Positions 1 to 64,000 of a DNA stretch of 64,000 nt are shown here, one piece after another. A model generated the notes under the pieces. The model worked only from the letters and a program-made list of their open reading frames with translations, was not told the DNA's origin and did not search any database. How positions within the stretch are numbered: the first letter of the stretch is position 1; every line of letters starts with the position of its first letter. Location: assembly GCA_001785355.1 (NCBI GenBank), contig MFTQ01000004.1, positions 3,612 through 67,611 of the forward strand, written 5' to 3'. Source of the stretch: Candidatus Nomurabacteria bacterium RIFCSPHIGHO2_01_FULL_41_71. GTDB taxonomy: Bacteria; Patescibacteriota; Minisyncoccia; Phycocordibacterales; UBA9973. The translations under genes and the position numbers were made by a program.

Positions 1-887
1 ATGTTCGTCTGGAGGAAGGTGGAGCCATGGATTATACCGTTGTTGTTTCCGCTGGAGCATCAGAGTCAGCTGCTCTTTCTTACGTAGCGCCATATGCAGG
101 AGTATCCATTGCGGAATATTTTATGGATAAGGGAAAAGATGTGTTGATTATCTACGACGACCTGTCGAAACATGCGGTAGCTTACAGAGAAATATCCCTC
201 CTTCTCCGTCGTCCGCCTGGCCGAGAAGCCTTTCCGGGAGATGTTTTTTATCTTCATTCTCGCCTGCTTGAGCGCGCTTGCCGAAGAAACCAAAAATACG
301 GGGGTGGGTCTATCACTGCGCTTCCCATTATTGAAACTCAAGCGGGAGATATTTCGGCCTATATTCCAACCAATGTAATTTCCATTACCGACGGGCAAAT
401 ATTTCTAGAGACCGATCTTTTCTATAAAGGTATTCGTCCGGCGGTAAATGTCGGCTCTTCCGTTTCCCGTGTAGGTTCTGCCGCCCAGATCAAGGCTATG
501 AAGAAAGTGGCAGGCACTTTGAAGCTCGATCTCGCGCAATACCGGGAGCTCGAAGCTTTCTCTCAGTTTGGTTCTGATTTGGATGAAGCAACCAAGCGGA
601 CCCTCGAGCGTGGCAAAAGGGCGGTGGAGGTATTGAAACAACCCCAATATTCTCCGGAAAAGACAGAACATCAAGTGGTATCCCTTTACGCGCTTTCCAA
701 AGGGTTTATGGATGATGTTCCGGTGAATAAGATAAAAGAATTTGAGCGCGGACTTATCGACCATGCGGAACGTCATGCGAAGGCTTTCTTTAAAGATATT
801 GCGGAAACAAAGATGTGGAGTGAAAAAGGCGAAATTGAGTTAAAGAAAGTAATTGAAGATTTCAAAAAAGGTTTTAGTAACACTTAG
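1..887 (+). CDS. atpA: ATP synthase F1 alpha subunit, C-terminal part (5' end outside window)
   Basis: ORF open from the window start. The sequence (…[47 protein letters not shown]…) is a typical F1 alpha C-terminal region. atpG, atpD and atpC follow. The TAG stop (885-887) lies inside the 23-bp palindrome. Confidence 0.9.
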
Positions 888-904
888 TACTCCGAGTACT
901 AAGT
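882..904. repeat. 23-bp perfect palindrome ACTTAGTACTCCGAGTACTAAGT, copy 1, overlapping the atpA stop codon
   Basis: Read directly. The left arm ACTTAGTACTC is the reverse complement of the right arm GAGTACTAAGT around a central C. An identical copy lies at 27346..27368. Confidence 0.85.
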
Positions 905-921
905 GGTTTAAGGCGAATTTT

Positions 922-1836
922 ATGGCAGGAACAAAGGAAATAAAAAGACGAATAAAGTCGATAAAAAATACCAAGAAAATCACCAAGGCGATGGAACTGG
1001 TGGCGGCTTCGAAGATGAAGCGCGCGGTTTCGAGTACCCTTGCTTCCAGATTTTACGCCGGATATTCTTGGCAGATTCTGACTTCTATTGCCAAAAATGT
1101 CGAAAATTTAGAACATCCGCTTTTTTCATTGAAAGAAGGGATTGACGGTAAAAAAAATATTTTACTTCTTTTAATAAGCTCCAATCGCGGGCTTTGCGGA
1201 GCGTACAACGCGCAAATTATAAAAAAGGTTATTTCTATACTCAAAAGCAAAAATACTAATGTGGAAGTGGTCTCGGTAGGCAAAAAAGGAGATATCGCCA
1301 TACGTCGTCTGGGTATCCGGGTAGTTGCTTCTTTTTTGGAAATGGATGGCCAGATTTCTCTATCCGCGATAGTGCCCCTGTCTAAATTTGTGATAGATGA
1401 GTTTAGCTTTGGTAAATATGATAAAGTAATAGTGGCTTATACCGATTTTGTTTCTGCTCTGACCCAGCGACCCAACATCAAGCAGATTTTACCGGTAAGT
1501 CGCACAGAACTAAAAGATTTGATTCAATCGCTTGATCAAGTCGCTCCGGCGCTCGAAGACAACTCTCATGATAAGAAAATCGATTATTTGTTCGAAGGAG
1601 ACCAGAATAAACTTATCGGCTCGCTCGCGGAAAAACTTACTCGGATGCAGATTTATCAAATGCTTTTGGAATCCAATGCTTCCGAGCAGTCAAGCAGAAT
1701 GATGGCCATGAAGAACGCAAGCGAAGCCTCCGGAGAGATGATTGAAGATTTGACTTTGGTATTTAATAAAGCCAGACAATCGAATATTACCAGAGAAATA
1801 TCGGAAATCAGCGCGGGCATGGCATCAATAAGTTAA
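922..1836 (+). CDS. atpG: ATP synthase F1 gamma subunit
   Basis: N-terminus MAGTKEIKRRIKSIKNTKKITKAMELVAASKMKRA matches the gamma chain. ATG 922 is chosen over the ORF-track start 853 so the gene does not overlap atpA. Confidence 0.85.
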   Translation: MAGTKEIKRRIKSIKNTKKITKAMELVAASKMKRAVSSTLASRFYAGYSWQILTSIAKNVENLEHPLFSLKEGIDGKKNILLLLISSNRGLCGAYNAQIIKKVISILKSKNTNVEVVSVGKKGDIAIRRLGIRVVASFLEMDGQISLSAIVPLSKFVIDEFSFGKYDKVIVAYTDFVSALTQRPNIKQILPVSRTELKDLIQSLDQVAPALEDNSHDKKIDYLFEGDQNKLIGSLAEKLTRMQIYQMLLESNASEQSSRMMAMKNASEASGEMIEDLTLVFNKARQSNITREISEISAGMASIS

Positions 1837-1859
1837 AAGTTATAAAATTTATAAAGTAA

Positions 1860-3224
<1,365 letters not shown>

Positions 3225-3230
3225 AAATGT

Positions 3231-3677
3231 ATGTTCAAACACTTAAAATTAAAAATAATCACTCCGGAGCGATTGGTACTTGAAGAAGATGTGAATCAAG
3301 TCAGTCTGCCGACCACTGTGGGAGAAATTACTGTTTTACCGGAGCACATTCCGCTTATTAGCGAGATTACTTCCGGTGATATTGTTTCTCTTGTCGGGGG
3401 CGAATACATTCCCTTTGCCGTAGCGGGGGGATTCGTAGAAGTAAAAAAAAACGAAAATAATATTACCGAAGTCGCCGTGCTAGCAGATTTTGCCGAGCAT
3501 GTGTCGGAAATTTCGGATGAGGTCATAAAAAAGGCCAAGGCGCAGGCGGAAGAACTGCGTCAGCAGGCGGCAAACAAAGAAATCGTGGATTTCGAACACT
3601 TTGAGACTGAACTTGAACGTTCTCTTACCCGCGTCAAAATCGCGGACAAATGGAGGAGTAAAAAATACAGGAAATGA
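3231..3677 (+). CDS. atpC: ATP synthase F1 epsilon subunit
   Basis: 148 aa immediately after atpD. N-terminal LKLKIITPERLVLEEDV is typical of epsilon. Confidence 0.8.
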   Translation: MFKHLKLKIITPERLVLEEDVNQVSLPTTVGEITVLPEHIPLISEITSGDIVSLVGGEYIPFAVAGGFVEVKKNENNITEVAVLADFAEHVSEISDEVIKKAKAQAEELRQQAANKEIVDFEHFETELERSLTRVKIADKWRSKKYRK

Positions 3678-4351
3678 GTAAATTTTATGTTGTCGCAACT
3701 CCGATAGGAAACCTGGGAGACATTACCTTTCGGGCCGTTGAGACGTTAAAGAGCGTAGATTTGATATTATGCGAGGATACACGAGAGACTAAAAAAATTT
3801 TAAATAAATATAATATCAATACATCCATGATGAGCTATCATACTCACAGCAAACTCGCCAAAACAGATAAGATTTTTGAATTGTTATCCGAGGGGAAAAA
3901 TTTGGCTCTGGTTTCGGACGCGGGCACTCCCGGCATTTCTGATCCGGGGGCGATGCTTGTTTCCAAAATCAAAGATAATCTACGCCATAGCGTAGATGTA
4001 ATTCCAGTGCCGGGGCCGACCGCGCTTATCACGGCGCTTTCGGCTTCGGGACTGCCGACGCATGAATTTACGTTCTTGGGTTTTTTGCCGCACAAGAAAG
4101 GGAGAGAAACATTGTTTAAGGAAATAGCGCAATCCGGAAGGACTATGGTTTTTTATGAATCTCCCCATCGGATTTTAAAAACTCTGGAATCTCTCAGAAA
4201 ATTTTGCCCAAATAAGAAAGTGTGTTTGGCCCGAGAACTCACCAAGATTTATGAAGAATTCAAAACTGACCCTCCGGTCGAACTTTTAGAATATTTAAAA
4301 GAAAATCCAAAAAAACAGAAAGGGGAGTTTACCGTGCTGATTAGCGATTGA
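3674..4351 (+). CDS. rsmI: 16S rRNA (cytidine1402-2'-O)-methyltransferase, tetrapyrrole-methylase fold
   Basis: YVVATPIGNLGDITFRAVETLKSVDLILCEDTRETKKIL is the RsmI signature. There is an ATGA overlap with atpC. Confidence 0.85.
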   Translation: MSKFYVVATPIGNLGDITFRAVETLKSVDLILCEDTRETKKILNKYNINTSMMSYHTHSKLAKTDKIFELLSEGKNLALVSDAGTPGISDPGAMLVSKIKDNLRHSVDVIPVPGPTALITALSASGLPTHEFTFLGFLPHKKGRETLFKEIAQSGRTMVFYESPHRILKTLESLRKFCPNKKVCLARELTKIYEEFKTDPPVELLEYLKENPKKQKGEFTVLISD

Positions 4352-4430
4352 TGTTTACGGAAAAACTCATATGTACTTTTCAGTAGACAGGTGAATAAAG
4401 TAGAATTTATGAAAAAGTAAAGCAAGGTTT

Positions 4431-6401
4431 TTATAGCAGATCTTCCGGATCCACTTTGATTTTAAAGTTTCGGGGAAGGGAGCGGAGTTTTTGGGAAAGG
4501 TTCCGGTCAATGTTTCCACCCGTCAGGAGGGAAGGAAGAGACCATCTTTCAGGGTTTATTTTAAGCAACATATTGGCGGAATATTTATCTTTTATTCTTG
4601 GTATAAAACCGGAGAATATTTCCGGCTCATATTCCTTGAATATTTCTTTCAGTCTTTCCCTTGTTTCCAGGACTTCGGATTTTTTGCCCAAGAAAGTCGT
4701 TTTAATGAAGCGTTTGAAGGGCGGATAATGGAGGATTTTTCTATTTTCTATATCTTCTCTGATCAATGGCCATAGATTGCCTTCTTTCAGAGCAAGGAGG
4801 GTTTTATCCTGTATATTTTTAACCTGAATGATCAGTTTTTCTTCTGTTTTGTCCGATATGTCGAGAAGGATTCTAAGTATTTTCTCTCCCATTTTGAAAT
4901 TCGGGATACTCCAGAGCGAATCAAAGGAAGCAATGACTGAAAGCGGGACTTTCTCTCTCAAATAGTAGAGCGCCATCTCTGTGCCCACCAGTATGGCCCC
5001 GGAAGATTTAGAAAATCCTTCAGCTATTTTTTTTGCTCCGTTTTTGTTTCCGGCGGACTCTCGGTCTAATTTAAAAATCTTTGTTTTTCCCAAGTCTTTT
5101 TCGCGCCCCAGACTCTCTCTTAGATATTCAAGCACTGTTTCGATGCCAATTCCAAGCGGTATCAGGTTCCATCCCCCGCAGACATCGCACAGAATATCGG
5201 CATTTTTCTCTGCACCGCATTTATTACAAACGAACATTCTTTTTTTGCCGTCTTTCGAGGTATAAAGCACCAATACCGATTCACATTCGCCACAGGATAC
5301 CGTATTGCCGCAATCCCGGCATACAGTCATGGTAGAGAGACCCTTGCGCAGAGAAAAAATAAAAACATTCTTTTTTTCTCGGAGAGCGGAGAATACTTGG
5401 AGCATACTTTCCTCCTTTAGCACTTTGAACCCCCCCCATTTATTCTTTTCGGATTTTTGGCTCAAAATTTCCATTTTTATTTTGAGATCGGTTCTGAAAG
5501 AAAGAGGATGCAGGGGATTTATATTTTCCGTGTCTTTTCTCGCTATTGTTTCAAAGCGAAGAAGATCACTCGACATTATAAACCTTGCATTCATTTTCGA
5601 GGCAAAGATTTCGGCAAAGATTCGGAAGTCCAAGTGTGTCTGTCCCAGAGGGATGTAGCCATTTCCGTTTTCTTCTTCCAGAATGACAGTACCTAGATCA
5701 TTCCTTGGGATGGCAAGAAAAGGAGTAGTGCCCACTATCAGCACCGGATGCGTGGAAGAAAGTATTTTCTGACAATTTTTCATATTTTTCTTTTTATTTA
5801 TTCCACTGTGCATGGCGAAAGCAAATTCTCCAATGCCTTTGGATAACGCCTCTGAAAAAATTTCTATGCAAGTTTCTGTTCCGCAAATTATAAAGACGGA
5901 TTTTCCTCTGGCAAATGATTCTCGGATCATTGTCTTATACGCGCTTATACGGTCTTCCAGCGGAGCTTGAAAAAGTAATTTTTCAGGTTTGATTTCGATG
6001 GGAACCGTAGCTATGTTCTGTGGCATCTCTTTTTTAATTTTTTTTATAATTTCAGAAATTTTATCGTAGTCTTCCATAAAAATATTCGGAATTAAACAAG
6101 TGATTACTAATCCCTTATCTTCCACGAAATATTCGGCGGCATCTAAAGTAGCAGAAATGAATTCTTTTTGAAAAATCGACGGACCTTTATCCTCGGCAAC
6201 TTTTCTTAAATTGAAATTCATGTTTTTTATATTACCCTTGGCTTCTGAGAGTTCTTCCACCTTTGACACTAAGGCGAGAATTTTTTTATTTTTTATCGGT
6301 ACGGAAACGACATGCCCTTCGGGGATTGAAAGAGCGGTAAAATAAGCGAGATTTCCTACCGGAATGCCCTTTTTAAGCGGAATAACGGATACGACTTTCA
6401 T
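4431..6401 (-). CDS. priA: primosomal protein N' (PriA)-like with degenerate helicase motifs
   Basis: An N-terminal 3'-DNA-binding-like domain. A Cys-rich zinc-binding region, CRDCG…CGEC…CNKCG…CDVCG. ICGTETC replaces Walker A GSGKT, and ILEEEN replaces DEEH. Confidence 0.6.
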   Translation of the reverse strand: MKVVSVIPLKKGIPVGNLAYFTALSIPEGHVVSVPIKNKKILALVSKVEELSEAKGNIKNMNFNLRKVAEDKGPSIFQKEFISATLDAAEYFVEDKGLVITCLIPNIFMEDYDKISEIIKKIKKEMPQNIATVPIEIKPEKLLFQAPLEDRISAYKTMIRESFARGKSVFIICGTETCIEIFSEALSKGIGEFAFAMHSGINKKKNMKNCQKILSSTHPVLIVGTTPFLAIPRNDLGTVILEEENGNGYIPLGQTHLDFRIFAEIFASKMNARFIMSSDLLRFETIARKDTENINPLHPLSFRTDLKIKMEILSQKSEKNKWGGFKVLKEESMLQVFSALREKKNVFIFSLRKGLSTMTVCRDCGNTVSCGECESVLVLYTSKDGKKRMFVCNKCGAEKNADILCDVCGGWNLIPLGIGIETVLEYLRESLGREKDLGKTKIFKLDRESAGNKNGAKKIAEGFSKSSGAILVGTEMALYYLREKVPLSVIASFDSLWSIPNFKMGEKILRILLDISDKTEEKLIIQVKNIQDKTLLALKEGNLWPLIREDIENRKILHYPPFKRFIKTTFLGKKSEVLETRERLKEIFKEYEPEIFSGFIPRIKDKYSANMLLKINPERWSLPSLLTGGNIDRNLSQKLRSLPRNFKIKVDPEDLL

Positions 6402-6445
6402 ATTTTGATTCTAACATAGATAAATTATACCTCCATATTTTTTTC

Positions 6446-6474
6446 TTGATTAAAAGCAGATACGGGGGTATATT
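6446..6474 (+). promoter_or_regulatory. sigma70-like promoter (TTGATT-17-TATATT) abutting the mreB ATG, possibly leaderless
   Basis: The -35 box is at 6446-6451 and the -10 box at 6469-6474. The ATG is at 6481, only 6 nt after the -10, with no Shine-Dalgarno sequence. Confidence 0.35.
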
Positions 6475-6480
6475 GTTCTC

Positions 6481-7494
6481 ATGAGTTTTTTTTCACGCAA
6501 ATTAGGCATAGATTTAGGCACGGCAAATACCTTGGTATTTGTGCCCGGCAAAGGGATAGTTTTAAATGAGCCTTCGGTGGTGGCTGTGTCTGAACAGGAT
6601 AATAAAATTCTGGCAATAGGTTTTGAAGCTAAAGATATGATCGGCAAAACGCCCGAAAACATTATTACATATTGTCCTATGAAAGACGGAGTTATAGCGG
6701 ATTATCGGGTAACGGAAGCGATGCTTCGTTATTTTATAAATAAAGCCATGGGTAAATGGAGCTTATGGAAACCGGATGTGATGGTCTCGGTTCCAGCCGG
6801 TGTTACCTCTACCGAACGGCGAGCCGTGGTAGAAGCGGCTATCCGTGCGGGGGCTAAAAACGCTTATGTGGTGAAAGAGCCGATTCTTGCCGCTATCGGC
6901 GCGGGTATTCCAATTTATGAATCTAGGGGGCATATGGTGGTGGACATCGGAGGAGGTACTACGGATGTGGCGGTGATTTCTCTGGGTGGAATAGTAGCGT
7001 CCACTTCGGTCAAATGCGCCGGAAATAAAATAGATGCGGCTATTGCCGATTATATAAAAAAAACTTTTAACTTGGCCATAGGAGACAGAACAGCCGAAGA
7101 GGTGAAAATAAAGATAGGCGCGGCGGTGCCTCTGGGAGAAGAGCTTTCGGTTACGATCCGGGGAAGAGATTTTATTCAAGGATTACCCAGAAGCGCGAAA
7201 GTAAGCACCAACGAAATAGTGAAAGCAACAGACAGCGAACTCCGGCAAATTATTAAAGCTATCAAGGATGTTCTTCAAGAAACCCCACCCGAGCTTGCTT
7301 CCGATATCATGGAACACGGGATTATCATGACCGGAGGATCGTCTCTTTTGCGTAATTTGCCGGATCTGGTTTATCGGCGGACGGGAGTAAAAGCAATGCT
7401 TGCCGATGACGCGCTTTTCTGTGTGGCAAAAGGCACCGGTCTTGCTCTTGAGCACCTTGATGTGTATAAAAAAACAGTATTAAGCAAAAAATAG
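6481..7494 (+). CDS. mreB: rod shape-determining actin homolog MreB
   Basis: LGIDLGTANTLVFVPGKGIVLNEPSVVAV and the ATPase motifs DIGGGTTD and MTGGSS. Confidence 0.9.
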   Translation: MSFFSRKLGIDLGTANTLVFVPGKGIVLNEPSVVAVSEQDNKILAIGFEAKDMIGKTPENIITYCPMKDGVIADYRVTEAMLRYFINKAMGKWSLWKPDVMVSVPAGVTSTERRAVVEAAIRAGAKNAYVVKEPILAAIGAGIPIYESRGHMVVDIGGGTTDVAVISLGGIVASTSVKCAGNKIDAAIADYIKKTFNLAIGDRTAEEVKIKIGAAVPLGEELSVTIRGRDFIQGLPRSAKVSTNEIVKATDSELRQIIKAIKDVLQETPPELASDIMEHGIIMTGGSSLLRNLPDLVYRRTGVKAMLADDALFCVAKGTGLALEHLDVYKKTVLSKK

Positions 7495-7496
7495 CG

Positions 7497-8216
7497 ATGT
7501 TTTCAAATCATTTTGATTCGAATAATCTTCATCACGCGTATTTGATAGAAGGAGAAAGAATGAAAGCGTTATCGGAAATAATGCGATTTTTAGAAAGTAT
7601 CGACATTAAAACTTCCGGCAATGCCGACTTTTCTCTCATTTCTCTGGATTCTTTCAGTGTGGAAAATGCCAGAAATTTAAAATCTTTAAGCGTCGAAAAA
7701 AGCTTCTCCTCCAGTTTATCCGCGCAAGCAAATAAAAGAATTTTTATAATTTCAACCAATAATTTTCTTCTGGAAGCTCAAAACACTCTTCTGAAAATGT
7801 TTGAAGAGCCCATAGAAGACGTTATTTTTTTTCTGATAGTGCCGGACAAGAATGCTCTGCTTAAGACCCTTGCCTCCAGATTTTATGTGATTTCCTTGGA
7901 GCGGGCTTTGGGAGAGGAGGCGGAAATGGCAGATAAATTTTTAAATATGAGTTTACAAAAGAGGGTTGATTTTATAAAAGACCTTCTGATTGAAAACGAA
8001 GGGGAAGAAGAGGAGTTGGAAAAATCTGTCAGATTAAAGGCATTAAAATTTTTAAACGCCCTTGAACATATACTCCACAAAAAGTTAGTGTCAAGGACGG
8101 TCCTTGACATAGGTGTTTTTGAACATTTTTTCAAAGTTAGGAAATTTTTGCGTATGCCCGGGTCTTCTACCAAGAGTCTAATGGAATCCGTGGCGTTTTT
8201 AACTCCGAATTTATGA
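7497..8216 (+). CDS. holB: DNA polymerase III delta'-like clamp-loader subunit (no P-loop)
   Basis: HHAYLIEGE, followed by …NTLLKMFEEP…ASRF…, resembles delta prime. No Walker A is present. Confidence 0.45.
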   Translation: MFSNHFDSNNLHHAYLIEGERMKALSEIMRFLESIDIKTSGNADFSLISLDSFSVENARNLKSLSVEKSFSSSLSAQANKRIFIISTNNFLLEAQNTLLKMFEEPIEDVIFFLIVPDKNALLKTLASRFYVISLERALGEEAEMADKFLNMSLQKRVDFIKDLLIENEGEEEELEKSVRLKALKFLNALEHILHKKLVSRTVLDIGVFEHFFKVRKFLRMPGSSTKSLMESVAFLTPNL

Positions 8217-8231
8217 TATACTCAATCTTAT

Positions 8232-8783
8232 ATGCAATACAACTTTTCTAATTTCAAGGCAGGACTTAAGAAAGTGGAAGAATTCTTGAGCAAGGAATAT
8301 CGAGAGCTGAATGTCGGCCGAGCTTCTCCCTCTGTGCTTGACGGTGTATCTGTGGAATCATACGGTTCATTTATGCCCATAAAAAATCTTGCTTCTATTT
8401 CCATTGAAGATCCAAAAACTCTGCGCATAGCGCCTTGGGACAAGAGTCAAGTGAAGGATATCGAGAAAGCGATAGTTGTTTCAAATCTAGGGCTATCGGT
8501 AGCTACCGATGAAGTCGGCATCAGGGTAATATTTCCTCAATTAACTACCGAGACCAGACAGAAACTGGTAAAAGTCTTAAAAGAAAAGCTCGAAGAAAGC
8601 AGAATTACCGTGCGTAAAGAGCGTGAGCGGATATGGGACGAGGTGCAGAAACTAGAACGTGAAGGAAAAATGACCGAAGATGAAAAATTTCGAGCGAAAG
8701 AGGAGCTTCAGAAAATAATCGATGAAATTAATAAAAATCTGGGAAATGCTTTTGAAAAGAAAGAACGTGAAGTGATGGGATGA
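8232..8783 (+). CDS. frr: ribosome recycling factor
   Basis: 183 aa with an RRF-like N-terminus (MQYNFSNFKAGLKKVEE…GRASPSVLDGV). The mid-region VSNLGLSVATDEVGIRVIFPQLTTETRQKLVKV matches RRF. Confidence 0.9.
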   Translation: MQYNFSNFKAGLKKVEEFLSKEYRELNVGRASPSVLDGVSVESYGSFMPIKNLASISIEDPKTLRIAPWDKSQVKDIEKAIVVSNLGLSVATDEVGIRVIFPQLTTETRQKLVKVLKEKLEESRITVRKERERIWDEVQKLEREGKMTEDEKFRAKEELQKIIDEINKNLGNAFEKKEREVMG

Positions 8784-9907
8784 ATATTTTAATTTTTTTT
8801 ATAATTTTGTTAATTTTGGTGTTGGTCCATGAGTTTGGGCATTTTTTTGCGGCGAAGAAATTCGGCATACGAGTGGATGAATTTGGATTCGGCTTTCCGC
8901 CTAAATTGTTCGGGATTAAAAAAGGAGAAACAGAATATACTTTTAATTTGTTTCCAATTGGCGGATTTGTAAAAATTTTCGGTGAAAATCCAAATGAAGC
9001 AGAAGACTTGGAGGCCTTGCCTCCACTTGGAGGCAAGGCCTCCAAGTCGGGGAGTTTTTCTTTCAAGCCTAAATGGCAACAAGCTGTGGTTTTATCTGCC
9101 GGAATCTTGGCCAACTTTCTTCTTGCCTTTCTTCTTTTTTCTTATGCTTTTATTTCTGGTTTGCCCGTGGCGGCTGACGAAGGATTTGCCGGATATATAC
9201 CCAAGGATGTAAATACGGTAATTATTTCCGTAATTCCCGGTTTACCGGCCGCAAACGCTGATCTTAGGCCGGGAGACAAGATAATTTCAATGAAAAACAG
9301 CAGAGAAACCCTAACCTTAATCAATCCGGATAAAATTAAAATTTTTATTATTTCAAGTATCGGAGATGAAATAGAAATCGGTTTTGTGCGAAGTTCTAAA
9401 ACAAATAAATTACTTTTTACCAAGGTGATTCCCATTGTTTCCGGGCCAAACGAAGATCCGGTGGTCGGTATTAGTATGGATCAGATAGGCATAGTTAAAT
9501 TACCGATATGGCTTGCTTTGCCTGAGGGTATGAAAATGACGACATCCGCCATCAAAGAGACTGTTGTTGGGCTCTTTAAGCTTGCCAAAGAAAGTCTAAT
9601 GGGAAATGGCAGTTTAGATAATGTAGCCGGTCCGGTGGGGCTGGTCGGCATGGTGGGAGAAGTTTATGGTTTCGGTTTTTCTTATCTTATTTCTTTTACG
9701 GCTTTGATTTCTATTAATTTAGGCATTATAAACTTGGTTCCTTTTCCCGCGCTTGACGGAGGTAGGCTATTTTTTCTTCTGATTGAGAAGATAAAAGGTT
9801 CGCGTATTAATCGTAAATTTTTCAATATTGCAAACATGACGGGCTTCGCTATATTAATCTTATTCATGTTGGCGGTGACTTATAAGGACATAACGAAATT
9901 GTTTTAA
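8780..9907 (+). CDS. rseP: RseP-family site-2 zinc metalloprotease
   Basis: HEFGHFFAAKKFG (HExxH) and a C-terminal LDGG motif, with multiple TM segments. It carries the 40-bp palindromic element in-frame. Confidence 0.8.
   Translation: MNILIFFIILLILVLVHEFGHFFAAKKFGIRVDEFGFGFPPKLFGIKKGETEYTFNLFPIGGFVKIFGENPNEAEDLEALPPLGGKASKSGSFSFKPKWQQAVVLSAGILANFLLAFLLFSYAFISGLPVAADEGFAGYIPKDVNTVIISVIPGLPAANADLRPGDKIISMKNSRETLTLINPDKIKIFIISSIGDEIEIGFVRSSKTNKLLFTKVIPIVSGPNEDPVVGISMDQIGIVKLPIWLALPEGMKMTTSAIKETVVGLFKLAKESLMGNGSLDNVAGPVGLVGMVGEVYGFGFSYLISFTALISINLGIINLVPFPALDGGRLFFLLIEKIKGSRINRKFFNIANMTGFAILILFMLAVTYKDITKLF
9007..9046. repeat. 40-bp nested palindromic element, copy 1, in-frame within rseP
   Basis: CTTGGAGGCCTTGCCTCC-ACTT-GGAGGCAAGGCCTCCAAG has 18-bp arms that are reverse complements, and each arm is itself a GGAGGC/GCCTCC hairpin. 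It encodes LEALPPLGGKASK. Confidence 0.85.
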
Positions 9908-10624
9908 ATGAAACTGATTCATCAAGTTCGGGCGGTAAAAAATAAAAGAGAAATTGCCAATATTAAAAAAGCTCAAAAATTAAGCGAATTATTACTTTAT
10001 GATGTTTTGAAAAAGTTAAAAACAGGAGTAACGGAATTCGACATTGCTCGATTTATAACTAATCGGTTTGTAAAATTAGGCGCGCCAATACTTTCTTTTC
10101 CGCCCATTGTGGCTTTCGGTAAAAATTCAGCCAATATTCATCATACCCCCGGCAAGACAAAACTCAGAAGGGGAGATTTCATTATGCTTGATTTTGGTTG
10201 CACAATAAATGGGTATTGTTCGGATATGACTCGCACTTATTTCTGGGGCGAACCGACAAAAAAACAAAAGAAAATTTATTTGGCTGTATTAGGAGCTCAA
10301 AATCGCGCTTTGAAACAAATCCAGAAAGGAGAGCGCAGGGCCAAAATCATAGACAGATTCGCGCGGGGTTTTCTGGCGAAAGTTTTCAAGAATAATTTTA
10401 AACACGGGCTTGGTCACGGAGTGGGAACCGTGATTCATGAATGGCCGAATTTCAAGCCAAAAAGCGAAGATATTATCCCTGCCGGATGCGTGATGACTGT
10501 CGAACCCGGGCTCTATTTTAAAGGTTTCGGCGGGGTGCGAATAGAAGATATGATTTTAATTGCAAAAAATGGCTACAAAAACCTAACTAACGTGCCAAAA
10601 GATATAAAAAGTGTTATACTGTAA
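9908..10624 (+). CDS. M24-family metallopeptidase (Xaa-Pro peptidase/MetAP-like catalytic domain only)
   Basis: DFGCTINGYCSDMTRT, HGLGHGVG and VEPGLY…GGVRIED form a pita-bread fold with the expected metal ligands. Confidence 0.65.
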   Translation: MKLIHQVRAVKNKREIANIKKAQKLSELLLYDVLKKLKTGVTEFDIARFITNRFVKLGAPILSFPPIVAFGKNSANIHHTPGKTKLRRGDFIMLDFGCTINGYCSDMTRTYFWGEPTKKQKKIYLAVLGAQNRALKQIQKGERRAKIIDRFARGFLAKVFKNNFKHGLGHGVGTVIHEWPNFKPKSEDIIPAGCVMTVEPGLYFKGFGGVRIEDMILIAKNGYKNLTNVPKDIKSVIL

Positions 10625-10628
10625 AGGC

Positions 10629-13031
10629 ATGGCGCGTAACCATTTTTTGCAAAAAAAAATTAGAATCGCTATTTTAACTGGAGGGCCTTCCCTGGAACGT
10701 GGAATTTCACTCAATTCCGCCCGCAGTGTGCTTGATCATCTGGGAAGTCTGGAGGTCGATGTCGTTCCAATCTATTTTGATGAAAAGAAAAAACCGTATA
10801 AAATATCCACTGCTCAGCTTTATTCCAACACCCCGAGCGATTTTGATTTTAAGCTTCGAAAAACGGGTAGATTCCTTTCCGAATCCGCCCTTATTCGCGT
10901 TTTAAAGAGTGTTGATATTGTTTTTCCCGCCATTCACGGCTCTTTTGGCGAAGATGGCGAAATTCAAAGTTTTCTTGAAAAACACAAAATACCTTTTATT
11001 GGAACCTCTTCCAAATCATGCAAAATAGCTTTTGATAAATTTCGAGCCAATGAATATATCCGCTCGCTTGGTTTTTATGCTCCGAATTCCATAGTGCTCA
11101 AAATTACCGATACCAAGAAAAATATTTTTAAAAAAATAACCGAATTTTGGAATAAAGAAAAAATAACTCGCGCCATAATAAAACCTTCTTCCGGAGGTTC
11201 GAGTATTGGTGTGTTTTCGGTAGAAAATATTTCCGATGCAGTGACAAGTGTTGAGACGCTTTTTCGGAAACGTATGGATACTCGGGTGGTGATGGAACCT
11301 TTTATGAAGGGCAAGGAATTCACGGTGATTATATTGGAAAACAGATTTAACCAAGCGGTGGCCATGATACCTTCGGAGATCGAGGTTGAATATGATGAAA
11401 ATCAATTTTTCGATTTTCGCAAAAAATATCTTCCTACTCGCCAAGTGACCTACCATTGTCCGCCGAGATTCGGGAATGAGATTATCGAAAAGATTCAGAT
11501 AGAAGCCGAACAGCTTTTTTCTGTTTTTGGTATGCGGGATTTTGCGCGTTTTGACGGGTTTTTCTTGCCGGACGGCAATGTATGGTTTTCGGATTTTAAT
11601 CCAATTTCTGGCATGGAACAAAACAGTTTTCTCTTTCAGCAATCTTCCAGAGTTGGTTTTTCTCACCGGGATTTATTTCGTTTCATCATAAATAACGCTT
11701 TTTTACGCAGGAAAATCAAAAAAACAATTAAAAATATTTCGCTGTCGGAAAAAAGAAAACCGGTAGCGGTGCTTTTTGGAGGAGAAACCGCGGAAAAACA
11801 AACATCTCTTATGAGCGGTACGAATGTCTGGCTTAAATTGCGGGGCTCCAAGCTTTATAAACCTCTTCCTTATCTTTTGGGAAAGGACAGAGAGGTCTGG
11901 GAATTGCCCTACTCGTATATTCTCAATCATACAGTGGAAGAAATAACAGAAAATGCCAAAAAGGCCCAAAAAGATTTTGCTAGGCTTCGTTTTCTTGTAG
12001 AAAAAGTAAAGCTTGGTCTCGCGCTAAAAAGGGGAGAAGTCACGGAAGAATTTTTTATACCCAGAAAGCTTTCGATCGGAGATCTTATCAAACAGCATAA
12101 ATTTATTTTTCTCGGCTTGCATGGAGGGATAGGAGAAGATGGAACTATCCAAAAAATACTTGAAGAAAAAAAAGTGAAATTCAACGGATCCGGAAGCGTT
12201 GCCTCAAAACTCTGCATGGACAAGTGGGCGACAAGCGAGACCATAGCGGAAGCTCATATTCCGGGCGTAAGCGTAGCCAAACATTTTTTACTCCGTCAGG
12301 GCGATATCGCCGAAATTATTAAAACAAAACAACAAAATAAATACTGGAATATGCTTTTGCAAAAGCTTGGCACAAGAACATTGATTGTCAAGCCTCGAGG
12401 AGATGGATGTTCGGCCGGAGTGGTAAGGCTCCAGAATTCAAAAGATTTATTTGCTTATCTTTCTTTAATTAGAAAAAAAATTCTGATGGTCCCGCCTGGG
12501 ACTTTTACCAGACAAAAAACTCCCGTAAATATGCCCGAGAACCCCTCCGATATAATTTTTGAATCTTTTATTGAAACAGATAAACTGAAAACAGTCGGGG
12601 GCGAAATTGTCTATGTCAGACGAAGCGGATATTTGGAAATAACGATAGGGGTGCTGGAAAAAGACGGCAGGCTAGAGGTTCTCTCCCCCTCTATTACTAT
12701 TGCTGAATCGGTAATTCTTGGCGTGGAGGAGAAGTTTCAAGGAGGCACGGGGGTAAATATTACTCCTCCACCGAAAGAAATAATTTCTCAAAAAAATTTA
12801 AATAAAGTCAAAAAACAAATTGAACAGGTGCTAAAAACGCTCAAAGTTCGAGGATATGCCAGAATCGATGTCTTTGTCCAAATAGCCACAGGGAATATAA
12901 TAGTGATAGAGGTCAATACCTTACCCGGACTTACTCCCTCGACTGTGTTTTACCACCAAGCTCTTGCGGAGAATTTTCCGATTCAACCCATTCAATTATT
13001 GGAAAAAATTATAAAAAATGCCGGCTATTGA
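10629..13031 (+). CDS. ddl: tandem fusion of two D-alanine--D-alanine ligase-like ATP-grasp modules
   Basis: The N-terminal half has IAILTGGPSLERGISLNSA…ARFDGFF…NPISGME. The C-terminal half has VAVLFGGETAEKQTSL…ARIDVFV…EVNTLPGLTPSTVF. ATG 10629 is chosen because an AAGG lies 4 nt upstream. Confidence 0.75.
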   Translation: MARNHFLQKKIRIAILTGGPSLERGISLNSARSVLDHLGSLEVDVVPIYFDEKKKPYKISTAQLYSNTPSDFDFKLRKTGRFLSESALIRVLKSVDIVFPAIHGSFGEDGEIQSFLEKHKIPFIGTSSKSCKIAFDKFRANEYIRSLGFYAPNSIVLKITDTKKNIFKKITEFWNKEKITRAIIKPSSGGSSIGVFSVENISDAVTSVETLFRKRMDTRVVMEPFMKGKEFTVIILENRFNQAVAMIPSEIEVEYDENQFFDFRKKYLPTRQVTYHCPPRFGNEIIEKIQIEAEQLFSVFGMRDFARFDGFFLPDGNVWFSDFNPISGMEQNSFLFQQSSRVGFSHRDLFRFIINNAFLRRKIKKTIKNISLSEKRKPVAVLFGGETAEKQTSLMSGTNVWLKLRGSKLYKPLPYLLGKDREVWELPYSYILNHTVEEITENAKKAQKDFARLRFLVEKVKLGLALKRGEVTEEFFIPRKLSIGDLIKQHKFIFLGLHGGIGEDGTIQKILEEKKVKFNGSGSVASKLCMDKWATSETIAEAHIPGVSVAKHFLLRQGDIAEIIKTKQQNKYWNMLLQKLGTRTLIVKPRGDGCSAGVVRLQNSKDLFAYLSLIRKKILMVPPGTFTRQKTPVNMPENPSDIIFESFIETDKLKTVGGEIVYVRRSGYLEITIGVLEKDGRLEVLSPSITIAESVILGVEEKFQGGTGVNITPPPKEIISQKNLNKVKKQIEQVLKTLKVRGYARIDVFVQIATGNIIVIEVNTLPGLTPSTVFYHQALAENFPIQPIQLLEKIIKNAGY

Positions 13032-13848
13032 AGAAAAAAGAATAAGTAAAAAAATAAATACCAGACCGATAGGAGTATTTGATTCCGGAGTCGGCGGGCT
13101 CTCCGTGCTTCTCAAATTAAAACGCCTGCTCCCAAAAGAAAATTTTGTTTTTCTTGCGGATCAGTTGTATGTGCCCTATGGAGAGAAAAATAAAAAGGAG
13201 CTTGTAAATCGAGTATATAAAATCACCGACTACCTACGGAAGCGCCATGATATCAAAATGATGGTAGTGGCTTGCAATACCGCTACCTGCGCGGCCATTG
13301 GGGAGTTACGAAACAAATATTCGCTTCCGATAGTGGGTACCGTGCCGGCGATTAAAAAAGCGGCAGAAAATACCAAGACAAAAAAAATAGCTGTTATTTC
13401 CACCCCTTCCACTTCCAAAAGTCTTGCTTTGCAAAAACTTATTAAGGATTATTGCCAAGGAATTAAAGTGTTGAATATAGGATGCAAAGATTTGGAAGAT
13501 GCGGTGGAACGCGGAGAGCTTATGGGTGGAGAGGTTCGCAGATTGCTTTTTAAATATTTGGATAGAATTAAAAATTCAAAAATTGACCAGCTTGTCTTGG
13601 GTTGCACTCATTATCCTTTTCTTAAGCAAGCAATAGTGAAAATAGTGGGTCCGGGGGTGAATCTTTTGGACGGCGGGGAAGGAATTGCCAGACATGCCAA
13701 ATCTCTCTTATCTAATTATCTGATGGAAAATAATGCGGAGAAAAAAGAAAAAATAATCTATTTAACCACAGGAGATCCGAAAAAATTTTCAAAAATAGCA
13801 AGCAAACTTATGAAAGAAAAAATTAAATCAAGGAAAGTTGCTTTTTAA
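13018..13848 (+). CDS. murI: glutamate racemase
   Basis: IGVFDSGVGGLSVL, VVACNTAT and GCTHYPFL. Confidence 0.85.
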   Translation: MPAIEEKRISKKINTRPIGVFDSGVGGLSVLLKLKRLLPKENFVFLADQLYVPYGEKNKKELVNRVYKITDYLRKRHDIKMMVVACNTATCAAIGELRNKYSLPIVGTVPAIKKAAENTKTKKIAVISTPSTSKSLALQKLIKDYCQGIKVLNIGCKDLEDAVERGELMGGEVRRLLFKYLDRIKNSKIDQLVLGCTHYPFLKQAIVKIVGPGVNLLDGGEGIARHAKSLLSNYLMENNAEKKEKIIYLTTGDPKKFSKIASKLMKEKIKSRKVAF

Positions 13849-13872
13849 TGTAATTTGTAATAACATATAGTT

Positions 13873-14031
13873 ATGTCTCAAGATCGACTTATAAAACTTG
13901 CTTGTTCCGCTTGTAAACGTATAAATTATTGGTCTGCCAAAAACAAGAAACTGGTAACTAAAAAAATCGAACTCAAAAAATATTGCAAGTGGTGCAAAAA
14001 ACAAACCAAGCACAAAGAAGCGAAGAAATAA
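13873..14031 (+). CDS. rpmG: 50S ribosomal protein L33
   Basis: A 52-aa ORF absent from the track (below 60 aa): MSQDRLIKLACSACKRINYWSAKNKKLVTKKIELKKYCKWCKKQTKHKEAKK. It has two CxxC pairs, like L33. Confidence 0.8.
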   Translation: MSQDRLIKLACSACKRINYWSAKNKKLVTKKIELKKYCKWCKKQTKHKEAKK

Positions 14032-14088
14032 ATCAGTTTTTATTTTTTAACTTCTGATGTATAATCAGCTCGTTATTACCTAAATAAT

Positions 14089-14159
14089 GGGTGGTTAGTT
14101 AAGTGGCATAACTGCGGTCTCCAAAACCGCCGTCGGGGGTTCGATTCCCTCACCACCCG
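14089..14159 (+). tRNA. tRNA-Trp (anticodon CCA)
   Basis: The acceptor stem GGGTGGT pairs with ACCACCC. The anticodon stem GCGGT/ACCGC carries the loop CTCCAAA, and the T-loop is GGTTCGATTCC. No CCA is encoded. Confidence 0.8.
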
Positions 14160-14166
14160 CACGTTG

Positions 14167-14183
14167 AAATCAGCTGATTTTTT
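14167..14183 (+). terminator. weak hairpin plus T-run after tRNA-Trp
   Basis: AAATCAGCTGATTT palindrome followed by TTTTT. The stem is AT-rich. Confidence 0.3.
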
Positions 14184-14303
14184 ATGGGTTATTTTTTGAC
14201 GCTCTGAAAGGGAATGGAACTTTGTCTAGTATGTTAACCTCAGTTCGTCTAAGATAGTCAACCATTAATGCATCATTAACAGCTAGCACGAGACACATAG
14301 AAG

Positions 14304-14312
14304 TGCTAAAAT
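14304..14312 (+). promoter_or_regulatory. extended -10 (TGCTAAAAT) six nt upstream of the giant-ORF ATG, possibly leaderless
   Basis: The same TGCTAAAAT motif heads both 116-bp repeats at 18733 and 19843. Confidence 0.3.
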
Positions 14313-14318
14313 CTATAA

Positions 14319-17300
14319 ATGAAAATGGAGTCGCCAGTTTTTACAGAAAGGTCTAAAAGGTCAAAAGAACCTTTGGAACCACACGATATTCCCTCGGCTA
14401 TGAGCCAGATTAAAGAGGGACAAGAACAAACTCCTGACCAAGAAAGAATCTTGATTGATATACAAACCTATCTTGATGCAGCTCATGATATTTTTGAAGA
14501 TATAGAAACTAAAAGACCAATATTACCAGACTTACCCGAAAGCCCTAGCGCAGAAGTGCCGCTTGATTTCTCTGAACTTTCTCGGCAGTTGAAATCTAAA
14601 TTAGCTCAATTAGACAAAATGACTTCTAGAAGTTTTGGAGCACAACATAGGCTAAGCGAAGCTGGTCATAGAAATAGACGAAGAATAGAAAAAGTAGAAG
14701 ACCCTGTGGATGAATATTCCAAATGGTCGAGTACCTTGGAAAGTCAGTATTCAAATGTAAATTCCCAAATTAAACCTCTCGAAGCCGCATTAGTTCTACA
14801 TCGAGAATGCCAAGAATTAGGTAAAGAATATAAAACTATAATAAGCAGAAGATTTTCGGTGCCTGAGAAAGATTTAAGAAATCAGATAGATAAATTACTA
14901 GAAGAGTGCCTTTCACAAATAAGAGCTTTAGGAAGAAATCCTTTAAAATACACCGAGAAGCTAGCATTAAAAAGAAAGTGTGCTGAATTTATTGATATCA
15001 CACACAAAGTATATTTGATTGAAAATCTTTTTCCCGAAATAAGACATTCAGGATATAACTATGCTCTTAGTTGGAAAGATGGTTTAAAATATGACATATC
15101 GATACCCGTTGGCCATCTGTACGAACAAGTAGGTGTGAATTTACGTTTAAAAATCAATCAGTTAAAAACTTTAATCGCAGAAAGCAAAAAAAAAGAAACA
15201 GACGCAATTTCTCCGAAAGATTTAGCAATTCTTAAAGGAGATTTTTTTACAAAATATGTCCTTCCTCACATTTCCAATCTTCCTCCAGATATTCAAGCCG
15301 AAATATTATCCGAATATAATGAAAAAGGAACTGTTTACTTAAATCGATATGGTGTAGAAGACAGAAATGCCGCGGAAAGAATATCTTATGCTAGAATGAA
15401 TGAAAAAATAGAAGACAGTTTTAAATCGCTTGCTGATTTGCTTCGTAATGGAGATCCTGTCGGTGAAGCTTATAAATTGATTAAGCAAGAATTACCGAAG
15501 TTAATGGAAGAGCGTCCTTTGAAATATGATTTTGATGATATTTCTCGAACTCGACTTGAAAGTCCTATAATGAGAGCGGTCAAAGAATTACCTCGGCTGA
15601 AAGTTTTTATGGAAAGCCATGTGTTCCTTAATGCTACACCCGAAGAGCGAGAGAGGTTTCTAGAAAATGCCAGAAGTTTGATAAGTGAATATCTAAGTCA
15701 AGGAAAAATTATTGAGCCTACATCTCTAGCGGATAAATTATTATCACATCCAAACCCCGCAATCGCTCTAGAAATCATAGATTCTAGCTCCAATGAAAGC
15801 CGTAGTAGAAGCAACGAAGCAATACTTTTTATTTTTCAGCTTTTTCGGGAAAGTTCGGTAGAATCTGAAAGAAGTATTTTATCGAATATGCTTCATCGGT
15901 TCACCAATGACATAACTACCTATCAAGATCAGATTGTTGAAATCTTGCCCAGCCAAAGTAAAAGTATATATATTTTAGGCAGAGAGCTACTAATGAAACT
16001 GGCCACTCAAAATATGCCTATACCGCCTTTGTTATGGGAGCGAATGGAATCATATTTGGAAGATACGGTTGAACATATGGAAAAGGAAAAGGATTATAAG
16101 ATTCTAGTTCCTATTCTTAACGAAATCGCCAACGGAAGTGAAGCAGGTAATAGATATTTTGCCAACGAAGCGCTCATGTTGGCTATATATAGACATTTAG
16201 GTAAGGCTAATTTTATGCTTCCTGACGGATTGTTATTCATTAAAGATTCTAAAAACATCAATCTTATTATCGAGGGTTATAGAAAATATTTTGGTATGCA
16301 AAGCATCGATTTACCAGATAGCGAAAAATTCCAACTTGCTTTTCAAAAAGGATTGACCATTACTCAGCTATTTTCTCATTATGACAATGATGTAGAGAGT
16401 TTCTTTGACGATAAATTATTTCAAAAACTTTATGAATATCCGGAACTTGAGAAGCTTCTGACTGATCTTATTAGTCGCATTCAAACATTAAGCGATAGAA
16501 CTATTATTTCTCGAATTTTTTATTCTGTTCTACCATTCCTTCTAGAGACAGCATTCGCCGTCGATTCCAAAGAAGGTGAAACCGAATTTACGGCTCGTCT
16601 GAATAGAATATCAGAGTATTATGAAAAAGTTCTAGAAAAAACTAAGGAAGAAAAAAGTGCTCTTCAATTTTACTTGGGCGATAGTGCTTGGGAAGTAATA
16701 AAATTTCATCCACATCCAACCGATCTTCTTCTAGAATTTCCCGAACAAGCTCCGCTTTTATTTAAGGAAGAGCAAAGAGGACTTCAGAATCTCATATCTT
16801 CGAATTTTAATGTGCTTATAAAGGATAAGACGGATATGATTTTTCTAAATCAACTTGTTGGTAGATTTGGAGGAAATGCTCCCCAGCTAATAACAGACTA
16901 TCTTCAATGTTTAAAAGAAGGCGCGCTCACATTGGACGAAAAAGGATTAGTCGAAGAATTTCTTGGAAAATTTAGAGTTCTTTCGCCTGCCATTATAAAT
17001 GGTTATCGAGAAGCAAAAGCATCGCATACAGAGGAAGTTTTCATTGCTGGTTTAGAATCGATTGCCGAGCATGCTACTGGGCAAGGTAATCCAACTGAAA
17101 CACAACGACAGTCTCCATTTTATAAAGATGTTTTAAGGGCCATTTATCAAAACAATTCCGGACAATGGACTACTTTCGAGAAGAATGAGAGCTGTAAAGA
17201 CAGGTCAGCGGATTTACAAGGCTTCAAAATAAAAGAACGTTATGAAATCGATCTTCTGGCGGCTGGAGATATTAAAATGAAGCCAGGAGCAGAATTAGAT

Positions 17301-18521
17301 CGGAAAGGAATGGCGCAACTTGAAGAAGGAGTTACTTATATAGCAGACGAATTTAAGGCAGCTAATTTTGATCCGGAAATAGTTAAGAAAAAGGTCAATG
17401 ACCGTATCGAAGAAGTCTTCAATTTATTTACTGGAAGCGAAGTATTAAAAGATCTTGATGTAACGTCACTGACGCTTGAGCAAAAATTATTTATTATTTT
17501 ATCAGAAACAACTTACGGAACACCTCCAATTGAACCCAGAGAAGTTAAAAAACTTCTTTTTGAATACGAATTTGCTAACTTCGAAGATATTCGGGAATAC
17601 ATTCAAGGTACAAACGATAGAGTAGCAACTGCTCAAAATCGAGATTATGCTCTCTTGTGCGAATTCCATAGTCTTTTTGCCGACAGAATCAAAGAAATCA
17701 ACCGCCGACTGATTACGGCCGGATGGGAAAATACCGAGATTGCTAAAAAAATGCCGGCATATTTTGCGCAATTATCAAAAAAACGTGGAGACGCCGCAAG
17801 GGTAGAAAAAATAAATAAATTACAAATTGGAAAACTCGGCTTGAATGATACATTTTTGAAACAAATGAAAAGAGTGTTGAATAAAAAAGCAGGCACCAAT
17901 TATTCTGACGAACAAGTACGGCAAATTATTGCTAGATATGAAAGAATGACATCTGGATTGACAGAAACTAGTACATCTACCAAAGGAAGAACTCGCGAAT
18001 TTGCCGGTCAATTACGCGGGCAAAAAGAGAAAACCAGAAAAGCATTAGAGTTACTAGACGGCAAAAAACTAAATCCGGAAGAATTCCGTTTGGGCCATTT
18101 AGATTTCAATCAATATCTTGATGCCGAAAATGCAATTGGAAAAGGAACGTACAACGATGAACAATTTGCTTCATACACACTTCAACAATTTATCGGTATT
18201 TTTACCGAAGAACGAGAATTTGTTGAGGGAGAACTTGATAAATTTATGACTTCTTCCGGGAAAAATCGAGCGCGGCTTAGTGGTTACATTTCCAAATCTC
18301 CTGAGACTGCTCACGCCCGTATGGTTGGTGGAGTATGCGTTTCCGGAGATAATCCAAATCGAGGAGAAAAAAACATGTGGGATATGGAAAATTATTTTCA
18401 GTTAGTTCTTCAAGATCCAGAAACTAAACGCTGCCAGGGTATAGTATTGCTCCATCATTTCGAAGAGAACGGCCAGAAAATTTTAACTGCAGCTTTTAAT
18501 CCCTATGGCAAATGGATTTGA
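14319..18521 (+). CDS. 1400-aa orphan hypothetical protein, probably cytoplasmic
   Basis: One uninterrupted ORF. By eye it has no signal peptide or TM segment and no Walker A or HExxH motif. The sequence is rich in helix-favouring and acidic residues. Confidence 0.7.
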   Translation: MKMESPVFTERSKRSKEPLEPHDIPSAMSQIKEGQEQTPDQERILIDIQTYLDAAHDIFEDIETKRPILPDLPESPSAEVPLDFSELSRQLKSKLAQLDKMTSRSFGAQHRLSEAGHRNRRRIEKVEDPVDEYSKWSSTLESQYSNVNSQIKPLEAALVLHRECQELGKEYKTIISRRFSVPEKDLRNQIDKLLEECLSQIRALGRNPLKYTEKLALKRKCAEFIDITHKVYLIENLFPEIRHSGYNYALSWKDGLKYDISIPVGHLYEQVGVNLRLKINQLKTLIAESKKKETDAISPKDLAILKGDFFTKYVLPHISNLPPDIQAEILSEYNEKGTVYLNRYGVEDRNAAERISYARMNEKIEDSFKSLADLLRNGDPVGEAYKLIKQELPKLMEERPLKYDFDDISRTRLESPIMRAVKELPRLKVFMESHVFLNATPEERERFLENARSLISEYLSQGKIIEPTSLADKLLSHPNPAIALEIIDSSSNESRSRSNEAILFIFQLFRESSVESERSILSNMLHRFTNDITTYQDQIVEILPSQSKSIYILGRELLMKLATQNMPIPPLLWERMESYLEDTVEHMEKEKDYKILVPILNEIANGSEAGNRYFANEALMLAIYRHLGKANFMLPDGLLFIKDSKNINLIIEGYRKYFGMQSIDLPDSEKFQLAFQKGLTITQLFSHYDNDVESFFDDKLFQKLYEYPELEKLLTDLISRIQTLSDRTIISRIFYSVLPFLLETAFAVDSKEGETEFTARLNRISEYYEKVLEKTKEEKSALQFYLGDSAWEVIKFHPHPTDLLLEFPEQAPLLFKEEQRGLQNLISSNFNVLIKDKTDMIFLNQLVGRFGGNAPQLITDYLQCLKEGALTLDEKGLVEEFLGKFRVLSPAIINGYREAKASHTEEVFIAGLESIAEHATGQGNPTETQRQSPFYKDVLRAIYQNNSGQWTTFEKNESCKDRSADLQGFKIKERYEIDLLAAGDIKMKPGAELDRKGMAQLEEGVTYIADEFKAANFDPEIVKKKVNDRIEEVFNLFTGSEVLKDLDVTSLTLEQKLFIILSETTYGTPPIEPREVKKLLFEYEFANFEDIREYIQGTNDRVATAQNRDYALLCEFHSLFADRIKEINRRLITAGWENTEIAKKMPAYFAQLSKKRGDAARVEKINKLQIGKLGLNDTFLKQMKRVLNKKAGTNYSDEQVRQIIARYERMTSGLTETSTSTKGRTREFAGQLRGQKEKTRKALELLDGKKLNPEEFRLGHLDFNQYLDAENAIGKGTYNDEQFASYTLQQFIGIFTEEREFVEGELDKFMTSSGKNRARLSGYISKSPETAHARMVGGVCVSGDNPNRGEKNMWDMENYFQLVLQDPETKRCQGIVLLHHFEENGQKILTAAFNPYGKWI

Positions 18522-18732
18522 CCGGATAGAAGTTTCTAAAAGTAAAACAATCCGCACTAACCGGACTGGAGGAGAATTTGAACGTGAAATGGATCGACGA
18601 ATCACTGCAATTGGTGTCACTGATGCCTTTGCTGAACCTAGACAGTTCTCATTCAATCCGAACTATAATTTAAAAGACATGGACGTAATATGGGAGAAAA
18701 AAAAAGTATAGAGAATTATTTCTTTTAAAATG

Positions 18733-18848
18733 TGCTAAAATAAGGCTTGTTTATTAGATTAAGCAATCAAATTAAATCCTTCAAAAACACTATTCCACTT
18801 AAGAATCATTGTTTGTATAGTGTTCCACTCCAGGATTTGAAAGCCCGC
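18733..18848 (+). repeat. 116-bp direct repeat copy R1 (candidate structured sRNA)
   Basis: Aligns without gaps to 19843..19958 at 98/116 identity. It starts with TGCTAAAAT and contains the AACACTAT…ATAGTGTT hairpin. Confidence 0.7.
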
Positions 18849-19057
18849 ACAATTTAATTTCTTTTTCACTTTTAGTTTAGTGTTTTTGCTTTTAATATTT
18901 TCCCTTCAGAAACTTTCTAAGTTAAAAAACTTTTGAAGGGAGAGGGGTATGAACAAATCAATGCAAGAACCCCTCTTCTTATGTCTCACTACGCACGTGA
19001 GACCTGCGTCCTCATTTTTATAAAAACGGGGATAAAATTAAAGGACAGCGAAGGTCG

Positions 19058-19639
19058 CTACCACTCCGTGAACATGACCTTCCCGCCGTCATAGATAATC
19101 AGACGGCGGAAATTCATCCCAGGGATTCGGGTCAGAGCGAACTCGACATAACCCTTGTCTGCGTGATAGATGACCCCGTCTATCACTTGAGACTTCACGG
19201 CAAGGTGCGCCAAGTGCTGATGGGGTTGATTCCTGCCCTGATTCAGTGCGGGACAATCGAGAGTAACCAGGTCAATGTTCTGAATCTGGACGCCGTCAGC
19301 GCCGTGCCAGATCCCAACAATAACCCTAGTGCTATTCTGCACGTTCTGGAAGGTAAACGTGCAGAAGGGGACTTGACCATTCTCCCACAGCACTGCCGAC
19401 TTCCAGACTCCCTGGGCTCTCTTGACATCAAAATCCACCACTGGTTTTCCGTCAAGCACCTTGGGACAGGGACTCGCCATGTCAACAAGAATCCGTGCCA
19501 GATAGCGGATCGCGGGTTGGACATCCCTCTTGGCCAACCTTTCCAGCATTTCCGGACGTCCGCCCAAGGCGACGACCTCTTCCTCCAGTGCTTGCCAGAA
19601 CGACTTCCAGATGTCGCAGACGCGAATGAACTCCAACAT
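19058..19639 (-). CDS. hypothetical protein in a ~55% GC cassette
   Basis: 193-aa ORF (MLEFIRVCDIWKSFWQALEEEVVALGGRPE…). The overlapping ORFs 19163..19726(+) and 19243..19710(-) are judged GC-richness artefacts. No family was recognised. Confidence 0.4.
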   Translation of the reverse strand: MLEFIRVCDIWKSFWQALEEEVVALGGRPEMLERLAKRDVQPAIRYLARILVDMASPCPKVLDGKPVVDFDVKRAQGVWKSAVLWENGQVPFCTFTFQNVQNSTRVIVGIWHGADGVQIQNIDLVTLDCPALNQGRNQPHQHLAHLAVKSQVIDGVIYHADKGYVEFALTRIPGMNFRRLIIYDGGKVMFTEW

Positions 19640-19842
19640 ATGTCCCCCGTTACGCGGCTGTGCCCTATGGTCTGGCTTAATTGCCAGAGCTGTGAGCTGT
19701 ACCGCCGCATTCGAGCATTACTTTAACATACCTTTCAAATAAATCAAGGCCATAAGGTAATGTGAAAGCGGGCTTTCCATTTTTACTTTCTGTTCTATGA
19801 CTCAATAGTTAACCCCTTTAATTTTTAAAGGTAATTAAAGTA

Positions 19843-19958
19843 TGCTAAAATAAGGCTGGTTTATTAGATTAATTTACCAGATTAAAACCCTGGAAAACAC
19901 TATTCCATTTTATAACCATATTTTCTATAGTGTTCCAGTCCAGGATTTGAAAGCCCGC
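19843..19958 (+). repeat. 116-bp direct repeat copy R2
   Basis: 84% identical to R1. Substitutions at positions 48, 50, 51 and 96 create a CTGG/CCAG helix that R1 lacks. Confidence 0.7.
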
Positions 19959-20018
19959 TTTGAGTGGAAATAGGCTTTTCAAGAAACTTGAATGGGTATA
20001 TACTTATGACGTAACTTT

Positions 20019-20411
20019 ATGAAATACGTTTTCACCACAATTTTAATTTTTAGCTTTATCGGCATAGCTGTGTTCGGTTTGTTACAGTTTAGTCATGCCA
20101 GTCACACACCCGAGGCGCCGATGATAAATTGTCCCTACGCAGAGAATAGTTACTCAATCTGCCAAAGTAGTCTTGATCATATCAAAAACTGGCGTCAATT
20201 TTCGAATGTGATTATTCCATCGCTATCCATTTTCTCACTTCTGGTTTTAGGAATAGTCTTGTATCTATTCGGTAAACAGAATCTTTTAAAACAAAACCAG
20301 TATTTTTATAAATGGAAATATTTTTTATACGATCAAAAGTTACATACCTACAAAGAAAGAATAATCAAATGGCTAGCACTTTTTGAAAATAGCCCCTCTC
20401 TTTCATATTAA
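20019..20411 (+). CDS. hypothetical small membrane protein
   Basis: 130 aa with two hydrophobic helices and two Cys in the extracytoplasmic loop. Confidence 0.4.
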   Translation: MKYVFTTILIFSFIGIAVFGLLQFSHASHTPEAPMINCPYAENSYSICQSSLDHIKNWRQFSNVIIPSLSIFSLLVLGIVLYLFGKQNLLKQNQYFYKWKYFLYDQKLHTYKERIIKWLALFENSPSLSY

Positions 20412-20492
20412 GACATAGCTCTGAATTTTGTCGTAAAATTTTTAGTTATGTCTTTTAAGTCCTTCACAAGAGGATTTTTACTATTGTAAATT

Positions 20493-21071
20493 ATGGAAAA
20501 AAATATGAAAGACAAAAATAAAATTATCGCATTCATCGTTATAATAGCAATTCTTATCATTGGGCTTTTCTTTTTTGGAAAGCCTGGTAAAGATGAAGGT
20601 GTTGCAACCAGCGCTAAAGGAATTCCAGAAGGCGCTCAAGAATTAGTAAACTCACATACAGCAGGAACAGAAGATATAACTACAAGTATTTTGACTGCCC
20701 CAGAAACATTCTATGACTTCGGCACTATCTCTATGAAGAATGGCAATGTAAGTAAAGTATTTAAAGTAACTAACTTCACAACTCAAGATATAAAAGTACC
20801 AAGTTTAACCACTTCTTGTATGTGCACCACTGCGTACATCATAAAATCAGATGGAAGTAGAAGTAGACCTTTTGGTATGCCTGGTCACGGCGGGGCAGTT
20901 CCCAAGGCCAACGCTATCGTAGGAGCCGGTGGATCACTCGACATTGAAGTTGTCTTTGATCCGAATGCTCACGGTCCGGCCGGAGTCGGACTTATTGAGC
21001 GCGTCGTTTTTCTGGAAGACGAGAACAAAAATACAGTCGAGCTCAAGTTTAGAGCTAACGTAACTCCATAA
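20493..21071 (+). CDS. DUF1573-like membrane-anchored protein
   Basis: An N-terminal TM anchor, then FYDFGTISMKNGNVSKVFKVTN…SCMCTT…PGHGG. This resembles the DUF1573 S-C-x-C-T core. Confidence 0.5.
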   Translation: MEKNMKDKNKIIAFIVIIAILIIGLFFFGKPGKDEGVATSAKGIPEGAQELVNSHTAGTEDITTSILTAPETFYDFGTISMKNGNVSKVFKVTNFTTQDIKVPSLTTSCMCTTAYIIKSDGSRSRPFGMPGHGGAVPKANAIVGAGGSLDIEVVFDPNAHGPAGVGLIERVVFLEDENKNTVELKFRANVTP

Positions 21072-21076
21072 ATAAT

Positions 21077-21859
21077 ATGAAAAAATTCATTATTACAATT
21101 AGCATTATTATTATTATTGTTATAGTTGGATTAGTTGTGCTAAAAAATAGTTCAATTATTTCATCAATAATCTGGAGTTTGAGTAGAGAAGGTACTTGGC
21201 TTCTGCCCCTTGTCCTTATTGCCGCCATCCTAGATAGCGTGCATCCCTGCTCATTCTCAATTCTTCTTATAACCATTGCATTTCTTTTTGGTATGCAAGT
21301 AAGTCGAAAAAAAATCCTTCAACTAGGTGGGACATATGTAGTTGGTATATTCATGGCATATTTCCTAATTGGGCTTGGAATACTAAAAGTACTGCATCTC
21401 TTCAATACCCCCCATTTTATGGGGAAATTGGGGGCGACGGTTCTTATTATCTTTGGTGTGTTAAATCTTCTTAATCGTTTCTTTCCGGCATTTCCGATCA
21501 AACTCAAAATTCCAGGAGTAGCTCATTCAGCTATGAGTAAGTTCATGGATAAAGCGTCGTTTCTTGCTGTATTTATCCTTGGAATACTTGTTGGTATTTG
21601 CCAATTCCCATGTATGGGTGGACCATACCTTATGGTTATCGGACTCTTGCGCGATCAAATGACATATATGAGCGGATTCAATTATCTTTTGCTCTATAAC
21701 TTCATTCTGATTATTCCCTTGGTTGCGATTTTGTTCATATCAGCAAACAAATTATTGGTTGACAAAATGCAGATATGGAAGCGTGACAATATAGACGAAG
21801 TCCGACTTTGGGCGGGAATTGCCATGATTATTATTGGAATCTTAATTTTCTTTATTTAA
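21077..21859 (+). CDS. DsbD/CcdA-family thiol-disulfide transmembrane protein-like
   Basis: A polytopic membrane protein. It has a conserved LDSVHPCSFSILL helix and a second Cys-bearing helix, GICQFPCMGGPY. Confidence 0.45.
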   Translation: MKKFIITISIIIIIVIVGLVVLKNSSIISSIIWSLSREGTWLLPLVLIAAILDSVHPCSFSILLITIAFLFGMQVSRKKILQLGGTYVVGIFMAYFLIGLGILKVLHLFNTPHFMGKLGATVLIIFGVLNLLNRFFPAFPIKLKIPGVAHSAMSKFMDKASFLAVFILGILVGICQFPCMGGPYLMVIGLLRDQMTYMSGFNYLLLYNFILIIPLVAILFISANKLLVDKMQIWKRDNIDEVRLWAGIAMIIIGILIFFI

Positions 21860-21861
21860 TT

Positions 21862-22173
21862 ATGATTATTCCCATAATATCTATTTTTCTCTTGACTCTA
21901 AGCGTATGGGTAATTAATAAAAAATTGCCTATACAAATCTGTTCTATTTGCGCTGGGGTAACACTCACGTGGCTTTGGATGCTTGGAGGGATGTGGTTGG
22001 GGTTTATTTCTGTTTCTCGTTATGAGTTTCCAGTTGCAATCTTGATGGGCGCTACAATCGGGGGCATCGTGACAGAACTCAAAAAAATGTTCTTGAAATT
22101 CAGAAACAAAAATGAGTTAAAAGAAAATAAAGAAGTCGAATCATTAGAAGATAAGTTAAAAAATTGTTGCTGA
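21862..22173 (+). CDS. small membrane protein with a CxxC motif at a TM boundary
   Basis: MIIPIISIFLL…LPIQICSICAGVTLTWLWM and a C-terminal CC. An internal ATG is used to avoid overlap with the upstream gene. Confidence 0.4.
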   Translation: MIIPIISIFLLTLSVWVINKKLPIQICSICAGVTLTWLWMLGGMWLGFISVSRYEFPVAILMGATIGGIVTELKKMFLKFRNKNELKENKEVESLEDKLKNCC

Positions 22174-22174
22174 A

Positions 22175-22981
22175 ATGAAAAATAGAATAAAAGAAATATT
22201 ATATGGATTTTTAGTTATTTTTGTGATTTTGGTTTTGGGTTTTACTCCAGTTGCCCAAAAAGAATTATTTTCTTTGGATTGGAAAAACTTTGGCTTACAA
22301 ATGGTCGAAGCTGGAGTAATTGATCAAACAAAGTTTGAAAATCTCTATACCCAAAGAGGCGGACTGAGCGAAGCTGATAAAAAATTGCTTTACGGAGCTG
22401 ATAATAAAAATCTTGTAATTAATTCTGAAAACTCAGGAGTAGTGTTAAATATGCTTTGGGCTTTTGGGCTAGCTAATAAGAATCCGATTCTAGAAAATGG
22501 TTCGATAATGGACCCTAAATATGGAGGTGCGGGAAATTTCGCATCTACGGGCGGATGGACATTGGCCAAAGGAAATGCAATGGATCACTACAGTATGCAT
22601 TCGTTTGTGACACTTACACCAGAACAGCAAGCACTCGTCGAAAGGGTTTCAAAAGGAATATTTAGACCATGTTGCAACAATTCGACTTATTTTCCGGATT
22701 GTAATCACGGCATGGCTATGCTGGGATTACTAGAACTTATGGCTTCACAAGGAGCAACTGAAGCAGATATGTATAAAATTACCTTAGAGGTAAATACACT
22801 GTGGTTTCCAGATACATACGAAGCAATTAAAACCTTTGTCACATCTCAAGGTATTGATTGGAACACCATTGACCCAAAAAAAATCCTAGGAGCTGATTAT
22901 TCGAGTGTGTCGGGGTATCAAAAGATATTATCACAAATAAAACCACAGGAACAAAAGGGAGGAGCAAGCTGTGGAGCTTAA
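22175..22981 (+). CDS. membrane-anchored Cys-rich hypothetical protein
   Basis: An N-terminal TM anchor and the cluster RPCCNNSTYFPDCNHGM. Confidence 0.45.
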   Translation: MKNRIKEILYGFLVIFVILVLGFTPVAQKELFSLDWKNFGLQMVEAGVIDQTKFENLYTQRGGLSEADKKLLYGADNKNLVINSENSGVVLNMLWAFGLANKNPILENGSIMDPKYGGAGNFASTGGWTLAKGNAMDHYSMHSFVTLTPEQQALVERVSKGIFRPCCNNSTYFPDCNHGMAMLGLLELMASQGATEADMYKITLEVNTLWFPDTYEAIKTFVTSQGIDWNTIDPKKILGADYSSVSGYQKILSQIKPQEQKGGASCGA

Positions 22982-23002
22982 AAGATTAATTAAAAAATCA
23001 TT

Positions 23003-23533
23003 ATGAAAACAGAACACAAAGTATTTATAGGAATTGGATTATTAACATTAGTTATTATCGTGGGTGGCACATTGTTGTCTACCAAAGGGGGATTAAAAAA
23101 ACAAGAAGAACTTAGCAAGACCATGATGGGAGAAAAGATTGCTGATTTAGGCGCAGCGCATGTTGCAAAAAATGCGCCACATTCGGGATATAATTCAAAT
23201 CCTCCGACTTCCGGACCACATTGGACTGGCGTGGCGGGAGCCGGAATTAAAGACGAGCCTGTTCCCGACGAACTTGTGCTTCATAGTATGGAGCATGGCG
23301 CAGCGGTTGTGTGGTATAGGGAGGATTTAGCACAAAGTGATGTAGATATAATTAGGAGCGCATTTCAAAGTGCATCCGGGAAAAAAATAATGTTGCCACG
23401 TAAAGATCTAGATGTTCCAGTCGCTCTTACATCATGGGGTTACCTTCTTGAACTTGATACGATTGATGGTGAAAAAATTAAAAAATTCATAGAAACCAAT
23501 AACGATAGGGCCCCAGAGAAAGCGCCTATTTAA
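23003..23533 (+). CDS. DUF3105-like membrane-anchored protein
   Basis: NPPTSGPHW and HSMEHGAAVVWY motifs after an N-terminal TM segment. Confidence 0.5.
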   Translation: MKTEHKVFIGIGLLTLVIIVGGTLLSTKGGLKKQEELSKTMMGEKIADLGAAHVAKNAPHSGYNSNPPTSGPHWTGVAGAGIKDEPVPDELVLHSMEHGAAVVWYREDLAQSDVDIIRSAFQSASGKKIMLPRKDLDVPVALTSWGYLLELDTIDGEKIKKFIETNNDRAPEKAPI

Positions 23534-23559
23534 GGAATTGGTTATCCACAGCTCTTGAT

Positions 23560-23597
23560 TTGACAATAGGATATAGGGGTATATACTACTATAGTAG
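23560..23597 (+). promoter_or_regulatory. promoter TTGACA-16-TATACT with a CTACTATAGTAG palindrome over the -10/TSS (candidate CsoR operator)
   Basis: The -35 box is at 23560-23565 and the -10 box at 23582-23587. The 12-bp perfect palindrome is at 23586-23597, and csoR starts 31 nt downstream. Confidence 0.35.
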
Positions 23598-23627
23598 GTC
23601 GAGATTAATAACTAATTTATATAAATT

Positions 23628-23900
23628 ATGTTAGATCAAAAATTAAAAAAGAGAGCATTACATCGGGCTAAAATAATTCGTGGTCAGATAGATGGTCTAG
23701 TTAAAGCAATTGAGGTAGAAAAATATTGTGTTGATCTCATTACACAATCTCGGTCAATTCAACTGTCATTAAAAAGTATGGATAGGTTACTTTTGGCTAA
23801 CCATCTTCAGGGACATGTAAAGCATATGCTCAATGACACAAAACAAGAACATAAAGTCATTAAAGAACTCGTGGATCTGTATGCATTATCAAATAAATAA
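23628..23900 (+). CDS. CsoR/RcnR/FrmR-family metal-sensing transcriptional repressor
   Basis: 90 aa. LHRAKIIRGQIDGLVKAIEVEKYCVDLITQSRSIQ…ANHLQGHV shows the DUF156 fold signature with Cys and His ligand positions. Confidence 0.65.
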   Translation: MLDQKLKKRALHRAKIIRGQIDGLVKAIEVEKYCVDLITQSRSIQLSLKSMDRLLLANHLQGHVKHMLNDTKQEHKVIKELVDLYALSNK

Positions 23901-23905
23901 AATTT

Positions 23906-24157
23906 ATGAATACTACACGTGCCATTAAAATAGGATTAGCTTGGATAAACATCACATATATATTATGTTATGTCATTTGGGGATTATTGCCTATAGCCCG
24001 ACCATCAGTTCTTCCATATATTTTGCATCTTAATGTGGGTCCTGTAGAAACTATCTTTACCTTCGGTAATTTCATTGGTGGACTGGTTCTTTGGAATGTG
24101 ATTACGGGAGCTGGTATTTGGTTTGTTGGTTTTCTTGCTAAATATATTAAAAATTAA
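23906..24157 (+). CDS. hypothetical small membrane protein
   Basis: 83 aa and very hydrophobic. Confidence 0.4.
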   Translation: MNTTRAIKIGLAWINITYILCYVIWGLLPIARPSVLPYILHLNVGPVETIFTFGNFIGGLVLWNVITGAGIWFVGFLAKYIKN

Positions 24158-24171
24158 TTACAAAAATTGAT

Positions 24172-24417
24172 ATGATGTACGGATATAATAACTATGGTGA
24201 TTGGGGTGCTGGTAGTATGGTAGGTTGGTTTGGTGGTGGATTTATGATGTTTTTTTTCTGGGCTCTGATTATTATCTTCATTGTTTGGGTTGTGCGTGAA
24301 GTTGGCAGTAAAAATTCAAAATCAGGATCAAATGCTCTTGATATTTTAAAAGAACGATATGCAAAAGGTGAGATTGATAAAAAAGAGTTCGAGGAAAAGA
24401 AAAAAGATTTAATTTAG
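24172..24417 (+). CDS. SHOCT-domain membrane protein
   Basis: A TM helix, then LDILKERYAKGEIDKKEFEEKKKDL. This is the SHOCT short C-terminal motif. Confidence 0.6.
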   Translation: MMYGYNNYGDWGAGSMVGWFGGGFMMFFFWALIIIFIVWVVREVGSKNSKSGSNALDILKERYAKGEIDKKEFEEKKKDLI

Positions 24418-24431
24418 TAAAATAAAATTCT

Positions 24432-24755
24432 ATGAAACTAGGTATTATTTTACAATCAAATAAACCAGAACACATATGGAATACATTTCGTCTTGGCATT
24501 ACTACACTTAAAGCTGGGCATCAAGCGGAAGTTTTTTTAATGAACGAAGGTTCAGAATTAGACTCTATTCCTGACACCAAAGATTTTGATATTTCTGCAA
24601 GAGTGGCTGAATTCAAAAACCTAAAAGGTAATGTTTATGTTTGTGGCACTTGTATAAAATTACGGGGAAAAGAAAGCAACATATGTCCAGTTTCCACGAT
24701 GTCGGACTTACTTAAAATGGTTGAAAGTTCAGATAAAGTTTTAGTTTTTGGTTAA
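24432..24755 (+). CDS. DsrE/DsrF-like family protein
   Basis: 107 aa. ILQSNKPEH…VCGTC with a conserved Cys is typical of DsrE-like proteins. Confidence 0.5.
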   Translation: MKLGIILQSNKPEHIWNTFRLGITTLKAGHQAEVFLMNEGSELDSIPDTKDFDISARVAEFKNLKGNVYVCGTCIKLRGKESNICPVSTMSDLLKMVESSDKVLVFG

Positions 24756-24813
24756 AATTAGCATTTAATAAAAATAATTCTTAATTTTGGCATCTTAAAA
24801 AATCTTTAAAGAT

Positions 24814-27051
24814 ATGAAAAATAATTACCAAGATCATAAGGAAACAGAAGAAATAATATATACCTGCCCAATGCACCCGGAAGTAATCAAGAACATTCCT
24901 GGCTCATGCCCAAAGTGTGGCATGAGACTTGTGAAGACTGAAGCAAAAACACGCAATAGTGATCATGCTGGTCATGTAATGGGTGATCCATCAAAAATGG
25001 GTTTCTGGGAGAAATTTAAAATGAGCATGTCGATGACAATGGGTATGGATCATACAGGACTTGCCGGTCGGGAAATGGCGCGTCTCATGGAGATAGATAT
25101 TCGGAATAAATTCTTCTTCACGCTTATTCTTACAATTCCTATTATTTTGTATTCACCTCTAGGCACGGAGTTTCTGAAAATTAATCTTCCTTTCCCAATA
25201 CCACTTCCCTGGCTCCTCTTTATTTTAACAACACCGGTATTTTTCTATTCTGGTTGGATTTTTCTATATTCAACATACTTTGCTCTCAAAAGTAAGGTGC
25301 TCAATATGGCGGTGCTCATTGCCGTCGGTATTACCGCGGCTTATGGCTTCAGCATTTTATTAACCCTGATCGGTAGTGCCGATTCATATTACGAAGCGGC
25401 CGCTATGCTTATTACTTTTGTCTTGTTTGGTCACTGGATGGAGATGAAATCTCGTCGCGGAACAACCGACGCTCTCCAAGCACTTTTCAATCTCGTCCCG
25501 CCTCAAGCCAGAATTTTTAAAGATGGGAAGGAAGTAATGGTTTCCACTTCAGATATACAACTTGGCGACATTATTATATTGAAGCCGGGAGACAAGGTTC
25601 CTGTCGATGGAGAAATTACCGAAGGGGAAACCGCCATAGATGAATCTTTGGTTACTGGGGAATCAATTCCTACTTCAAAAAAGATTGGGGATCAAGTAAT
25701 TGGCGGATCAATCAACACTGCCGGATCGGTGAAATTTAAGGCGACAAAAGTCGGCAAAGACACCGCTCTTGCACGAATTGTGGCGATGGTTGAAGAAGCG
25801 CAGAATTCAAAAGCCCCTGGACAAAGAATTGCTGATCAGTTTGCAAAATATTTAGTTATTGGGGCAGTCGGATCTGGTCTTTTAGTTTTTGGTGTTTGGT
25901 ATTTTATTATGGGGGTACCGATTATTCTAGCACTCTCCTTTGCGATCGCTACGGTTGTCATTGCCTGTCCCGATGCGTTAGGACTTGCTACACCGACTGC
26001 TGTGGCTGTCGGCACAGGCCTCGGAGCAAAACATAATATTCTTATAAAAGATGCACCAACTCTTGAACAAGTTTCAAAAATCCAAGCCATTGTGCTCGAT
26101 AAAACAGGAACTCTAACTGAAGGAAAGCCGAAAATAATAGATGTTGCTACCGTAGATGGTTTTGATGCAAGCGAAGCACTTCGTCTAGTCGGTGCGGCTG
26201 AAGCTAAGTCATCCCACCCTTTGGCTGGTGCGGTACTCAATGAACTTAAAAAACGTGGCCTTACATTGCCAGAGTCGGTTGATAAATTTGAAAATCTTTC
26301 TGGCTTGGGGGTGAAAGCTATCGTAGATGGAAAACAAGTTCTGATAGGTACAGTGAAGCTCATGAAAGAAAACAACATTGTTCTCGGGGCATTAAAGAAA
26401 CAAATAAATGAGTTTCTGGAAAAAGGGGAAACGATCATGATTCTTGCGGTTGACGGCGCTGTCAAAGCTGTAATCGGTGCGGCTGATCCAATAAAACCTA
26501 CCGCTGTAAAAACGGTTGAACGATTGAAGGCTTTGGGTATTGAAATTGCCATGATCACGGGCGACAATAAAATGACCGCAGAAAAAGTAGCCAGTCAAAT
26601 TGGCATCGAAAGAGTGTTTGCTGAAGTAATGCCTGCAGACAAAGCAAGCTATGTAAAAAAGTTACAACAGGAAGGAAAATTCACGGCCATGGTCGGAGAT
26701 GGAGTTAACGACGCACCCGCGCTCGCTCAATCTGATGTGGGCATTGCCATTGGTGCAGGCACGGACGTAGCTATAGAGACCGCAAAAGTCGTGTTGATGA
26801 AATCTGACCCGTTAGATATACTGCGAGCAATAACCTTGAGCAAGGCAACAGTTCGCAAAATGAAACAAAATCTTTTCTGGGCTTCAATTTATAATGTTCT
26901 AGCGATACCAGTTGCCGGTGGAATTCTGTATCCTAGCTTCGGTATTATGCTTCGTCCGGAATTTGCGGCACTCCTTATGAGTATTTCTTCAATAATCGTT
27001 GCAACAAATGCAGTATTATTAAAAAGAGTCGAGAAAGATTTAGTAGTATAA
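24814..27051 (+). CDS. copA: copper-translocating P1B-type ATPase
   Basis: N-terminal TCPMHPEV…CPKCGM metal-binding domain and a Met-rich MSMSMTMGM stretch. The other motifs are TGES, DKTGTLT and GDGVNDAPAL. The TM6 motif reads CPD where CPC is usual. Confidence 0.9.
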   Translation: MKNNYQDHKETEEIIYTCPMHPEVIKNIPGSCPKCGMRLVKTEAKTRNSDHAGHVMGDPSKMGFWEKFKMSMSMTMGMDHTGLAGREMARLMEIDIRNKFFFTLILTIPIILYSPLGTEFLKINLPFPIPLPWLLFILTTPVFFYSGWIFLYSTYFALKSKVLNMAVLIAVGITAAYGFSILLTLIGSADSYYEAAAMLITFVLFGHWMEMKSRRGTTDALQALFNLVPPQARIFKDGKEVMVSTSDIQLGDIIILKPGDKVPVDGEITEGETAIDESLVTGESIPTSKKIGDQVIGGSINTAGSVKFKATKVGKDTALARIVAMVEEAQNSKAPGQRIADQFAKYLVIGAVGSGLLVFGVWYFIMGVPIILALSFAIATVVIACPDALGLATPTAVAVGTGLGAKHNILIKDAPTLEQVSKIQAIVLDKTGTLTEGKPKIIDVATVDGFDASEALRLVGAAEAKSSHPLAGAVLNELKKRGLTLPESVDKFENLSGLGVKAIVDGKQVLIGTVKLMKENNIVLGALKKQINEFLEKGETIMILAVDGAVKAVIGAADPIKPTAVKTVERLKALGIEIAMITGDNKMTAEKVASQIGIERVFAEVMPADKASYVKKLQQEGKFTAMVGDGVNDAPALAQSDVGIAIGAGTDVAIETAKVVLMKSDPLDILRAITLSKATVRKMKQNLFWASIYNVLAIPVAGGILYPSFGIMLRPEFAALLMSISSIIVATNAVLLKRVEKDLVV

Positions 27052-27888
27052 AGTTTTTTTAAAATAAATTTTTTTAGACGCATCAAACCATTTGATATCT
27101 TTATCGCGTTTAAACCAGGTCATCTGACGCTTGGCATATTTGATAGTTTCCGTTATTACTTTTTCAGGAGTTGGATGAAAATATTCAAAGCCAAGTTCTC
27201 GTAGTCTATTTTCCGAAACGCCCGATTTCTTTAACTTTTCGATTTCTTTTAAAAGTCCCGTTTTAAACATTTTTTTTACACGTTTTTCCACCTTCTCTTT
27301 TAATTTTTCTGGAGGCAGATATAATCCAATTTTGATAAATTTATAACTTAGTACTCCGAGTACTAAGTGGGGGACTTTACCTAAGGCTTTGGCTATTTCA
27401 ATTGCCCTGATCAATCTGACTTTATTTTTTGGATCTATATTTTTTGCTCTATTTTTGTCTAACTTTATCAATATACGAAATAATACGGTCGCACTTTTTT
27501 GTGCCAATTTGCGGCGTAATTTTTTATCAAGAGGAACTGAGGGAAATTTTAATCCTTTTGTTACCGCATCGATATAGAATCCGGTACCACCGCAGATGAT
27601 CGGAATTTTACCTCGGCTGACAATCTCCGCCATAGCGGAGATTGTCAGCTTTTGATATTTTTCAACTGAAAATTTATTTTTCGGACTAATCACATTTAAC
27701 AAATGATGGGGTGTCCCCATCATTTGTTTTTTGGTAATTTTACCGGTACCAATATCGAGCCCCTTATAGACTTGTCTCGAATCGGCCGAAATTATTTCGC
27801 CACCGATTTTTCCGGCAATTTTCACCGCTAAATCACTTTTACCAGTGGCGGTTTGGCCTAAAATGACGATTACTTTCGGTTTTTTCAT
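27040..27888 (-). CDS. miaA: tRNA dimethylallyltransferase
   Basis: P-loop ILGQTATGKS and ADSRQVYKGLDIGT. It carries the 23-bp palindrome in-frame. Confidence 0.85.
   Translation of the reverse strand: MKKPKVIVILGQTATGKSDLAVKIAGKIGGEIISADSRQVYKGLDIGTGKITKKQMMGTPHHLLNVISPKNKFSVEKYQKLTISAMAEIVSRGKIPIICGGTGFYIDAVTKGLKFPSVPLDKKLRRKLAQKSATVLFRILIKLDKNRAKNIDPKNKVRLIRAIEIAKALGKVPHLVLGVLSYKFIKIGLYLPPEKLKEKVEKRVKKMFKTGLLKEIEKLKKSGVSENRLRELGFEYFHPTPEKVITETIKYAKRQMTWFKRDKDIKWFDASKKIYFKKTLYY
27346..27368. repeat. 23-bp perfect palindrome, copy 2, in-frame within miaA (encodes HLVLGVLS)
   Basis: Identical to 882..904. Translated on the minus strand in the miaA frame: CCC CAC TTA GTA CTC GGA GTA CTA AGT. 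Confidence 0.85.
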
Positions 27889-27890
27889 TT

Positions 27891-29216
27891 TTAAATCCTC
27901 TTTATATCCGCGCCCAAGGCATTTAATTTTTCAACTATATTTTCATAACCGCGATCAATATGATTTGCAGGGTCGTTGATTATGCTTTTTCCTGGAGCTA
28001 GTAAACTGGCTAACAGCATATCTATACCGGCTCTTACGTCATGAGAATTCAATTCCGCAGACTGGAGTTTTGTCGGACCAAAGACATTGGCGCCGTAAGT
28101 TTCCTTGGCATTGTATTCCGAATCATTGAAATTATAAAATTTTGCGCCATAACCTTTAGGATGGAATAAATCATGCTTTAGGCCCATTTTTTGCAATTCG
28201 GCCAGATATCTCCATCTGGTTTCGAAAATTCTTTCATGAATCGTTGATTTACCTTTTGCCATATATGCAAGCAACAAAGTCATAAGCGGCTGCCAATCAG
28301 TCATAAAACCCGGATACCAATCGGTAATTATTTCCGTCGGTTTCAATGGTTTGTTGATTTTATTTATTTTTGCGGTATTTTTTTTAAAACCAATTTCAAC
28401 CCCGATTTTTTTTAAAGTTTCTATTAATGGTTCCAGAAGTTCCCTGGAAACGTTTTTAACAGTTATATTTCCACCGGTCATTATTGAAAGAATGATGGCT
28501 GTGGCCGCTTCAAGCCGGTCATAAATTGAATATGCATTTACTCCGCGCAAGAGGGGCGTCACTCCTATTATTTCAATAGTTCTCTGCTCGATTCTTTTTA
28601 TTTTCGCTCCCATATCATTCAGACAATTTATTAAATTATCAACTTCCGGCTCCGCCGCCGCATTTTTTAAAATTACTTTTCCTTCATTGAACACCGATGC
28701 CAAAATTAAATTTTCTGTTCCGGAATGGGTATTTTTTTCAAACGTATATATTGTTGATTTTGGTCTTTTTGGCATTGATATTTCTATTTTATTGTCATGT
28801 TCTAAAACTTTACCCCCCAGCGCTTTTATGCCTTCTAGGTGCCTGTTGAGCGGTCTTTTGCCGATGGCGTCTCCTCTGATGGGGTAGAAGATGACTTTAC
28901 CGGTTCTCGCCAGCGTCGCTCCAATAAAAAGCACCGATTGTCGCGCGGTCATTGCTTCAAGCGGAATTTCTGAAGAATTAATTTCTAAACTTTCAACTTC
29001 TATTATATTTTTATCCAAAAAACGCACTTTGCATCCGAGTGAAGTAAGCGCATCAATGGCTCTATAGGTATCCGAAATTCTCGGAATATTATGGAAAATA
29101 CATTTTTCTTTAGAAAGCAACGCTGTGATAGGCAGTTTTGGACCCGCATTTTTTGCCCCAGAAACAACGTATGTTCCCTTCAATGGTTTTCCACCCCATA
29201 CAATAAATTTACTCAT
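27891..29216 (-). CDS. murA: UDP-N-acetylglucosamine 1-carboxyvinyltransferase
   Basis: MSKFIVWGGKPLKGTYVVSGAKNAGPKLPITALL… The upstream 26 codons of the track ORF (MAELVDAHDSKS…) are the antisense translation of tRNA-Leu, so the start is set at the internal ATG. Confidence 0.85.
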   Translation of the reverse strand: MSKFIVWGGKPLKGTYVVSGAKNAGPKLPITALLSKEKCIFHNIPRISDTYRAIDALTSLGCKVRFLDKNIIEVESLEINSSEIPLEAMTARQSVLFIGATLARTGKVIFYPIRGDAIGKRPLNRHLEGIKALGGKVLEHDNKIEISMPKRPKSTIYTFEKNTHSGTENLILASVFNEGKVILKNAAAEPEVDNLINCLNDMGAKIKRIEQRTIEIIGVTPLLRGVNAYSIYDRLEAATAIILSIMTGGNITVKNVSRELLEPLIETLKKIGVEIGFKKNTAKINKINKPLKPTEIITDWYPGFMTDWQPLMTLLLAYMAKGKSTIHERIFETRWRYLAELQKMGLKHDLFHPKGYGAKFYNFNDSEYNAKETYGANVFGPTKLQSAELNSHDVRAGIDMLLASLLAPGKSIINDPANHIDRGYENIVEKLNALGADIKRI

Positions 29217-29218
29217 AG

Positions 29219-29300
29219 TGCCGGAGGAGAGAATCGAACTCTCACCCCTTGCGAGACACGATTTTGAGTCGTGCGCGTCTACCAATTCCGCCACTCCGGC
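29219..29300 (-). tRNA. tRNA-Leu (anticodon CAA)
   Basis: Minus-strand sequence GCCGGAGTGGCGGAATTGGTAGACGC…CTCAAAA…long variable arm…GGTTCGATTCTCTCCTCCGGCA. The anticodon stem is CACGA/TCGTG. Confidence 0.8.
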
Positions 29301-29340
29301 AGATTTACACTTTACTAAAATTTTATGTTAAAATCAATTC

Positions 29341-30321
29341 ATGTCCAATTTGTATTCCAATTCTATTTTTTGGATCGATACCGATAAGATTAAACCCAAT
29401 CCTTATCAGCCAAGGCGGGATTTCGATGAAACCAGACTGGAAGATTTGGCGACTTCAATCAAGCAATACGGAGTGCTTCAACCGCTTACTGTTTCCCGAA
29501 TGGAAGTGGAGAAAGACGACGGGGGAATAATGGCCGAATATGAACTCATCGCCGGAGAGCGAAGGCTTCGGGCCGCCAAGATTGCCGGAGTCTCCCAGGT
29601 GCCGGTTATTATCCGCACCGGAGATACTTCCATGATGAAACTCGAGCTTGCTATAATAGAAAATCTTCAGAGAGAAGATCTCAATGTGGTAGATCGGGCT
29701 CGGGCTTTTTTCCGTCTGGTAAAAGAATTCAAATTTACTCATAACGAAGTGGCAAAAAAAGTGGGTAAAAGCAGGGAATATGTGACGAACTCCTTGCGTA
29801 TTCTCTCTCTCCCCGAAGAAATACTGGTGGCGCTCTCTCAAGGAAAAATCACCGACGGGCACACCAGACCGTTACTTATGCTCTCGGATCGTTCCGAGGA
29901 GCAGATGGTTCTCTTTAAAGAAATAATATACAAGAAAATCACCGTGCGTGAGGCAGAAAAGCTGGCGCGAAAAATCGCTTATGATCGGGTACGCAAGAAA
30001 GAGTTTATGCCGGACCCCGAGATTATGGAGCTTGAAGAAGAATTTCAAAATAAGCTTGGCACCAGAGTCCACATAGATAGGCGAGAACTCGGTGGACAGA
30101 TAAAAATAGATTTTTTTTCCACTGACGATCTTCGGATGATTCTTGATCTGATCAACAAAAGTGAAGCGGGAAGGAGACCCGATGAACTTTTGGAAGATCA
30201 TATAACCAAAACAGAAATTGAATCGCAAAAAACAGAAATCACGCCGGAAGACGATAGATCAAAAGATGAAATAAAAGCGGACGACGCGAGTCTGTATAAT
30301 ATTTCCAATTTTAGCATCTAG
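29341..30321 (+). CDS. parB: ParB/Spo0J-family partition protein with no adjacent parA
   Basis: IDTDKIKPNPYQPRR, LIAGERRLRAAKIAG and an HTH motif. Confidence 0.85.
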   Translation: MSNLYSNSIFWIDTDKIKPNPYQPRRDFDETRLEDLATSIKQYGVLQPLTVSRMEVEKDDGGIMAEYELIAGERRLRAAKIAGVSQVPVIIRTGDTSMMKLELAIIENLQREDLNVVDRARAFFRLVKEFKFTHNEVAKKVGKSREYVTNSLRILSLPEEILVALSQGKITDGHTRPLLMLSDRSEEQMVLFKEIIYKKITVREAEKLARKIAYDRVRKKEFMPDPEIMELEEEFQNKLGTRVHIDRRELGGQIKIDFFSTDDLRMILDLINKSEAGRRPDELLEDHITKTEIESQKTEITPEDDRSKDEIKADDASLYNISNFSI

Positions 30322-31787
30322 GAACGCCCGAAAGATTTAAGTCTGGAGAGCAGGCTGTTTTTTTCCAGGTATGATCGGATATGTTTTTTCGCTCCGGCTG
30401 TCTTGACGAATCCAAGCCATTTACTCGAAGGGTGAGCTTCTTTTTTATCTATGATTTCCACAATATTCCCGTTTTTTAATTTTGTAAATATTTGAGACAT
30501 CTTGCCGTTTATTTTCGCTCCAAAAGTATGATCTCCGATATCCGAATGTATGGCGTAGGCGAAGTCTACCGGAGTGGAATCTTCCGGCAAATCTATCACA
30601 TCTCCCTTGGGGGTGAATATAAAGATTCTGTTATTAAAAAAATCCATTTTCAGATATTCGAGGAATTTATGCGGTTCATTGGGATTGTAATTTAGATTTT
30701 TTAGTTCCTCTATCCAAGTAAATCTAGATTTTTCACCGGGATTTTTATTTTTTTTATTTTCTTTATAAACGAAATGCGCCGCGATACCATAAGCCGCCTC
30801 GGCATGCATTTCTTGGGTTCTGATTTGAATTTCAGCGATGCCTCCGGATCCCGTAAACACAGTGGTGTGAATGGATCGATAGCCGTTGGGCTTGGGTACC
30901 GCGATATAATCCTTGATTCTGCCGGGAAGAGGATTCCACAGCGAATGCACCATCCCAAGCACTCGATAGCATTCTTCTATCGTTTCCACTACCACTCGCA
31001 AAGCGACGATATCATGGATTTTCTCCAGATCCATGTTGTATTTCAAAAGCTTCCGATACAAGCTGTATTTATGTTTTACCCGATAATCGATTTCAGTAAA
31101 TTTTATTTTTTGTTTATTTAATTCTTCTCCCAGCTTTCTACGTATTTCCGCAAGATATTTTTCATACAGATCTTTTTTATCTTTAATAATTTCTTCCACT
31201 TCTTTATATTCTTTCGGATATGCATAGGGGAATGCCGCGTCTTCAATTTCACCCTTGAGTTTTCCCATACCGAGGCGATTGGCGAGCGGAGCGTAAACTT
31301 CGATGGATTCCACGGCGATTCGTTTTCTTTTATCTTCTCTGATGTGTTCTAGGGTGCGTAAATTATGCAATCTGTCGGCGAATTTAATAATAACTACCCG
31401 CAGATCGCTTGCCATAGCCATGAAAAATTTTCTTAAACTTTCTACATGTCGTTCTTGCCCTCGATATTTTAAGGTTCCCAATTTGGTAACACCCTTAATA
31501 AGGAACACTATATTTTCTCCGAATTCTAGAAGAAGCTCTTCTTCGGAGATTTGCGTATCTTCCAGGGTATCGTGCAAGAGACCGGCGGCCACGGTAGCCG
31601 TGTCCATACCGAGTTTAGTTAGAATTTTTGCAGTTTCGAGCACATGCGTAAAATATGTGTCTCCGGAGAGCCTTTTCTGCCCTTGGTGAGCCTTGAGAGA
31701 AAAATTATAAGCGCGTTCCAAAAGCGCTCGCTCTTTTTGCGTAATTTTTCCGGTCAAATCCAGAAGTTCCTTGAGCCCCTGTTCCAT
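30318..31787 (-). CDS. rel: short bifunctional (p)ppGpp synthetase/hydrolase (HD, synthetase and TGS domains only)
   Basis: HD region HQGQKRLSGDTYFTHVLE…HDTLED. Synthetase motif DYIAVPKPNGYRSIHT. TGS domain. 489 aa. Confidence 0.85.
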   Translation of the reverse strand: MEQGLKELLDLTGKITQKERALLERAYNFSLKAHQGQKRLSGDTYFTHVLETAKILTKLGMDTATVAAGLLHDTLEDTQISEEELLLEFGENIVFLIKGVTKLGTLKYRGQERHVESLRKFFMAMASDLRVVIIKFADRLHNLRTLEHIREDKRKRIAVESIEVYAPLANRLGMGKLKGEIEDAAFPYAYPKEYKEVEEIIKDKKDLYEKYLAEIRRKLGEELNKQKIKFTEIDYRVKHKYSLYRKLLKYNMDLEKIHDIVALRVVVETIEECYRVLGMVHSLWNPLPGRIKDYIAVPKPNGYRSIHTTVFTGSGGIAEIQIRTQEMHAEAAYGIAAHFVYKENKKNKNPGEKSRFTWIEELKNLNYNPNEPHKFLEYLKMDFFNNRIFIFTPKGDVIDLPEDSTPVDFAYAIHSDIGDHTFGAKINGKMSQIFTKLKNGNIVEIIDKKEAHPSSKWLGFVKTAGAKKHIRSYLEKNSLLSRLKSFGRS

Positions 31788-31829
31788 ACCCCGATTTTAG
31801 CATTTATTGCTCCGAGCTTCAATTTCCCA

Positions 31830-31858
31830 TAGACAAGAAGTAAAAAGTAATGTATAAT
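31830..31858 (+). promoter_or_regulatory. sigma70-like promoter TAGACA-17-TATAAT with a downstream GAGGAGGAGG Shine-Dalgarno
   Basis: Read directly. The ATG is at 31903. Confidence 0.45.
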
Positions 31859-31902
31859 ATATTTGGACAATTTCGTCCCCCAAAGAAGAGGAGGAGGCAG
31901 CC

Positions 31903-32403
31903 ATGAATTTTGAGTATGGCACGACTCGCTTCGTCTTCTGTGTGGGGGGCGTAGCGATGAAAGTCGCCCGGGTAAAAGTAATTTACTGGGCGAAAAGGGT
32001 AATCGAGAAAATATTCGTGGCGCAACATGCCACGAATATTTTAAGAGGGGGAAATCCTCAACCGTTTGCTCGGTTGAGGCATTTGTTCGCCGGCGTAACG
32101 GCGAACCTGGAGGAAGGGCGGATGTATGCCCGCTATCCAGAGCTTCCTCTGGCCCCCACCCTTTTTTCGTTCTTCGGACTTGTGAATATCCAAGTCCGAG
32201 GAACACCGATCGGAAAGGACGAGCTCGTGCTTTGTCCTTTCCGGGACCTTGCTGACATCGAGTCGGCAGGGATTGACCTCAACAAGGCCGAGAATTTTGG
32301 CCGAATTGATGGTCGAATTGTGCTCCTCGATTGCGGGTTCGAGGGGCTCAACAAAATTTTGGCGAGATACGCGGAATCTCGCCAGATTGTTTACGATTTT
32401 TAA
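31903..32403 (+). CDS. hypothetical protein encoded in a GC-rich (~50%) patch
   Basis: 166 aa with a strong promoter and Shine-Dalgarno. No family was recognised. Confidence 0.5.
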   Translation: MNFEYGTTRFVFCVGGVAMKVARVKVIYWAKRVIEKIFVAQHATNILRGGNPQPFARLRHLFAGVTANLEEGRMYARYPELPLAPTLFSFFGLVNIQVRGTPIGKDELVLCPFRDLADIESAGIDLNKAENFGRIDGRIVLLDCGFEGLNKILARYAESRQIVYDF

Positions 32404-32446
32404 ATAGCCAGCAACACCCGAAAGGAGTATGTTCGCTGGCTATTTT
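32402..32446 (+). terminator. hairpin AAATAGCCAGC…GCTGGCTATTT plus T-run after the 31903 gene
   Basis: An 11-bp stem, a 22-nt loop and TTTTAATT. Confidence 0.4.
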
Positions 32447-32501
32447 AATTGTCTACGGAAATCAACATATGTGTTTTTCGGTAGACATTACAAAACAAAC
32501 A

Positions 32502-32541
32502 CATGTCGTGAATTTGCGCATATGCGCAAATTCACGACATG
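32502..32541. terminator. 40-bp perfect palindrome CATGTCGTGAATTTGCGCAT|ATGCGCAAATTCACGACATG between convergent genes
   Basis: Read directly. It lies 8 nt past the topA stop and is followed on the minus strand by GTTTGTTTTG. Confidence 0.4.
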
Positions 32542-32548
32542 GTGAAAT

Positions 32549-34798
32549 TTACTTCATCTTGTTCAATTTATCCGGACGGAAATTTGGGCAATCTTTTTTA
32601 CTGCATCGCTCGGGGATGGTTTTAGTGCCTTCCATCATGAGAGATCCGCATTCGGGGCAAATTTTACCGGTGGGTTTGGCCTTAATGGCAAACTTGCAAT
32701 TTGGATAGTTGGAACAAGAATAAAAAATTCCAAATCTTCCGCGCCGCTCACTAATATCGCCTTTCTTGCAAAGCGGGCAAACGACACCGGTGCGTTTTTT
32801 TGACTCCTCGGCTTCGTCTTTTTTAATGAATTTACATTTTGGATAGCGCGAACATGAAACAAAAGTGCCGGATCCGTCGCGGCGTTCTTTGATGATCAGT
32901 TTGCCAATTTCAGGTATTTTTTTCCTCCCCGCCTTTGCCGAGACTTCGGCGGACGCAGCGCATTCCGGACATATTTCTCCGGTTTCTTTCGGTCCTTTCA
33001 GTTCTGTGCCGTCGAGCATCAAGGCTCCGTCACAATCGGGATATTTTGAACAAGAATAAAATTTTCCCCCGCGGGAAAGTTTTATAATCATCGAATTCCC
33101 GCATTTTGGGCATTTTATGTTATCCGGCGCCAAACCGAGATTGGTGGCTTTTTCCAATTTTTCCTTGCTTTTTACATCTTTTAAAAAAGGAATATAAAAA
33201 TCTTTTAAGGTTTTTTCATATTCGCGCTCTCCTCTTGAAATTTCGTCCAATTCGTTTTCCATTTCTGCCGTAAAAGTGTCGGAAATATAATTCGCAAAAT
33301 GAGTTTCTAAAAAATCCGAAACTACTTCACCCACATCGGTGGGGAATAATGTTTTATTTTCTTTTCTGACATAATCCCGCTCTTCTATTGTTCTCATGAT
33401 CGAGGCATAGGTGCTGGGTCTGCCGATTCCGCGCTGTTCAAGCTCTTTGACAAGTCCAGCCTCGCTGTATCTCCCCGGGGGTTCGGTAAATTTTTCTTCC
33501 TTATTTAGATTCAACAATTTTAATTTTTCTCCGGAAGCGCATTTTGGAAGCTCCACATCTTCGCCTCCGGCATCTTTGTCCGCTTGAAGCCATCCGGGAA
33601 AGAGAAGACGGGAGCCGATGGCTGAGAAATCCGGCAAATCCTCGTGATTTATGATTTTTGCCGAAATTTTAGTTTTCAATAATTTTGCGTCTGCCATTTG
33701 AGAAGAAACAGCTCTCTCCCAGATGAGGCGATAAAGCCTGCTCTGCTCGTCGGCGCCCACTTGTAGTTTATTTATATGAGTGGGTCGAATGGCTTCATGC
33801 GCTTCTTGGGCGTTCTTTGATTTGGTTTTATAAATTCTCGCTTGCGCGTATTTTTCCCCGTATTCTTTTTTTATAAATGATATGATTTGTTCTCGGGCAG
33901 TTGAAGATAAATTAGTGCTGTCTGTTCTCATGTAAGTAATATGTCCCGCTTCATACAATTTCTGGGCTATCTGCATAGTGCGAGAAGGAGAGAAGCCCAA
34001 GCGCGAGCTTGCCGTCTGCTGGAGAGTAGAAGTAGTGAATGGAGCCCTAGGAGAACGTTTTTGTTCCGATTCTTTTACATCACTGACAATCCAATCTCCG
34101 TTTTCTCCGGCTTTTATAATTTTTTCAACCAATTTTTCGTCTCTTGGTTCTTCGGAACAATTCAGAATAATTCTGTCTTTATGTTCTGTTTCAAAAATTC
34201 CGTGAATTCTCCAAAATTTTTCCGGAATGAAAGCTCTGATTTCGCGCTCGCGTTCCATGATTATCCGCAAAGCCGGAGATTGCACTCGTCCGGCAGAAAG
34301 GCCGTATCTGACTTTTTTCCAGATAAGGCCGGAAAGATCGTATCCCACCAGACGGTCCAGCACTCGTCTAGCTTCCTGGGCTCGACGCAGAGCGGTATTT
34401 ATTTCCCTCGGATGCTTCAGCGCTTCTTCCACGGCTTTTTTGGTAATTTCATTGAAAGCCACTCTTTTTATTGAGGATTTTATTTTTTTGTCTTCTTTAA
34501 GCAATGTCTCGATATGCCAAGCAATGGCTTCTCCTTCACGGTCCGGGTCAGTGGCCAAAATTATCTCACTCGCTTTCTCGGCTAAATTTTTAAGTTCATA
34601 AACCACTTTTTCTTTTCCTTTCGATATTTCATAACGCGGAACGAATCCCGCTTCTATGTCAATGGCTGTTTTGTTGGATTTAGGCAAGTCACGGATGTGT
34701 CCCACCGAAGCGCGCACGGTAAAAGAGCCTTCCAGATATTTTTCTATTGTCCTCGCTTTCGACGGCGACTCGACAACAAGCAATCTCATATTTGCCAA
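32549..34798 (-). CDS. topA: DNA topoisomerase I with C-terminal zinc ribbons
   Basis: TOPRIM N-terminus LLVVESPSKARTIEKYLG, the active-site region, and multiple CxxC…CxxC ribbons. Confidence 0.9.
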   Translation of the reverse strand: MANMRLLVVESPSKARTIEKYLEGSFTVRASVGHIRDLPKSNKTAIDIEAGFVPRYEISKGKEKVVYELKNLAEKASEIILATDPDREGEAIAWHIETLLKEDKKIKSSIKRVAFNEITKKAVEEALKHPREINTALRRAQEARRVLDRLVGYDLSGLIWKKVRYGLSAGRVQSPALRIIMEREREIRAFIPEKFWRIHGIFETEHKDRIILNCSEEPRDEKLVEKIIKAGENGDWIVSDVKESEQKRSPRAPFTTSTLQQTASSRLGFSPSRTMQIAQKLYEAGHITYMRTDSTNLSSTAREQIISFIKKEYGEKYAQARIYKTKSKNAQEAHEAIRPTHINKLQVGADEQSRLYRLIWERAVSSQMADAKLLKTKISAKIINHEDLPDFSAIGSRLLFPGWLQADKDAGGEDVELPKCASGEKLKLLNLNKEEKFTEPPGRYSEAGLVKELEQRGIGRPSTYASIMRTIEERDYVRKENKTLFPTDVGEVVSDFLETHFANYISDTFTAEMENELDEISRGEREYEKTLKDFYIPFLKDVKSKEKLEKATNLGLAPDNIKCPKCGNSMIIKLSRGGKFYSCSKYPDCDGALMLDGTELKGPKETGEICPECAASAEVSAKAGRKKIPEIGKLIIKERRDGSGTFVSCSRYPKCKFIKKDEAEESKKRTGVVCPLCKKGDISERRGRFGIFYSCSNYPNCKFAIKAKPTGKICPECGSLMMEGTKTIPERCSKKDCPNFRPDKLNKMK

Positions 34799-34836
34799 GT
34801 ATTACACGAAATATAATTTTTTTGCAAATTTTTCTT

Positions 34837-35703
34837 TCAAAATGCCGCGCGAATTTCACCGAGCTCTTCTCTTATCAGACCTTTAATCTCCATTATCGAA
34901 AGCAGGGCATTGGCTTCGCCGGTGGGCATTTTCATCATCTGAATTAGTTCATCGCGAGACATCGGCTCCGTCAAAATTTTTAATACCGATTTTTCTTCCG
35001 GACGAGCGTCTTCAAAAAGATTTTGTTGTTTGCTTTTTTTGTCCACTTTAAAACCGAGCGCTTCCAAGATGTCATCGCTTGAAGTTATGGGGATGGCGCC
35101 TTGGCGAATGAGCTTATTAGTGCCTTTGGAAAATTCCGAATTGATATTTCCGGGTACCGCCAGCACGTCTTTATTGTAATCAAGAGCCATGCGCGCGGTG
35201 ATGAGAGTGCCGGATTTTTCCTGTGCTTCTATAATAAGAGCCGCTTTTGAAATTCCTGCCACCAGCCGGTTTCTCATTGGAAATGAATAATATTGCGCCT
35301 TGAAATCCGGCTCAAATTCGGAGAGCAGACATCCGCCCGCCTTGATTATCCTATGCGCTAACCCAAGACTGGTCGGAGGAAAAAACGCTTTTTCCGAGAT
35401 TCCCGAGCCGGGAAAAGCCACGGCGCAGAGTCCGGCGTCGAGCGCGGCTTCATGCGAGAGCGCGTCTATGCCGACTGCGAGACCCGAGACTATAGCTATC
35501 TTGTATCCCTTCAACCCGGAAATCAATTTTTTTACCGCGTCTTTGCCGTAAGTGGTGGCTTTTCTGGAACCGACTACCGCCAGACACACTGTGTCTTGGG
35601 GCGGCAAAGAGCCGGCTATATAAAGTTTTCCGGGCGGCTGGGGTATTTCTCTTAAATTTTCCGGAATATCTCTTCCTCTTAAAATTTTTAAATCAAATTC
35701 CAT
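34837..35703 (-). CDS. dprA: DNA processing protein DprA/Smf
   Basis: AVVGSRKATTYGKDAV…SGLAVGIDALSHEAAL. Confidence 0.85.
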   Translation of the reverse strand: MEFDLKILRGRDIPENLREIPQPPGKLYIAGSLPPQDTVCLAVVGSRKATTYGKDAVKKLISGLKGYKIAIVSGLAVGIDALSHEAALDAGLCAVAFPGSGISEKAFFPPTSLGLAHRIIKAGGCLLSEFEPDFKAQYYSFPMRNRLVAGISKAALIIEAQEKSGTLITARMALDYNKDVLAVPGNINSEFSKGTNKLIRQGAIPITSSDDILEALGFKVDKKSKQQNLFEDARPEEKSVLKILTEPMSRDELIQMMKMPTGEANALLSIMEIKGLIREELGEIRAAF

Positions 35704-35763
35704 ATTCTCTATTTTTATTTTTAATATTTTGCAATTATATCAATACTTCTCTATAATGGAAAT

Positions 35764-37032
35764 ATGTTGGACATAAAATTTATTCGGGAGAATGGGGACA
35801 TTGTGCGTTCCGGCGCGCGGAAAAAACACATTGAGATCGACATTGATAGCCTGATTGCGCTTGATGATGAACGGCTGGTAGAACAGAAAGAGATAGAGAA
35901 TCTTCGCGGTGAAATAAATCGAGTGTCAAACGACATTGCTCGAGATCAGGATCCGGCTCTGAAGATTCAGCTTATCGAAGAAATGCGGGTAGTAAAAGAA
36001 GAAATCAAGAAAAAGGAGGAGAAGTTAAAAACGATAATGGAAGAATGGCAGAAGCTGATGCTTCATGTGCCGAATGTGCCGGATATTTCCGTGCCGGAAG
36101 GAGCAAGCGATGCGGAAAATGCGGAAATTCGAGTTTGGGGAGAAAAACCGAAGTTTGATTTCACTCCCAGAAATCACGTTGAGCTTATGCTTATGCATAA
36201 TATGGCGGATTATGAGCGGGGGAGTAAGGTCGCTGGATTTCGAGGATATTTTTTAAAAAATGACGGAGCCAGGCTGGAATGGGCGCTTATGAGGTTTGTG
36301 GAAGAAAAATTTATGGATCGCGAAGGATTTACTCCAATGATTGTGCCTTCCCTGCTTCGGAGGGAGCCGTTTCTTGGCACCGGATATTTGCCTCAAAGTG
36401 AAGATGATTTGTATAAAACTCAAGATGGCGATTATCTTGCCGGTACAGCCGAAGTGGGCACTATGGGATATTTCATGAATGAAATAATAGACAAAAAAAA
36501 TCTTCCCCTTAAATTTTTTGCTTTTTCTCCATGTTTTCGCCGAGAAGCGGGCAGTCACGGCAAGGACACGAAGGGAATTTTTAGAATTCATGAATTTGTA
36601 AAATATGAACAGGTGATCTTGTGCGAAGCGTCTCATGAAGAATCGGTGCGTTTTCACGAAGAACTCACCTTAAATTCAGAAGCTCTGCTTCAAGAACTCG
36701 GTCTTCCTTATCATGTGGTGGTAAATTGCGGGGGAGACTTAGGGCTTGGCCAGGTAAAAAAATATGACATTGAAGTTTGGATGCCGAGCGAAGAGCGATA
36801 CAGAGAAACCCACTCCTCTTCTTATTTTCATGATTTTCAGACTAGAAGACTTGGCATAAGATATAAGGATGAAAACGGTAAAATGCAATTTGTTCATTCG
36901 CTCAACAATACGGCGCTTGCTATGCCTCGTTTGATTTGCCAAATAATCGAAAACTACCAGCAAGCCGACGGTTCGATAAAAATTCCGGAAGTTCTGCGCA
37001 AATATATGGGAGACAGGGAATTAATAAAGTAA
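35764..37032 (+). CDS. serS: seryl-tRNA synthetase
   Basis: An N-terminal coiled-coil arm and class II motifs (FRRE…, GLGQ…E). Confidence 0.9.
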   Translation: MLDIKFIRENGDIVRSGARKKHIEIDIDSLIALDDERLVEQKEIENLRGEINRVSNDIARDQDPALKIQLIEEMRVVKEEIKKKEEKLKTIMEEWQKLMLHVPNVPDISVPEGASDAENAEIRVWGEKPKFDFTPRNHVELMLMHNMADYERGSKVAGFRGYFLKNDGARLEWALMRFVEEKFMDREGFTPMIVPSLLRREPFLGTGYLPQSEDDLYKTQDGDYLAGTAEVGTMGYFMNEIIDKKNLPLKFFAFSPCFRREAGSHGKDTKGIFRIHEFVKYEQVILCEASHEESVRFHEELTLNSEALLQELGLPYHVVVNCGGDLGLGQVKKYDIEVWMPSEERYRETHSSSYFHDFQTRRLGIRYKDENGKMQFVHSLNNTALAMPRLICQIIENYQQADGSIKIPEVLRKYMGDRELIK

Positions 37033-37033
37033 T

Positions 37034-37891
37034 ATGGCGAGAAAAGGCGTTTTAAATTCTTCCCGTCTGCGCGATCTCAAAAAAAAACGACGCATGATTT
37101 TGGGTACAAAGATTGCTCTTGCGGCTTTGGCTTTTTTGGTTTTGCTTTGGATACTTGCTTACGTTGCCAGACTTCCGGCGTTTAATATTTCTGAAATTAA
37201 AATTTCCGGAGAAAAGGCGGTGGATACAGAAAGCATAACGGAAGTAGTTGAAAAAAACTTGAAGACAAAACACCTTTGGATTTTCCCGAAGTCCAATTTT
37301 CTTCTCCTTCCGAAGAATCAAATAAAAAAAGAGCTTATGGTTGAATTTTCCAGACTTGAGAATGTTTCCTTCAATCTTCAGAATTTGCGAACCTTGCTTG
37401 TTTCGGTATCCGAAAGGGAAAACAAATATATCTGGTGCGGCGCGAATATGGAAATCGAGTTTTCTGAAAATTCAGAAAAAGGATGTTTTTTTATGGATGC
37501 GAGCGGATATGTCTTCGATCAAGCCCCGTATTTCTCCGGCGATGTGTATTTCAGATTTTTTGGCGCGCTAAAAGAAAATTATTTTTTTCCGGAAGTCTTC
37601 GGCAAATTTATATCGTTCATAGATGTTCTGCCTCGCTTTGGGTTTGTGCCGGTGTCCCTGTACTCAAAGATCGACGGCGATATAGAGATTCATCTTTCTT
37701 CGGATTCTTCATATTTAAACTCGCCAAAAATAATTTTTAAAAAAAATTCTGACTTGGAGAAAATCTCCGAAAATCTCCAAGCGGCGCTTGATACGGAACC
37801 TCTCCGTACGGAACTCAAAAACAAGTATTCTTTTCTTCAATATATTGATTTAAGATTCGGAAATAAAGTTTATTATAAATTCGATGAATGA
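37034..37891 (+). CDS. FtsQ/DivIB-like cell-division protein (POTRA)
   Basis: N-terminal TM, then FNISEIKISGEKAV…, a POTRA-like start. Confidence 0.4.
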   Translation: MARKGVLNSSRLRDLKKKRRMILGTKIALAALAFLVLLWILAYVARLPAFNISEIKISGEKAVDTESITEVVEKNLKTKHLWIFPKSNFLLLPKNQIKKELMVEFSRLENVSFNLQNLRTLLVSVSERENKYIWCGANMEIEFSENSEKGCFFMDASGYVFDQAPYFSGDVYFRFFGALKENYFFPEVFGKFISFIDVLPRFGFVPVSLYSKIDGDIEIHLSSDSSYLNSPKIIFKKNSDLEKISENLQAALDTEPLRTELKNKYSFLQYIDLRFGNKVYYKFDE

Positions 37892-38882
37892 ATTGGGATT
37901 TTGGAAAAAACTTAAAAAACCTGTTTTTTGCCTGGCGCCCATGGCGGATGTCACAGACTGCGCATTTAGGCAGATAATCGCAAAATATGGGAAGCCGGAT
38001 ATCTTTTGGACGGAGTTCGTCTCTGCCGACGGATTATGTTCTCCGGGAAAAGAAAAGATTCTTGTTGATTTAAAATACGAAGAAAACGAGCGTCCAATAG
38101 TGGCGCAAATATTCGGCGGTAAGCCTGAAAACATAAAGAAAGCAGTTTCTTTGTGCCGAAAACTTGGTTTTGACGGAGTGGACATAAATATGGGCTGTCC
38201 GGACCGCTCTGTAGAGAAGCAATACGCCGGGGCGGCCATGATGAAAAATAAAAACCTTGCCCGTGAAGTTATCAAAGCGGCCAAGGAAGGAGCTCGCGGA
38301 TTGCCGATCTCGGTAAAAACCCGCTTGGGATACAATCAGATTGATTTAGAATGGATACGCTTTCTTCTGGAAGAAGATTTAGCGGCGCTTGCCGTTCATC
38401 TACGTACTCGCAAAGAAATGTCCGATGCCCCCGCTCATTGGGAATTTATGAAAAAAATAATTCAAATTCGAGATGAAATGAAGAAGGAGACATTTATCAT
38501 CGGCAATGGCGATGTCGTAGACATAAACGACGCTAAGAAAAAATGTAAAGAAACAGGTTGCGACGGAGTGATGCTAGGTAGGGCGATATTCGGAAATCCA
38601 TGGCTATTTGTAAAATGTCAAAGAGACACTTTGACACCAGACTTGTCAAAGTGTCTCTTTGACAAGTCTATAAAAGAAAAATTAAAAGTGTTGGTGGAAC
38701 ACACGAAACTTTTTGAAAAAATGCTCGGAAAACAAAAAAATTTTGCCATTATGAAGAAACATTATAAAGCTTATGCAAATGGCTTTGACGACGCCAAGGA
38801 ACTTAGAATGAAATTAATGGAAACAGAAAACGCCGGGCAAGTGGAAACTATCGTTAATAATTTTTTTAATAAAATTACCTAA
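37884..38882 (+). CDS. dus: tRNA-dihydrouridine synthase
   Basis: LAPMADVTDCAFRQI and NMGCPD with the catalytic Cys. It carries the TGTCAAAG palindromes in-frame. Confidence 0.85.
   Translation: MNELGFWKKLKKPVFCLAPMADVTDCAFRQIIAKYGKPDIFWTEFVSADGLCSPGKEKILVDLKYEENERPIVAQIFGGKPENIKKAVSLCRKLGFDGVDINMGCPDRSVEKQYAGAAMMKNKNLAREVIKAAKEGARGLPISVKTRLGYNQIDLEWIRFLLEEDLAALAVHLRTRKEMSDAPAHWEFMKKIIQIRDEMKKETFIIGNGDVVDINDAKKKCKETGCDGVMLGRAIFGNPWLFVKCQRDTLTPDLSKCLFDKSIKEKLKVLVEHTKLFEKMLGKQKNFAIMKKHYKAYANGFDDAKELRMKLMETENAGQVETIVNNFFNKIT
38616..38664. repeat. inverted pair of 21-bp palindromes (TGTCAAAGAGACACTTTGACA / TGTCAAAGTGTCTCTTTGACA), in-frame in dus
   Basis: The two halves are exact reverse complements separated by CCAGACT. 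They encode KCQRDTLTPDLSKCLFDK. Confidence 0.8.
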
Positions 38883-38961
38883 CTCTACCGGTCGAAAAAG
38901 TTAGGTAATTTAAAAACTTAAACAGTTTTGATAAAACCATATTTTGAGTTAGAATAATACG

Positions 38962-40011
38962 ATGCATCAACTTGCGCTATATCGCAAATACAGGCCGAAG
39001 AATTTCGACGATGTTCTGGGCCAAGATCATATCGTGAAAGTTCTGGAGAATGCGATAGAAACCAAAAAAGTTTCTCATGCTTATCTGTTCGTGGGTTCTC
39101 GCGGTACGGGTAAGACTTCCGTCGCCCGGATATTCGCGGGAAAAATAGGAGTCTCCGCCAATGATCTCTATGAGATAGATGCCGCCTCAAATCGCGGAAT
39201 TGAAGATATAAAAGAGCTTCGCGACGGGGTGCGAGTTCTCCCATTTGACTCTAAATATAAAGTTTACATTATCGACGAAGTGCATATGCTCTCTAAGGAT
39301 GCCTGGGGCGCTTTACTCAAGACTCTGGAGGAACCCCCAAAACATGTAATTTTCATTCTGGCTACTACCGAGCTGGAGAAAGTGCCGGAAACCATAGTTT
39401 CCCGTTGCCAAGTTTTTACTTTCAAAAAGGCGACTGGCGCTATTTGCCGGAAAATGCTGATTGATATCGGAAAGAAAGAGGGCTTCGAACTTGATGCCGG
39501 AAGCGCGGAATTAGTGGCAATACTGGGAGACGGATCTTTTCGGGACGCGCTCGGGGCCCTTCAGAAGATTCTGAATTTTTCAAAGGGAAATAAAATTAAA
39601 AAAGAAGATGCGGAGAAAATTACCGGCGCCCCAAAAACAACTTTGATAAATAATTTTTTGTCCGCCATTGCTGAAAAAAATTTGGAAAAAGGGATATCAG
39701 TCGTGCGTCAAGCTTCTATGGAAAATTTGGATATGAAATTATATCTTAAACTTATTATCCAAAAATTTCGCTTGGCTATAATTTTGCGATATGCACCAGA
39801 AATTGAAAGTGAAATGAAAGCGGACGTAAATGAATCCGATTTGGAATTTTTGAAAGAACTGATAAAAATAGACAAAGAAAGTATGATCCGCTCCCCGGCG
39901 CTCTCCATACTGCTTGAAGAATATCAGAATATCGATGACGCTTTTATCGCCGAACTCCCGCTCGAACTTGCGTTAGTGAGAATTTTGGAACAAAAAGGAA
40001 ATAAAACATAA
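38962..40011 (+). CDS. dnaX: DNA polymerase III gamma/tau subunit, short form (domains I-III)
   Basis: YRPKNFDDVLGQDH, GSRGTGKTS and IDEVHML. 349 aa. Confidence 0.85.
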   Translation: MHQLALYRKYRPKNFDDVLGQDHIVKVLENAIETKKVSHAYLFVGSRGTGKTSVARIFAGKIGVSANDLYEIDAASNRGIEDIKELRDGVRVLPFDSKYKVYIIDEVHMLSKDAWGALLKTLEEPPKHVIFILATTELEKVPETIVSRCQVFTFKKATGAICRKMLIDIGKKEGFELDAGSAELVAILGDGSFRDALGALQKILNFSKGNKIKKEDAEKITGAPKTTLINNFLSAIAEKNLEKGISVVRQASMENLDMKLYLKLIIQKFRLAIILRYAPEIESEMKADVNESDLEFLKELIKIDKESMIRSPALSILLEEYQNIDDAFIAELPLELALVRILEQKGNKT

Positions 40012-40097
40012 CATTGCATATTTTTATGCATATATATATATACTCCGATTTGAATGTAGATTCCGTGGCCCCAAAGAAGGCCACAAGGGGGATATAT

Positions 40098-40625
40098 ATG
40101 GATGAATTTTTTTCGCTTTTCGGCGTAGATTCAAACCAGGCTCTGCAGTTTTTTGAGGAATATCTCAAAGACGAGCTTGGTTCTGAATCAGGTTTAGTGG
40201 GTGTGGAAGAGAGGCTGTATGTTGCCTCTTTTTTTGCCCACTACACTCAGACGCCACGTGACGAGATGGACTCGTCCGTGGCGCCGTCGGGGAGTCCTCG
40301 AGAGCTCCTCGATAATTTTGTGCTCCCGGAGCTCACGGCCGAGGGAGCAAGGAGGGTCGGCAACCCCGGGACTTTGGAAGTCGCCGGGGCCCAGACCTTG
40401 GTGGTGGTTAGCTTTTTTAGTGACCACCTGGAAAAAAAAGCCAACCCGAGGTTTTATGAGAGCCTCGGGCAATCTTTTTTTAGTCGGGCTAGTTTAGCCA
40501 CGCCGAGCAGGAAGAAAGCTCTCCTGCTCTGGCAGGTGGCCCGGCATTTTCCCCTCTGGGCCAATACCGGCCGGAGGGTAAGCAGACGGCTCCGCGACGA
40601 GCCGTATTTGCTTAAAATTCCGTAG
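40098..40625 (+). CDS. hypothetical protein in a GC-rich (~55%) patch
   Basis: ATG 40098 is preceded by AAGGGGGA. The track ORF (40014) starts with an AT-rich leader. Several ORFs overlap on both strands in this patch. Confidence 0.4.
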   Translation: MDEFFSLFGVDSNQALQFFEEYLKDELGSESGLVGVEERLYVASFFAHYTQTPRDEMDSSVAPSGSPRELLDNFVLPELTAEGARRVGNPGTLEVAGAQTLVVVSFFSDHLEKKANPRFYESLGQSFFSRASLATPSRKKALLLWQVARHFPLWANTGRRVSRRLRDEPYLLKIP

Positions 40626-40632
40626 GGTCGCA

Positions 40633-40677
40633 GAGCCACGGTCCCGCACGCGGGACCGTGGCTCAAAATTTTTTTGA
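40633..40677. terminator. GC-rich hairpin GAGCCACGGTCCCGC/GCGGGACCGTGGCTC flanked by A- and T-runs (bidirectional)
   Basis: A 15-bp perfect inverted repeat, then AAAATTTTTTT. It lies at the convergent junction with the MazG-like gene. Confidence 0.55.
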
Positions 40678-41037
40678 GACTCCTGTTAAAATTTTCTTCA
40701 TATTGGGCTTAAAATAATTCTTGCCTTTTAACATTTTGTATTTACTATAATCTTTACTCATATGGGAAAGATGTACTTCTTTGAAAATTTCGTCTATGTC
40801 GTCTTGTAATCCATGTTCTAAAATTGTTCCGTATACTCCGTATAGTATATCAACTAATTCTTTTGCAATATTTTTCAAATCGCCATTTTTGGCCCCAAGC
40901 AGGTATTCCTCCACTTCTTCTTTCATTAACTCGTATCTAAGGTCTGACCTATTTTTTGGAATCAATGATGGTTTTTTGAGGACAGGGACTTTAAATTTTT
41001 TATGAAATTCTTTAACTAAATCTATTCTTTTAGTCAT
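40663..41037 (-). CDS. MazG-like nucleotide pyrophosphohydrolase family protein
   Basis: 124 aa. LRYELMKEEVEEYLLGAKNGDLKNIAKELVDILYGVYG is an all-alpha NTP-PPase EExxE pattern. Confidence 0.5.
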   Translation of the reverse strand: MTKRIDLVKEFHKKFKVPVLKKPSLIPKNRSDLRYELMKEEVEEYLLGAKNGDLKNIAKELVDILYGVYGTILEHGLQDDIDEIFKEVHLSHMSKDYSKYKMLKGKNYFKPNMKKILTGVSKKF

Positions 41038-41038
41038 T

Positions 41039-41629
41039 TTATTTTTCTACTGGTTTCAATAACTTTTTTAATTCTTCTATTTTTTTGGGTTGTAGTTTCG
41101 CTTCCAAAATCTTTATTTTTAACTCGTCTCCAAATTTATCATCATTTACAGCAAGGTCAATGAACTCATCAAAAGTTATAAATTTTAATTCAATCTTTTC
41201 TGCACCATCTAAATTCTGTTCTGCAATTTTTTTACATCCCTTAGCAATGAAAGTGTAAATAGCCCATTCAATTTTACTTACAGGCTGGATTGCATCAAAT
41301 AAAATCCATTCTTTTGCTTCATATCCTGTTTCTTCTAAAAGCTCTCGTTTGGCGGCTTGTAAAATATCTTCTCCCTCATCAACTCTTCCCCCGACCGTGC
41401 CTATGAATGGCGGTTTATGGGGTTGTTCTTGTAGGGCAACGATAATTTTGCCATTTTCTGTAACAGGAATAATCATTGTAGTATCGGGACGCTTTAATTT
41501 TTCAAAAATTTTTTTACTACCGTCATATCCTTCTACTTCCCATTGATATGTATCAAACATAATGCCCTTAAAAACAAGTTTTGCATTTTCTGGTAATGGT
41601 TGTTTAGATTTTGGGCGTTCTATTTTCAT
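41039..41629 (-). CDS. NUDIX hydrolase
   Basis: Nudix box GGRVDEGEDILQAAKRELLEETG. Confidence 0.8.
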   Translation of the reverse strand: MKIERPKSKQPLPENAKLVFKGIMFDTYQWEVEGYDGSKKIFEKLKRPDTTMIIPVTENGKIIVALQEQPHKPPFIGTVGGRVDEGEDILQAAKRELLEETGYEAKEWILFDAIQPVSKIEWAIYTFIAKGCKKIAEQNLDGAEKIELKFITFDEFIDLAVNDDKFGDELKIKILEAKLQPKKIEELKKLLKPVEK

Positions 41630-41654
41630 GTTTATAAATTTTTTACTTTCTTTG

Positions 41655-41725
41655 CTGGGAGACTTGGAATCGAACCAAGATTCACGGCTTCAAAGGCCGC
41701 TGTCCTACCGTTAGACGATCTCCCA
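41655..41725 (-). tRNA. tRNA-Gln (anticodon TTG)
   Basis: Minus-strand sequence TGGGAGATCGTCTAACGGTAGGACAGCGGCCTTTGAAGCCGT…CTTGGTTCGATTCCAAGTCTCCCAG. It has a 3-bp D-stem, as tRNA-Gln does. Confidence 0.7.
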
Positions 41726-41863
41726 ATGTCTCAAGAAAGATTATCATATTTTTAATAATTTTGGTATTTTTATTTGTAAGTCATGCTATAATGATTTCAT
41801 GCTGGAGAGTGAACTTAGAACGCGCATGCGGTCTTGTGACTTAATTAAGACATATTGTAGAAT

Positions 41864-43018
41864 ATGAATATGAAAAATTTATATAAAATATTACTGGCTG
41901 GAACGATGGCTTTAATCGCGATTCCGATGTTTGCTTTAGCGGCGGAATTTAAAGCGGGGGAGCAAGTTTCGCTTTCTTCCGAAACGCGCATAGAAGGTGA
42001 TTTATATATGGCTGGAGGGAATACAACCAGCGCCGGAGATGTCCGGGGCGATCTTTTTGTCGTCGGCGGATCAGTCTTGATTTCCGGACCGGTGGCTGGA
42101 GATGTGGCGACGGGAGGAGGCAATGTCACCATACTCGGCGATATTGCGGATGATCTCCGCGCTGGAGGCGGAACTATTGTCGTGCAAGGCCGAGTGCGGG
42201 GAGATGTTCTGATAGGTGGGGGGCAAATTAATCTTTTAGGTAAGCTAATAAGCGGGGATGCGGTGGTTGCGGGAGGTATGGTTAGAGTTGATTCAATAAT
42301 CGGAGGAGATCTAAAATTTATCGGCGGAGAAATATATTTGAATTCCTCGGTAGCTAAAAATGTAAATATTAAAGCTGACAAGGTAACCCTCGGCCCCAAG
42401 GCCGATATTGGAGGAGATTTCACTTATGAAGCAAAAGAGCTGGCTGTAATGGAAAAAGGAGCCGTTGTTCGAGGAGAAACAAATTTTAAAGAAAAAAACG
42501 TTAAGGACACAACTGAGGGTCAATTCCAAGCCAGACTTGTCGCTTTATTTACATTTTGGTTTATCGCTAAATTCCTGATGTTTTTAATCGCAGGACTTCT
42601 TCTTGGATTGATTTTCCGTCGATACAGCCGGGAATTGGTGGAGAAAGCCACGGCAAACCCCCTTCGTGAATTTGGTCGCGGAGTGATCGCTTTCATTGTC
42701 CTACCTGTTTTATCTTTAATTCTTCTTGCTACTGTGGTGGGTATTCCATTAGGAATTCTTGGAATTATATCTTTTCTGGCCTTAACTATCTTTGCCGTTA
42801 TCACCACACCCATATTCTTGGGATCAGTTATTTATAAATGGGTATCAAAAAATACGCACCATGAAATAAATTGGAAAACGATTCTTTTCGGCATTGTCGT
42901 GTATTTCATGCTTGGTTTTATTCCTATCCTCGGATGGATCGCCATATTTATTTCTATGATGATCACAATTGGCTCCGCGCTTAGTATTAAGTGGACCATT
43001 GTAAAAGAATGGAGATAA
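41864..43018 (+). CDS. secreted beta-helical (bactofilin-like repeat) protein with a C-terminal multi-TM domain
   Basis: Signal peptide, repeated GDV/GG-V-x-G units and four C-terminal TM helices. Confidence 0.45.
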   Translation: MNMKNLYKILLAGTMALIAIPMFALAAEFKAGEQVSLSSETRIEGDLYMAGGNTTSAGDVRGDLFVVGGSVLISGPVAGDVATGGGNVTILGDIADDLRAGGGTIVVQGRVRGDVLIGGGQINLLGKLISGDAVVAGGMVRVDSIIGGDLKFIGGEIYLNSSVAKNVNIKADKVTLGPKADIGGDFTYEAKELAVMEKGAVVRGETNFKEKNVKDTTEGQFQARLVALFTFWFIAKFLMFLIAGLLLGLIFRRYSRELVEKATANPLREFGRGVIAFIVLPVLSLILLATVVGIPLGILGIISFLALTIFAVITTPIFLGSVIYKWVSKNTHHEINWKTILFGIVVYFMLGFIPILGWIAIFISMMITIGSALSIKWTIVKEWR

Positions 43019-43027
43019 AATCCGGAA

Positions 43028-44608
43028 TTGATAAATTATATGATCGATAATTTGAAAAATCTTTGGATAAAATTAATTAAAAAAGTAAAAAATCAGCCAA
43101 AAAATAAAAAAATACTTTACGGATCAATCTTTTTGGTTCTGGTTTTTGCGAGTTATAAAATTTTCGCGAGAAACGACGGCGATGGCATAACCACAGAAAA
43201 AGTAATACGCGGAGATTTGGCGGAAACCGTCTTGGCGACAGGGCAAATAGTTTCTTCCGCGAATTTCGATCTGTCTTTTTATAAAAGCGGTACGGTCCGA
43301 AACGTTCGCGTTTCCGTGAGCGACAAGGTGAATGAAGGAGCAATATTGGCGACTCTTGATCAGGGTAAAGAACTTGCCGCTCTCACTTCCGCTCGAGGAG
43401 CGGAAGCCGCCGCCCGCGCAAAGTATCAGAAAATTTTAGACGGATCTTCTAGTGAAGAAATAATGCTCGCTGAAGTGGCGCTTTTAAACGCAAAAAATGA
43501 TTTTGAACGAGTTAAATCCCAGCAAGAAATTTTAACCCAAAATGCTTATAAAGATCTATTAAATTCTACTCCTGAAGCAAGGCCTACTTCTACTTCCAGT
43601 TCGGGGAACTATATTGCTCCCGTAATATCCGGTAATTATTCTAAAGATATAGAAGGCGATATTATTGTTTCCCTTTATCAGTCCGGCACTGGCCAGGCTT
43701 TTGGTTTAAGGGGATTAACGCAGGGCGAAGGTATAGTTGCTTCCATTACCGCTCAACCTTTGGGAGATTCCGGATTATATATCAGCTTCTCCGGAGTGGA
43801 TGTAAATAACGTAAAAGAATGGACTATCTCAATTCCGAATAAAAAAGCATCTGATTATCAAACAAACTGGAACGCGTACCAAGAAGCTTTAGAAACAAAA
43901 AATTTAGCTATAGGGAACGCTGAAGCGTTGATAAACCAAAGAAAAGCTGAATTATCCATTAAACAATCTTCAGCCACACCCGCCGATTTGGCGTTGGCAG
44001 AAGCCGATATTTTATCGGCAAGAGGACAATTGGAGAATGCCAGGGCTGATTTTGAATATACTATTATTCGAGCTCCGGTTGCGGGAACCATTACCAGAGT
44101 GGATATAAAACCGGGCGAACTGGCGCAATCCTCTAAAGCGGTAATTGCCCTGGAGGATGTGGATAATTTATTCATTGAAGTTCCTATTAACGAATCCGAT
44201 ATAACTTATCTGAAAGTCGGCCAAAACGCCGATATAACCTTTGACGCTTTTGGGGAAAGTCGAAAATTCACGGGAGTAGTCGCTCATATCGATCCGAGTG
44301 CCGTTACTGAAGACGGAATAGTAAATTATAAGATAAAAGTTTACTTGGGCGACCAGAACCCCGATATCCGCATAGGAATGAATACCAATGTTAAAATCCT
44401 GGCCGGAGAAGTAAAAAATGCGCTGATCATTCCGTTCGTGGCTATTTTTGAGCGAGAAGGAAAGTCATTCGCGCAAGTGTTTTCCGAAAGCGGAAAATTT
44501 GAAGAACGGGAAATAATAACCGGTTTTCGGGGAGAAAATAATATGGTAGAAATAATATCCGGACTTAGCCTGGGAGAGGAAGTAGCGCTTGAAAAAAATC
44601 CAAAATAA
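43028..44608 (+). CDS. efflux periplasmic adaptor (HlyD/MacA family)
   Basis: N-terminal TM, a coiled-coil and YTIIRAPVAGTITRVDIKPGE. Confidence 0.75.
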   Translation: MINYMIDNLKNLWIKLIKKVKNQPKNKKILYGSIFLVLVFASYKIFARNDGDGITTEKVIRGDLAETVLATGQIVSSANFDLSFYKSGTVRNVRVSVSDKVNEGAILATLDQGKELAALTSARGAEAAARAKYQKILDGSSSEEIMLAEVALLNAKNDFERVKSQQEILTQNAYKDLLNSTPEARPTSTSSSGNYIAPVISGNYSKDIEGDIIVSLYQSGTGQAFGLRGLTQGEGIVASITAQPLGDSGLYISFSGVDVNNVKEWTISIPNKKASDYQTNWNAYQEALETKNLAIGNAEALINQRKAELSIKQSSATPADLALAEADILSARGQLENARADFEYTIIRAPVAGTITRVDIKPGELAQSSKAVIALEDVDNLFIEVPINESDITYLKVGQNADITFDAFGESRKFTGVVAHIDPSAVTEDGIVNYKIKVYLGDQNPDIRIGMNTNVKILAGEVKNALIIPFVAIFEREGKSFAQVFSESGKFEEREIITGFRGENNMVEIISGLSLGEEVALEKNPK

Positions 44609-44610
44609 AA

Positions 44611-45888
44611 ATGGACAGAAAGGAAAAAACAGAGAATTCTTTTTCGCAGAATTTAAAAGTGGGCTGGTTTTTGGCCTCGCGCGATCTTCGACATGCCAAC
44701 ATATGGACTACCACCCTTATCGTCTTCGTAATGACACTTACATTTCTGAATCTGATCATCGTATCCGGGATTTTAATCGGTCTTATTCAGGGATCGGAAG
44801 ATGCCCAAAAAAAATACGCCATCGGAGATATCGTCATTTCGCCTTTCTTGAATCGCTCCGTCATCGAACAGACTCCGAAAATTTCCGAAATAATAAAAAC
44901 CGTTCCCGGTTATAAAAATCATACAATTAGATTTACCGGTGCAGCTCGAGTCGAATCAAACTACAGGGACACCATCAGACCCGGAGATAAGCGCGATGGC
45001 GTGGGCGCCGCGCTTTTGGGTATTTCTCCGGCGGGAGAAGAAAAATTTTCCGGTATTTCCAAATTCATAATACGGGGAAATTATCTGGAAGAAACCGATC
45101 AAGACAGCGTGCTTATAGGCAAAAATCTTCTTTACGAATTTACACCCATTGAAGCTCCCGGTTTTCAAACCTTAAAAAACATAGAAGTGGGCCAGAGGGT
45201 GAAAGTCAAAGCCGATAATATTTCGAAAGAATATTTCATTAAAGGAATAGTATCCAGCAAGGTTGATGAATTCGATACTTCCGTAATAGCGCTCGACAGC
45301 GAAGTAAGAAAACTAACCGGTCGATCTGATCTAAACGCGGGAACTATAGCCATTCAACTCTTGCCCGGATCCGATCCAATATTGGCCAGAAATTTTTTGC
45401 TTCGAAACGGGGTTGGTTCTTATGCCCGGGTGCAAACAGCCGAAGAAGCTTTCCCGAAATTTTTAAAAGATATTAAGGCCACTTTCGGTATTTTAGGATC
45501 CGCAATTTCCGGTATTGGATTAGTAGTGGCTTCGATTACTATTTTTATTGTGATTTTTGTAAATGCCATCACCAGACGCAGATACATAGGCATCCTGAAA
45601 GGTATAGGAATAAATCAAAAAGCCATATTATTTTCCTACATATATCAAGCGTTCTTTTATGCCGCCTTGGGAATAATTCTTGGCATGATTTTAATTTTCT
45701 TTTTAATCAAGCCGTATTTTGCCGTCCACCCGATAAATTTCCCTTTCTCGGACGGAATATTGGTGGCTACGGTTCCTTCCGCCATGCTTCGAGCTTGGAT
45801 TTTACTCGCTACCACCATCATCGCTGGATACATACCGGCGCGAATCGTAATCCGCCAAAATACTCTAAATGCCATTTTAGGCAGATAA
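44611..45888 (+). CDS. ABC transporter permease, FtsX/MacB-type
   Basis: An N-terminal TM, a large periplasmic domain and a C-terminal FtsX-like 3-TM module. Confidence 0.7.
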   Translation: MDRKEKTENSFSQNLKVGWFLASRDLRHANIWTTTLIVFVMTLTFLNLIIVSGILIGLIQGSEDAQKKYAIGDIVISPFLNRSVIEQTPKISEIIKTVPGYKNHTIRFTGAARVESNYRDTIRPGDKRDGVGAALLGISPAGEEKFSGISKFIIRGNYLEETDQDSVLIGKNLLYEFTPIEAPGFQTLKNIEVGQRVKVKADNISKEYFIKGIVSSKVDEFDTSVIALDSEVRKLTGRSDLNAGTIAIQLLPGSDPILARNFLLRNGVGSYARVQTAEEAFPKFLKDIKATFGILGSAISGIGLVVASITIFIVIFVNAITRRRYIGILKGIGINQKAILFSYIYQAFFYAALGIILGMILIFFLIKPYFAVHPINFPFSDGILVATVPSAMLRAWILLATTIIAGYIPARIVIRQNTLNAILGR

Positions 45889-45894
45889 AATTAT

Positions 45895-46572
45895 ATGCTT
45901 GAAATAAGAAATCTGACTAAAAAATTCAAAAGCGGAGACGAGACCATCGTAGCGGTCAATGACCTTTCTTTTTCGGTTCCAGCCGGGCAATTTCTTACTA
46001 TCACCGGCAAATCAGGTTCGGGTAAATCCACCCTGCTTTACCAGCTCGGCCTTTTGGATATGCCGACAGCGGGAGAAGTTATTATAAACGGACAAAATTT
46101 AGTGTCGCTTCCGGAAGAAGAACGCACAAAAATCAGATTAAACGACCTCGGATATATTTTTCAAGATTACGCCATTCTTCCGTCACTGACTGCTCTCGAA
46201 AATACGATGCTTCCCTTGCTTATGCAAGGGTATAATTTTAAGGGAGCGGAGCGGCAAGCGAAGAAAGCCCTTGCCAAAGTGGGGCTTACCGATCGGGAAA
46301 ACAATTTACCCGGCGAGCTTTCAGGCGGACAGCAACAGCGCGTATCAATAGCGCGCGCTATTGCTCATGACCCAAAAATAATTTTTGCCGATGAACCGAC
46401 AGCTAATCTTGATACCGAAACTTCCGGACAAGTCATGCAAGCGTTCCTCGAACTCAATAAAGAAGGACAAACTATCATTATGGTAACGCACGAAGCCCAA
46501 TACGCAAATCTTTCAGACCGGACTATTCTGCTTGTCGATGGACATATCGTAAGCGACACTATGAATAAATAA
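45895..46572 (+). CDS. ABC transporter ATP-binding protein
   Basis: GKSGSGKSTLL, LSGGQQQRVSIARA and FADEPT. Confidence 0.85.
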   Translation: MLEIRNLTKKFKSGDETIVAVNDLSFSVPAGQFLTITGKSGSGKSTLLYQLGLLDMPTAGEVIINGQNLVSLPEEERTKIRLNDLGYIFQDYAILPSLTALENTMLPLLMQGYNFKGAERQAKKALAKVGLTDRENNLPGELSGGQQQRVSIARAIAHDPKIIFADEPTANLDTETSGQVMQAFLELNKEGQTIIMVTHEAQYANLSDRTILLVDGHIVSDTMNK

Positions 46573-46621
46573 ATTAAATTCCAAATTGACTAAATTCTTT
46601 TTCTAAGTATAATTACAGATA

Positions 46622-48106
46622 ATGAATGAAAGATCCTCAAAATTTGCCCGATCGAAAAATCTGGGAGTGGGACTGACTTTTGATGATGTGCTTTTAGTGC
46701 CCGGCTATAGTGAGGTCTTGCCGAAAGAAGTGGAAACTAAAACCCTTCTGACAAAAAATATTTCCCTACATATACCTTTGATATCTGCCGCCATGGATAC
46801 GGTAACCGAAAGCGCGATGGCGATAGCTATTGCCGAAGAAGGAGGCATAGGTATCATTCATAAAAATCTCTCCTTGGCGGATCAGGCGAAGGAAGTGGAG
46901 AAAGTCAAACGCTATGAATCTGGACGCATTCTAAATCCTGTTACTCTTTTTGTCGGAGCAACGGTCGGAGACGCTTTTACCATACAGAAAAAATCCGGTT
47001 TCGGAGGATTTCCGGTCTTGGATAAAAAGGGTCTGCTGGTGGGTATTGTTACCAACCGCGACCTGCGTTTCCAAAAAAATGAATCTGCACCCATCGAGAA
47101 GATAATGACCACCAAATTAATTACCGGCGGACCCGACACTACCATAGAAGAAGCCAATAAGATTTTTAATAAATATGCCATAGAAAAACTTCCACTTGTC
47201 GACAAAAAAGGAAAACTTGCCGGAATGATTACTTATCGGGATATTGCAAAATCAAAAGAACATCCGAATGCCACCAAAGATCGTTTCGGCAGACTGAGGG
47301 TGGGAGCGGCAGTCGGAGTCGGCAGGGATGTGCTTGCGCAAGTGGAAATTTTAACAAAGAGCGAAGTAGACATAATCTGTGTGGATACGGCTCACGGACA
47401 TTCCAAGGGTGTGCTTGATGCGGTAAAGAAAATACGCGAAGCATATCCTAAACTTGATATTATCGCCGGAAATGTGGCAACAGGGGAAGCGGCTAAAGAT
47501 TTAATAAAAGCCGGAGCCAGCGCCATTAAGGTCGGAATCGGCCCCGGATCCATATGCACCACTCGCGTGGTTTCAGGCGTAGGCGTGCCCCAGCTCTCCG
47601 CCATACTTTCCGTTTATGAGATATGCAGAAAATATAATATTCCGGTTATTGCTGACGGAGGTATCAAGCATTCAGGAGATGTTGTCAAGGCTCTCTCTTT
47701 TGGGGCGGATGTAGTGATGGCTGGAAGTTTATTCGCCGGGACAGATGAGTCTCCAGGGGATACCATAGTTATGAATGACCAAAAATTTAAAAAGTATCGC
47801 GGTATGGGGTCGCTTGGAGCCATGCAACGCGGAAGCAAGGATAGATATTTTCAGGATGATCAATACGATCCAGCCAAGCTAGTGCCGGAGGGAGTCTCCG
47901 GCCATGTAGCCTACAAGGGAGCTCTTTCGGAAGTAATCCATCAATATATCGGAGGACTTCGAGCAGGCATGGGATATTTGGGCGCAAAAAATATTCTTAA
48001 ATTACGGAAAAGTTCATATTACACTATTACTTCGTCCGGACTTTCTGAAAGCCATATTCATGACATATTCATGGTAAGCCCAGCTCCTAACTACAAGAGA
48101 CGGTAG
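46622..48106 (+). CDS. guaB: IMP dehydrogenase
   Basis: A CBS pair and the catalytic [11 protein letters not shown]. Confidence 0.9.
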
Positions 48107-48119
48107 TTTCTTAATAAGA

Positions 48120-49508
48120 ATGAAAAAAAAGAAAAGATCAAAAATTACTCCGGTAATAGGTCTCCAGTGGGGAGATGAGGGCAAGGGCAAAGGTGTGGCG
48201 AGGATTGCTTCCAAGCTTTCAAAAAATGATTTAATAGTGAGATTTCAGGGTGGAAATAATGCCGGGCATACCATATGGCACAAAGGCAAACCCTATGTCT
48301 TCAAACTGATTCCTTCCGGGGTTTTTGGCAAAGCTCAAATACATTTAGGCGCCGGTATGGTTATTAATCCCGGAGCTCTGCTTCAAGAAACTAAAACTAT
48401 ACCGAAAAATATCTCCTTTTTAAATCGTATTTCTATTTCGCCACATGCTGTGCTGACCTTACCCACGCACATCCTACTTGATTCCGTTTCGGAACAAAAA
48501 AAAGGAAAGAAAAAAATAGGCTCGACTGGTAAAGGAATCTCGCCTTCTTATACCGATTTGATCATGCGGAAAGCGCTGAGAGTGGGGGATATTTTTCATA
48601 ATGATTTTAAGCAAAAATATGATAAACTTTCTTTGGAACATAAAAAAATGCTGAGTAAAATTTTTCAATATAAAGTAAAAAATAAAGAATTAAAAGAAAA
48701 TGAAGAAAAATTCTGGCATGGTATAAAATTTTTACGCAAACTCTCCGTTATAAATTCGGCTAAATTAACAGAGAGAACTTTAAAAAACGGTCGAAAAATA
48801 ATCGCGGAAGGAGCGCAGGGGACGTTGCTGGATCTCCGTTTCGGCAACTATCCATTCGTCACATCATCGCACACCATCGCCTCCGGTATAGGCACGGGAC
48901 TCGGTCTTGCGCCGTCCTCGATTGGTGGGTCTATCGGTATCTTTAAAGCTTATACCACGAAGGTGGGCGAAGGACCTTTCCCGACAGAGCTTGGTGGATT
49001 AAAATCAGCCGTTTGGTGCCGAGACAAAAATTTTAGCCATGAAAAAGAAAAATTTTACAATCTCGACCCGAACAGTAAAAACGAATTCGAGCAGGGTATA
49101 GCGCTTCGAAGGCTCGGCTTTGAAATCGGAGCAGTTACCGGCCGGTTACGAAGAACAGGCTGGCTCGATATTCCGCTTCTTAAATACGCCATAAATATCA
49201 ATAATGCCACCAAGCTGGTACTGACCAAGCTCGATGTTCTTAATGGATTTAAAATAATAAAAGTTTGCACGGGTTATATTATTAACAATAAAAAAACTGC
49301 GGAAATCCCATTTGATCTTTCCCGAGAAAATATAAAATGCGTTTATAAATCTTTCCCTGTTTGGAAAGGCAAGCTGTCTGATTACGGCGGGAAATTGCCG
49401 AAAGAGGCCCTTCGCTATGTCAAATTTTTAGAAAAAACGCTCCGCGCAGAAATAATTTATGTCGGAACGGGGGCAGAAGAACATCATGTAGTGGAGCGTT
49501 ATTGGTGA
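48120..49508 (+). CDS. purA: adenylosuccinate synthetase
   Basis: GLQWGDEGKGKGV and GTTGKGI. Confidence 0.9.
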   Translation: MKKKKRSKITPVIGLQWGDEGKGKGVARIASKLSKNDLIVRFQGGNNAGHTIWHKGKPYVFKLIPSGVFGKAQIHLGAGMVINPGALLQETKTIPKNISFLNRISISPHAVLTLPTHILLDSVSEQKKGKKKIGSTGKGISPSYTDLIMRKALRVGDIFHNDFKQKYDKLSLEHKKMLSKIFQYKVKNKELKENEEKFWHGIKFLRKLSVINSAKLTERTLKNGRKIIAEGAQGTLLDLRFGNYPFVTSSHTIASGIGTGLGLAPSSIGGSIGIFKAYTTKVGEGPFPTELGGLKSAVWCRDKNFSHEKEKFYNLDPNSKNEFEQGIALRRLGFEIGAVTGRLRRTGWLDIPLLKYAININNATKLVLTKLDVLNGFKIIKVCTGYIINNKKTAEIPFDLSRENIKCVYKSFPVWKGKLSDYGGKLPKEALRYVKFLEKTLRAEIIYVGTGAEEHHVVERYW

Positions 49509-49513
49509 TATTT

Positions 49514-50494
49514 CTAATTTTTTTCTATTATTGTCTTGATAGAGTTTGTTAATTTAGCCGGATCATGGCGGATATATCCGCGAGAAACTTGAAAAGTTTC
49601 TTTCTTGTTTCGAATCACTACTCTTAAAGAGAGGAGGGGGGCACGGACAACCCTTTTTTCTTCCAGGTCATCCAACACCAACGCTCCTTTTCCTTCTTCT
49701 GATTCGTAGGCTTTTATTTGAGCAGGGTTCGGTTTCTTGTTATTTACGAGGATTATATCTATCTTCTTCCCAATGCGTTCTTCTATATCTCTGACATAAT
49801 CGCTTACTCTCCAGCCGGCAGTATGCCCAAGCTTATTGGTAAGATTGACGGGAAAGATGATTTTTGCCCGACTTTTATTTATTGCCTCTTTAAAACCGCC
49901 TATTATTAAATTCGGGACAATAGAACAATAATAATTACCAGGACCGAGAATAATCGCATCCGCATTTAGAATAGCGACTTTGGCGTGTTCACTTAAGGAA
50001 ATTTTATTTTTATAAAATATTTTTTTAATTCCATTTCTTTGGACATTGGTATTTTGAATTGCATTTTCTCCATTTATAATTTTGCCATTCGAAAGTTCAA
50101 CCAACAGATCGGCTTTATCTTTGGTAATCGGCACAACCTTTCCTTTTATTTTTAGAATTTCCGAAGCAATTTCCACCCCTAGAGCAAAATCTCCGGTTAC
50201 TTTTTCCAATGCCGCCAAAAAAATATTGCCAAAGCTGTGACCAGAGAGGGCTCCGTTTTGAAATCTATAATTCATCAATTTGCGCACTTTATCACTGTGT
50301 TCGGAAAGGGCCACAAGGCACTGCCTTACATCTCCCGGAGGAAGCACTCCCAATTCATCACGCAATACTCCCGTTGAACCGCCATCATCCGCCATAGATA
50401 CAATGGCAGAAATTGAAATATTCGGAATATTTTTTAGGCCGGAAAGCACGGTATAGCTTCCGGTTCCTCCGCCGATAGTAACTATATTTTTCAT
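49514..50494 (-). CDS. yvcK: YvcK/CofD-family protein (UPF0052)
   Basis: IGGGTGSYTVLSGLK…SMADDGGSTGVLRDELGVLPPGDVRQC. Confidence 0.8.
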   Translation of the reverse strand: MKNIVTIGGGTGSYTVLSGLKNIPNISISAIVSMADDGGSTGVLRDELGVLPPGDVRQCLVALSEHSDKVRKLMNYRFQNGALSGHSFGNIFLAALEKVTGDFALGVEIASEILKIKGKVVPITKDKADLLVELSNGKIINGENAIQNTNVQRNGIKKIFYKNKISLSEHAKVAILNADAIILGPGNYYCSIVPNLIIGGFKEAINKSRAKIIFPVNLTNKLGHTAGWRVSDYVRDIEERIGKKIDIILVNNKKPNPAQIKAYESEEGKGALVLDDLEEKRVVRAPLLSLRVVIRNKKETFQVSRGYIRHDPAKLTNSIKTIIEKN

Positions 50495-50546
50495 TAAAAT
50501 TTAAAGATTATTTGTTTTTAATTCATCCATATTATACTATATCTCT

Positions 50547-53468
50547 ATGATTTCAAGGATATATGTGACAGAAAAGGGGAAAGTCAATTTCCTTTATTCT
50601 TATCTTCTTTCACATAATTTTTCGCGTGAAGAAATATTAAAAATAGCCAGCGCCCTTACCAATCCCATTCTTGAAGAATTTTCAATAGATAAATTTCCGG
50701 ACGTTGGACATCCGACGTCTTTTACTTATGCGATTGAAATTGGTTTTAAGCCGGGTGTTACGGACAACATCGCTCACACCGTCAAAGAAACTATTGGAGA
50801 TCTGTTGCATTTAAAAGAAAATTCGTTCGCTGTCTACACATCGAAAATCTATTTAATTTATAAGAAAATAGACAGAACAGGGGCGGAGAAGATCGCTTTT
50901 TCTCTTCATAATCCTCTAATTGAAAGAGCAAATATATTCAACGCAAAAGAAATAAAAAAAACAAAAAGTTTACCAGACGATGTTCCTGAAGTATTTTTAA
51001 AGAAGTCTGACTTGGTTATTAAAATTCCGCTCGGGCTCGAGGACATGGAGCTGGAGAAAATAGGCAGGGAAGGAATAATGGACGATACAAATACGCGTAG
51101 AGGACCTCTTGCTCTCGATCTCCCTTCTATGAAAGCTATTCGATCATATTTCAGTAAAAAAAATAGAGATCCAAATGATATAGAAATCGAAGCCCTTGCC
51201 CAGACCTGGTCCGAACATTGCAAACACACTATTTTCGCAAACCCGATAGATGATATAAAAGACGGCTTGTATAAAACTTATATAAAAGGGGCGACTAATG
51301 AAATAAGAAAAAAGAAAGGGAGGAATGATTTTTGCGTTTCTGTTTTTTCTGACAATGCCGGAGGAATAATTTTCGACAAAAACTATTTAATAACCCATAA
51401 AGTTGAAACACACAACAGCCCTTCGGCCTTGGATCCATTTGGTGGAGCAATCACTGGCATCGTGGGGGTAAATCGAGATACTATCGGATTCGGATTAGGA
51501 GCTAAGCCGGTAGCGAATACTTACGGATTTTGTTTCGGCAATCCCAATGATAAAAAAGAATATTTTAAAGATAAAAATTTAAAACAGAAAATGTTATTGC
51601 CAAAGAGGATCATGGAAGGAGTTATCAAAGGAATAAACGTTGGAGGTAATTGTTCCGGAATTCCAACTCTTTCTGGTTTTATAAAATTTGATGATCGTTA
51701 TCGAGCCAAACCCATGGTTTTTGCCGGCACTGTGGGACTTTTGCCTCGCAAAATAGGAAAAAAACTATTGCATGAAAAAAAAGCGGAAACGGGGGGTTAT
51801 ATCGTTGTTGTGGGGGGGAGGGTTGGATTGGATGGAATTCATGGAGCGACATTTTCATCTGTCGCCATAGACTCTAATTCTCCCACAAGCGCTGTGCAAA
51901 TCGGCGACCCGATTACCCAAAAAAAGTTAAGCGACGCGATAGTAAAAGAGGCTCGCGATATGAACTTATACAATAGCATTACGGACAATGGCGCGGGGGG
52001 TTTGTCCTGCTCGGTGGCGGAAATGGCTAAAGAATGCGGAGGCGCAAAAGTTTTTTTAGAAAAAGTCCCTCTTAAATATCCCGGCTTGCGACCTTGGGAA
52101 ATTTGGATTTCAGAATCACAAGAACGTATGACTCTCTCGGTGCCAAAGAAAAAATGGAAGAGATTTTACAATCTTATGCAAAGCCGCGGCGTGGAAGCGG
52201 CAGTAATAGGAGAATTCACGAATTCCGGAAAAGTTATCGTAAAATATAAAGGCAAAGTGATAATGGATATAGATATGGAATTCTTGCACAATGGTTTACC
52301 TAAACATCATCTAACAACACAGCCGATAATTCGAACCCACTTAGAGCCTAAAATACTGAAACACGGATCACTTACTGGAATCTTAGAAAAGTTGCTTGGA
52401 AAAAATAATTTGCGCGGATTTTCTTTTATTTCCGAACAATATGACCATGAAGTGCAGGCATCTTCCGTTTTAAAGCCATTATCCGGGCGAGGAAGAATAA
52501 ATACCGATGCGCAAGTTTTCCGACCCGTTCTCTCGTCTAACAGGGGAGTCGTCTTATCAGAAGCTTTATATCCTTCATATTCCGACATCAATACTTATCA
52601 TATGGCCGCCTGCGCGCTAGACACCGCCGTAAGAAACGCGATTTGCGCGGGGGGCACAATGTCGCACCTTGCTCTCTTAGACAATTTTTGTTGGTATTCT
52701 TCAAATGATCCAACACGTCTAGCCGAATTAAAAGACGCTGTAAAAGCCTGCTATGATTATGCGGTCGGATATGGCACTCCATTTATTTCCGGCAAAGACA
52801 GCATGTTTAACGATTTTAAAGGCTACGATTCCAAAGGAGATCCGGTAGCCATTTCTATTCCACCAACACTTTTAATTTCCGCTATTGGGGTAATGCCTGA
52901 TTTTTATAAAGCTGTTTCGCCGGAGTTTAAAAATACTGGCGATGTAATTTATTTATTAGGAGAAACATATGATGAATTGGGCGGAAGTGAATATTATAAA
53001 ATGTTTGGTTTTGTTGGAAACAATGTGCCAAAAGTTAATTTAGAAAAAAATCTAAAAACTTATTTGGCGCTCGAAAAAGCGATAAAGAAAGAACTGATCG
53101 CCTCTGCGATCTCGGTCGCTTCCGGTGGGCTTGGCATAACGCTCGCCAAAGCCTGTATCGGCGGAATGCTCGGCTGCAACGTTTCATTTGCCAAGGTTGC
53201 CAAATGTTGCCAAAGCAAGGCTTTGGCAACTTCCACAGAGGTGAAGCTTTTTTCCGAAAGCCAGGGAAGGATATTAGTATCAGTATCTCCTAAAAATATA
53301 AAACAATTTGAAAAAACATGCATAGGAGTTTCCTATGCAAACTATGCAAAATTGGGAGAAGTTTCAAGGGACGGAAAGGTAATAATCACGGAGGGAAGAA
53401 ATAAAATAGTTGAAACTAGTGTAAAAAAATTACATGATATTTACCACAGATTTTCAAAAAATATATGA
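50547..53468 (+). CDS. purL: FGAM synthase PurL with an N-terminal PurS-like extension (purSL fusion)
   Basis: GFKPGVTDNIAHTVKE resembles PurS. WSEHCKH and the AIRS-like domains follow. 973 aa. Confidence 0.85.
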   Translation: MISRIYVTEKGKVNFLYSYLLSHNFSREEILKIASALTNPILEEFSIDKFPDVGHPTSFTYAIEIGFKPGVTDNIAHTVKETIGDLLHLKENSFAVYTSKIYLIYKKIDRTGAEKIAFSLHNPLIERANIFNAKEIKKTKSLPDDVPEVFLKKSDLVIKIPLGLEDMELEKIGREGIMDDTNTRRGPLALDLPSMKAIRSYFSKKNRDPNDIEIEALAQTWSEHCKHTIFANPIDDIKDGLYKTYIKGATNEIRKKKGRNDFCVSVFSDNAGGIIFDKNYLITHKVETHNSPSALDPFGGAITGIVGVNRDTIGFGLGAKPVANTYGFCFGNPNDKKEYFKDKNLKQKMLLPKRIMEGVIKGINVGGNCSGIPTLSGFIKFDDRYRAKPMVFAGTVGLLPRKIGKKLLHEKKAETGGYIVVVGGRVGLDGIHGATFSSVAIDSNSPTSAVQIGDPITQKKLSDAIVKEARDMNLYNSITDNGAGGLSCSVAEMAKECGGAKVFLEKVPLKYPGLRPWEIWISESQERMTLSVPKKKWKRFYNLMQSRGVEAAVIGEFTNSGKVIVKYKGKVIMDIDMEFLHNGLPKHHLTTQPIIRTHLEPKILKHGSLTGILEKLLGKNNLRGFSFISEQYDHEVQASSVLKPLSGRGRINTDAQVFRPVLSSNRGVVLSEALYPSYSDINTYHMAACALDTAVRNAICAGGTMSHLALLDNFCWYSSNDPTRLAELKDAVKACYDYAVGYGTPFISGKDSMFNDFKGYDSKGDPVAISIPPTLLISAIGVMPDFYKAVSPEFKNTGDVIYLLGETYDELGGSEYYKMFGFVGNNVPKVNLEKNLKTYLALEKAIKKELIASAISVASGGLGITLAKACIGGMLGCNVSFAKVAKCCQSKALATSTEVKLFSESQGRILVSVSPKNIKQFEKTCIGVSYANYAKLGEVSRDGKVIITEGRNKIVETSVKKLHDIYHRFSKNI

Positions 53469-54304
53469 AAATAAAAAATAAAAAAAAACCAAGAATTATA
53501 ATTATGTCCGGATACGGACTGAATTGCGAAGAAGAAACAAAATTTGCTTTTGATTGGGCGGGCGGAAGCGCGGATATTGTGCATATCAATGACTTGATAA
53601 AAAAACCAAAGATGCTCAAAGAATATCAAATAATGGTATTTCCGGGCGGATTTTCTTACGGAGATGATACCGGTAGCGGAAAAGCTTACGCAAACAAATT
53701 TAAAAATCATCTTTCAAAAGAACTGGAAGAATTTCTATCTCATGACACTTTGCTTATCGGTATTTGCAACGGATTCCAGATTATAACAAACCTTGGAATC
53801 GTCCCCGGCGCGCTGACTTATAATAAAAATGGAAAATATATTGATCGCTGGGTGGATTTGAAGCCAGTCGGCAAAAGCCCTTGGCTCAAAGGTATTAAAA
53901 ATATTTCTTTACCGATAGCGCACGGAGAAGGCAGATATATAAAGGAAAAAAAAGTAAAAAATTTAGCCGTAGCTTTTAAGTATACAAAAGGAGAGATATA
54001 CGATTTTCAAAATTTGGAATCTAATCCGAACGGTTCAGAGAGTGATATTGCCGGAGTTTTAGCGTATAATGGACGGGTACTGGGGCTCATGCCACATCCG
54101 GAACGAGCGATGTTCTTCCACCAAAGCCCGCTGTGGCAAACTAAAAAACAAAAAAGTAGAAAAATCCCAAAAGGGGGTATGAGTTTGCAGATTTTTAAAA
54201 ACGCAATAAATTATTTCGACAAGCGAGAAGCACGTGAGGGAGTAATCTCGCTCACAGCGTCCGAGTCGATGTCGAAACATCGTAATCGATATTTCAAACA
54301 ATAA
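53465..54304 (+). CDS. purQ: FGAM synthase glutaminase subunit
   Basis: GICNGFQI with the catalytic Cys, and an HPE triad. Confidence 0.85.
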   Translation: MKIKNKKKPRIIIMSGYGLNCEEETKFAFDWAGGSADIVHINDLIKKPKMLKEYQIMVFPGGFSYGDDTGSGKAYANKFKNHLSKELEEFLSHDTLLIGICNGFQIITNLGIVPGALTYNKNGKYIDRWVDLKPVGKSPWLKGIKNISLPIAHGEGRYIKEKKVKNLAVAFKYTKGEIYDFQNLESNPNGSESDIAGVLAYNGRVLGLMPHPERAMFFHQSPLWQTKKQKSRKIPKGGMSLQIFKNAINYFDKREAREGVISLTASESMSKHRNRYFKQ

Positions 54305-54305
54305 T

Positions 54306-55718
54306 ATGTCAGAATTAAGAGAAAAATGCGGTATCGTAGGAGTATACGGCAAGGGATTGCCTGTTTCCAGACTTTGTTTCTTCGGGCTTTTTGCTCTGCA
54401 ACACCGAGGCCAAGAGGCTTCCGGCATCACTACCAATGATGGAGATAAATTGCATACTCATAAAGGCGCGGGTTTGGTATCTCAAGTTTACCGTGAAGAA
54501 GACATTGAAAAACTTTCCGGCTACATCGGTATTGGGCACAACAGATATTCCACATCCGGGGGCGGAGCTTTAAATCATGCCCAGCCAGTCTTAAACGACA
54601 CGGAGACTTTTGCCTTGGCACACAACGGCAACTTGCCTTCCGTCAAAGCATTAGAAGATTTTTTAAAATCAAAAAACGCGCTGAAAAAAGACCGTAGTGA
54701 TTCGGAATTGATTACCGACGCCATAGATTTTTATCTAAAAGAGAAGTTAACGCTTCAAGAAGCGATGGAGAAAGTATACCCTTTGCTCACCGGCGCTTTT
54801 GCTTTGGTGATGATGACACATCATACTTTAATAGCTGTCAGAGATGAATACGGCATGAGGCCTCTCTGTCTTGGCTCGCTTAATTCTTCTTTGGGGGATG
54901 GATTTGTGATAGCATCGGAAACTTGCGCGCTTAAAACTATCGGTGCGGATTTTATCCAGGAAGTTATGCCGGGAGAAATGCTTGTAATAAATGAACAAGG
55001 GCTCAAATGCGTAAACTTGGCCCCCGCTAATCCCAAGCACGATATTTTTGAATATATCTACTTTGCGCGGCCTGATAGTGTACTCAACGGCAGACTCATC
55101 TACAATGTTCGCAAAAATTTTGGTAAAATGCTGGCTAGAGAATGCAATAATCTGGCGGTTGATGCCGTTGTGCCCGTACCGGATACAGCTATGCCGGTGG
55201 CTATAGGATTCTCGGAAACTTCGGGTGTGCCACTCGAGCTTGGAATAGTGAAAAATCGCTATGTGCACCGCACTTTCATCGAACCCACTCAAGAATCGCG
55301 CAGGCATAGCGTAGCCCTGAAACTCGTGCCTTTGCCGGAAGTTCTTAAAGATAAAAGAATCGCAGTGATTGATGACTCTATCGTCCGAGGACACACTTCC
55401 AAAAAACTGGTCACGTCTTTGTTTGAAAACGGCGCCAAGGAAGTGCACTTGCTCATTTCTTCTCCGCCGGTGCGCTTCCCGGATTTTTACGGCATTGATA
55501 CCCCAAAGCAAAAAGAACTCATCGCCTCGAATATGACCGTCGAAGAGATTCGCAAGTGGCTCGGGGCCACTTCTCTTCAGTATCTTTCATTGGAGGGATT
55601 GATCGAATCCATAGGAATTCCAAAAAATCATTTATGCACTTCCTTTTTTACCGGCGAGTACCCGATAGATTTAAAAGAGAGAAAATCCGAAGTTAGCTAT
55701 GATGTCCCAAACGAGTAA
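54306..55718 (+). CDS. purF: amidophosphoribosyltransferase
   Basis: N-terminal CGIVG with the nucleophile Cys, and a PRT domain. Confidence 0.9.
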   Translation: MSELREKCGIVGVYGKGLPVSRLCFFGLFALQHRGQEASGITTNDGDKLHTHKGAGLVSQVYREEDIEKLSGYIGIGHNRYSTSGGGALNHAQPVLNDTETFALAHNGNLPSVKALEDFLKSKNALKKDRSDSELITDAIDFYLKEKLTLQEAMEKVYPLLTGAFALVMMTHHTLIAVRDEYGMRPLCLGSLNSSLGDGFVIASETCALKTIGADFIQEVMPGEMLVINEQGLKCVNLAPANPKHDIFEYIYFARPDSVLNGRLIYNVRKNFGKMLARECNNLAVDAVVPVPDTAMPVAIGFSETSGVPLELGIVKNRYVHRTFIEPTQESRRHSVALKLVPLPEVLKDKRIAVIDDSIVRGHTSKKLVTSLFENGAKEVHLLISSPPVRFPDFYGIDTPKQKELIASNMTVEEIRKWLGATSLQYLSLEGLIESIGIPKNHLCTSFFTGEYPIDLKERKSEVSYDVPNE

Positions 55719-56250
55719 AAAAAAATTAGTACTGATGGTTCATGAGGGAGGTAGTCACACTAATTTAAAGACAATACGAAGGGCGGTTGATGCCGGTAAA
55801 ATTAATGCGGAAATTTCCGCGGTAGTTTCTGATAAAGAGAACGCGATACCGGTATTGGAGAAAATGTCCCCGGACTATATATGTCTCGCTGGTTGGAAGA
55901 AAATTATTCCTAAAAAAATTATAAAAGAATATAAGAACAAAATCTTAAATATACATCCGGGTTTAATTCCTGATACAGTCAACGAAAAAGTGAAAAATCC
56001 TGACGACACGGAAGCTTTGTGGAATAAAGAAATGTATGGTAATAAAGCCGTTCAGAATTTTTTAGATCGGAAAGCAACTTTTGCCGGCTCTTCTATTCAT
56101 TTTTTAACCCTTGACTTTGATTTTGGGCCGGTTTTAGGGAGAACTTTTGAAAAAATTCAAATTAATGATACTGTTGAATCTCTATATGCACGGCTCAAAA
56201 AAAAAGAAAATGAGTTATATGTGGAGATTTTAGAAAAATTAACTCAATGA
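55699..56250 (+). CDS. purN: phosphoribosylglycinamide formyltransferase
   Basis: NIHPGLIP motif, within the pur operon. Confidence 0.7.
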   Translation: MMSQTSKKKLVLMVHEGGSHTNLKTIRRAVDAGKINAEISAVVSDKENAIPVLEKMSPDYICLAGWKKIIPKKIIKEYKNKILNIHPGLIPDTVNEKVKNPDDTEALWNKEMYGNKAVQNFLDRKATFAGSSIHFLTLDFDFGPVLGRTFEKIQINDTVESLYARLKKKENELYVEILEKLTQ

Positions 56251-57599
56251 AAAAACAAAAAATTTTAATAATCGGTGCGGGTGGGGGCAGGGAACATGCG
56301 ATCGGGTGGAAAATAGCGCAGTCGCCGAGAGCGGGGAAATTATTTTTTGCGCGAGGAAATGCCGGTACGGCAGAGCTTGGAACCAATCTAGAAATTAAAG
56401 AGAGGGAAATTTCAAAACTTATTGATTTCGCAAAAAACGAAAAAATAGATTTGACTTTGGTTGTAGCAGATGAGCCATTAGCACTCGGTGTCGTGGATGA
56501 ATTTAAGAAAAATAATTTGCGAGTCTGGGGCCCGACCAAGGTAGCCGCACAAATAGAATGGTCCAAAGCGTATTCCAAGAATTTTATGCGCAAACACAAT
56601 TTACCGACGGCCAGATTTGAAATATTTAGTAATTTTGAGAAGGCAAAAGCTTACTTGGAGGCAAGGCCTCCACTTGGAGGCCTTGCCTCCAAGTCCTCCC
56701 TTGTAATTAAGGCAAGCGGACTGGCGCTCGGTAAGGGAGTAGTGATAGTAAAAACACTTTCAGAATCCCTGCAAACACTTGAAGAGATGATGATAAAAAA
56801 AGTTTTTGGCGGCGCGGGCAATGAAGTGGTGATCGAAGAATTTTTGACAGGCCCGGAAATTTCCATTCATGTATTTTCCGACGGAAAAACATATAAAATA
56901 TTTCCAGCTTCTCAAGATCATAAAAAAATTGGAGAAAGAGATACGGGGCTGAACACCGGAGGAGTGGGTGTTGTTGCTCCGCTCCCTTTCATGAATAAAG
57001 AAATGATGCAAAGAATTGAAAAAGAAATTATTGCGCCTACCATAAAAAATCTCAATGCCGAAGAACCATTTGTGGGAATACTTTATCCCGGTCTTATGCT
57101 CACGCCCGACGGTCCGAAAATTCTGGAATTCAACGCGCGCTTCGGCGACCCGGAAGCGGAAGCTTATATGAGGCTTTTAGACACGGATCTGCTCGATATA
57201 GTAGACGCTTCTATTGATGGAAAATTGGAGGAAGTTGAAGTCAGATGGAAAAATAAATTTGCTTGCAATGTTGTGCTTTGCTCCGGCGGGTACCCGGGGA
57301 GTTATGAGAAGGAAAAAATAATTTCGGGGGTGTGTCAAAGAGTCTCTTTGACAAAAGATTCTATGTCAAAGAGTCTCTTTGACAATGACGACGACATCGT
57401 TATTTTTCACGCTGGCACCAAAATAAATGAGAGAGAACAATTGGTCACTAACGGCGGACGGGTGCTTGGAGTTTCGGCATTGGGAAATTCTTTAGAAGAA
57501 GCGCTAGAAAAAGCCTACAAGACTATTGAAAAAATTTCGTTCGAGGGAATGCAATATAGAAGAGATATTGGTAAAAAAGCTCTAGAAATGATAAAATAA
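56247..57599 (+). CDS. purD: phosphoribosylamine--glycine ligase
   Basis: ILIIGAGGGREHA and an ATP-grasp domain. It carries the 40-bp element and two TGTCAAAGAG palindromes in-frame. Confidence 0.85.
   Translation: MKKQKILIIGAGGGREHAIGWKIAQSPRAGKLFFARGNAGTAELGTNLEIKEREISKLIDFAKNEKIDLTLVVADEPLALGVVDEFKKNNLRVWGPTKVAAQIEWSKAYSKNFMRKHNLPTARFEIFSNFEKAKAYLEARPPLGGLASKSSLVIKASGLALGKGVVIVKTLSESLQTLEEMMIKKVFGGAGNEVVIEEFLTGPEISIHVFSDGKTYKIFPASQDHKKIGERDTGLNTGGVGVVAPLPFMNKEMMQRIEKEIIAPTIKNLNAEEPFVGILYPGLMLTPDGPKILEFNARFGDPEAEAYMRLLDTDLLDIVDASIDGKLEEVEVRWKNKFACNVVLCSGGYPGSYEKEKIISGVCQRVSLTKDSMSKSLFDNDDDIVIFHAGTKINEREQLVTNGGRVLGVSALGNSLEEALEKAYKTIEKISFEGMQYRRDIGKKALEMIK
56654..56693. repeat. 40-bp nested palindromic element, copy 2, in-frame within purD
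   Basis: CTTGGAGGCAAGGCCTCC-ACTT-GGAGGCCTTGCCTCCAAG. The inner arm loops (AAG, CTT) are swapped relative to copy 1. It encodes LEARPPLGGLASK. Confidence 0.85.
57333..57384. repeat. two direct copies of the 21-bp perfect palindrome TGTCAAAGAGTCTCTTTGACA, in-frame in purD
   Basis: Copies at 57333-57353 and 57364-57384, separated by 10 bp. They encode CQRVSLTKDSMSKSLFDN. Confidence 0.8.
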
Positions 57600-57608
57600 A
57601 ATAAACTT

Positions 57609-58130
57609 ATGAAAAAAAGTGTGAAAGTAAGTATAATTATGGGCTCAGATACGGATTTAGAGGTGTTTTCCGAATCGGCAAAGGTTCTCGAAGAATTCGG
57701 TGTCTTATATGATATGACGGTGGCATCAGCCCACAGAAGCCCTAATTTGGTTCATAAATGCGTTACCACTGCCAAAGAACGCGGAATTATGGTTATCATA
57801 GCGGGAGCCGGCGGAGCAGCGCATTTAGCGGGAGTGGCTGCATCTTTGACTACTTTGCCGGTAATTGGAATTCCAATAAAAACAAAAAGCTTGGACGGGC
57901 TGGATTCTCTTCTCTCCACCGTGAGCATGCCTCCCGGCGTGCCAGTGGCCACGGTCGGCATCAACGCCGGAAAAAATGCCGGGCTTCTGGCTGTCCAAAT
58001 TCTCGCCACCTCTGATAAAAATTTAGAGAAAAAATTGCTTCTATATAAAAAAAAATTATCTAAAGATACTGAAGTCAAGGGTAAGAAACTTTTAAAAATC
58101 GGGTATAAAAAATATTTAAATCAGAAATAA
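57609..58130 (+). CDS. purE: N5-CAIR mutase / AIR carboxylase catalytic subunit
   Basis: VSIIMGSDTDL. Confidence 0.85.
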   Translation: MKKSVKVSIIMGSDTDLEVFSESAKVLEEFGVLYDMTVASAHRSPNLVHKCVTTAKERGIMVIIAGAGGAAHLAGVAASLTTLPVIGIPIKTKSLDGLDSLLSTVSMPPGVPVATVGINAGKNAGLLAVQILATSDKNLEKKLLLYKKKLSKDTEVKGKKLLKIGYKKYLNQK

Positions 58131-58132
58131 AA

Positions 58133-59311
58133 ATGTTAAACACCTTTTACTTTCAGAAAAATTCTCAACGCGTAAAAGCTTATGCGGAAGATGGTGTGGA
58201 TGTAGAAGAAGAAGCGCTATTTTCCAGTTTCGCCGGGTCGGTTTGCAAAGCGAGTTACAAAAATTCTCCGTTTGTGGAAGTACACGACTTATCCGGCGGA
58301 GGATTCCGAGGTCCTCGTCCTTTCACCTTTAAAAATCTCCCCGAAGGATATTTTATTGAAGCCTCCACCGACGGAATCGGAACAAAGGGTATCATTATTG
58401 ATGCCGCTAAAACCCATCATCTGGCAGCCTATGACCTCGTTGCCATGACCGCGAGCGATATTACCCGCTTTGGAGGCATTCCTTTGGTCTTGGTGAATGT
58501 TTTCGACACCACCAGCATAGGCAAGAAAGGCGATAAAATCAGCGAAACTTATAAGAGCGCCATAGCCGGACTGGGGGAAGTAGCCAAAGAAGAAAAAATT
58601 GTGATATTGAAAGGAGAAACCGCGCAAATGGGAGACGCACTTGGTTCAGAAATAAGCGATTCTAAAACCAAATTAAACTGGTCAGGCACGATGATCGGAG
58701 CCTATCATAAGGATAAAATGATCACCGGAGAAAATCTGGCACCCGGGCAGGTGATAATCGCGCTAAAAGAAAATGGTTTCCGGTGCAACGGCATAAGCTC
58801 TATTCGCGGAGCGCTTCGAGTAAAATACGGCAAGGAGTGGTGGAGAAATCCGGATGCGAAAGAACGCATCCGACAGACCGCGACCCCGTCCGTACTTTAT
58901 GATGCCTATGTAAACACTCTGCACGGCTGGTATGATAAAAATTTCAAACCGGAAATTACGCTTCACGCAGTAGTTCATCTTTCCGGAGGGGCGTTCAGAG
59001 AAAAATTGGCCAAGGATATTCTCTTACCTAAAAAACTTTCCGCGGAACTTTTCGATCTATGGGATCCGCCTCAAATCATGCGAGAATGCGCTTTTTGGCG
59101 AAACATCACCGATGAAGAATTTTACGAGGTGTGGCACGGAGGGCAAGGAATGCTTCTGGTGGTGGACGAAAAAGACGCCGAGTACTGCGTTAAAAGAGCA
59201 AAAGATTTTGAAATTCAAGCAAAGATTGCAGGAAAAGTAACAAAAGAATCAGAACCTCAAGTTTCCATAAAATCCAAATTAACACCAGATAAAATAATTA
59301 TTTATAAATAA
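58133..59311 (+). CDS. purM: AIR synthetase-family protein (PurM-like)
   Basis: ASTDGIGTKG. 392 aa. Confidence 0.7.
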   Translation: MLNTFYFQKNSQRVKAYAEDGVDVEEEALFSSFAGSVCKASYKNSPFVEVHDLSGGGFRGPRPFTFKNLPEGYFIEASTDGIGTKGIIIDAAKTHHLAAYDLVAMTASDITRFGGIPLVLVNVFDTTSIGKKGDKISETYKSAIAGLGEVAKEEKIVILKGETAQMGDALGSEISDSKTKLNWSGTMIGAYHKDKMITGENLAPGQVIIALKENGFRCNGISSIRGALRVKYGKEWWRNPDAKERIRQTATPSVLYDAYVNTLHGWYDKNFKPEITLHAVVHLSGGAFREKLAKDILLPKKLSAELFDLWDPPQIMRECAFWRNITDEEFYEVWHGGQGMLLVVDEKDAEYCVKRAKDFEIQAKIAGKVTKESEPQVSIKSKLTPDKIIIYK

Positions 59312-60274
59312 ATGGATATTGAAATAATCAAAAAACACATAGATGATGTATTAGTGGAAACAAATTTTACGAATTTGGGTAAAAAGAAAATCGGTAAAGT
59401 GCGGGACATCTATGTGGCCAAAAACACAGTAACTTTAATTTCCACCGACCGGCATTCTTCTTTTGACAGGATTATCGCGCATGTGCCTTTTAAAGGAGAA
59501 GTGCTTAATCAAATCAGTTTGTTCTGGTTTGATAAAACGAAAGATATTATAGAAAACCACGTCTTCGGCACTCCCGACCCTAATGTGGTTGTAGCCAAAA
59601 AATGCACTCCGCTTCCTATTGAATGTGTTGTTCGCGGATACATTACGGGAGTCACATCTACTTCGCTTTGGACCCATTATAAAGAAGGTAAACGCAATTT
59701 TGGCAATTTTGTTTTGCCCGAAGGAATTAAGAAAAATCAAAAATTGCCAGAGCCGGTTTTCACTCCTACCACCAAGTCAGAAGATCACGACCGACCCATC
59801 ACTCCGGACGAAATAGTATCCGAAGGATTGCTCTCTCTGGAATTAACACAAGAAATCGAACGCGTTGCCAAGACCTTGTTCAAAAGAGGTCAAGAGATAG
59901 CGTTAGAGCAGGGATGGTTGTTGGTAGACACAAAATACGAATTCGGCCTAGACCAGGAAGGAAAATTGATCCTGATAGATGAAATTCATACACCGGACTC
60001 ATCGCGTTATTGGAAAGCTGAGAGCTATGATGAACGTTTCAACGACGAACAGGAGCCGGAATATTTCGACAAGGAGTTTCTGCGCCTGTGGTTCAAAGAC
60101 AACTGCGATCCATATAAAGACAAAACACTCCCCAAGGCTCCGACCCATCTCATCGCGGAGCTTTCTCGCCGTTACATTGAAATATACGAAACCATAACCG
60201 GTAAACCTTTCAATCATGACCTTTCACAACCAACCAAAGAACGCGTCGCGAAAAATTTAAAAAATAAATTATAA
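59312..60274 (+). CDS. purC: SAICAR synthetase
   Basis: GKVRDIY and the long-form fold. Confidence 0.85.
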   Translation: MDIEIIKKHIDDVLVETNFTNLGKKKIGKVRDIYVAKNTVTLISTDRHSSFDRIIAHVPFKGEVLNQISLFWFDKTKDIIENHVFGTPDPNVVVAKKCTPLPIECVVRGYITGVTSTSLWTHYKEGKRNFGNFVLPEGIKKNQKLPEPVFTPTTKSEDHDRPITPDEIVSEGLLSLELTQEIERVAKTLFKRGQEIALEQGWLLVDTKYEFGLDQEGKLILIDEIHTPDSSRYWKAESYDERFNDEQEPEYFDKEFLRLWFKDNCDPYKDKTLPKAPTHLIAELSRRYIEIYETITGKPFNHDLSQPTKERVAKNLKNKL

Positions 60275-60308
60275 TCCTTGCAAATTATTATTATTTATGG
60301 TATAATAT

Positions 60309-61688
60309 ATGAGTATGGTAAACAACTCCATTAGTCCACTCGATGGCAGATATTTTAAAAAAACGCGAGCGCTCACGCCCTACTTTTCCGAGCAAGCTCT
60401 GATGAAATACCGAGTGGTAATGGAAGGGGAATATCTGATTTTTCTTTCTTTATCGGGAAAAACAAAATTAAAAAAATTCAAAAACACCGAAATTAAAAAA
60501 ATTAGAAGTTTCTATAAATTGTCTCCAAAGGATTATGAGCGCATAAAAAAATTAGAGGAGACAATCAACCATGATGTAAAAGCGGTAGAATATTTTTTGA
60601 AAGAAAAATATTCAAAAACATCTTTAAAAAATAGGGTGGGGTGGATTCATTTTGCTCTTACTTCAGAGGACACCAATAATATCGCTTACGCGTTGATGCT
60701 TCGAGATGCCCTAGAGCATGTAATGATTCCCGGCGTCAAAGAGATAATCGGAAGTTTAAATCAATTAGCTAAAAAATATAAAAATTTACCGATGCTCGCC
60801 AGAACGCACGGCCAATCTGCCAGCCCCACCACTTTCGGCAAAGAAATGTTCGTTTTCAGCACCCGCTTAGAAAAAAGACTGGAAGGACTTAAAAATATAA
60901 AGATAGGCACAAAATTAAATGGAGCTACAGGAAATTACAACGCCCATGTCGCGGCATATAAAAATACAGACTGGGTAAAGTTCAGTAAAAAATTTATCAA
61001 CAGTTTCAACAAACAAAAACCCGGAGTCTTGAAACTGGAACCTAATCTAACCACTACTCAAATAGAATGCCATGATAGTTATATTGCCATCTTTGATACC
61101 TTGAGGCGGATAAATACTATTCTTCTTGATTTCAATCAAGATATGTGGAGATATATTTCTGATGGTTGGGTAGAGCAGATGCCAAAGAAGAGGGAAGTGG
61201 GTTCTTCTACTATGCCCCACAAGATAAATCCAATTGATTTTGAAAACAGTGAAGGAAATTTGGGGCTGGCCAACGCACTTTTTGAATTTTTTGCCCGCAA
61301 ACTGCCAATCTCCAGACTGCAAAGAGACCTTTCAGACTCTACGGTGGAACGTTCTTTCGGCACAGCTTTCGGATATACCTATTTGGCCCATACTTCTCTC
61401 TTAAAAGGATTGAGCAAAATCAGAATTGACAAAGAGAAGATAGGGGAAGATTTGCAGAATCATCCGGAAGTAATCACCGAAGCCATTCAGACCATCCTGC
61501 GTCGTGAAGGAATGATGATGCCCTATGAGAAATTAAAAGAGCTCTCCCGCGGAAAAAAAGTCACTCTGGCCGAGATTCATGAATTTATAGATACTCTCAA
61601 AGTGAGCGGAAAAATAAAAGAAGAACTAAAAAAAATCACTCCGGAAAATTACATTGGTCTGGCCTCAAAATTGGCAGGGTTAAAATAG
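60309..61688 (+). CDS. purB: adenylosuccinate lyase
   Basis: GSSTMPHKINP fumarate-lyase signature. Confidence 0.9.
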   Translation: MSMVNNSISPLDGRYFKKTRALTPYFSEQALMKYRVVMEGEYLIFLSLSGKTKLKKFKNTEIKKIRSFYKLSPKDYERIKKLEETINHDVKAVEYFLKEKYSKTSLKNRVGWIHFALTSEDTNNIAYALMLRDALEHVMIPGVKEIIGSLNQLAKKYKNLPMLARTHGQSASPTTFGKEMFVFSTRLEKRLEGLKNIKIGTKLNGATGNYNAHVAAYKNTDWVKFSKKFINSFNKQKPGVLKLEPNLTTTQIECHDSYIAIFDTLRRINTILLDFNQDMWRYISDGWVEQMPKKREVGSSTMPHKINPIDFENSEGNLGLANALFEFFARKLPISRLQRDLSDSTVERSFGTAFGYTYLAHTSLLKGLSKIRIDKEKIGEDLQNHPEVITEAIQTILRREGMMMPYEKLKELSRGKKVTLAEIHEFIDTLKVSGKIKEELKKITPENYIGLASKLAGLK

Positions 61689-61720
61689 CGACTTGTTTAC
61701 CTGTATGCTAAGATGGGCAT

Positions 61721-61984
61721 ATGAAAATGCGGATTCTGGCTTCCGTGGCGCTTCTCATATCTGTATTCATTATGCCTTTTTGGGTATCTTTAATATTAGC
61801 TTTTTTGGAAATGTTTTATTTCCATTTTTTTGCTGAAGCGGTAATCATTTCTTTAATATCAGATCTTCTCTACAGCGCGCCGGTTCAAGTATTCTCGGGA
61901 GTGACCGGTGTGTTTTTTATCGTTTCCTTGGTTGTTTTTATCATTTTGGAATTATTGAAAAAGAAAATAAGATTAGAATATTGA
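61721..61984 (+). CDS. small polytopic membrane protein, possibly MreD-like given its position before PBP2
   Basis: 87 aa with three hydrophobic helices. Confidence 0.3.
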   Translation: MKMRILASVALLISVFIMPFWVSLILAFLEMFYFHFFAEAVIISLISDLLYSAPVQVFSGVTGVFFIVSLVVFIILELLKKKIRLEY

Positions 61985-61988
61985 TATC

Positions 61989-63698
61989 ATGATTTTGCGT
62001 AGATTCAAAAAAAATCGAATAAAAAATACCCTGGTAGATCCGGATGAGATATTTCTGGATTCTACCAATCTTCAAAATTTCGATCGTCAACAATTTGAAG
62101 GTCGAATAGAAAAACCAATTTCCAAAAAAACCGCCGCGGGATTGGGAATCTTTTTTTTAATTTTTATTTTGACTTTTCTGGGCAGATTGGGATATCTGCA
62201 AATCAAAAAAGGAGAAGCCTATTATAAAAGAAGTGAAAACAACACCCTAGAGAGAGCCATTATTTTCGCCGAAAGGGGAATAATTTACGACAGAAATAAG
62301 AAGGAACTTGCATGGAATCAAAAAATGGGGCATGAAGGGGGAGGAGGCAGTAAATTCGGCATACGCGCATATTTAAAAGATGGTTTCGCGCATCTTTTGG
62401 GTTATGTAAGCTATCCGGCGCAAGATAAATCCGGGAATTATTGGCAGGGAGAATTTAAAGGAATTGATGGACTGGAAAAACAATATGACACCATTCTTCA
62501 AGGTAAAAATGGTTCAAAAATAGTTGAAAGAGACGCTTATGGAAAAATTCATTCGGAAAATATAGTAAATGCTCCAAAAAGGGGACAAGATTTGATAACC
62601 GCCATAGATGCTTCAATACAGGCAAAATTATTTTCTCTAATTAAAGAAGCTTCCCAAAAAAGTACTTTCGTCGGCGGAGCAGGAATACTTCTTGATGCCA
62701 AAAACGGCGAAGTATTGGCCGTCACAAGTTATCCGGAATACGATCCAGAAATATTGTCTTTGGGGAAAGACACAAAGATAATAAACGGCTATCTTGCCGA
62801 TAAACGCGGAGTTTTTATAGATAGAACTATTTCCGGGTTGTATGCTCCAGGTTCGATAGTTAAACCTATTTTCGCGCTTGGCGCCCTTGTCGAAAATATT
62901 ATCAATCCTAAAAAAGAAATTCTGTCGATTGGTGAAATTTCTATACCTAATCCCTATATCAAAGGAGAATTTTCTGTTTTTAAAGATTGGAAAGCTCACG
63001 GTTGGACAAATATGCAAGAAGCTCTGGCGGTATCATCGGATGTATATTTTTATACAATCGGAGGCGGTTTTGAAAGTCAAAAAGGTCTGGGTATATCCAA
63101 TCTGGAAAAATATGCTCGGCTCTTCGGTGTCGGAGAAAAAACAGGAATAGACCTGCCAGATGAAAAAAGCGGCACTATCCCGAGTCCTGAATGGAAAGAA
63201 AAAAATTTCAAAGGAGATCCATGGCGCATCGGAGACACTTACAATACCTCTATCGGGCAGTATGGCTTCCAGGTGACTCCCATGGAAATGTCTCGGGTGG
63301 CGGCAGCTATTGCAAACGGTGGCACATTGATATCTCCCCATATTATGAACTTGGAGGCCTTGCCTCCAAGTGGAGACCTTGTCTCAAAATTAGATTTTAA
63401 CAAAGAATATTTAGATATAGTGCACGAGGGCATGAGAGGAGCGGTAACATACGGCACGGCGGTAGCGCTCAATGTGCCATATGTAAAAGTAGCGGCCAAA
63501 ACCGGAACCGCGGAACTTGGACTCGCAAAAAATAAAATTAATTCCTGGGTAATCGGATTTTTCCCATATGAAAATCCGCGATATGTATTTACAATTTTAA
63601 TGGAATCCGGACGAGCATCCGGTCTCATTAGCGCTTCTTCAATAATGCGAGACCTTTTGGACTGGATGTATATAAACACGCCGGAATACCTAAAGTAA
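61989..63698 (+). CDS. mrdA: penicillin-binding protein 2 (class B transpeptidase)
   Basis: SIVKP (SxxK), SSD (SxD) and KTGTAE. It carries a decayed copy of the 40-bp element. Confidence 0.8.
   Translation: MILRRFKKNRIKNTLVDPDEIFLDSTNLQNFDRQQFEGRIEKPISKKTAAGLGIFFLIFILTFLGRLGYLQIKKGEAYYKRSENNTLERAIIFAERGIIYDRNKKELAWNQKMGHEGGGGSKFGIRAYLKDGFAHLLGYVSYPAQDKSGNYWQGEFKGIDGLEKQYDTILQGKNGSKIVERDAYGKIHSENIVNAPKRGQDLITAIDASIQAKLFSLIKEASQKSTFVGGAGILLDAKNGEVLAVTSYPEYDPEILSLGKDTKIINGYLADKRGVFIDRTISGLYAPGSIVKPIFALGALVENIINPKKEILSIGEISIPNPYIKGEFSVFKDWKAHGWTNMQEALAVSSDVYFYTIGGGFESQKGLGISNLEKYARLFGVGEKTGIDLPDEKSGTIPSPEWKEKNFKGDPWRIGDTYNTSIGQYGFQVTPMEMSRVAAAIANGGTLISPHIMNLEALPPSGDLVSKLDFNKEYLDIVHEGMRGAVTYGTAVALNVPYVKVAAKTGTAELGLAKNKINSWVIGFFPYENPRYVFTILMESGRASGLISASSIMRDLLDWMYINTPEYLK
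63350..63385. repeat. 40-bp palindromic element, degenerate copy 3, in-frame within PBP2
   Basis: CTTGGAGGCCTTGCCTCC-AAGT-GGAGACCTTGTCTC. The left arm is intact and the right arm is decayed. It encodes LEALPPSGDLVSK. Confidence 0.65.
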
Positions 63699-63738
63699 AA
63701 TATTTGCGCTATAAATACAAGTAAGATATAATGAAATT

Positions 63739-63972
63739 ATGTCTAAGGGGAAAATACTTCTAATGGCGGGTATTTGGATAAGCGTACTTCCGTACCTTGG
63801 GTTTCCTTATGGACTGAAAAATATCCTTTTTACTCTCTCTGGATTTGGAATTATTTATATAGGTTATATGCTTTATAAAGAAAACAAAAAAGGATTGAAA
63901 AAAGAGGGGACTTTATTTGAGAACTTTTCGGAAAACACAGATTTTACCGGAGAAGATATTGGAAATAATTAG
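63739..63972 (+). CDS. hypothetical small membrane protein
   Basis: 77 aa with two hydrophobic helices. Confidence 0.3.
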   Translation: MSKGKILLMAGIWISVLPYLGFPYGLKNILFTLSGFGIIYIGYMLYKENKKGLKKEGTLFENFSENTDFTGEDIGNN

Positions 63973-64000
63973 AAACATTAAAGATTTTAAAAAGTAAAAT

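Follow-up and report, generated by a model that had tools for sequence, protein, structure and literature searches.

A dispersed 23-nt palindrome at the atpA-atpG junction and within miaA of a Candidatus Nomurabacteria genome

The palindrome at the atpA-atpG junction and in the MiaA loop

Nomurabacteria are uncultured bacteria with small genomes. The stretch of Candidatus Nomurabacteria DNA analysed here (64,000 nucleotides, hereafter the window) corresponds to positions 7919-71918 of contig MFVD01000022.1 (GCA_001785935.1), and all counts per 81.6 kb refer to 81.6 kb of this contig. It contains atpA (27-887), followed after a spacer of 34 nt by atpG with an ATG start codon at 922, and a miaA gene on the reverse strand. 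Both loci carry the same perfect 23-nt palindrome, ACTTAGTACTCCGAGTACTAAGT (11+1+11), with exact copies at 882-904 and 27346-27368, which confirms the two identical sites reported in the preliminary description of this DNA. The stretch shared by the two copies amounts to 26 nt (a+23+gg). No third site with three or fewer mismatches was found in the 64-kb window, and 100 dinucleotide-preserving shuffles yielded no match to ACTTAGTACTCCGAGTACTAAGT at this threshold. The features of the two sites are as follows.

881-905: copy 1, a 12+1+12 palindrome CACTTAGTACTCCGAGTACTAAGTG with its core at 882-904, overlapping both the atpA 3' end and the spacer before atpG
885-887, forward strand: TAG stop codon of atpA, within copy 1
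882-908, forward strand: putative 27-nt in-frame insertion ACTTAGTACTCCGAGTACTAAGTGGTT, deduced from comparison with the relatives L015, L016 and L010
909-911, forward strand: putative ancestral TAA stop codon of atpA, in frame and 27 nt past the Asn codon
27346-27368, reverse strand: copy 2, inside miaA (27040-27888, reverse strand)

The atpA reading frame ends with GGT TTT AGT AAC ACT TAG (F S N T stop), and both the stop codon and the preceding Thr codon (ACT, 882-884) are derived from the element. In 120 close homologues the AtpA C-terminus consists of a conserved FKxxF motif followed by 0-4 variable residues, several of these proteins ending with '...FSN'. The palindrome is absent from the corresponding junctions of L015 (TTT AGT AAT TAA, 12 nt, ATG), L016 (spacer of 24 nt) and L010 (TAA C ATG). 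Deleting 882-908 from the window yields TTT AGT AAC TAA GGCGAATTTT ATG, which corresponds to 'FSN*' and a spacer of 10 nt. Judging from these junctions, the atpA-atpG copy looks like a 27-nt in-frame insertion before an old TAA, and the TAG of the element would now terminate AtpA one residue later than this putative former stop. That the palindrome supplies the atpA stop codon, as originally proposed, is evident from the position of the TAG inside the element. The accompanying proposal that the element partly defines the AtpA C-terminus applies to the final Thr codon and the stop codon, and not to the remainder, which reads '...FSN*' in relatives without a palindrome. As the same C-terminus, as far as '...FSN', is found without the palindrome in L015, the element adds one residue and a stop codon, and nothing more. 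Copy 1 is predicted to form an RNA hairpin of -12.6 kcal/mol (z = -6). A hairpin across the atpA stop codon could influence the translation of atpA or atpG; no cellular function is needed to account for the data.

Copy 2 is read in miaA as CCC CAC TTA GTA CTC GGA GTA CTA AGT TAT and, together with C27369, encodes H174-S181 (HLVLGVLS), an eight-residue variable loop flanked by two invariant residues, P173 and Y182. The in-frame translation reported earlier is thus correct, as is the residence of the palindrome within an open reading frame. The loop had also been described as differing in length from that of E. coli MiaA and the palindrome as ORF-invading, which calls for correction: eight residues is the length found in 101 of the 120 closest homologues (nine residues in two, with 17 not captured by the search pattern), nothing is inserted, and the element has replaced eight variable-loop codons base for base. 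The loop is usually KITEETPP-like, and its counterpart in the MiaA of Bacillus (PDB 2QGN) reads ...EEETPSP. Loops of the type 'HL....PS' occur in 20 of 105 homologues with an eight-residue loop and include further palindromes and near-palindromes.

MiaA loop HLEARPPS in L007: ACTTGGAGGCAAGGCCTCCAAGT, a perfect palindrome in the register C|AC TT. ... AGT|TAT
MiaA loop HLAVKPPS in L008 and L017: ACTTGGCGGTTAAACCGCCAAGT, a perfect 11+1+11 palindrome in the same register as in the window miaA
MiaA loop HLVLRLPS in L004: ACTTGGTACTCCGACTACCAAGT, with 10 of 11 pairs, one mismatch and, compared to the window, a compensatory change of A:T to G:C, in the same register as in the window miaA
MiaA loop HLVLRPPS in L009: ACTTGGTACTCCGACCACCAAGT, with 9 of 11 pairs, in the same register as in the window miaA

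The loops of L004 and L009 represent 10/11 and 9/11 variants of the ACTTAGTACTCCGAGTACTAAGT family, and a graded series of loop sequences is present among the homologues. No clear clade unites the MiaA proteins with palindrome-type loops. Outside the loop, identity amounts to 0.761 within this class and 0.749 between classes, and the 'HL....PS' loops are scattered over a star-like neighbour-joining tree, which tends to speak against a single clade. Two miaA genes encoding HLAVKPPS are 76% identical over all nucleotides and 55% identical at third codon positions, and in a comparison of the whole genes the only identical 24-nt windows are five that overlap the palindrome. This pattern of nucleotide identity points to a constraint at the DNA level or to recent exchange. 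Furthermore, miaA contains two unique palindromes outside the loop.

27616-27649, reverse strand: unique perfect 15+4+15 palindrome encoding the conserved LTISAMAEIVS
27698-27728, reverse strand: unique perfect 14+3+14 palindrome encoding KQMMGTPHHLL

Orthologues contain only quasi-palindromes at both of these positions, and at 27698-27728 the variable arm has come to match its partner, in which the conserved PHHLL motif is encoded.

Over the atp end of the window, which includes copy 1, independent assemblies from JGI, NCBI and ENA samples show an identity of 100% or 99.98%, and over the opposite end (51989-64000) one of 100%; these overlaps comprise the two window ends only, and the miaA copy lies beyond them. 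The exact MiaA protein, and hence its loop, is recorded on 24 contigs. An assembly or adapter artefact is therefore very unlikely, and related palindromes are also present in orthologues from unrelated projects. No empty site was identified in the source population, represented by L011-L014, L018 and L019, which are 99.98-100% identical to the window over the window-end overlaps, with the miaA site lying outside of them. A search of the 64 kb against Rfam recovered three tRNAs and no other RNA family.

Copies in other genomes and sister families

Exact matches to ACTTAGTACTCCGAGTACTAAGT, with a free centre base, were sought in ~600 Gb of genomes, comprising 185,579 species-representative genomes, and in the JGI metagenome collection. 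Among the species-representative genomes, the 23-mer is present in one contig (L001), which belongs to a Nomurabacteria MAG with 48% GC. Here it lies between convergent genes, in a palindrome extending to 35 nt, and is the only copy in the whole genome. The JGI contig L002 contains one copy directly 3' of an aldolase gene, and the JGI contig L003 contains two, whose centre bases are opposite; they are separated by 148 nt and lie between smc and rnr, which are convergent. Including the two exact copies per 81.6 kb of contig sequence found here, the 23-mer thus occupies six non-homologous places in four contigs. The flanks of these six copies have nothing in common beyond C...G, and five of the six are located at gene 3' ends. 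Further exact copies, which the preliminary description had suggested counting, hence exist at four other, non-homologous places in three foreign contigs, all of them intergenic; the 23-mer is therefore not a coincidence, and is a dispersed, exact, hairpin-forming repeat. A phage origin was rejected on the basis of 2.9 million viral contigs, in which neither the 23-mer nor family A (see below) is present.

The 23-mer is part of a superfamily of elements composed of ACTT, a 15-nt stem-loop and AAGT, usually flanked by C...G, which are situated between genes or in-frame in surface loops of housekeeping proteins that are under little constraint. The window contains five ACTT-N15-AAGT sites with at least five of seven inner pairs, compared to 0.015 in shuffled sequences, and the ACTT/AAGT feet are common to at least four stem families. 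One of these, family A (ACTTGGAGGCAAGGCCTCCAAGT), occupies the eight MiaA codons in L007, and in the window is found in-frame in rseP, purD and the gene encoding PBP2. Additional multi-copy families are present in dus, purD, holB and purL.

9005-9048, forward strand: family A inverted dimer [ACTTGGAGGCCTTGCCTCCA][CTTGGAGGCAAGGCCTCCAAGT], in-frame in rseP (DLEALPPLGGKASKS)
56653-56694, forward strand: family A inverted dimer, in-frame in purD (YLEARPPLGGLASKS)
63349-63391, forward strand: family A monomer (63349-63371) and a decayed second unit, in-frame in the PBP2 gene (NLEALPPSGDLVSKL)
In dus and purD: multi-copy family TGTCAAAG...CTTTGACA
In holB: multi-copy family TGTCAAGG...
In purL: multi-copy family TTGCCAAAGC-AAG-GCTTTGGCAA

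The 23-mer had initially been regarded as a second palindrome family, unrelated to the first, a view that has to be abandoned. Both the 23-mer and family A are 23 nt long, with ACTT/AAGT ends and the NAC-TTR register, and ACTTGGAGGCAAGGCCTCCAAGT resides in the same MiaA codons elsewhere. As the families share the 23-nt geometry, the feet, the NAC-TTR frame of the first unit and one interchangeable site, they are not unrelated. The architecture of the dimers is likewise fixed (ACTT-core-ACTT-core'-AAGT; 19+23 = 42 nt = 14 codons) and common to two stem families, with a further inverted dimer located in L010 (18342-18385). Each of the families in dus/purD, holB and purL has more copies downstream of the window.

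Several of these elements are associated with a net gain in protein length. At the family A sites, the RseP of the window is eight residues longer than its L007 orthologue, and PurD is eight residues longer at 56653-56694 than 116 of 120 homologues. A second site in purD, with a gain of about 13 residues, represents an insertion hot spot in many lineages, and gains in length from elements are also seen in holB and atpG of L010. Nevertheless, the reading frames of miaA, rseP, purD, the PBP2 gene, holB and dus stay open, the elements being located in variable loops. The palindrome load is uneven among relatives: L008 and L010 are rich in palindromes, whereas L015 and L016 are poor and lack any ACTT...AAGT member. 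L015 carries a gene for ExoVII beside its atp operon.

Palindromes in the window are in excess almost exclusively as perfect copies. Perfect 10-bp arms occur 16 times, compared to 0.83 expected (about 19-fold), while arms with one mismatch occur 22 times, compared to 16.3 expected. In addition, 25 perfect hairpins with a stem of at least 9 bp and a loop of up to 7 nt were identified in the window, compared to 1-8 in shuffled sequences, and coding sequence harbours 15 of the 18 palindrome sites that were assigned to genes. At the holB site, the window (TGTCAAGGACGGTCCTTGACA) and L010 (CGTCAAAGACCGTCTTTGACG) differ by two compensatory pairs and the centre base, and by no uncompensated change. 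The perfection of the arms thus seems to be preserved at the level of the DNA and not for protein function, and the elements behave as a DNA-level entity, selfish or neutral, rather than as a protein feature.

Proposed spread and maintenance, and rival explanations

The explanation we favour, with a confidence slightly better than even, is a superfamily of hairpin-forming repeats resembling REP sequences and Rickettsia palindromic elements (RPE), which would have spread by short-tract copying, would be maintained by hairpin-templated correction and would exist as a DNA-level entity. Short-tract copying would have placed exact copies at unrelated loci and in different genomes, either through hairpin transposition or through ectopic conversion or an exchange of cassettes, with the ACTT/AAGT feet as anchor points. 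As suggested by the pattern of palindromes, the identity of the arms would be kept by hairpin-templated correction, that is, intrastrand template switching, which would yield both the all-or-none excess of perfect copies and the compensatory double substitutions between orthologues. Arm correction alone fails to explain exact stems that are identical across diverged genomes, and a copying step is therefore needed beyond it to account for identical stems at unrelated loci and genomes.

The low copy number of the exact family (two per 81.6 kb, and only three foreign contigs in the scanned collections) speaks against this repeat-superfamily explanation. Moreover, the exact same-length replacement of eight codons in miaA is awkward for a simple insertion model, and the graded series of MiaA loops would also fit a stepwise evolution in place, driven in some way. 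The assemblies of the source organism overlapping the window ends showed no insertion polymorphism either. Pfam searches of the nine unassigned ORFs in the window identified no transposase, HUH enzyme or nuclease, and a 166-aa ORF in a palindrome-dense insert at 31.8-32.5 kb had no Pfam match. Likewise, neither these nine ORFs nor the gene tables for the loci on either side yielded a RAYT or IS200-like Y1 transposase. The only mobile-type genes in these tables are those for a serine recombinase and PemK toxins, located upstream of the atp operon, with a second PemK downstream of the window.

A functional recognition signal, which would be under selection or molecular drive and built by point mutation and recombination wherever the protein tolerates it, we regard as unlikely. 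Candidates include a structure-specific RNA- or DNA-binding site, a hairpin for RNase processing or mRNA stability, and a DNA-uptake-type signal, these bacteria being dependent on competence. Such a signal is in line with exact 23-mers being conserved across diverged genomes beyond neighbouring synonymous sites, with the same-length replacement and graded loop series in miaA, with the position of five of the six 23-mer copies at gene 3' ends and with the preference of coding copies for the NAC TTR frame. A comparable preference for one reading frame characterises the uptake sequences of Haemophilus and Neisseria, and the window contains dprA (called at the corresponding place in relatives). 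However, several stems coexist in one genome (the AGTACTC, GGAGGC, TGTCAAAG and TTGCCAAAGC families), and one sequence-specific reader is therefore insufficient, while stems read only by their shape and feet should drift, which is not observed. Furthermore, a density of ~1 per 16-40 kb per family is far below that of uptake signals, and the sites in the middle of essential operons and of ORFs follow no common regulatory logic. The binding site for a dimeric protein that was considered initially fails in a similar way, as a single site does not explain several stem sequences with one geometry. Even less can be said for an intrinsic terminator or attenuator, the least probable of the explanations considered. 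The stability of the hairpin (-12.6 kcal/mol) and the location of most copies just past stop codons would suit this role, but there is no T-tract on either side, a scan of 500-1300 returned zero terminator-like sites, copy 1 is located at the atpA-atpG junction of an operon and copy 2 within an ORF. The preliminary description had already discounted a terminator, and the missing U-tract and the position inside the atp operon bear this out.

It is also very improbable that a restriction-modification system or homing endonuclease targets the palindrome or has left it as a footprint, as had been conjectured from its ScaI-like core, or that it serves as a recombinase site. The 23-mer does contain two AGTACT hexamers, and a gene for a large serine recombinase, flanked by its own inverted palindromes, is situated ~5.3 kb upstream of the window start. 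Yet AGTACT is not avoided (11 observed vs 7.7 expected in 81.6 kb; ratio 1.43), the sister families lack it, and no endonuclease or restriction-modification gene was detected with Pfam among the nine scanned window ORFs. Serine recombinase sites have a 2-bp central crossover and tyrosine recombinase sites have spacers of 6-8 bp, and an odd-length palindrome with a centre of 1 or 3 nt fits neither. A purely in-place origin, in which template-switch mutation independently turned chance quasi-palindromes into each of the palindromes and the identical pair reflects coincidence or a single gene conversion, has similarly little probability as a complete explanation. The two unique miaA palindromes clearly arose locally over conserved codons, the excess is all-or-none for perfect versus imperfect copies, and models of quasi-palindrome correction have been published (PMC5941160, PMC6649704). 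Nonetheless, the identical 23-mer is found in six unrelated contexts on four contigs, and the family A 23-mer in purD, rseP and the PBP2 gene of the window as well as in the miaA of another genome, with a chance expectation of about zero. A purely local origin is strongly disfavoured because 23-mers are shared between unrelated loci, and in-place template switching is retained solely for maintenance within the repeat-superfamily explanation.

As a more speculative and rather doubtful extension, the elements might constitute a minimal, hitherto undescribed form of mobile DNA in Nomurabacteria, namely 23-nt 'hairpin cassettes' with ACTT/AAGT feet, which would be swapped between hairpin sites by a structure-specific enzyme or the replication machinery. 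Different cassettes would then replace each other base for base in essential ORFs, as in the MiaA loop, and could spread between genomes, perhaps via natural transformation.

Relation to known repeats and implications

REP and REPIN sequences are mobilised by RAYT (Y1 HUH) transposases (PMC3116915, PMC3337134). The repeats described here resemble them as hairpin-forming palindromes (20-35 nt in REP/REPIN, 23-25 nt here) that have a conserved foot tetranucleotide, ACTT being analogous but not identical to GTAG, form lineage-specific families and frequently reside just 3' of genes. The inverted doublets of REPINs have their counterparts in the family A dimers (9005-9048 and 56653-56694), the L010 dimer (18342-18385) and the two L003 copies. 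In contrast to the imperfect and extragenic REP sequences, the Nomurabacteria repeats are perfect, and copy 2 as well as most sister copies lie in-frame inside ORFs. Each exact family is low-copy, whereas REP sequences number tens to hundreds per genome, several families coexist in one genome with same-length replacement at one site, and neither the nine window ORFs nor the flanking gene tables include a RAYT gene.

RPE, reportedly described by Ogata and colleagues in 2000 and also cited in PMC6649704, are selfish DNA inserted in-frame in protein-coding genes. They share with the present elements the occurrence in reduced genomes, the tolerance of palindromic repeats in-frame in surface regions of housekeeping proteins, and additional locations in non-coding DNA. 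RPE, however, are ~100-150 bp long and decaying, while the elements described here measure 21-23 nt (42 nt for dimers), stay perfect and can replace codons rather than only add them. Coding palindromes are also known from mitochondrial genes of Nematomorpha, where arm-to-arm conversion of perfect inverted repeats has been proposed (PMC6649704), and perfect inverted repeats conserved by template switching have been reported for Proteobacteria (PMC5941160). Translation of both arms, a 'binary' excess of perfect over imperfect copies, and gain and loss between relatives are common to these systems and the one described here. In contrast, the repeats of Nematomorpha and Proteobacteria are unique and local and reach up to 284 bp, whereas in Nomurabacteria identical short palindromes with conserved ends occur across unrelated loci and genomes. 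DNA uptake sequences (DUS/USS), which consist of one motif at about one copy per kb, differ from the two copies in 81.6 kb and the several unrelated families observed here. No description of such elements was found in the searchable literature on the candidate phyla radiation (CPR) or Patescibacteria.

CPR genomes are thought to be streamlined and repeat-poor. The two copies of one 23-mer represent a small visible part of a larger palindrome phenomenon, which, if confirmed genome-wide, would widen the known range of selfish or structural DNA to include the CPR and would imply that 23-nt elements can colonise essential genes, rewriting surface loops of conserved enzymes, among them MiaA, PurD, RseP and PBP2. 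In practical terms, the palindromes create spurious 'lineage-specific inserts' in alignments of CPR proteins and, as the atpA case illustrates, are able to provide a stop codon or to move it. The MiaA loop, with alternative perfect palindromes in one codon register across many lineages, constitutes a natural experiment, and its comparison among these lineages could allow hairpin-templated conversion to be distinguished from ectopic copying and from selection.

Palindrome families within genes

A second superfamily, of 21-nt palindromes with the consensus TGTCAA[AG]G...C[CT]TTGACA, lies in frame within several genes, its copies being paired in either inverted or direct arrangement. Two oppositely oriented copies represent a third family, TTGCCAAAGC-AAG/CTT-GCTTTGGCAA. 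Members of both families were located in the window and in L018, an assembly that overlaps one end of the window and extends beyond it:

window 8089-8109, 21-nt superfamily, holB
window 38616-38664, 21-nt superfamily, dus
window 57333-57384, 21-nt superfamily, purD
L018 14960-14982 and 18376-18406, 21-nt superfamily
window 53206-53230, third family, purL
L018 13706-13728, third family

The palindrome in holB is matched by an orthologous one in the palindrome-rich relative L010 (18451-18477); two compensatory pairs distinguish the two. In purL, an additional direct repeat, GTTGCCAAA, precedes the palindrome. The central heptamer GC-AAG-GC is common to several unrelated palindrome families. Comparison with PurD homologues (P0242-P0347) showed that lineage-specific low-complexity inserts cluster in the purD 57333-57384 region, the second site in this gene, in many Paceibacteria. 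These inserts, including PLLAEEGAGGG... and SPLEEYPLGGGG...STPSRKRATPQEG, look like palindromes that have been translated.

Intergenic palindromes

The interval between relA/spoT and topA (window 31788-32548) is a GC-rich, palindrome-dense stretch of 760 bp, compared with a gap of only 64 bp at the same position in the relative L009. It includes the following feature:

window 32502-32541, 40-nt perfect palindrome

The stretch had no Rfam match, and a 166-aa ORF within it had no Pfam match. An identical 18-nt palindrome, TATCTCATATATGAGATA, was found in four relatives upstream of a gene encoding an HTH_3-EPSP-synthase (MurA-like) fusion, and is probably an operator for the HTH domain of this protein:

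L004 256-273
L007 5847-5864
L008 8452-8469
L009 8408-8425

This palindrome is absent from the window, where murA is preceded by tRNA-Leu.

Surroundings of the atp operon and of rnr

In L011, which likewise overlaps a window end, the region 1103-2623 (same contig as the window, ~5.3-6.8 kb upstream of its start) contains:

L011 1344-2573, large serine recombinase gene

This gene is flanked on both sides by CGCTTCCGC[CCTTT/AAAGG]GCGGAAGCG, in inverted copies, and next to it come a PemK toxin gene and unknown ORFs downstream. The arrangement resembles a small island, mobile or invertible, adjoining the atp operon. In L010 (11497-11600), a remnant of the canonical atpG start (MVGTKEIKR...) persists directly after the atpA stop and is followed by a GC-rich hairpin insert, with the called atpG beginning at a new ATG (MSNSKAIKN...). 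This is another insertion, of a different kind, at the junction that holds the 23-mer palindrome in the window. In L003 (300-425), a metagenomic contig with two 23-mer copies, the terminal 15 nt of rnr including the stop codon, ACGAATTGG[C/T]TTAAT, are repeated ~75 nt downstream. The duplicate directly adjoins the second 23-mer copy and may be a trace left when the 23-mer arrived there.

Apparent quasi-palindrome conversion in miaA

Quasi-palindrome template-switch mutations are suppressed by ssDNA exonucleases. In L015, a relative poor in palindromes, genes for exonuclease VII (xseA/xseB, 5558-7093) lie immediately upstream of the atp operon. Two further perfect palindromes in miaA encode conserved residues:

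window 27616-27649, minus strand, 15+4+15, LTISAMAEIVS
window 27698-27728, minus strand, 14+3+14, KQMMGTPHHLL

Both sites are mere quasi-palindromes in three orthologues, and it appears from this comparison that the conserved arm served as the model to which the variable arm was rewritten.

What the first reader, a model, noticed from the sequence alone, without database searches (positions are those of the whole stretch)
9007..9046. Family of 40-bp nested palindromic elements inserted in-frame in three unrelated housekeeping genes (rseP, purD, PBP2)
The same about 40-bp sequence occurs at 9007..9046, 56654..56693 and, decayed, at 63350..63385. Its 18-bp arms are mutual reverse complements, and each arm is itself a GGAGGC-NNN-GCCTCC hairpin. 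Every copy sits in the same reading frame relative to the element and adds the peptide LEA(L/R)PP(L/S)GG(K/L)ASK to the host protein. Because it is self-complementary, the opposite strand encodes a near-identical peptide, as in the artefactual ORFs 8728..9114(-) and 56651..56866(-). This is the behaviour described for Rickettsia palindromic elements, which are selfish mini-elements tolerated inside ORFs. As far as I know it has not been described in a Patescibacteria-like, low-GC, reduced genome. The element could equally be a recombination or hairpin-nuclease target, or an RNA-level regulatory hairpin inside mRNAs.
Basis: partly seen in the sequence, partly recalled or inferred. Interest (0 to 1): 0.8.

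Follow-up and report, generated by a model that had tools for sequence, protein, structure and literature searches.

The report
REP-type hairpin repeats inside genes
The three palindromes are real copies of a short DNA hairpin repeat that is common across Patescibacteria and sits next to its own hairpin-binding transposase gene in related genomes, so this is a REP-like selfish repeat tolerated inside protein-coding genes, in a bacterial group where I found none described.

Summary
Two perfect 42-bp palindromes (9006-9047, 56653-56694) and one decayed copy (63349-63388) lie in frame in RseP-, PurD- and PBP2-like genes of a Candidatus Nomurabacteria genome. The PurD and RseP segments are absent from about 115 of 120 orthologues each. 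The repeat unit is a 23-nt hairpin, ACTTGGAGGC-NNN-GCCTCCAAGT, and the window copies are overlapping doublets of it. A scan of species-representative genomes found the hairpin in 118 or more loci, 85 of them Patescibacteria. In 13 loci it flanks, and also sits inside, a gene of about 215 aa with a Y1_Tnp (IS200-like) domain. That protein's model best matches the E. coli REP-associated transposase (4ER8). Starting instead from the gene, about 70 of 80 metagenomic loci carry a matching hairpin upstream, downstream and inside the ORF. So this is a REP/REPIN-like family with a RAYT-like transposase. Copies in ORFs use the LGGxASK or LEAxPPS frames and almost never WRxxLQV, which points to selection on the peptide and explains the shared frame. 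No transposase gene lies in the window, and mobility is inferred. Intragenic REPs are already known elsewhere (Opitutus, Rickettsia). New here are the phylum, the ACTTGG tag and the copies inside the transposase gene.

The parts
9006..9047 (.). Family A doublet 1: ACTTGGAGGC-CTT-GCCTCCA + CTTGGAGGC-AAG-GCCTCCAAGT. It is a 42-bp palindrome with a 2-nt centre. The complete 23-nt unit is 9025-9047. It encodes residues 77-89 (LEALPPLGGKASK) of the RseP-like protein.
   Evidence: Orthologue alignment.
56653..56694 (.). Family A doublet 2, with loops swapped (AAG then CTT) and junction ACTT. The complete 23-nt unit is 56672-56694. It encodes residues 137-149 (LEARPPLGGLASK) of PurD.
   Evidence: Orthologue alignment. 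Structure model. Same site filled in another species (L024).
63349..63388 (.). Family A doublet 3, decayed. The unit 63349-63371 is intact (loop CTT). The second unit, GGAGAC-CTT-GTCTC, has a paired G>A / C>T change and a degraded 3' end. It encodes residues 455-467 (LEALPPSGDLVSK) of the PBP2-like protein.
   Evidence: Orthologue alignment.
8780..9907 (+). Host gene 1: RseP-like site-2 metalloprotease, 375 aa (orthologues are typically 366 aa).
56247..57599 (+). Host gene 2: phosphoribosylamine-glycine ligase PurD, 450 aa (orthologues are typically 427-432 aa). It also carries a second, unrelated palindrome pair at 57333-57384.
61989..63698 (+). Host gene 3: PBP2-like transpeptidase, 569 aa. 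The element lies in a loop of variable length.
881..905 (.). Probable second family of the same hairpin class: C-ACTTAGTACTC-C-GAGTACTAAGT-G. It lies at the end of ORF 27..887, whose stop codon is inside the hairpin.
   Evidence: It has the same outer ACTTRG...CYAAGT form as hairpins flanking RAYT-like genes (e.g. L130, L141, L171).
27346..27368 (.). Second copy of the ACTTAGTACTC-C-GAGTACTAAGT hairpin, inside ORF 27040..27888(-).

Best explanation
The three elements are REP-type hairpin repeats, present here as overlapping REPIN-like doublets. They belong to a family that is widespread in Patescibacteria. The unit is a 23-nt hairpin, ACTTGGAGGC-NNN-GCCTCCAAGT.

In related genomes the same hairpin flanks a gene of about 215 aa for a RAYT-like, HUH/Y1 single-strand DNA transposase. 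Enzymes of this type bind and cut DNA hairpins. The inferred mechanism is that this enzyme recognises the hairpin on single-stranded DNA and spreads it, or keeps the copies alike, as proposed for REP/RAYT and IS200/IS605 systems. Inverted loops at the same site in different species would fit re-ligation or template switching at the hairpin.

These genomes have little intergenic DNA, so many copies land in genes. Such copies can persist because the stems have no stop codon in any of the six frames. Selection also appears to keep only copies in flexible surface loops and in the two mild frames, LGGxASK and LEAxPPS. For a 19-nt-offset doublet only one frame avoids WRxxLQV, and that is the frame seen in all three window copies.

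Shown: the repeat, its distribution, the gene association, the enzyme fold, the loop location and the frame bias. Inferred: that the enzyme mobilises the hairpins, and how insertion happens. No transposase gene lies in this window, so these copies are non-autonomous or relics.
For: The repeat is real and far above chance.

The segments are insertions. In PurD, about 115 of 120 orthologues lack the segment, and three carry decayed or partial versions at the same site. RseP shows the same pattern, with one decayed copy at the same site in P0256. In the PurD model the segment lies in coil between H130-139 and E152-156, with pLDDT below 50 at residues 144-148.

Distribution. 118 or more loci in species-representative genomes match the 21-mer, 85 of them Patescibacteria and spanning Paceibacteria and Saccharibacteria lineages. 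The stem is constant. The loop is shared within a genome and differs between genomes.

Always a hairpin. Of 242 nine-mer arms, only 7 lack a partner arm.

Gene association. 13 hairpin loci hold a Y1_Tnp gene (27-32 bits, Pfam cut-off 23) that is flanked by and contains the hairpin. The HUH motif and the Tyr are invariant. JGI names relatives 'REP element-mobilizing transposase RayT'. The AlphaFold model (pLDDT 83) has 4ER8, the E. coli RAYT bound to a REP hairpin, as its best PDB match (E = 2.8e-4), followed by IS608 and ISDra2 TnpA.

Reciprocal test. About 70 of 80 RAYT-like loci from metagenomes carry a perfect hairpin 30-60 bp upstream and/or 5-90 bp downstream. The same hairpin also sits inside the ORF. 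The stem matches within a locus and varies between loci.

Frame bias. In ORFs the phases are 31 LGGxASK, 17 LEAxPPS and 3 WRxxLQV (P = 3e-6 against equal use).

Enrichment outside ORFs. 47% of copies are in long ORFs against 75% of random positions (P = 2e-10).

Intragenic REP dimers are documented in other phyla (PMC3733652).
Against: - No RAYT-like gene is in the window or in the 10 kb beyond its PurD end, and I could not check the rest of this genome.
- The window holds only three loci in 64 kb, so a high copy number in this genome is not shown.
- The NCBIfam REP_Tyr_transpos score is only 20-24 bits against a cut-off of 80, and sequence searches of the PDB found nothing. The enzyme is therefore a distant relative of characterised RAYTs.
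- The GTAG or CGTC tags of the two described REP superfamilies are absent.
- No empty-site allele was found for the RseP site in metagenomes, so recent movement is not shown.
- The net gains (+8, +8, about +2-3 codons) are shorter than the 14-codon element, so simple insertion does not explain the junctions.
- The perfect stem conservation seen at shared sites is partly an artefact of searching with an exact pattern.
Confidence: 0.75

Rival explanations
1. The hairpin is an orphan selfish palindrome, as RPEs are usually described. It has no dedicated enzyme and spreads by recombination, gene conversion or replication template switching at hairpins. On this view the link to the Y1 transposase gene arose only because that gene is itself a favoured landing site.
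For: - No transposase gene is in the window.
- The net length gains are smaller than the element.
- The empty PurD site in a relative (TAC ATT GAG GCG AGA) resembles the element arm (TAC TTG GAG GCA AGG). This would suit homology-assisted conversion or template switching.
- Loops invert independently at shared sites.
- The paired change in copy 3 could come from repair templated within the hairpin.
Against: - The stereotyped layout is hard to explain by chance landing. About 70 of 80 loci have a hairpin 30-60 bp upstream, 5-90 bp downstream and at two fixed internal positions.
- The stem also changes together with the gene lineage.
- The gene's fold is that of enzymes that bind exactly such hairpins.
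Confidence: 0.1
2. The hairpin is mainly a host-serving DNA or RNA signal, such as a transcription terminator, an mRNA-stabilising stem, a binding site for a nucleoid or topology protein, or a paired DNA-uptake signal. On this view the copies inside genes are by-products.
For: - Copies are enriched outside ORFs and at gene 3' ends.
- Several intergenic copies have extended stems followed by T runs, like intrinsic terminators (e.g. L008, L045, L054, L059, L065).
- 29 of 58 non-ORF copies have a T4 run within 25 nt, against 15 of 51 copies in ORFs.
- Classical REPs are known to have been put to such uses. This is established knowledge and is summarised in PMC3733652.
Against: - A terminator or uptake role does not explain the cognate pairing with a transposase gene.
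- It does not explain the 47% of copies inside ORFs. The three window copies sit in the middle of genes, where termination would be harmful.
- Single arms almost never occur alone (7 of 242), unlike uptake sequences.
- No Rfam family matches.
- This reading is compatible with, and not exclusive of, the REP/RAYT explanation.
Confidence: 0.1
3. The shared peptide is a protein-level motif that was gained convergently or inherited. Alternatively, the repeats are assembly or sequencing artefacts.
For: All three window copies are translated in one frame, and the peptides are similar.
Against: - Orthologues lack the peptide.
- The DNA stems are identical in unrelated genes.
- Elsewhere the same DNA is read in a second frame and is often intergenic.
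- The identical PurD protein, insert included, is on 23 contigs read from independent JGI and ENA assemblies, and the six loci fetched all carry the hairpin at the PurD site.
- Elements occupy the same PurD site in a different species.
Confidence: 0.02

Closest known systems
REP / BIME / REPIN elements with REP-associated tyrosine transposases (RAYT, TnpA_REP), e.g. E. coli YafM (PDB 4ER8) and Pseudomonas fluorescens REPIN-RAYT
   Same: - The unit is a short hairpin of 20-40 nt, scattered through the genome.
- Units are often paired in inverted orientation to make a longer hairpin.
- Copies are enriched outside genes and at gene 3' ends.
- A Y1/HUH transposase gene is flanked by the cognate hairpins, and each gene lineage has its own stem variant.
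- The best structural match of the enzyme model is 4ER8.
   Different: - There is no GTAG or CGTC tag. The conserved foot is ACTTGG...CCAAGT.
- The enzyme is about 215 aa with an added C-terminal helical part (the 4ER8 chain is 165 residues). It scores far below the NCBIfam RAYT cut-off.
- The doublets are minimal, 42 bp with overlapping units and no spacer.
- Nearly half of the copies are inside ORFs.
- The hairpin also sits at two fixed positions inside the transposase ORF itself. As far as I know this has not been described for RAYT genes.
Rickettsia palindromic elements (RPE) and intragenic REPs of Opitutus terrae, Thauera and Thioalkalivibrio (Di Nocera et al. 2013, PMC3733652)
   Same: - These are palindromic repeats inserted in frame in functional genes. 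They add short peptides and are often present as dimers.
- They are tolerated in a reduced genome (for the literature; for this window).
   Different: - There is no sequence relationship.
- RPE-1 is much longer than the 42-bp doublet here (about 100-150 bp, from my own knowledge).
- RPE-4 and RPE-6 belong to the CGTC-tagged REPs (PMC3733652).
- As far as I know, no partner enzyme is established for RPEs, whereas a cognate Y1 gene is evident here.
- The host phylum is different.
IS200/IS605 family insertion sequences (IS608, ISDra2) and their gene-less derivatives
   Same: - The transposase has the Y1 HUH fold.
- The gene is bracketed by hairpins that the enzyme is expected to recognise as single-stranded DNA.
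   Different: - Both ends here carry the same symmetric hairpin rather than distinct left and right ends.
- The scattered copies are bare hairpins, not gene-less left-plus-right end composites.
- The gene recurs next to gap and rpiB in several lineages. This suggests a resident gene inherited vertically, as for RAYTs, rather than a multi-copy IS.

Membership tests
REP / REPIN-RAYT system | The unit is a short (about 20-40 nt) palindrome able to form a stem-loop. | tested here: met
   The unit is 23 nt with a 10-bp stem and a 3-nt loop, -10.2 kcal/mol as DNA. The doublets fold at -24.7 to -26.5 kcal/mol.
REP / REPIN-RAYT system | The repeat occurs many times per genome. | tested here: inconclusive
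   The window has three loci in 64 kb and the rest of the genome was not available. Related genomes show dense copies, for example 8 in 7 kb in L055 and several loci per MAG.
REP / REPIN-RAYT system | Copies are mostly extragenic and often lie just after genes. | tested here: inconclusive
   Copies are enriched outside long ORFs: 53% against 25% of random positions, P = 2e-10. But 47% are intragenic, and all three window copies are intragenic.
REP / REPIN-RAYT system | A cognate tyrosine transposase gene is flanked by the same repeats (a REPtron). | tested here: met
   This holds in related genomes. 13 hairpin loci carry the gene. About 70 of 80 gene loci carry a matching hairpin upstream and/or downstream. 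It is not met within the window itself.
REP / REPIN-RAYT system | The transposase has an HUH motif, a catalytic Tyr and the Y1 fold. | tested here: met
   Pfam Y1_Tnp scores 27-32 bits against a cut-off of 23. N-H-[YF]-H and Y-x-N-x-N are invariant. The top fold match is 4ER8, followed by IS608 and ISDra2 TnpA.
REP / REPIN-RAYT system | The protein passes the curated RAYT equivalog model (NCBIfam NF047646). | tested here: not met
   The score is 20-24 bits against a cut-off of 80. It is a distant relative, not an equivalog.
GTAG- or CGTC-tagged REP superfamilies (Di Nocera 2013) | A conserved GTAG or CGTC tetranucleotide lies at one end of the stem. | tested here: not met
   The flank and stem consensus is C-[CA]-A-CTTGGAGGC...GCCTCCAAG-T-[GT]-G, with no GTAG or CGTC.
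REPIN (REP doublet forming a hairpin) | Two REP units in inverted orientation fold into one long hairpin. | tested here: met
   Copies 1 and 2 have inverted loops and a single 19-20-bp stem. Copy 3 has direct loops and is decayed. Unlike described REPINs, the units overlap by 4 nt with no spacer.
REP / REPIN-RAYT system | The transposase binds, cuts and mobilises the repeat. | not testable with these tools
   This needs biochemistry or population data. The one empty-site search found nothing.
Rickettsia palindromic elements (RPE) | The element matches one of the Rickettsia RPE consensus families. | not tested
   No RPE consensus sequence was available to align. The 42-bp element is much shorter than RPE-1, and its ACTTGG foot differs from the CGTC tag assigned to RPE-4/6 in PMC3733652. 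The host is a Nomurabacteria genome.
Rickettsia palindromic elements (RPE) | The element is inserted in frame in functional ORFs and adds a peptide in a tolerant region. | tested here: met
IS200/IS605 insertion sequence | The whole element (tnpA with distinct left and right hairpin ends) is present in several copies. | tested here: inconclusive
   Both ends carry the same hairpin. The gene's copy number per genome was not measured. Recurrent placement next to gap and rpiB suggests a resident gene.

The most novel reading that the evidence does not exclude
Patescibacteria may carry a distinct and ancient REP-RAYT superfamily, tagged ACTTGG...CCAAGT. In it the hairpin tip (4 bp + loop + 4 bp) would be swapped or flipped in place between copies while the outer foot stays fixed. 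That would keep the flanking, scattered and transposase-internal copies alike. It would also make the hairpin a reusable coding module, including inside the enzyme's own ORF, where it could act in self-regulation. The 80 natural pairs of enzyme and hairpin variant would then amount to a readable recognition code for HUH transposases.
Probability: 0.3. Interest if true: 0.75.

Novelty: new variant of a known kind. Interest (0 to 1): 0.55.

Why it matters
Patescibacteria have some of the smallest and most gene-dense bacterial genomes, so a persistent repeat family with its own transposase is not what genome streamlining would predict. With little intergenic DNA available, nearly half of the copies end up inside genes. 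That makes the selective filter on inserted peptides directly visible: only two of the three frames are used, and the modelled insert lies in a surface loop.

The many natural pairs of transposase lineage and hairpin stem give a ready data set for working out how RAYT-type enzymes recognise their hairpins, which is still unclear even for E. coli.

There are practical consequences too. These repeats lengthen housekeeping proteins with low-complexity loops. They create spurious antisense ORFs. They probably also break metagenome assemblies, which matters for annotating and binning these genomes.

Tried and rejected
- **PDB sequence searches.** Searching with one RAYT-like protein and with a 30-sequence profile found no transposase. 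Only the fold search did.
- It was rerun on database proteins only.
- **Empty-site search.** I scanned JGI metagenomes for an RseP allele without the element, using exact flanks and a gap of 0-30 nt. There were no hits. The same organism is present in JGI samples, so the element looks fixed in this population.
- **Virus collection.** The family A hairpin has 1 hit in 2.9 million contigs, so I see no sign of spread by phages. The TGTCAAAG...CTTTGACA pattern gave 13 hits, which I judge to be near what a 16-base pattern would give by chance.
- **Rfam.** Only three tRNAs pass threshold in the window. The hairpin-rich stretch at 31.6-32.7 kb gave only sub-threshold chance-like hits.
- **Uptake-signal idea.** Rejected because single arms almost never occur alone.
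- **Non-Patescibacteria hits.** They are not the same element. The Gemmatimonadota hits are one orthologous lipoprotein signal peptide (LGGCASKG). The Bacillota OH_ hits are a different local repeat.
- **Exact insertion boundaries.** I could not define them. A precise 42-nt excision would leave PurD 6 aa shorter than every orthologue.
- **Literature.** No paper in the library links REP or RAYT to Patescibacteria.
- **Transposase gene in this genome.** I could not establish whether one exists outside the window.
Full report

Yes. The three sequences are at the stated positions. GGAGGCNNNGCCTCC occurs exactly five times in the window, all at these sites. Shuffled sequence gave about one match even with up to two mismatches allowed. 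The repeat finder groups the three sites into one family. A palindrome scan shows that copies 1 and 2 are 42-bp palindromes, 9006-9047 and 56653-56694, with 20-nt arms and a 2-nt centre. As single-stranded DNA they fold at -26.5 and -24.7 kcal/mol. The decayed third copy (63349-63388) folds as two small hairpins at -13.6 kcal/mol. All three are far beyond shuffled controls.

All three copies are read in the same frame, giving LEALPPLGGKASK, LEARPPLGGLASK and LEALPPSGDLVSK.

**2. Anatomy**

The unit is a 23-nt hairpin, ACTTGGAGGC-NNN-GCCTCCAAGT. It is intact at 9025-9047, 56672-56694 and 63349-63371. Each window element is two units offset by 19 nt that share a 4-nt junction.

The copies differ only by inversion of the 3-nt loops (CTT or AAG) and of the junction (ACTT or AAGT). 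In copy 3 the second unit is direct rather than inverted. It carries a paired change, GGAGAC...GTCTC, that keeps the base pairing.

**3. Host and insertion status**

The window comes from Candidatus Nomurabacteria bacterium RIFCSPHIGHO2_02_FULL_41_x, from Rifle groundwater. The identical PurD protein, insert included, is on 23 contigs read from independent JGI and ENA assemblies. The six fetched loci all carry the hairpin at the PurD site. An artefact is therefore excluded.

- **PurD.** About 115 of 120 orthologues lack the segment. Three carry decayed or partial versions at the same site.
- **RseP.** The pattern is the same, with one decayed copy at the same site in P0256.
- **PBP2.** The element lies in a loop of very variable length. 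The two closest relatives are only 2-3 residues shorter there.
- **Structure.** In an AlphaFold model of this PurD (mean pLDDT 87), the insert lies in coil between helix 130-139 and strand 152-156. Confidence is below 50 at residues 144-148.

One point remains unexplained. The net gain is +8 codons in PurD and in RseP, not 14. Precise removal of the 42 nt would leave PurD six residues shorter than every orthologue. The empty site of a relative reads TAC ATT GAG GCG AGA, where the element reads TAC TTG GAG GCA AGG. So either insertion came with an 18-nt loss, or a similar pre-existing sequence was overwritten.

**4. Distribution**

I scanned one genome per species with CTTGGAGGCNNNGCCTCCAAG. 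Of these, 85 are Patescibacteria, including Nomura-, Kaiser-, Yonath-, Taylor-, Zambryski-, Niyogi- and Vogelbacteria and Saccharibacteria.

- **Stem and loop.** The stem is constant. The loop is shared within a genome, in both orientations, but differs between genomes.
- **Flanks.** The flanks add A/T next to the stem in 98 of 108 cases and often extend the palindrome further.
- **Paired arms.** Of 242 single arms, only 7 lack a partner, so the signal is the hairpin and not a one-sided motif.
- **Non-Patescibacteria hits.** These are a coincidental lipoprotein signal peptide in Gemmatimonadota and a different repeat in some Bacillota.
- **Viruses.** The hairpin is essentially absent from viral contigs.

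**5. The partner gene**

Loci with several hairpins close together share a gene of about 215 aa. It passes the Pfam Y1_Tnp (IS200-like) threshold. It gives only a weak hit to the NCBIfam RAYT model. JGI names relatives 'REP element-mobilizing transposase RayT'. Thirteen of the hairpin loci carry this gene next to the hairpin, but neither the window nor its extensions do. The HUH motif and the tyrosine are invariant.

Sequence searches of the PDB failed. A structure model (pLDDT 83) has the E. coli RAYT-REP hairpin complex 4ER8 as its best match, followed by IS608 and ISDra2 transposases.

The reciprocal test started from the gene, using 80 metagenomic loci. About 70 have a perfect hairpin 30-60 bp upstream and/or 5-90 bp downstream. 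The same hairpin also lies inside the ORF, at about +155 to +200 and/or +420 to +500. The stem is the same within a locus and differs between loci. Its general form is ACTTGG-N4-loop-N4-CCAAGT.

This is the layout of a RAYT gene flanked by its cognate REPs, with one extra feature: copies sit inside the enzyme's own coding sequence, where they encode LGGxASK. One locus, L132, carries exactly the window's stem and its CTT/AAG loops. The gene lies next to gap and rpiB in several lineages. The window contains neither of those genes.

**6. Why the copies share one frame**

Of 109 Patescibacteria copies, 51 lie well inside ORFs of at least 150 aa. Among these the phases are 31 LGGxASK, 17 LEAxPPS and 3 WRxxLQV (P = 3e-6 against equal use). 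By symmetry, LEAxPPS and WRxxLQV are the two strands of the same placement. The bias therefore points to selection on the peptide, not to the insertion chemistry.

A doublet with a 19-nt offset has only one frame without WRxxLQV, and that is the frame seen in all three window copies. The stems contain no stop codon in any frame (read directly from the sequence).

Copies are still depleted from ORFs: 47% are inside, against 75% of random positions (P = 2e-10). Several intergenic copies look like terminators.

**7. Conservation at shared sites**

PurD of another species (L024) has the doublet at the same site. Its flanks are 67% identical to the window's, its stems are identical, and both loops and the junction are inverted. 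L063 and L109 share a single hairpin at one site, with the loop inverted.

This fits turnover or flipping at the hairpin. However, these loci were found with an exact-stem pattern, so the perfect stems are partly a selection effect. Decayed copies at shared sites also exist.

**8. Comparison with what is known**

The element works like a REP/REPIN with a RAYT. It behaves in genes like Rickettsia RPEs and like the intragenic REPs of Opitutus terrae and other species. In those species more than half of the inserts are dimers (PMC3733652).

It differs from described systems in five ways:
- It lacks the GTAG or CGTC tags of the two described REP superfamilies.
- Its enzyme fails the curated RAYT model.
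- Its doublets are minimal and overlapping.
- Nearly half of its copies are intragenic.
- It occupies fixed slots inside the transposase ORF.

I found no paper in the library that links REP or RAYT to Patescibacteria.

**9. Verdict**

This is a REP-type hairpin family with a RAYT-like partner, present here as three non-autonomous or relic doublets inside housekeeping genes. The repeat, the gene association, the enzyme fold and the frame bias are shown. Mobilisation by the enzyme and the insertion mechanism are inferred.

Noticed in passing
window 38616-38669; 57333-57353 and 57364-57384; 8089-8109: A second palindrome family, TGTCAAAG-N5-CTTTGACA. One doublet lies inside ORF 37884..38882. Two copies lie inside PurD, where they add 13 aa (RVSLTKDSMSKSL) in a region of model confidence below 50. 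A similar hairpin, TGTCAAGGACGGTCCTTGACA, lies in ORF 7497..8216. None of the 80 RAYT-like loci is flanked by this stem, so its partner, if any, is unknown.
   Followed up: partly
window, whole: The window holds 19 distinct perfect hairpins with a stem of at least 10 bp and a loop of at most 8 nt. Triplet-shuffled controls give 0-1. Several are inside ORFs: 27616-27649 (which shares a CGCCATAGCG centre with the weaker 8-bp-stem hairpin at 3978-3997), 27698-27728 and 53206-53230. One looks like a terminator (40633-40664).
   Followed up: partly
window 31903-32541: ORF 31903..32403 (166 aa, preceded by GGAGGAGG) contains five internal hairpins. It is followed by a 40-bp perfect palindrome at 32502-32541. 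No Rfam family passes threshold there.
   Followed up: partly
window 18725-18848 and 19835-19958: A 124-nt direct repeat, 84% identical, with copies 1110 nt apart. It was not examined.
   Followed up: no
L126-L205 (RAYT-like loci), e.g. L132:3001-3669, L064:80-766: The RAYT-like genes carry their own cognate hairpin at two fixed positions inside the ORF, encoding LGGxASK. The first site corresponds to a low-confidence loop in the model (residues 57-63). The internal copies change together with the flanking copies, which implies that the copies in a locus are kept alike. As far as I know this has not been described for RAYT genes.
   Followed up: partly
L132, L064, L143, L183, L156, L157, L130: The RAYT-like gene recurs next to gap (GAPDH), and often rpiB, in several lineages. 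This suggests a resident, vertically inherited gene rather than a roaming insertion sequence.
   Followed up: partly
PurD orthologues P0002-P0120: About a third of the 120 PurD orthologues carry their own lineage-specific inserts of 5-36 aa, many rich in G, P, S, A, R and L. Examples are YPLGGGGNASTPSRKRATPQEG and AEGGSASGGT. Other GC-rich repeats may be inserted in frame across this group.
   Followed up: no
L125:1001-2299 (PurD of a relative, empty site): The empty PurD site reads TAC ATT GAG GCG AGA, where the element's first arm reads TAC TTG GAG GCA AGG. Aligned base by base, with no codon register, ACATTGAGGCGAG matches ACTTGGAGGCAAG at 10 of 13 positions. This hints at targeting or conversion guided by similarity.
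   Followed up: partly
L041, L043, L067, L076, L079, L086, L095 (Bacillota OH_ MAGs): These loci hold a different local repeat. The same 21-mer is followed by a second hairpin, CCACCGCTCAAGGGA...TCCCTTGAGCGGTGG. It is unrelated to the Patescibacteria context.
   Followed up: no

What the first reader, a model, noticed from the sequence alone, without database searches (positions are those of the whole stretch)
10629..13031. Tandem Ddl-Ddl fusion protein (806 aa) upstream of murI
Both halves carry full Ddl-like N-terminal (GG-x-S-x-E…S), central ATP-grasp and C-terminal (RIDFF-like, N-T-x-PG-(M/L)-T) signatures. A single-polypeptide double ligase is unusual. One module may have altered specificity (D-Ala-D-Ser or D-Ala-D-Lac type) or be catalytically dead and scaffolding.
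Basis: partly seen in the sequence, partly recalled or inferred. Interest (0 to 1): 0.55.

Follow-up and report, generated by a model that had tools for sequence, protein, structure and literature searches.

The report
Conserved two-module D-Ala-D-Ala ligase gene
This is a real gene encoding two different D-alanine–D-alanine ligase units in one protein; the design is widespread in uncultured bacteria and is the same family as the "double DDL" of green plants, so it is neither an artefact nor a rarity, but how the two units divide the work is still untested.

Summary
Window 10629–13031 (+) is one uninterrupted 800-aa ORF (806 aa from an upstream GTG). Each half on its own matches the Ddl N- and C-terminal domain models. 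It is not an assembly artefact: the same fusion, in the same module order, occurs in at least 582 species-level genomes, and 79 of 80 inspected loci carry it as one ORF. Hosts include Patescibacteria, TM6, Bdellovibrionota, Rickettsiales, Chlamydiia, Cytophagales and others. Green-algal DDL belongs to the same family, and plant DDL is described in the literature as a fusion of two DDL genes.

Neither module looks dead. Across 215 family members:
- Module 1 keeps the full catalytic set, including the E–S–Y triad, with one invariant Mg-ligand change (Glu→Asp).
- Module 2 keeps all ATP, Mg and catalytic residues but always has Phe for Tyr216 and Cys for Ser150.

Both modules evolve at the same rate and share one history. 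AlphaFold2 predicts one rigid body (pTM 0.85–0.89).

Context ties it to D-Ala-D-Ala supply for peptidoglycan: alr or murI immediately downstream, and natural fusions to MurF and Alr. It is a new bacterial member of a known kind. The conserved Tyr/Phe asymmetry is the part worth an experiment.

The parts
10629..13031 (+). Whole tandem Ddl-Ddl gene (800 aa from ATG 10629; stop TGA at 13029-13031; an in-frame GTG at 10611 would give 806 aa)
   Evidence: Identical to the public 800-aa protein P0001.
10629..11708 (+). Module 1 (aa 1-360): Ddl with the canonical Glu23-Ser191-Tyr267 triad
   Evidence: Pfam and NCBIfam on half 1 alone. Best PDB relatives are S. mutans Ddl and Salmonella DdlA, about 113-120 bits. 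Residue conservation.
11391..11444 (+). Omega-loop (lid) of module 1, YDENQFFDFRKKYLPTRQ, with Lys266-Tyr267 (11424-11429) equivalent to DdlB K215-Y216
   Evidence: K and Y are invariant in 215/215. Low pLDDT in both models, as expected for a mobile lid.
11592..11600 (+). Mg2+-ligand motif of module 1, D322-F-N324. DdlB Glu270 is replaced by Asp; Asn272 is kept.
   Evidence: Asp in 214/215 family members, including algae.
11709..11756 (+). Inter-module linker RKIKKTIKNISLSEKR (aa 361-376)
   Evidence: coil between helix 346-360 and strand 377-384, placed confidently (block pLDDT about 86-92). In L022 this region carries the 11-nt duplication that splits the gene.
11757..13028 (+). Module 2 (aa 377-800): divergent Ddl with insertions and a Glu389-Cys594-Phe703 set in place of the triad
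   Evidence: Only 42 bits to module 1.
11910..12062 (+). Helical insertion in the N-terminal domain of module 2 (aa 428-478, contains the family motif LNHTVEEI)
   Evidence: Alignment to DdlB. Helices 436-444 and 446-464 in both models. H434 and E437 are invariant in A3.
12408..12410 (+). Cys594 of module 2, at the position of DdlB Ser150
   Evidence: Cys in 210/215. The DGCS motif is also in algae and Cytophagales.
12474..12632 (+). Insertions in the central ATP-grasp domain of module 2 (aa 616-668), including an extra beta-hairpin
   Evidence: Alignment to DdlB. Strands 652-656 and 659-663.
12702..12758 (+). Omega-loop of module 2, AESVILGVEEKFQGGTGVN, with Lys702-Phe703 (12732-12737) equivalent to DdlB K215-Y216
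   Evidence: L210, K215, F216, G219 and G221 equivalents are invariant in 215/215.
12909..12917 (+). Canonical Mg2+-ligand motif of module 2, E761-V-N763
13018..13848 (+). murI (glutamate racemase), overlapping the ligase gene by 14 nt; same operon
   Evidence: (PF01177). The same arrangement is seen in L004.
9908..10624 (+). Upstream M24 metallopeptidase gene, whose stop lies 4 nt before the ligase ATG (operon context only)

Best explanation
The gene encodes this organism's D-alanine--D-alanine ligase for peptidoglycan precursor synthesis. It is built as two non-identical Ddl modules on one chain that pack into a single rigid body. Both modules are functional ATP-grasp ligases.
- Module 1 is a canonical Tyr-type dipeptide ligase. 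It has the Glu-Ser-Tyr triad, and its only catalytic change is a conservative Glu->Asp at one Mg ligand.
- Module 2 is an old, divergent paralogue. It keeps all ATP, Mg and transition-state residues, but its lid lacks the hydrogen-bond triad (Glu-Cys-Phe). It therefore probably works with different kinetics or a looser choice of second substrate, while still contributing D-Ala-D-Ala.

The product feeds MurF. The gene is co-transcribed with a D-amino-acid racemase: murI here, alr in many relatives.

Shown: the fusion, its conservation, the residue pattern, the gene context and the confident one-body model. Inferred: activity of each module, the product, and that the packing imitates the usual Ddl homodimer.
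For: Real and conserved:
- One ORF.
- 120 close homologues of about 800 aa from independent assemblies.
- 283 cluster representatives with E<=1e-30 to half 2, almost all tandem with half 2 at the C-terminal end.
- At least 582 species genomes, and 79/80 loci with one ORF.

Both modules constrained (215 proteins):
- Module 1 is invariant at the equivalents of E15, H63, K97, K144, S150, K215, Y216, R255, D257 and N272.
- Module 2 is invariant at E15, H63, K97, K144, E187, K215, R255, D257, E270 and N272, with F216 in 215/215 and C150 in 210/215.
- Pairwise identities of the two halves correlate (r=0.83) and have equal means (0.372 vs 0.370).

One body:
- AlphaFold2 pTM 0.85 with 49 sequences and 0.89 with 104 sequences.
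- Only the two omega-loops have low confidence.

D-Ala-D-Ala/peptidoglycan role:
- alr lies immediately downstream in about 27 of 80 loci; murI does in the window and in L004.
- Natural fusions exist: Ddl-Ddl-MurF (P0146) and Ddl-Ddl-MurF-Alr (P0194).
- The window also encodes MreB and a PBP transpeptidase.
- Green-algal DDL is in the same family and has the same asymmetric residues.
- Moss DDL knock-outs cannot dimerise D-Ala (PMC9954125).
- Moss precursors are ordinary pentapeptides (PMC9434261).
Against: - No enzyme of this family has had its two modules assayed separately. The plant literature says so explicitly.
- Each half alone falls below the TIGR01205 cut-off: 210.8 and 138.6 bits against 245.65.
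- Module 2 lacks the triad whose loss is known to open Ddl to D-lactate, so its product may not be D-Ala-D-Ala.
- I could not check whether the genome also has a single-module ddl. There is none in the 64-kb window.
- I had no model coordinates, so the 'imitates the homodimer' step is untested.
- Two residues of the canonical dimer interface (DdlB V88, A92) are replaced by Ser and Lys/Arg in both halves.
Confidence: 0.6

Rival explanations
1. A heterofunctional enzyme. Module 1 makes D-Ala-D-Ala. Module 2, with its Glu-Cys-Phe lid, makes a different product, such as D-Ala-D-lactate or another D-Ala-D-X. Cells with this enzyme would then have a second kind of stem-peptide terminus, and possibly intrinsic glycopeptide tolerance.
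For: - Phe at the Tyr216 position is invariant (215/215) and Cys at the Ser150 position near-invariant (210/215).
- Y216F gives E. coli DdlB depsipeptide activity, and F258Y in L. reuteri Ddl drops the vancomycin MIC from >256 to 1.5 ug/ml (PMC3378904).
- The D-Ala2-site residues also differ between modules: DdlB S281/L282 correspond to S/F in module 1 and T/V in module 2.
- The module 2 lid is extremely conserved and unlike any canonical Ddl.
Against: - Plant and algal members carry the same Phe/Cys module, yet moss precursors were reported as ordinary D-Ala-D-Ala pentapeptides.
- The D-Ala-D-Lac NCBIfam model scores 70.5 bits for half 2 against a cut-off of 550.
- No alr-independent partner (vanH- or vanX-like) was noticed next to the gene; the recurring neighbours are alr and murI.
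- Fusion partners are MurF and Alr, the D-Ala-D-Ala route.
Confidence: 0.22
2. Only one module is catalytic. The other is a pseudo-enzyme that binds ATP or D-Ala and serves as a structural partner or regulator, standing in for the second subunit of the usual homodimer.
For: - Ddl normally works as a dimer (PMC6899670), so a fused partner could be kept for stability alone.
- Module 2 is much more diverged from canonical Ddl (best PDB hit 67 bits against 120 for module 1) and carries insertions.
- Module 1 has a changed Mg ligand.
Against: - All catalytic, ATP and Mg residues are invariant in both modules across 215 proteins spanning bacteria and algae.
- Both omega-loops are highly conserved.
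- The two modules have equal mean divergence.
A scaffold would be expected to lose these residues.
Confidence: 0.15
3. An artificial fusion of two adjacent ddl genes, created by a frameshift or assembly error in this window.
For: One of 80 related loci (L022) is split into two frames.
Against: - The ORF is continuous and identical to an independently deposited protein.
- Hundreds of independent assemblies have the same single ORF.
- The L022 split is caused by an 11-nt direct duplication inside the linker.
- Eukaryotic algae and plants have the same fusion.
Confidence: 0.01

Closest known systems
[quoted passage not shown]
   Same: - Two Ddl modules on one chain, in the same order.
- Algal proteins are among the best matches of half 2 in 1.84 billion representatives (P0220, E=3e-76; Tetraselmis P0238 and P0245).
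- The same diagnostic residues in each module: GSS / KY / DxN..SGM in module 1 and DGCS / EEKF / ExN..PG in module 2.
- Shared idiosyncratic motifs such as AQLYSNTPSDFDFKL and ISGMEQNSFLFQQ.
   Different: - The window protein is bacterial and compact (800 aa).
- It has no transit peptide, SAP domain or long low-complexity insertions.
- It sits in an operon with murI.
- The plant proteins are known genetically (moss knock-out), but their modules have not been dissected either.
Canonical single-module D-alanine--D-alanine ligase (E. coli DdlB/DdlA, T. thermophilus, S. aureus Ddl; TIGR01205)
   Same: - Same three-domain ATP-grasp fold. Foldseek TM-score normalised to the target is 0.80-0.88, one module per PDB chain.
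- Same catalytic residues.
- Same pathway context.
   Different: - Two modules on one chain instead of a homodimer.
- Module 1 has Asp for Glu270.
- Module 2 has Cys for Ser150, Phe for Tyr216 and three insertions.
- Each module alone scores below the TIGR01205 cut-off.
- No PDB chain covers both modules.
Phe-type Ddl of vancomycin-resistant lactic acid bacteria (Leuconostoc LmDdl2, L. reuteri Ddl), which are D-Ala-D-Lac ligases
   Same: Module 2 has Phe at the omega-loop position equivalent to DdlB Tyr216, the residue that controls dipeptide versus depsipeptide formation. LmDdl2 (1ehi) is a structural match.
   Different: - Those enzymes are single-module and keep the Ser (F258-E17-S186 in L. 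reuteri). Module 2 has Cys.
- The NCBIfam D_ala_D_lac model scores far below its cut-off.
- Sequence similarity to 1ehi is weak (E=4.8e-7).
Mur-pathway chimeras (Chlamydia MurC-Ddl, MurE-MurF, and others)
   Same: Fusion of peptidoglycan-precursor enzymes into one polypeptide. Relatives of the window protein extend this to Ddl-Ddl-MurF and Ddl-Ddl-MurF-Alr.
   Different: The partner here is a second, divergent Ddl. The 2023 survey of Mur chimeras does not list a Ddl-Ddl type.
VanG/VanC D-Ala:D-Ser ligases
   Same: Overall fold (VanG 4fu0). Half 1 shares Phe at the position of VanG Phe252 (F in 189/215).
   Different: - VanG Arg324 and Asp243 have no counterpart. Position 282 is Phe in module 1 and Val in module 2.
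- VanG, VanC, VanE, VanL and VanN models all score far below their cut-offs.

Membership tests
D-alanine--D-alanine ligase family (Pfam PF01820 + PF07478; NCBIfam TIGR01205) | N-terminal Ddl domain plus C-terminal ATP-grasp Ddl domain | tested here: met
   both domains are found in each half scanned alone (E from 8.4e-24 to 3.7e-18), all above Pfam gathering scores.
D-alanine--D-alanine ligase family (Pfam PF01820 + PF07478; NCBIfam TIGR01205) | Score above the curated TIGR01205 cut-off (245.65 bits) | tested here: inconclusive
   the whole protein scores 343.9 bits and passes, but that is the sum of two modules. Half 1 alone scores 210.8 and half 2 alone 138.6, both below the cut-off.
D-alanine--D-alanine ligase family (Pfam PF01820 + PF07478; NCBIfam TIGR01205) | Catalytic, ATP and Mg residues (DdlB E15, H63, K97, K144, K215, R255, D257, E270, N272) | tested here: met
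   all are present and invariant in both modules. The single exception is Glu270->Asp in module 1, which is conservative and itself invariant.
D-alanine--D-alanine ligase family (Pfam PF01820 + PF07478; NCBIfam TIGR01205) | Glu15-Ser150-Tyr216 hydrogen-bond triad of dipeptide-specific ligases | tested here: inconclusive
   met in module 1 (E23-S191-Y267). Not met in module 2 (E389-C594-F703).
D-alanine--D-alanine ligase family (Pfam PF01820 + PF07478; NCBIfam TIGR01205) | ATP-dependent formation of D-Ala-D-Ala | not testable with these tools
   Only indirect support: alr, murI and MurF linkage and moss genetics from the literature.
Tandem (plant-type) DDL | Two Ddl modules in one polypeptide, in fixed order | tested here: met
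Tandem (plant-type) DDL | Closer to eukaryotic tandem DDL than to single-module Ddl, module by module | tested here: met
   Half 2 against algal P0220 gives E=3e-76 (identity of P0220), compared with at best 1.5e-17 against any solved single-module Ddl. The module-specific substitutions are shared. Only algae were tested; no land-plant sequence was tested directly.
D-Ala-D-Lac ligases (VanA/B/D type and LmDdl2 type) | Score above the NCBIfam D_ala_D_lac cut-off (550 bits) or VanA-type cut-offs | tested here: not met
   160.4 bits (whole protein), 96.3 (half 1), 70.5 (half 2).
D-Ala-D-Lac ligases (VanA/B/D type and LmDdl2 type) | Phe instead of Tyr at the omega-loop specificity position (LmDdl2 type) | tested here: met
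   module 2 only, Phe in 215/215.
D-Ala-D-Ser ligases (VanG/VanC type) | Signature residues Asp243, Phe252, Arg324 (VanG numbering) | tested here: not met
   alignment to 4fu0: half 1 has Ser, Phe and Phe at these positions; half 2 has Leu at the 252 equivalent and Val at the 324 equivalent. VanG model: 158 bits (half 1) against a cut-off of 495.
MurC-Ddl type Mur chimeras | A Mur ligase domain fused to Ddl | tested here: not met
   no Mur ligase domain in the window protein. NF011171 scores 171.9 bits against a cut-off of 1015. Some relatives do carry MurF.

The most novel reading that the evidence does not exclude
The two modules are not redundant. Module 2, whose Glu-Cys-Phe active-site lid is invariant from Patescibacteria to green algae, would catalyse a different ligation (a depsipeptide such as D-Ala-D-Lac, or another D-Ala-D-X). 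Alternatively it would act as a substrate-gated partner controlling module 1. Tandem DDL would then be a two-function enzyme, which would explain why the fusion has been kept intact across bacteria and chloroplast-bearing eukaryotes.
Probability: 0.25. Interest if true: 0.7.

Novelty: new member of a known kind. Interest (0 to 1): 0.4.

Why it matters
**Link to plant DDL.** DDL is one of only four peptidoglycan genes kept by all flowering plants, and its biochemical role there is still debated. The plant protein is large, carries a transit peptide and has never been taken apart module by module. This work shows that compact bacterial proteins of the same family exist in hundreds of genomes. 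It also shows that the two modules carry a fixed, asymmetric pair of active sites: Tyr/Ser/Asp-type in module 1 and Phe/Cys/Glu-type in module 2. That gives a simple experimental handle on the question.

**Annotation.** Many of these proteins are labelled 'hypothetical' or generic 'ATP-grasp'. NCBIfam returned only generic single-module Ddl models, and no tandem-specific model appeared among the listed hits.

**Cell-wall biology.** The result bears on how Patescibacteria and other small-genome bacteria build their wall, and on how they might respond to D-cycloserine or glycopeptides.

Tried and rejected
- **Assembly or frameshift artefact:** rejected. The one split locus, L022, has an 11-nt duplication in the linker.
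- **Recent internal duplication:** rejected. The two halves share only 42 bits, less than either shares with canonical Ddl (up to 120 and 67 bits). Identity over DdlB-aligned columns is 0.248 between halves, against 0.286 and 0.283 to DdlB.
- **D-Ser-type reading:** I recalled that the VanC/VanG specificity Phe equals DdlB Tyr216. The alignment to VanG showed this is wrong: VanG keeps Tyr there, and its Phe252 aligns with DdlB Tyr210. I dropped that reading.
- **Second ddl, alr or murF in the window:** none found. The extra Ddl-like ORFs in L027 and L067 are an unrelated double ATP-grasp protein and a partial copy of half 2, not canonical ddl.
- **Canonical dimer-interface residues:** G70 and D96 are kept, while V88 and A92 are replaced in both halves. 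Inconclusive.
- **Geometry of the predicted inter-module contact:** model coordinates are not exposed, and Foldseek compares single chains only.
- **Cultured hosts:** a homologue search from the Bdellovibrionota member returned only uncultured lineages.
- **Literature on bacterial tandem Ddl:** searches found nothing. The Mur chimera survey does not list it.
- **Nearest bacterial relatives of the algal proteins:** the top hits were other unnamed, probably eukaryotic, sequences. The origin of plant DDL was not resolved.
Full report
**What is in the sequence.** One search lists a single ORF on the + strand, 10611..13031: 806 aa from a GTG, or 800 aa from the ATG at 10629. The 800-aa form is identical over its full length to a deposited protein, 'hypothetical protein A3D42_00115' of a Candidatus Nomurabacteria bacterium (RIFCSPHIGHO2_02_FULL_41; the name is cut off in the output) (P0001). 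The upstream M24 peptidase gene ends 4 nt before the ATG. murI begins 14 nt before the ligase stop codon (PF01177). The three genes form a tight operon.

**Two Ddl modules.** Scanned separately, aa 1-374 and aa 375-800 each match both Ddl domain models:
- PF01820: 8.4e-24 and 7.7e-18.
- PF07478: 3.7e-28 and 3.7e-18.

In NCBIfam the generic TIGR01205 model scores 343.9 bits for the whole protein. Each half alone is below the cut-off of 245.65 (210.8 and 138.6 bits). All Van-type and D-Ala-D-Lac/D-Ser models are far below their cut-offs.

**Not an artefact and not rare.**
- The 120 best database hits are proteins of about 780-830 aa, 57-73% identical, from NCBI, JGI, ENA and Logan assemblies.
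- Half 2 searched against 1.84 billion cluster representatives finds 283 with E<=1e-30. In nearly all of the best 150 the protein is 760-920 aa and the match lies in its C-terminal half.
- The 80 best loci come from many Patescibacteria lineages. They also come from TM6, Chlamydiia, Bdellovibrionota, Rickettsiales, Micavibrio, Gamma- and Alphaproteobacteria, a Chloroflexota chromosome and a Verrucomicrobiota genome.
- In 79 of the 80 loci both halves lie in one ORF.
- The exception, L022, has an 11-nt direct duplication in the linker that shifts the frame.

**The architecture is already known in plants.** Tran et al. [quoted passage not shown] The window protein belongs to that same family:
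- The green alga [Myrmecia] bisecta protein P0220, named D-alanine--D-alanine ligase by its source, matches half 2 at E=3e-76.
- Tetraselmis proteins P0238 and P0245 are also members.
- The algal sequences share idiosyncratic motifs with the window protein and the same module-specific residues.
- A longer subgroup (about 840-920 aa) includes a Cytophagales protein that NCBI names D-alanine--D-alanine ligase (P0256).

A survey of natural Mur-pathway chimeras (PMC10214165) does not list a Ddl-Ddl type. Text searches for bacterial tandem Ddl found nothing.

**Anatomy of the two active sites.** I used E. coli DdlB (taken from NC_000913) as a ruler and 215 tandem proteins: 118 close homologues plus 97 representatives clustered at 50% identity.
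- **Module 1** is invariant at the equivalents of E15, S19, H63, E68, K97, S150, S151, E187, K215, Y216, R255, D257 and N272, and nearly so at K144 (212/215). It keeps the Glu-Ser-Tyr triad. The second Mg ligand, Glu270, is Asp in 214/215, and Leu282 is Phe.
- **Module 2** is invariant at E15, H63, E68, K97, K144, E187, K215, D257, N272 and P275, and invariant or nearly so at E180, R255 and E270. Ser150 is Cys (210/215), Tyr216 is Phe (215/215), Ser281 is Thr and Leu282 is Val or Cys.
- **Both omega-loops** are strongly conserved and differ from each other: (F/I)-F-D-(F/Y)-R-K-K-Y-L-P in module 1 and (I/V)-L-S-(V/L)-E-E-K-F-Q-G-G-T-G in module 2.

Pairwise identities of the two halves across 98 representatives correlate (r=0.83). 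Their means are equal, 0.372 and 0.370. The modules have therefore travelled together since the fusion, and neither has been released from selection. This argues against a dead scaffold module.

**Origin of the two modules.** Within the window protein the halves share only 42 bits over about 125 residues. Half 1 reaches about 120 bits with S. mutans Ddl, and half 2 reaches 67 bits with P. aeruginosa DdlA. There is no sign of a recent internal duplication. The fusion joins a fairly canonical Ddl to an old, divergent paralogue. That paralogue carries a helical insertion in its N-terminal domain and two insertions in its central domain.

**Structure.**
- AlphaFold2 with 49 sequences gave mean pLDDT 86.5 and pTM 0.85.
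- With 104 more diverse sequences it gave pLDDT 89.7 and pTM 0.89, and all five models lay between 87 and 90.
- For an 800-residue chain of two similar-sized modules, such a pTM implies a confidently fixed mutual arrangement. This is my inference.
- The only low-confidence internal stretches are the two omega-loops, the mobile lids of Ddl.
- Foldseek against the PDB returns only single-module Ddl, VanA, VanG and LmDdl2 chains, each covering one module (TM-score 0.34-0.39 normalised to the query, 0.80-0.88 normalised to the target). No tandem Ddl has been solved.

Ddl is recurrently dimeric in crystals (PMC6899670). A covalent pseudo-dimer is therefore the natural reading. I could not inspect coordinates, and two canonical interface residues are replaced in both halves. 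This step remains inferred.

**Function.** The context points consistently at the D-alanine branch of peptidoglycan synthesis.
- An alanine racemase gene follows the tandem gene directly, often overlapping its stop codon, in about 27 of 80 loci.
- murI follows it in the window and in L004.
- Natural fusions exist: Ddl-Ddl-MurF (P0146), Ddl-Ddl-MurF-Alr (P0194), Ddl-Ddl-PASTA (P0234), Ddl-Ddl-aminotransferase (P0039) and GNAT-Ddl-Ddl (P0159).
- The window encodes MreB and a PBP transpeptidase. It has no second ddl, alr or murF within its 64 kb.
- In moss, loss of the orthologous gene abolishes D-Ala dimerisation and blocks chloroplast division (as summarised).
- Moss precursors are ordinary D-Ala-D-Ala pentapeptides.

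**Module 2.** The Tyr216-Glu15-Ser150 triad controls dipeptide versus depsipeptide formation. Y216F gives E. coli DdlB depsipeptide activity. The reverse change, F258Y, in L. reuteri Ddl makes the cell vancomycin-sensitive (PMC3378904).

The evidence against a dedicated D-Ala-D-Lac role:
- The same module occurs in plants, whose precursors look canonical.
- Similarity to D-Ala-D-Lac ligase models is very low.
- The gene neighbours and fusion partners belong to the D-Ala-D-Ala route.

A D-Ser-type role is not supported. By direct alignment, the VanG signature residues Arg324 and Asp243 are absent. That alignment also corrected my own recollection about which VanG Phe is the specificity residue.

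**Verdict.** This is a real, strongly conserved gene for a two-module D-Ala-D-Ala ligase, a bacterial member of the tandem DDL family known from plants.
- The 'unusual fusion' and 'possible artefact' readings are not supported.
- The 'dead scaffold' reading is unlikely.
- The 'altered specificity of one module' reading remains open and testable.

I rate it a new member of a known kind and of moderate interest. The points that appear not to have been described are the conserved asymmetric pair of active sites and the breadth of the bacterial distribution.

Noticed in passing
window 14319-18521 (+): A 1400-aa ORF directly downstream of murI with no Pfam match at E<=1e-5. Large and uncharacterised.
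   Followed up: no
window 46622-61688 (+): A run of purine-synthesis genes: IMPDH, adenylosuccinate synthetase, a purF-like amidotransferase, GARS, AIR synthase-related, SAICAR synthetase and adenylosuccinate lyase. From general knowledge, Patescibacteria usually lack de novo nucleotide synthesis, so this may be worth a look.
   Followed up: no
window 41864-45888 (+): A 384-aa ORF with no Pfam hit, followed by an HlyD-like membrane-fusion protein and an FtsX-like permease. This may be an efflux or secretion module.
   Followed up: no
P0194 (1638 aa, JGI metagenome) and P0146 (1262 aa): Single polypeptides that combine Ddl-Ddl with MurF and, in P0194, also alanine racemase. P0194 therefore carries three consecutive steps of the D-alanine branch on one chain.
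   Followed up: partly
P0039 (1173 aa) and P0048 (1180 aa), 71% identical to the window protein: Ddl-Ddl fused to a class I/II aminotransferase domain (PF00155 precomputed for both; confirmed for P0039). This may be linked to alanine supply in genomes where alr is not adjacent.
   Followed up: partly
P0234 (1244 aa) and P0159 (987 aa): Other fusions of the tandem ligase: to a C-terminal PASTA domain (P0234, which also has an apparent hydrophobic, possibly membrane-spanning stretch judged by eye) and to an N-terminal GNAT acetyltransferase (P0159).
   Followed up: no
L067 12241-13278 (Verrucomicrobiota, Candidatus Moanabacter): A partial extra copy of module 2 (central and C-terminal domains, with the GCS and EEKFQGGTG motifs) about 1 kb downstream of the intact tandem gene.
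   Followed up: partly
L027 15065-17497 (Peregrinibacteria): A different 811-aa protein, which by eye looks like two ATP-grasp-like halves, lies 4 kb downstream of the tandem ddl. It is not the same family.
   Followed up: no
L022 about 2957-3024: An 11-nt direct duplication (GGCAAACAATC) inside the inter-module linker puts the two modules in different frames. This is either a sequencing error or a natural split version of the gene.
   Followed up: partly
L038, L044, L051, L052, L058, L066, L079 and others: Outside Patescibacteria, the tandem gene turns up mostly in lineages labelled as predatory, intracellular or host-associated: Bdellovibrionota, Micavibrio, Rickettsiales, Chlamydiia, TM6 and Francisellaceae-labelled MAGs. 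The Bdellovibrionota protein's nearest relatives are Patescibacteria proteins at about 50% identity, which hints at horizontal spread.
   Followed up: partly
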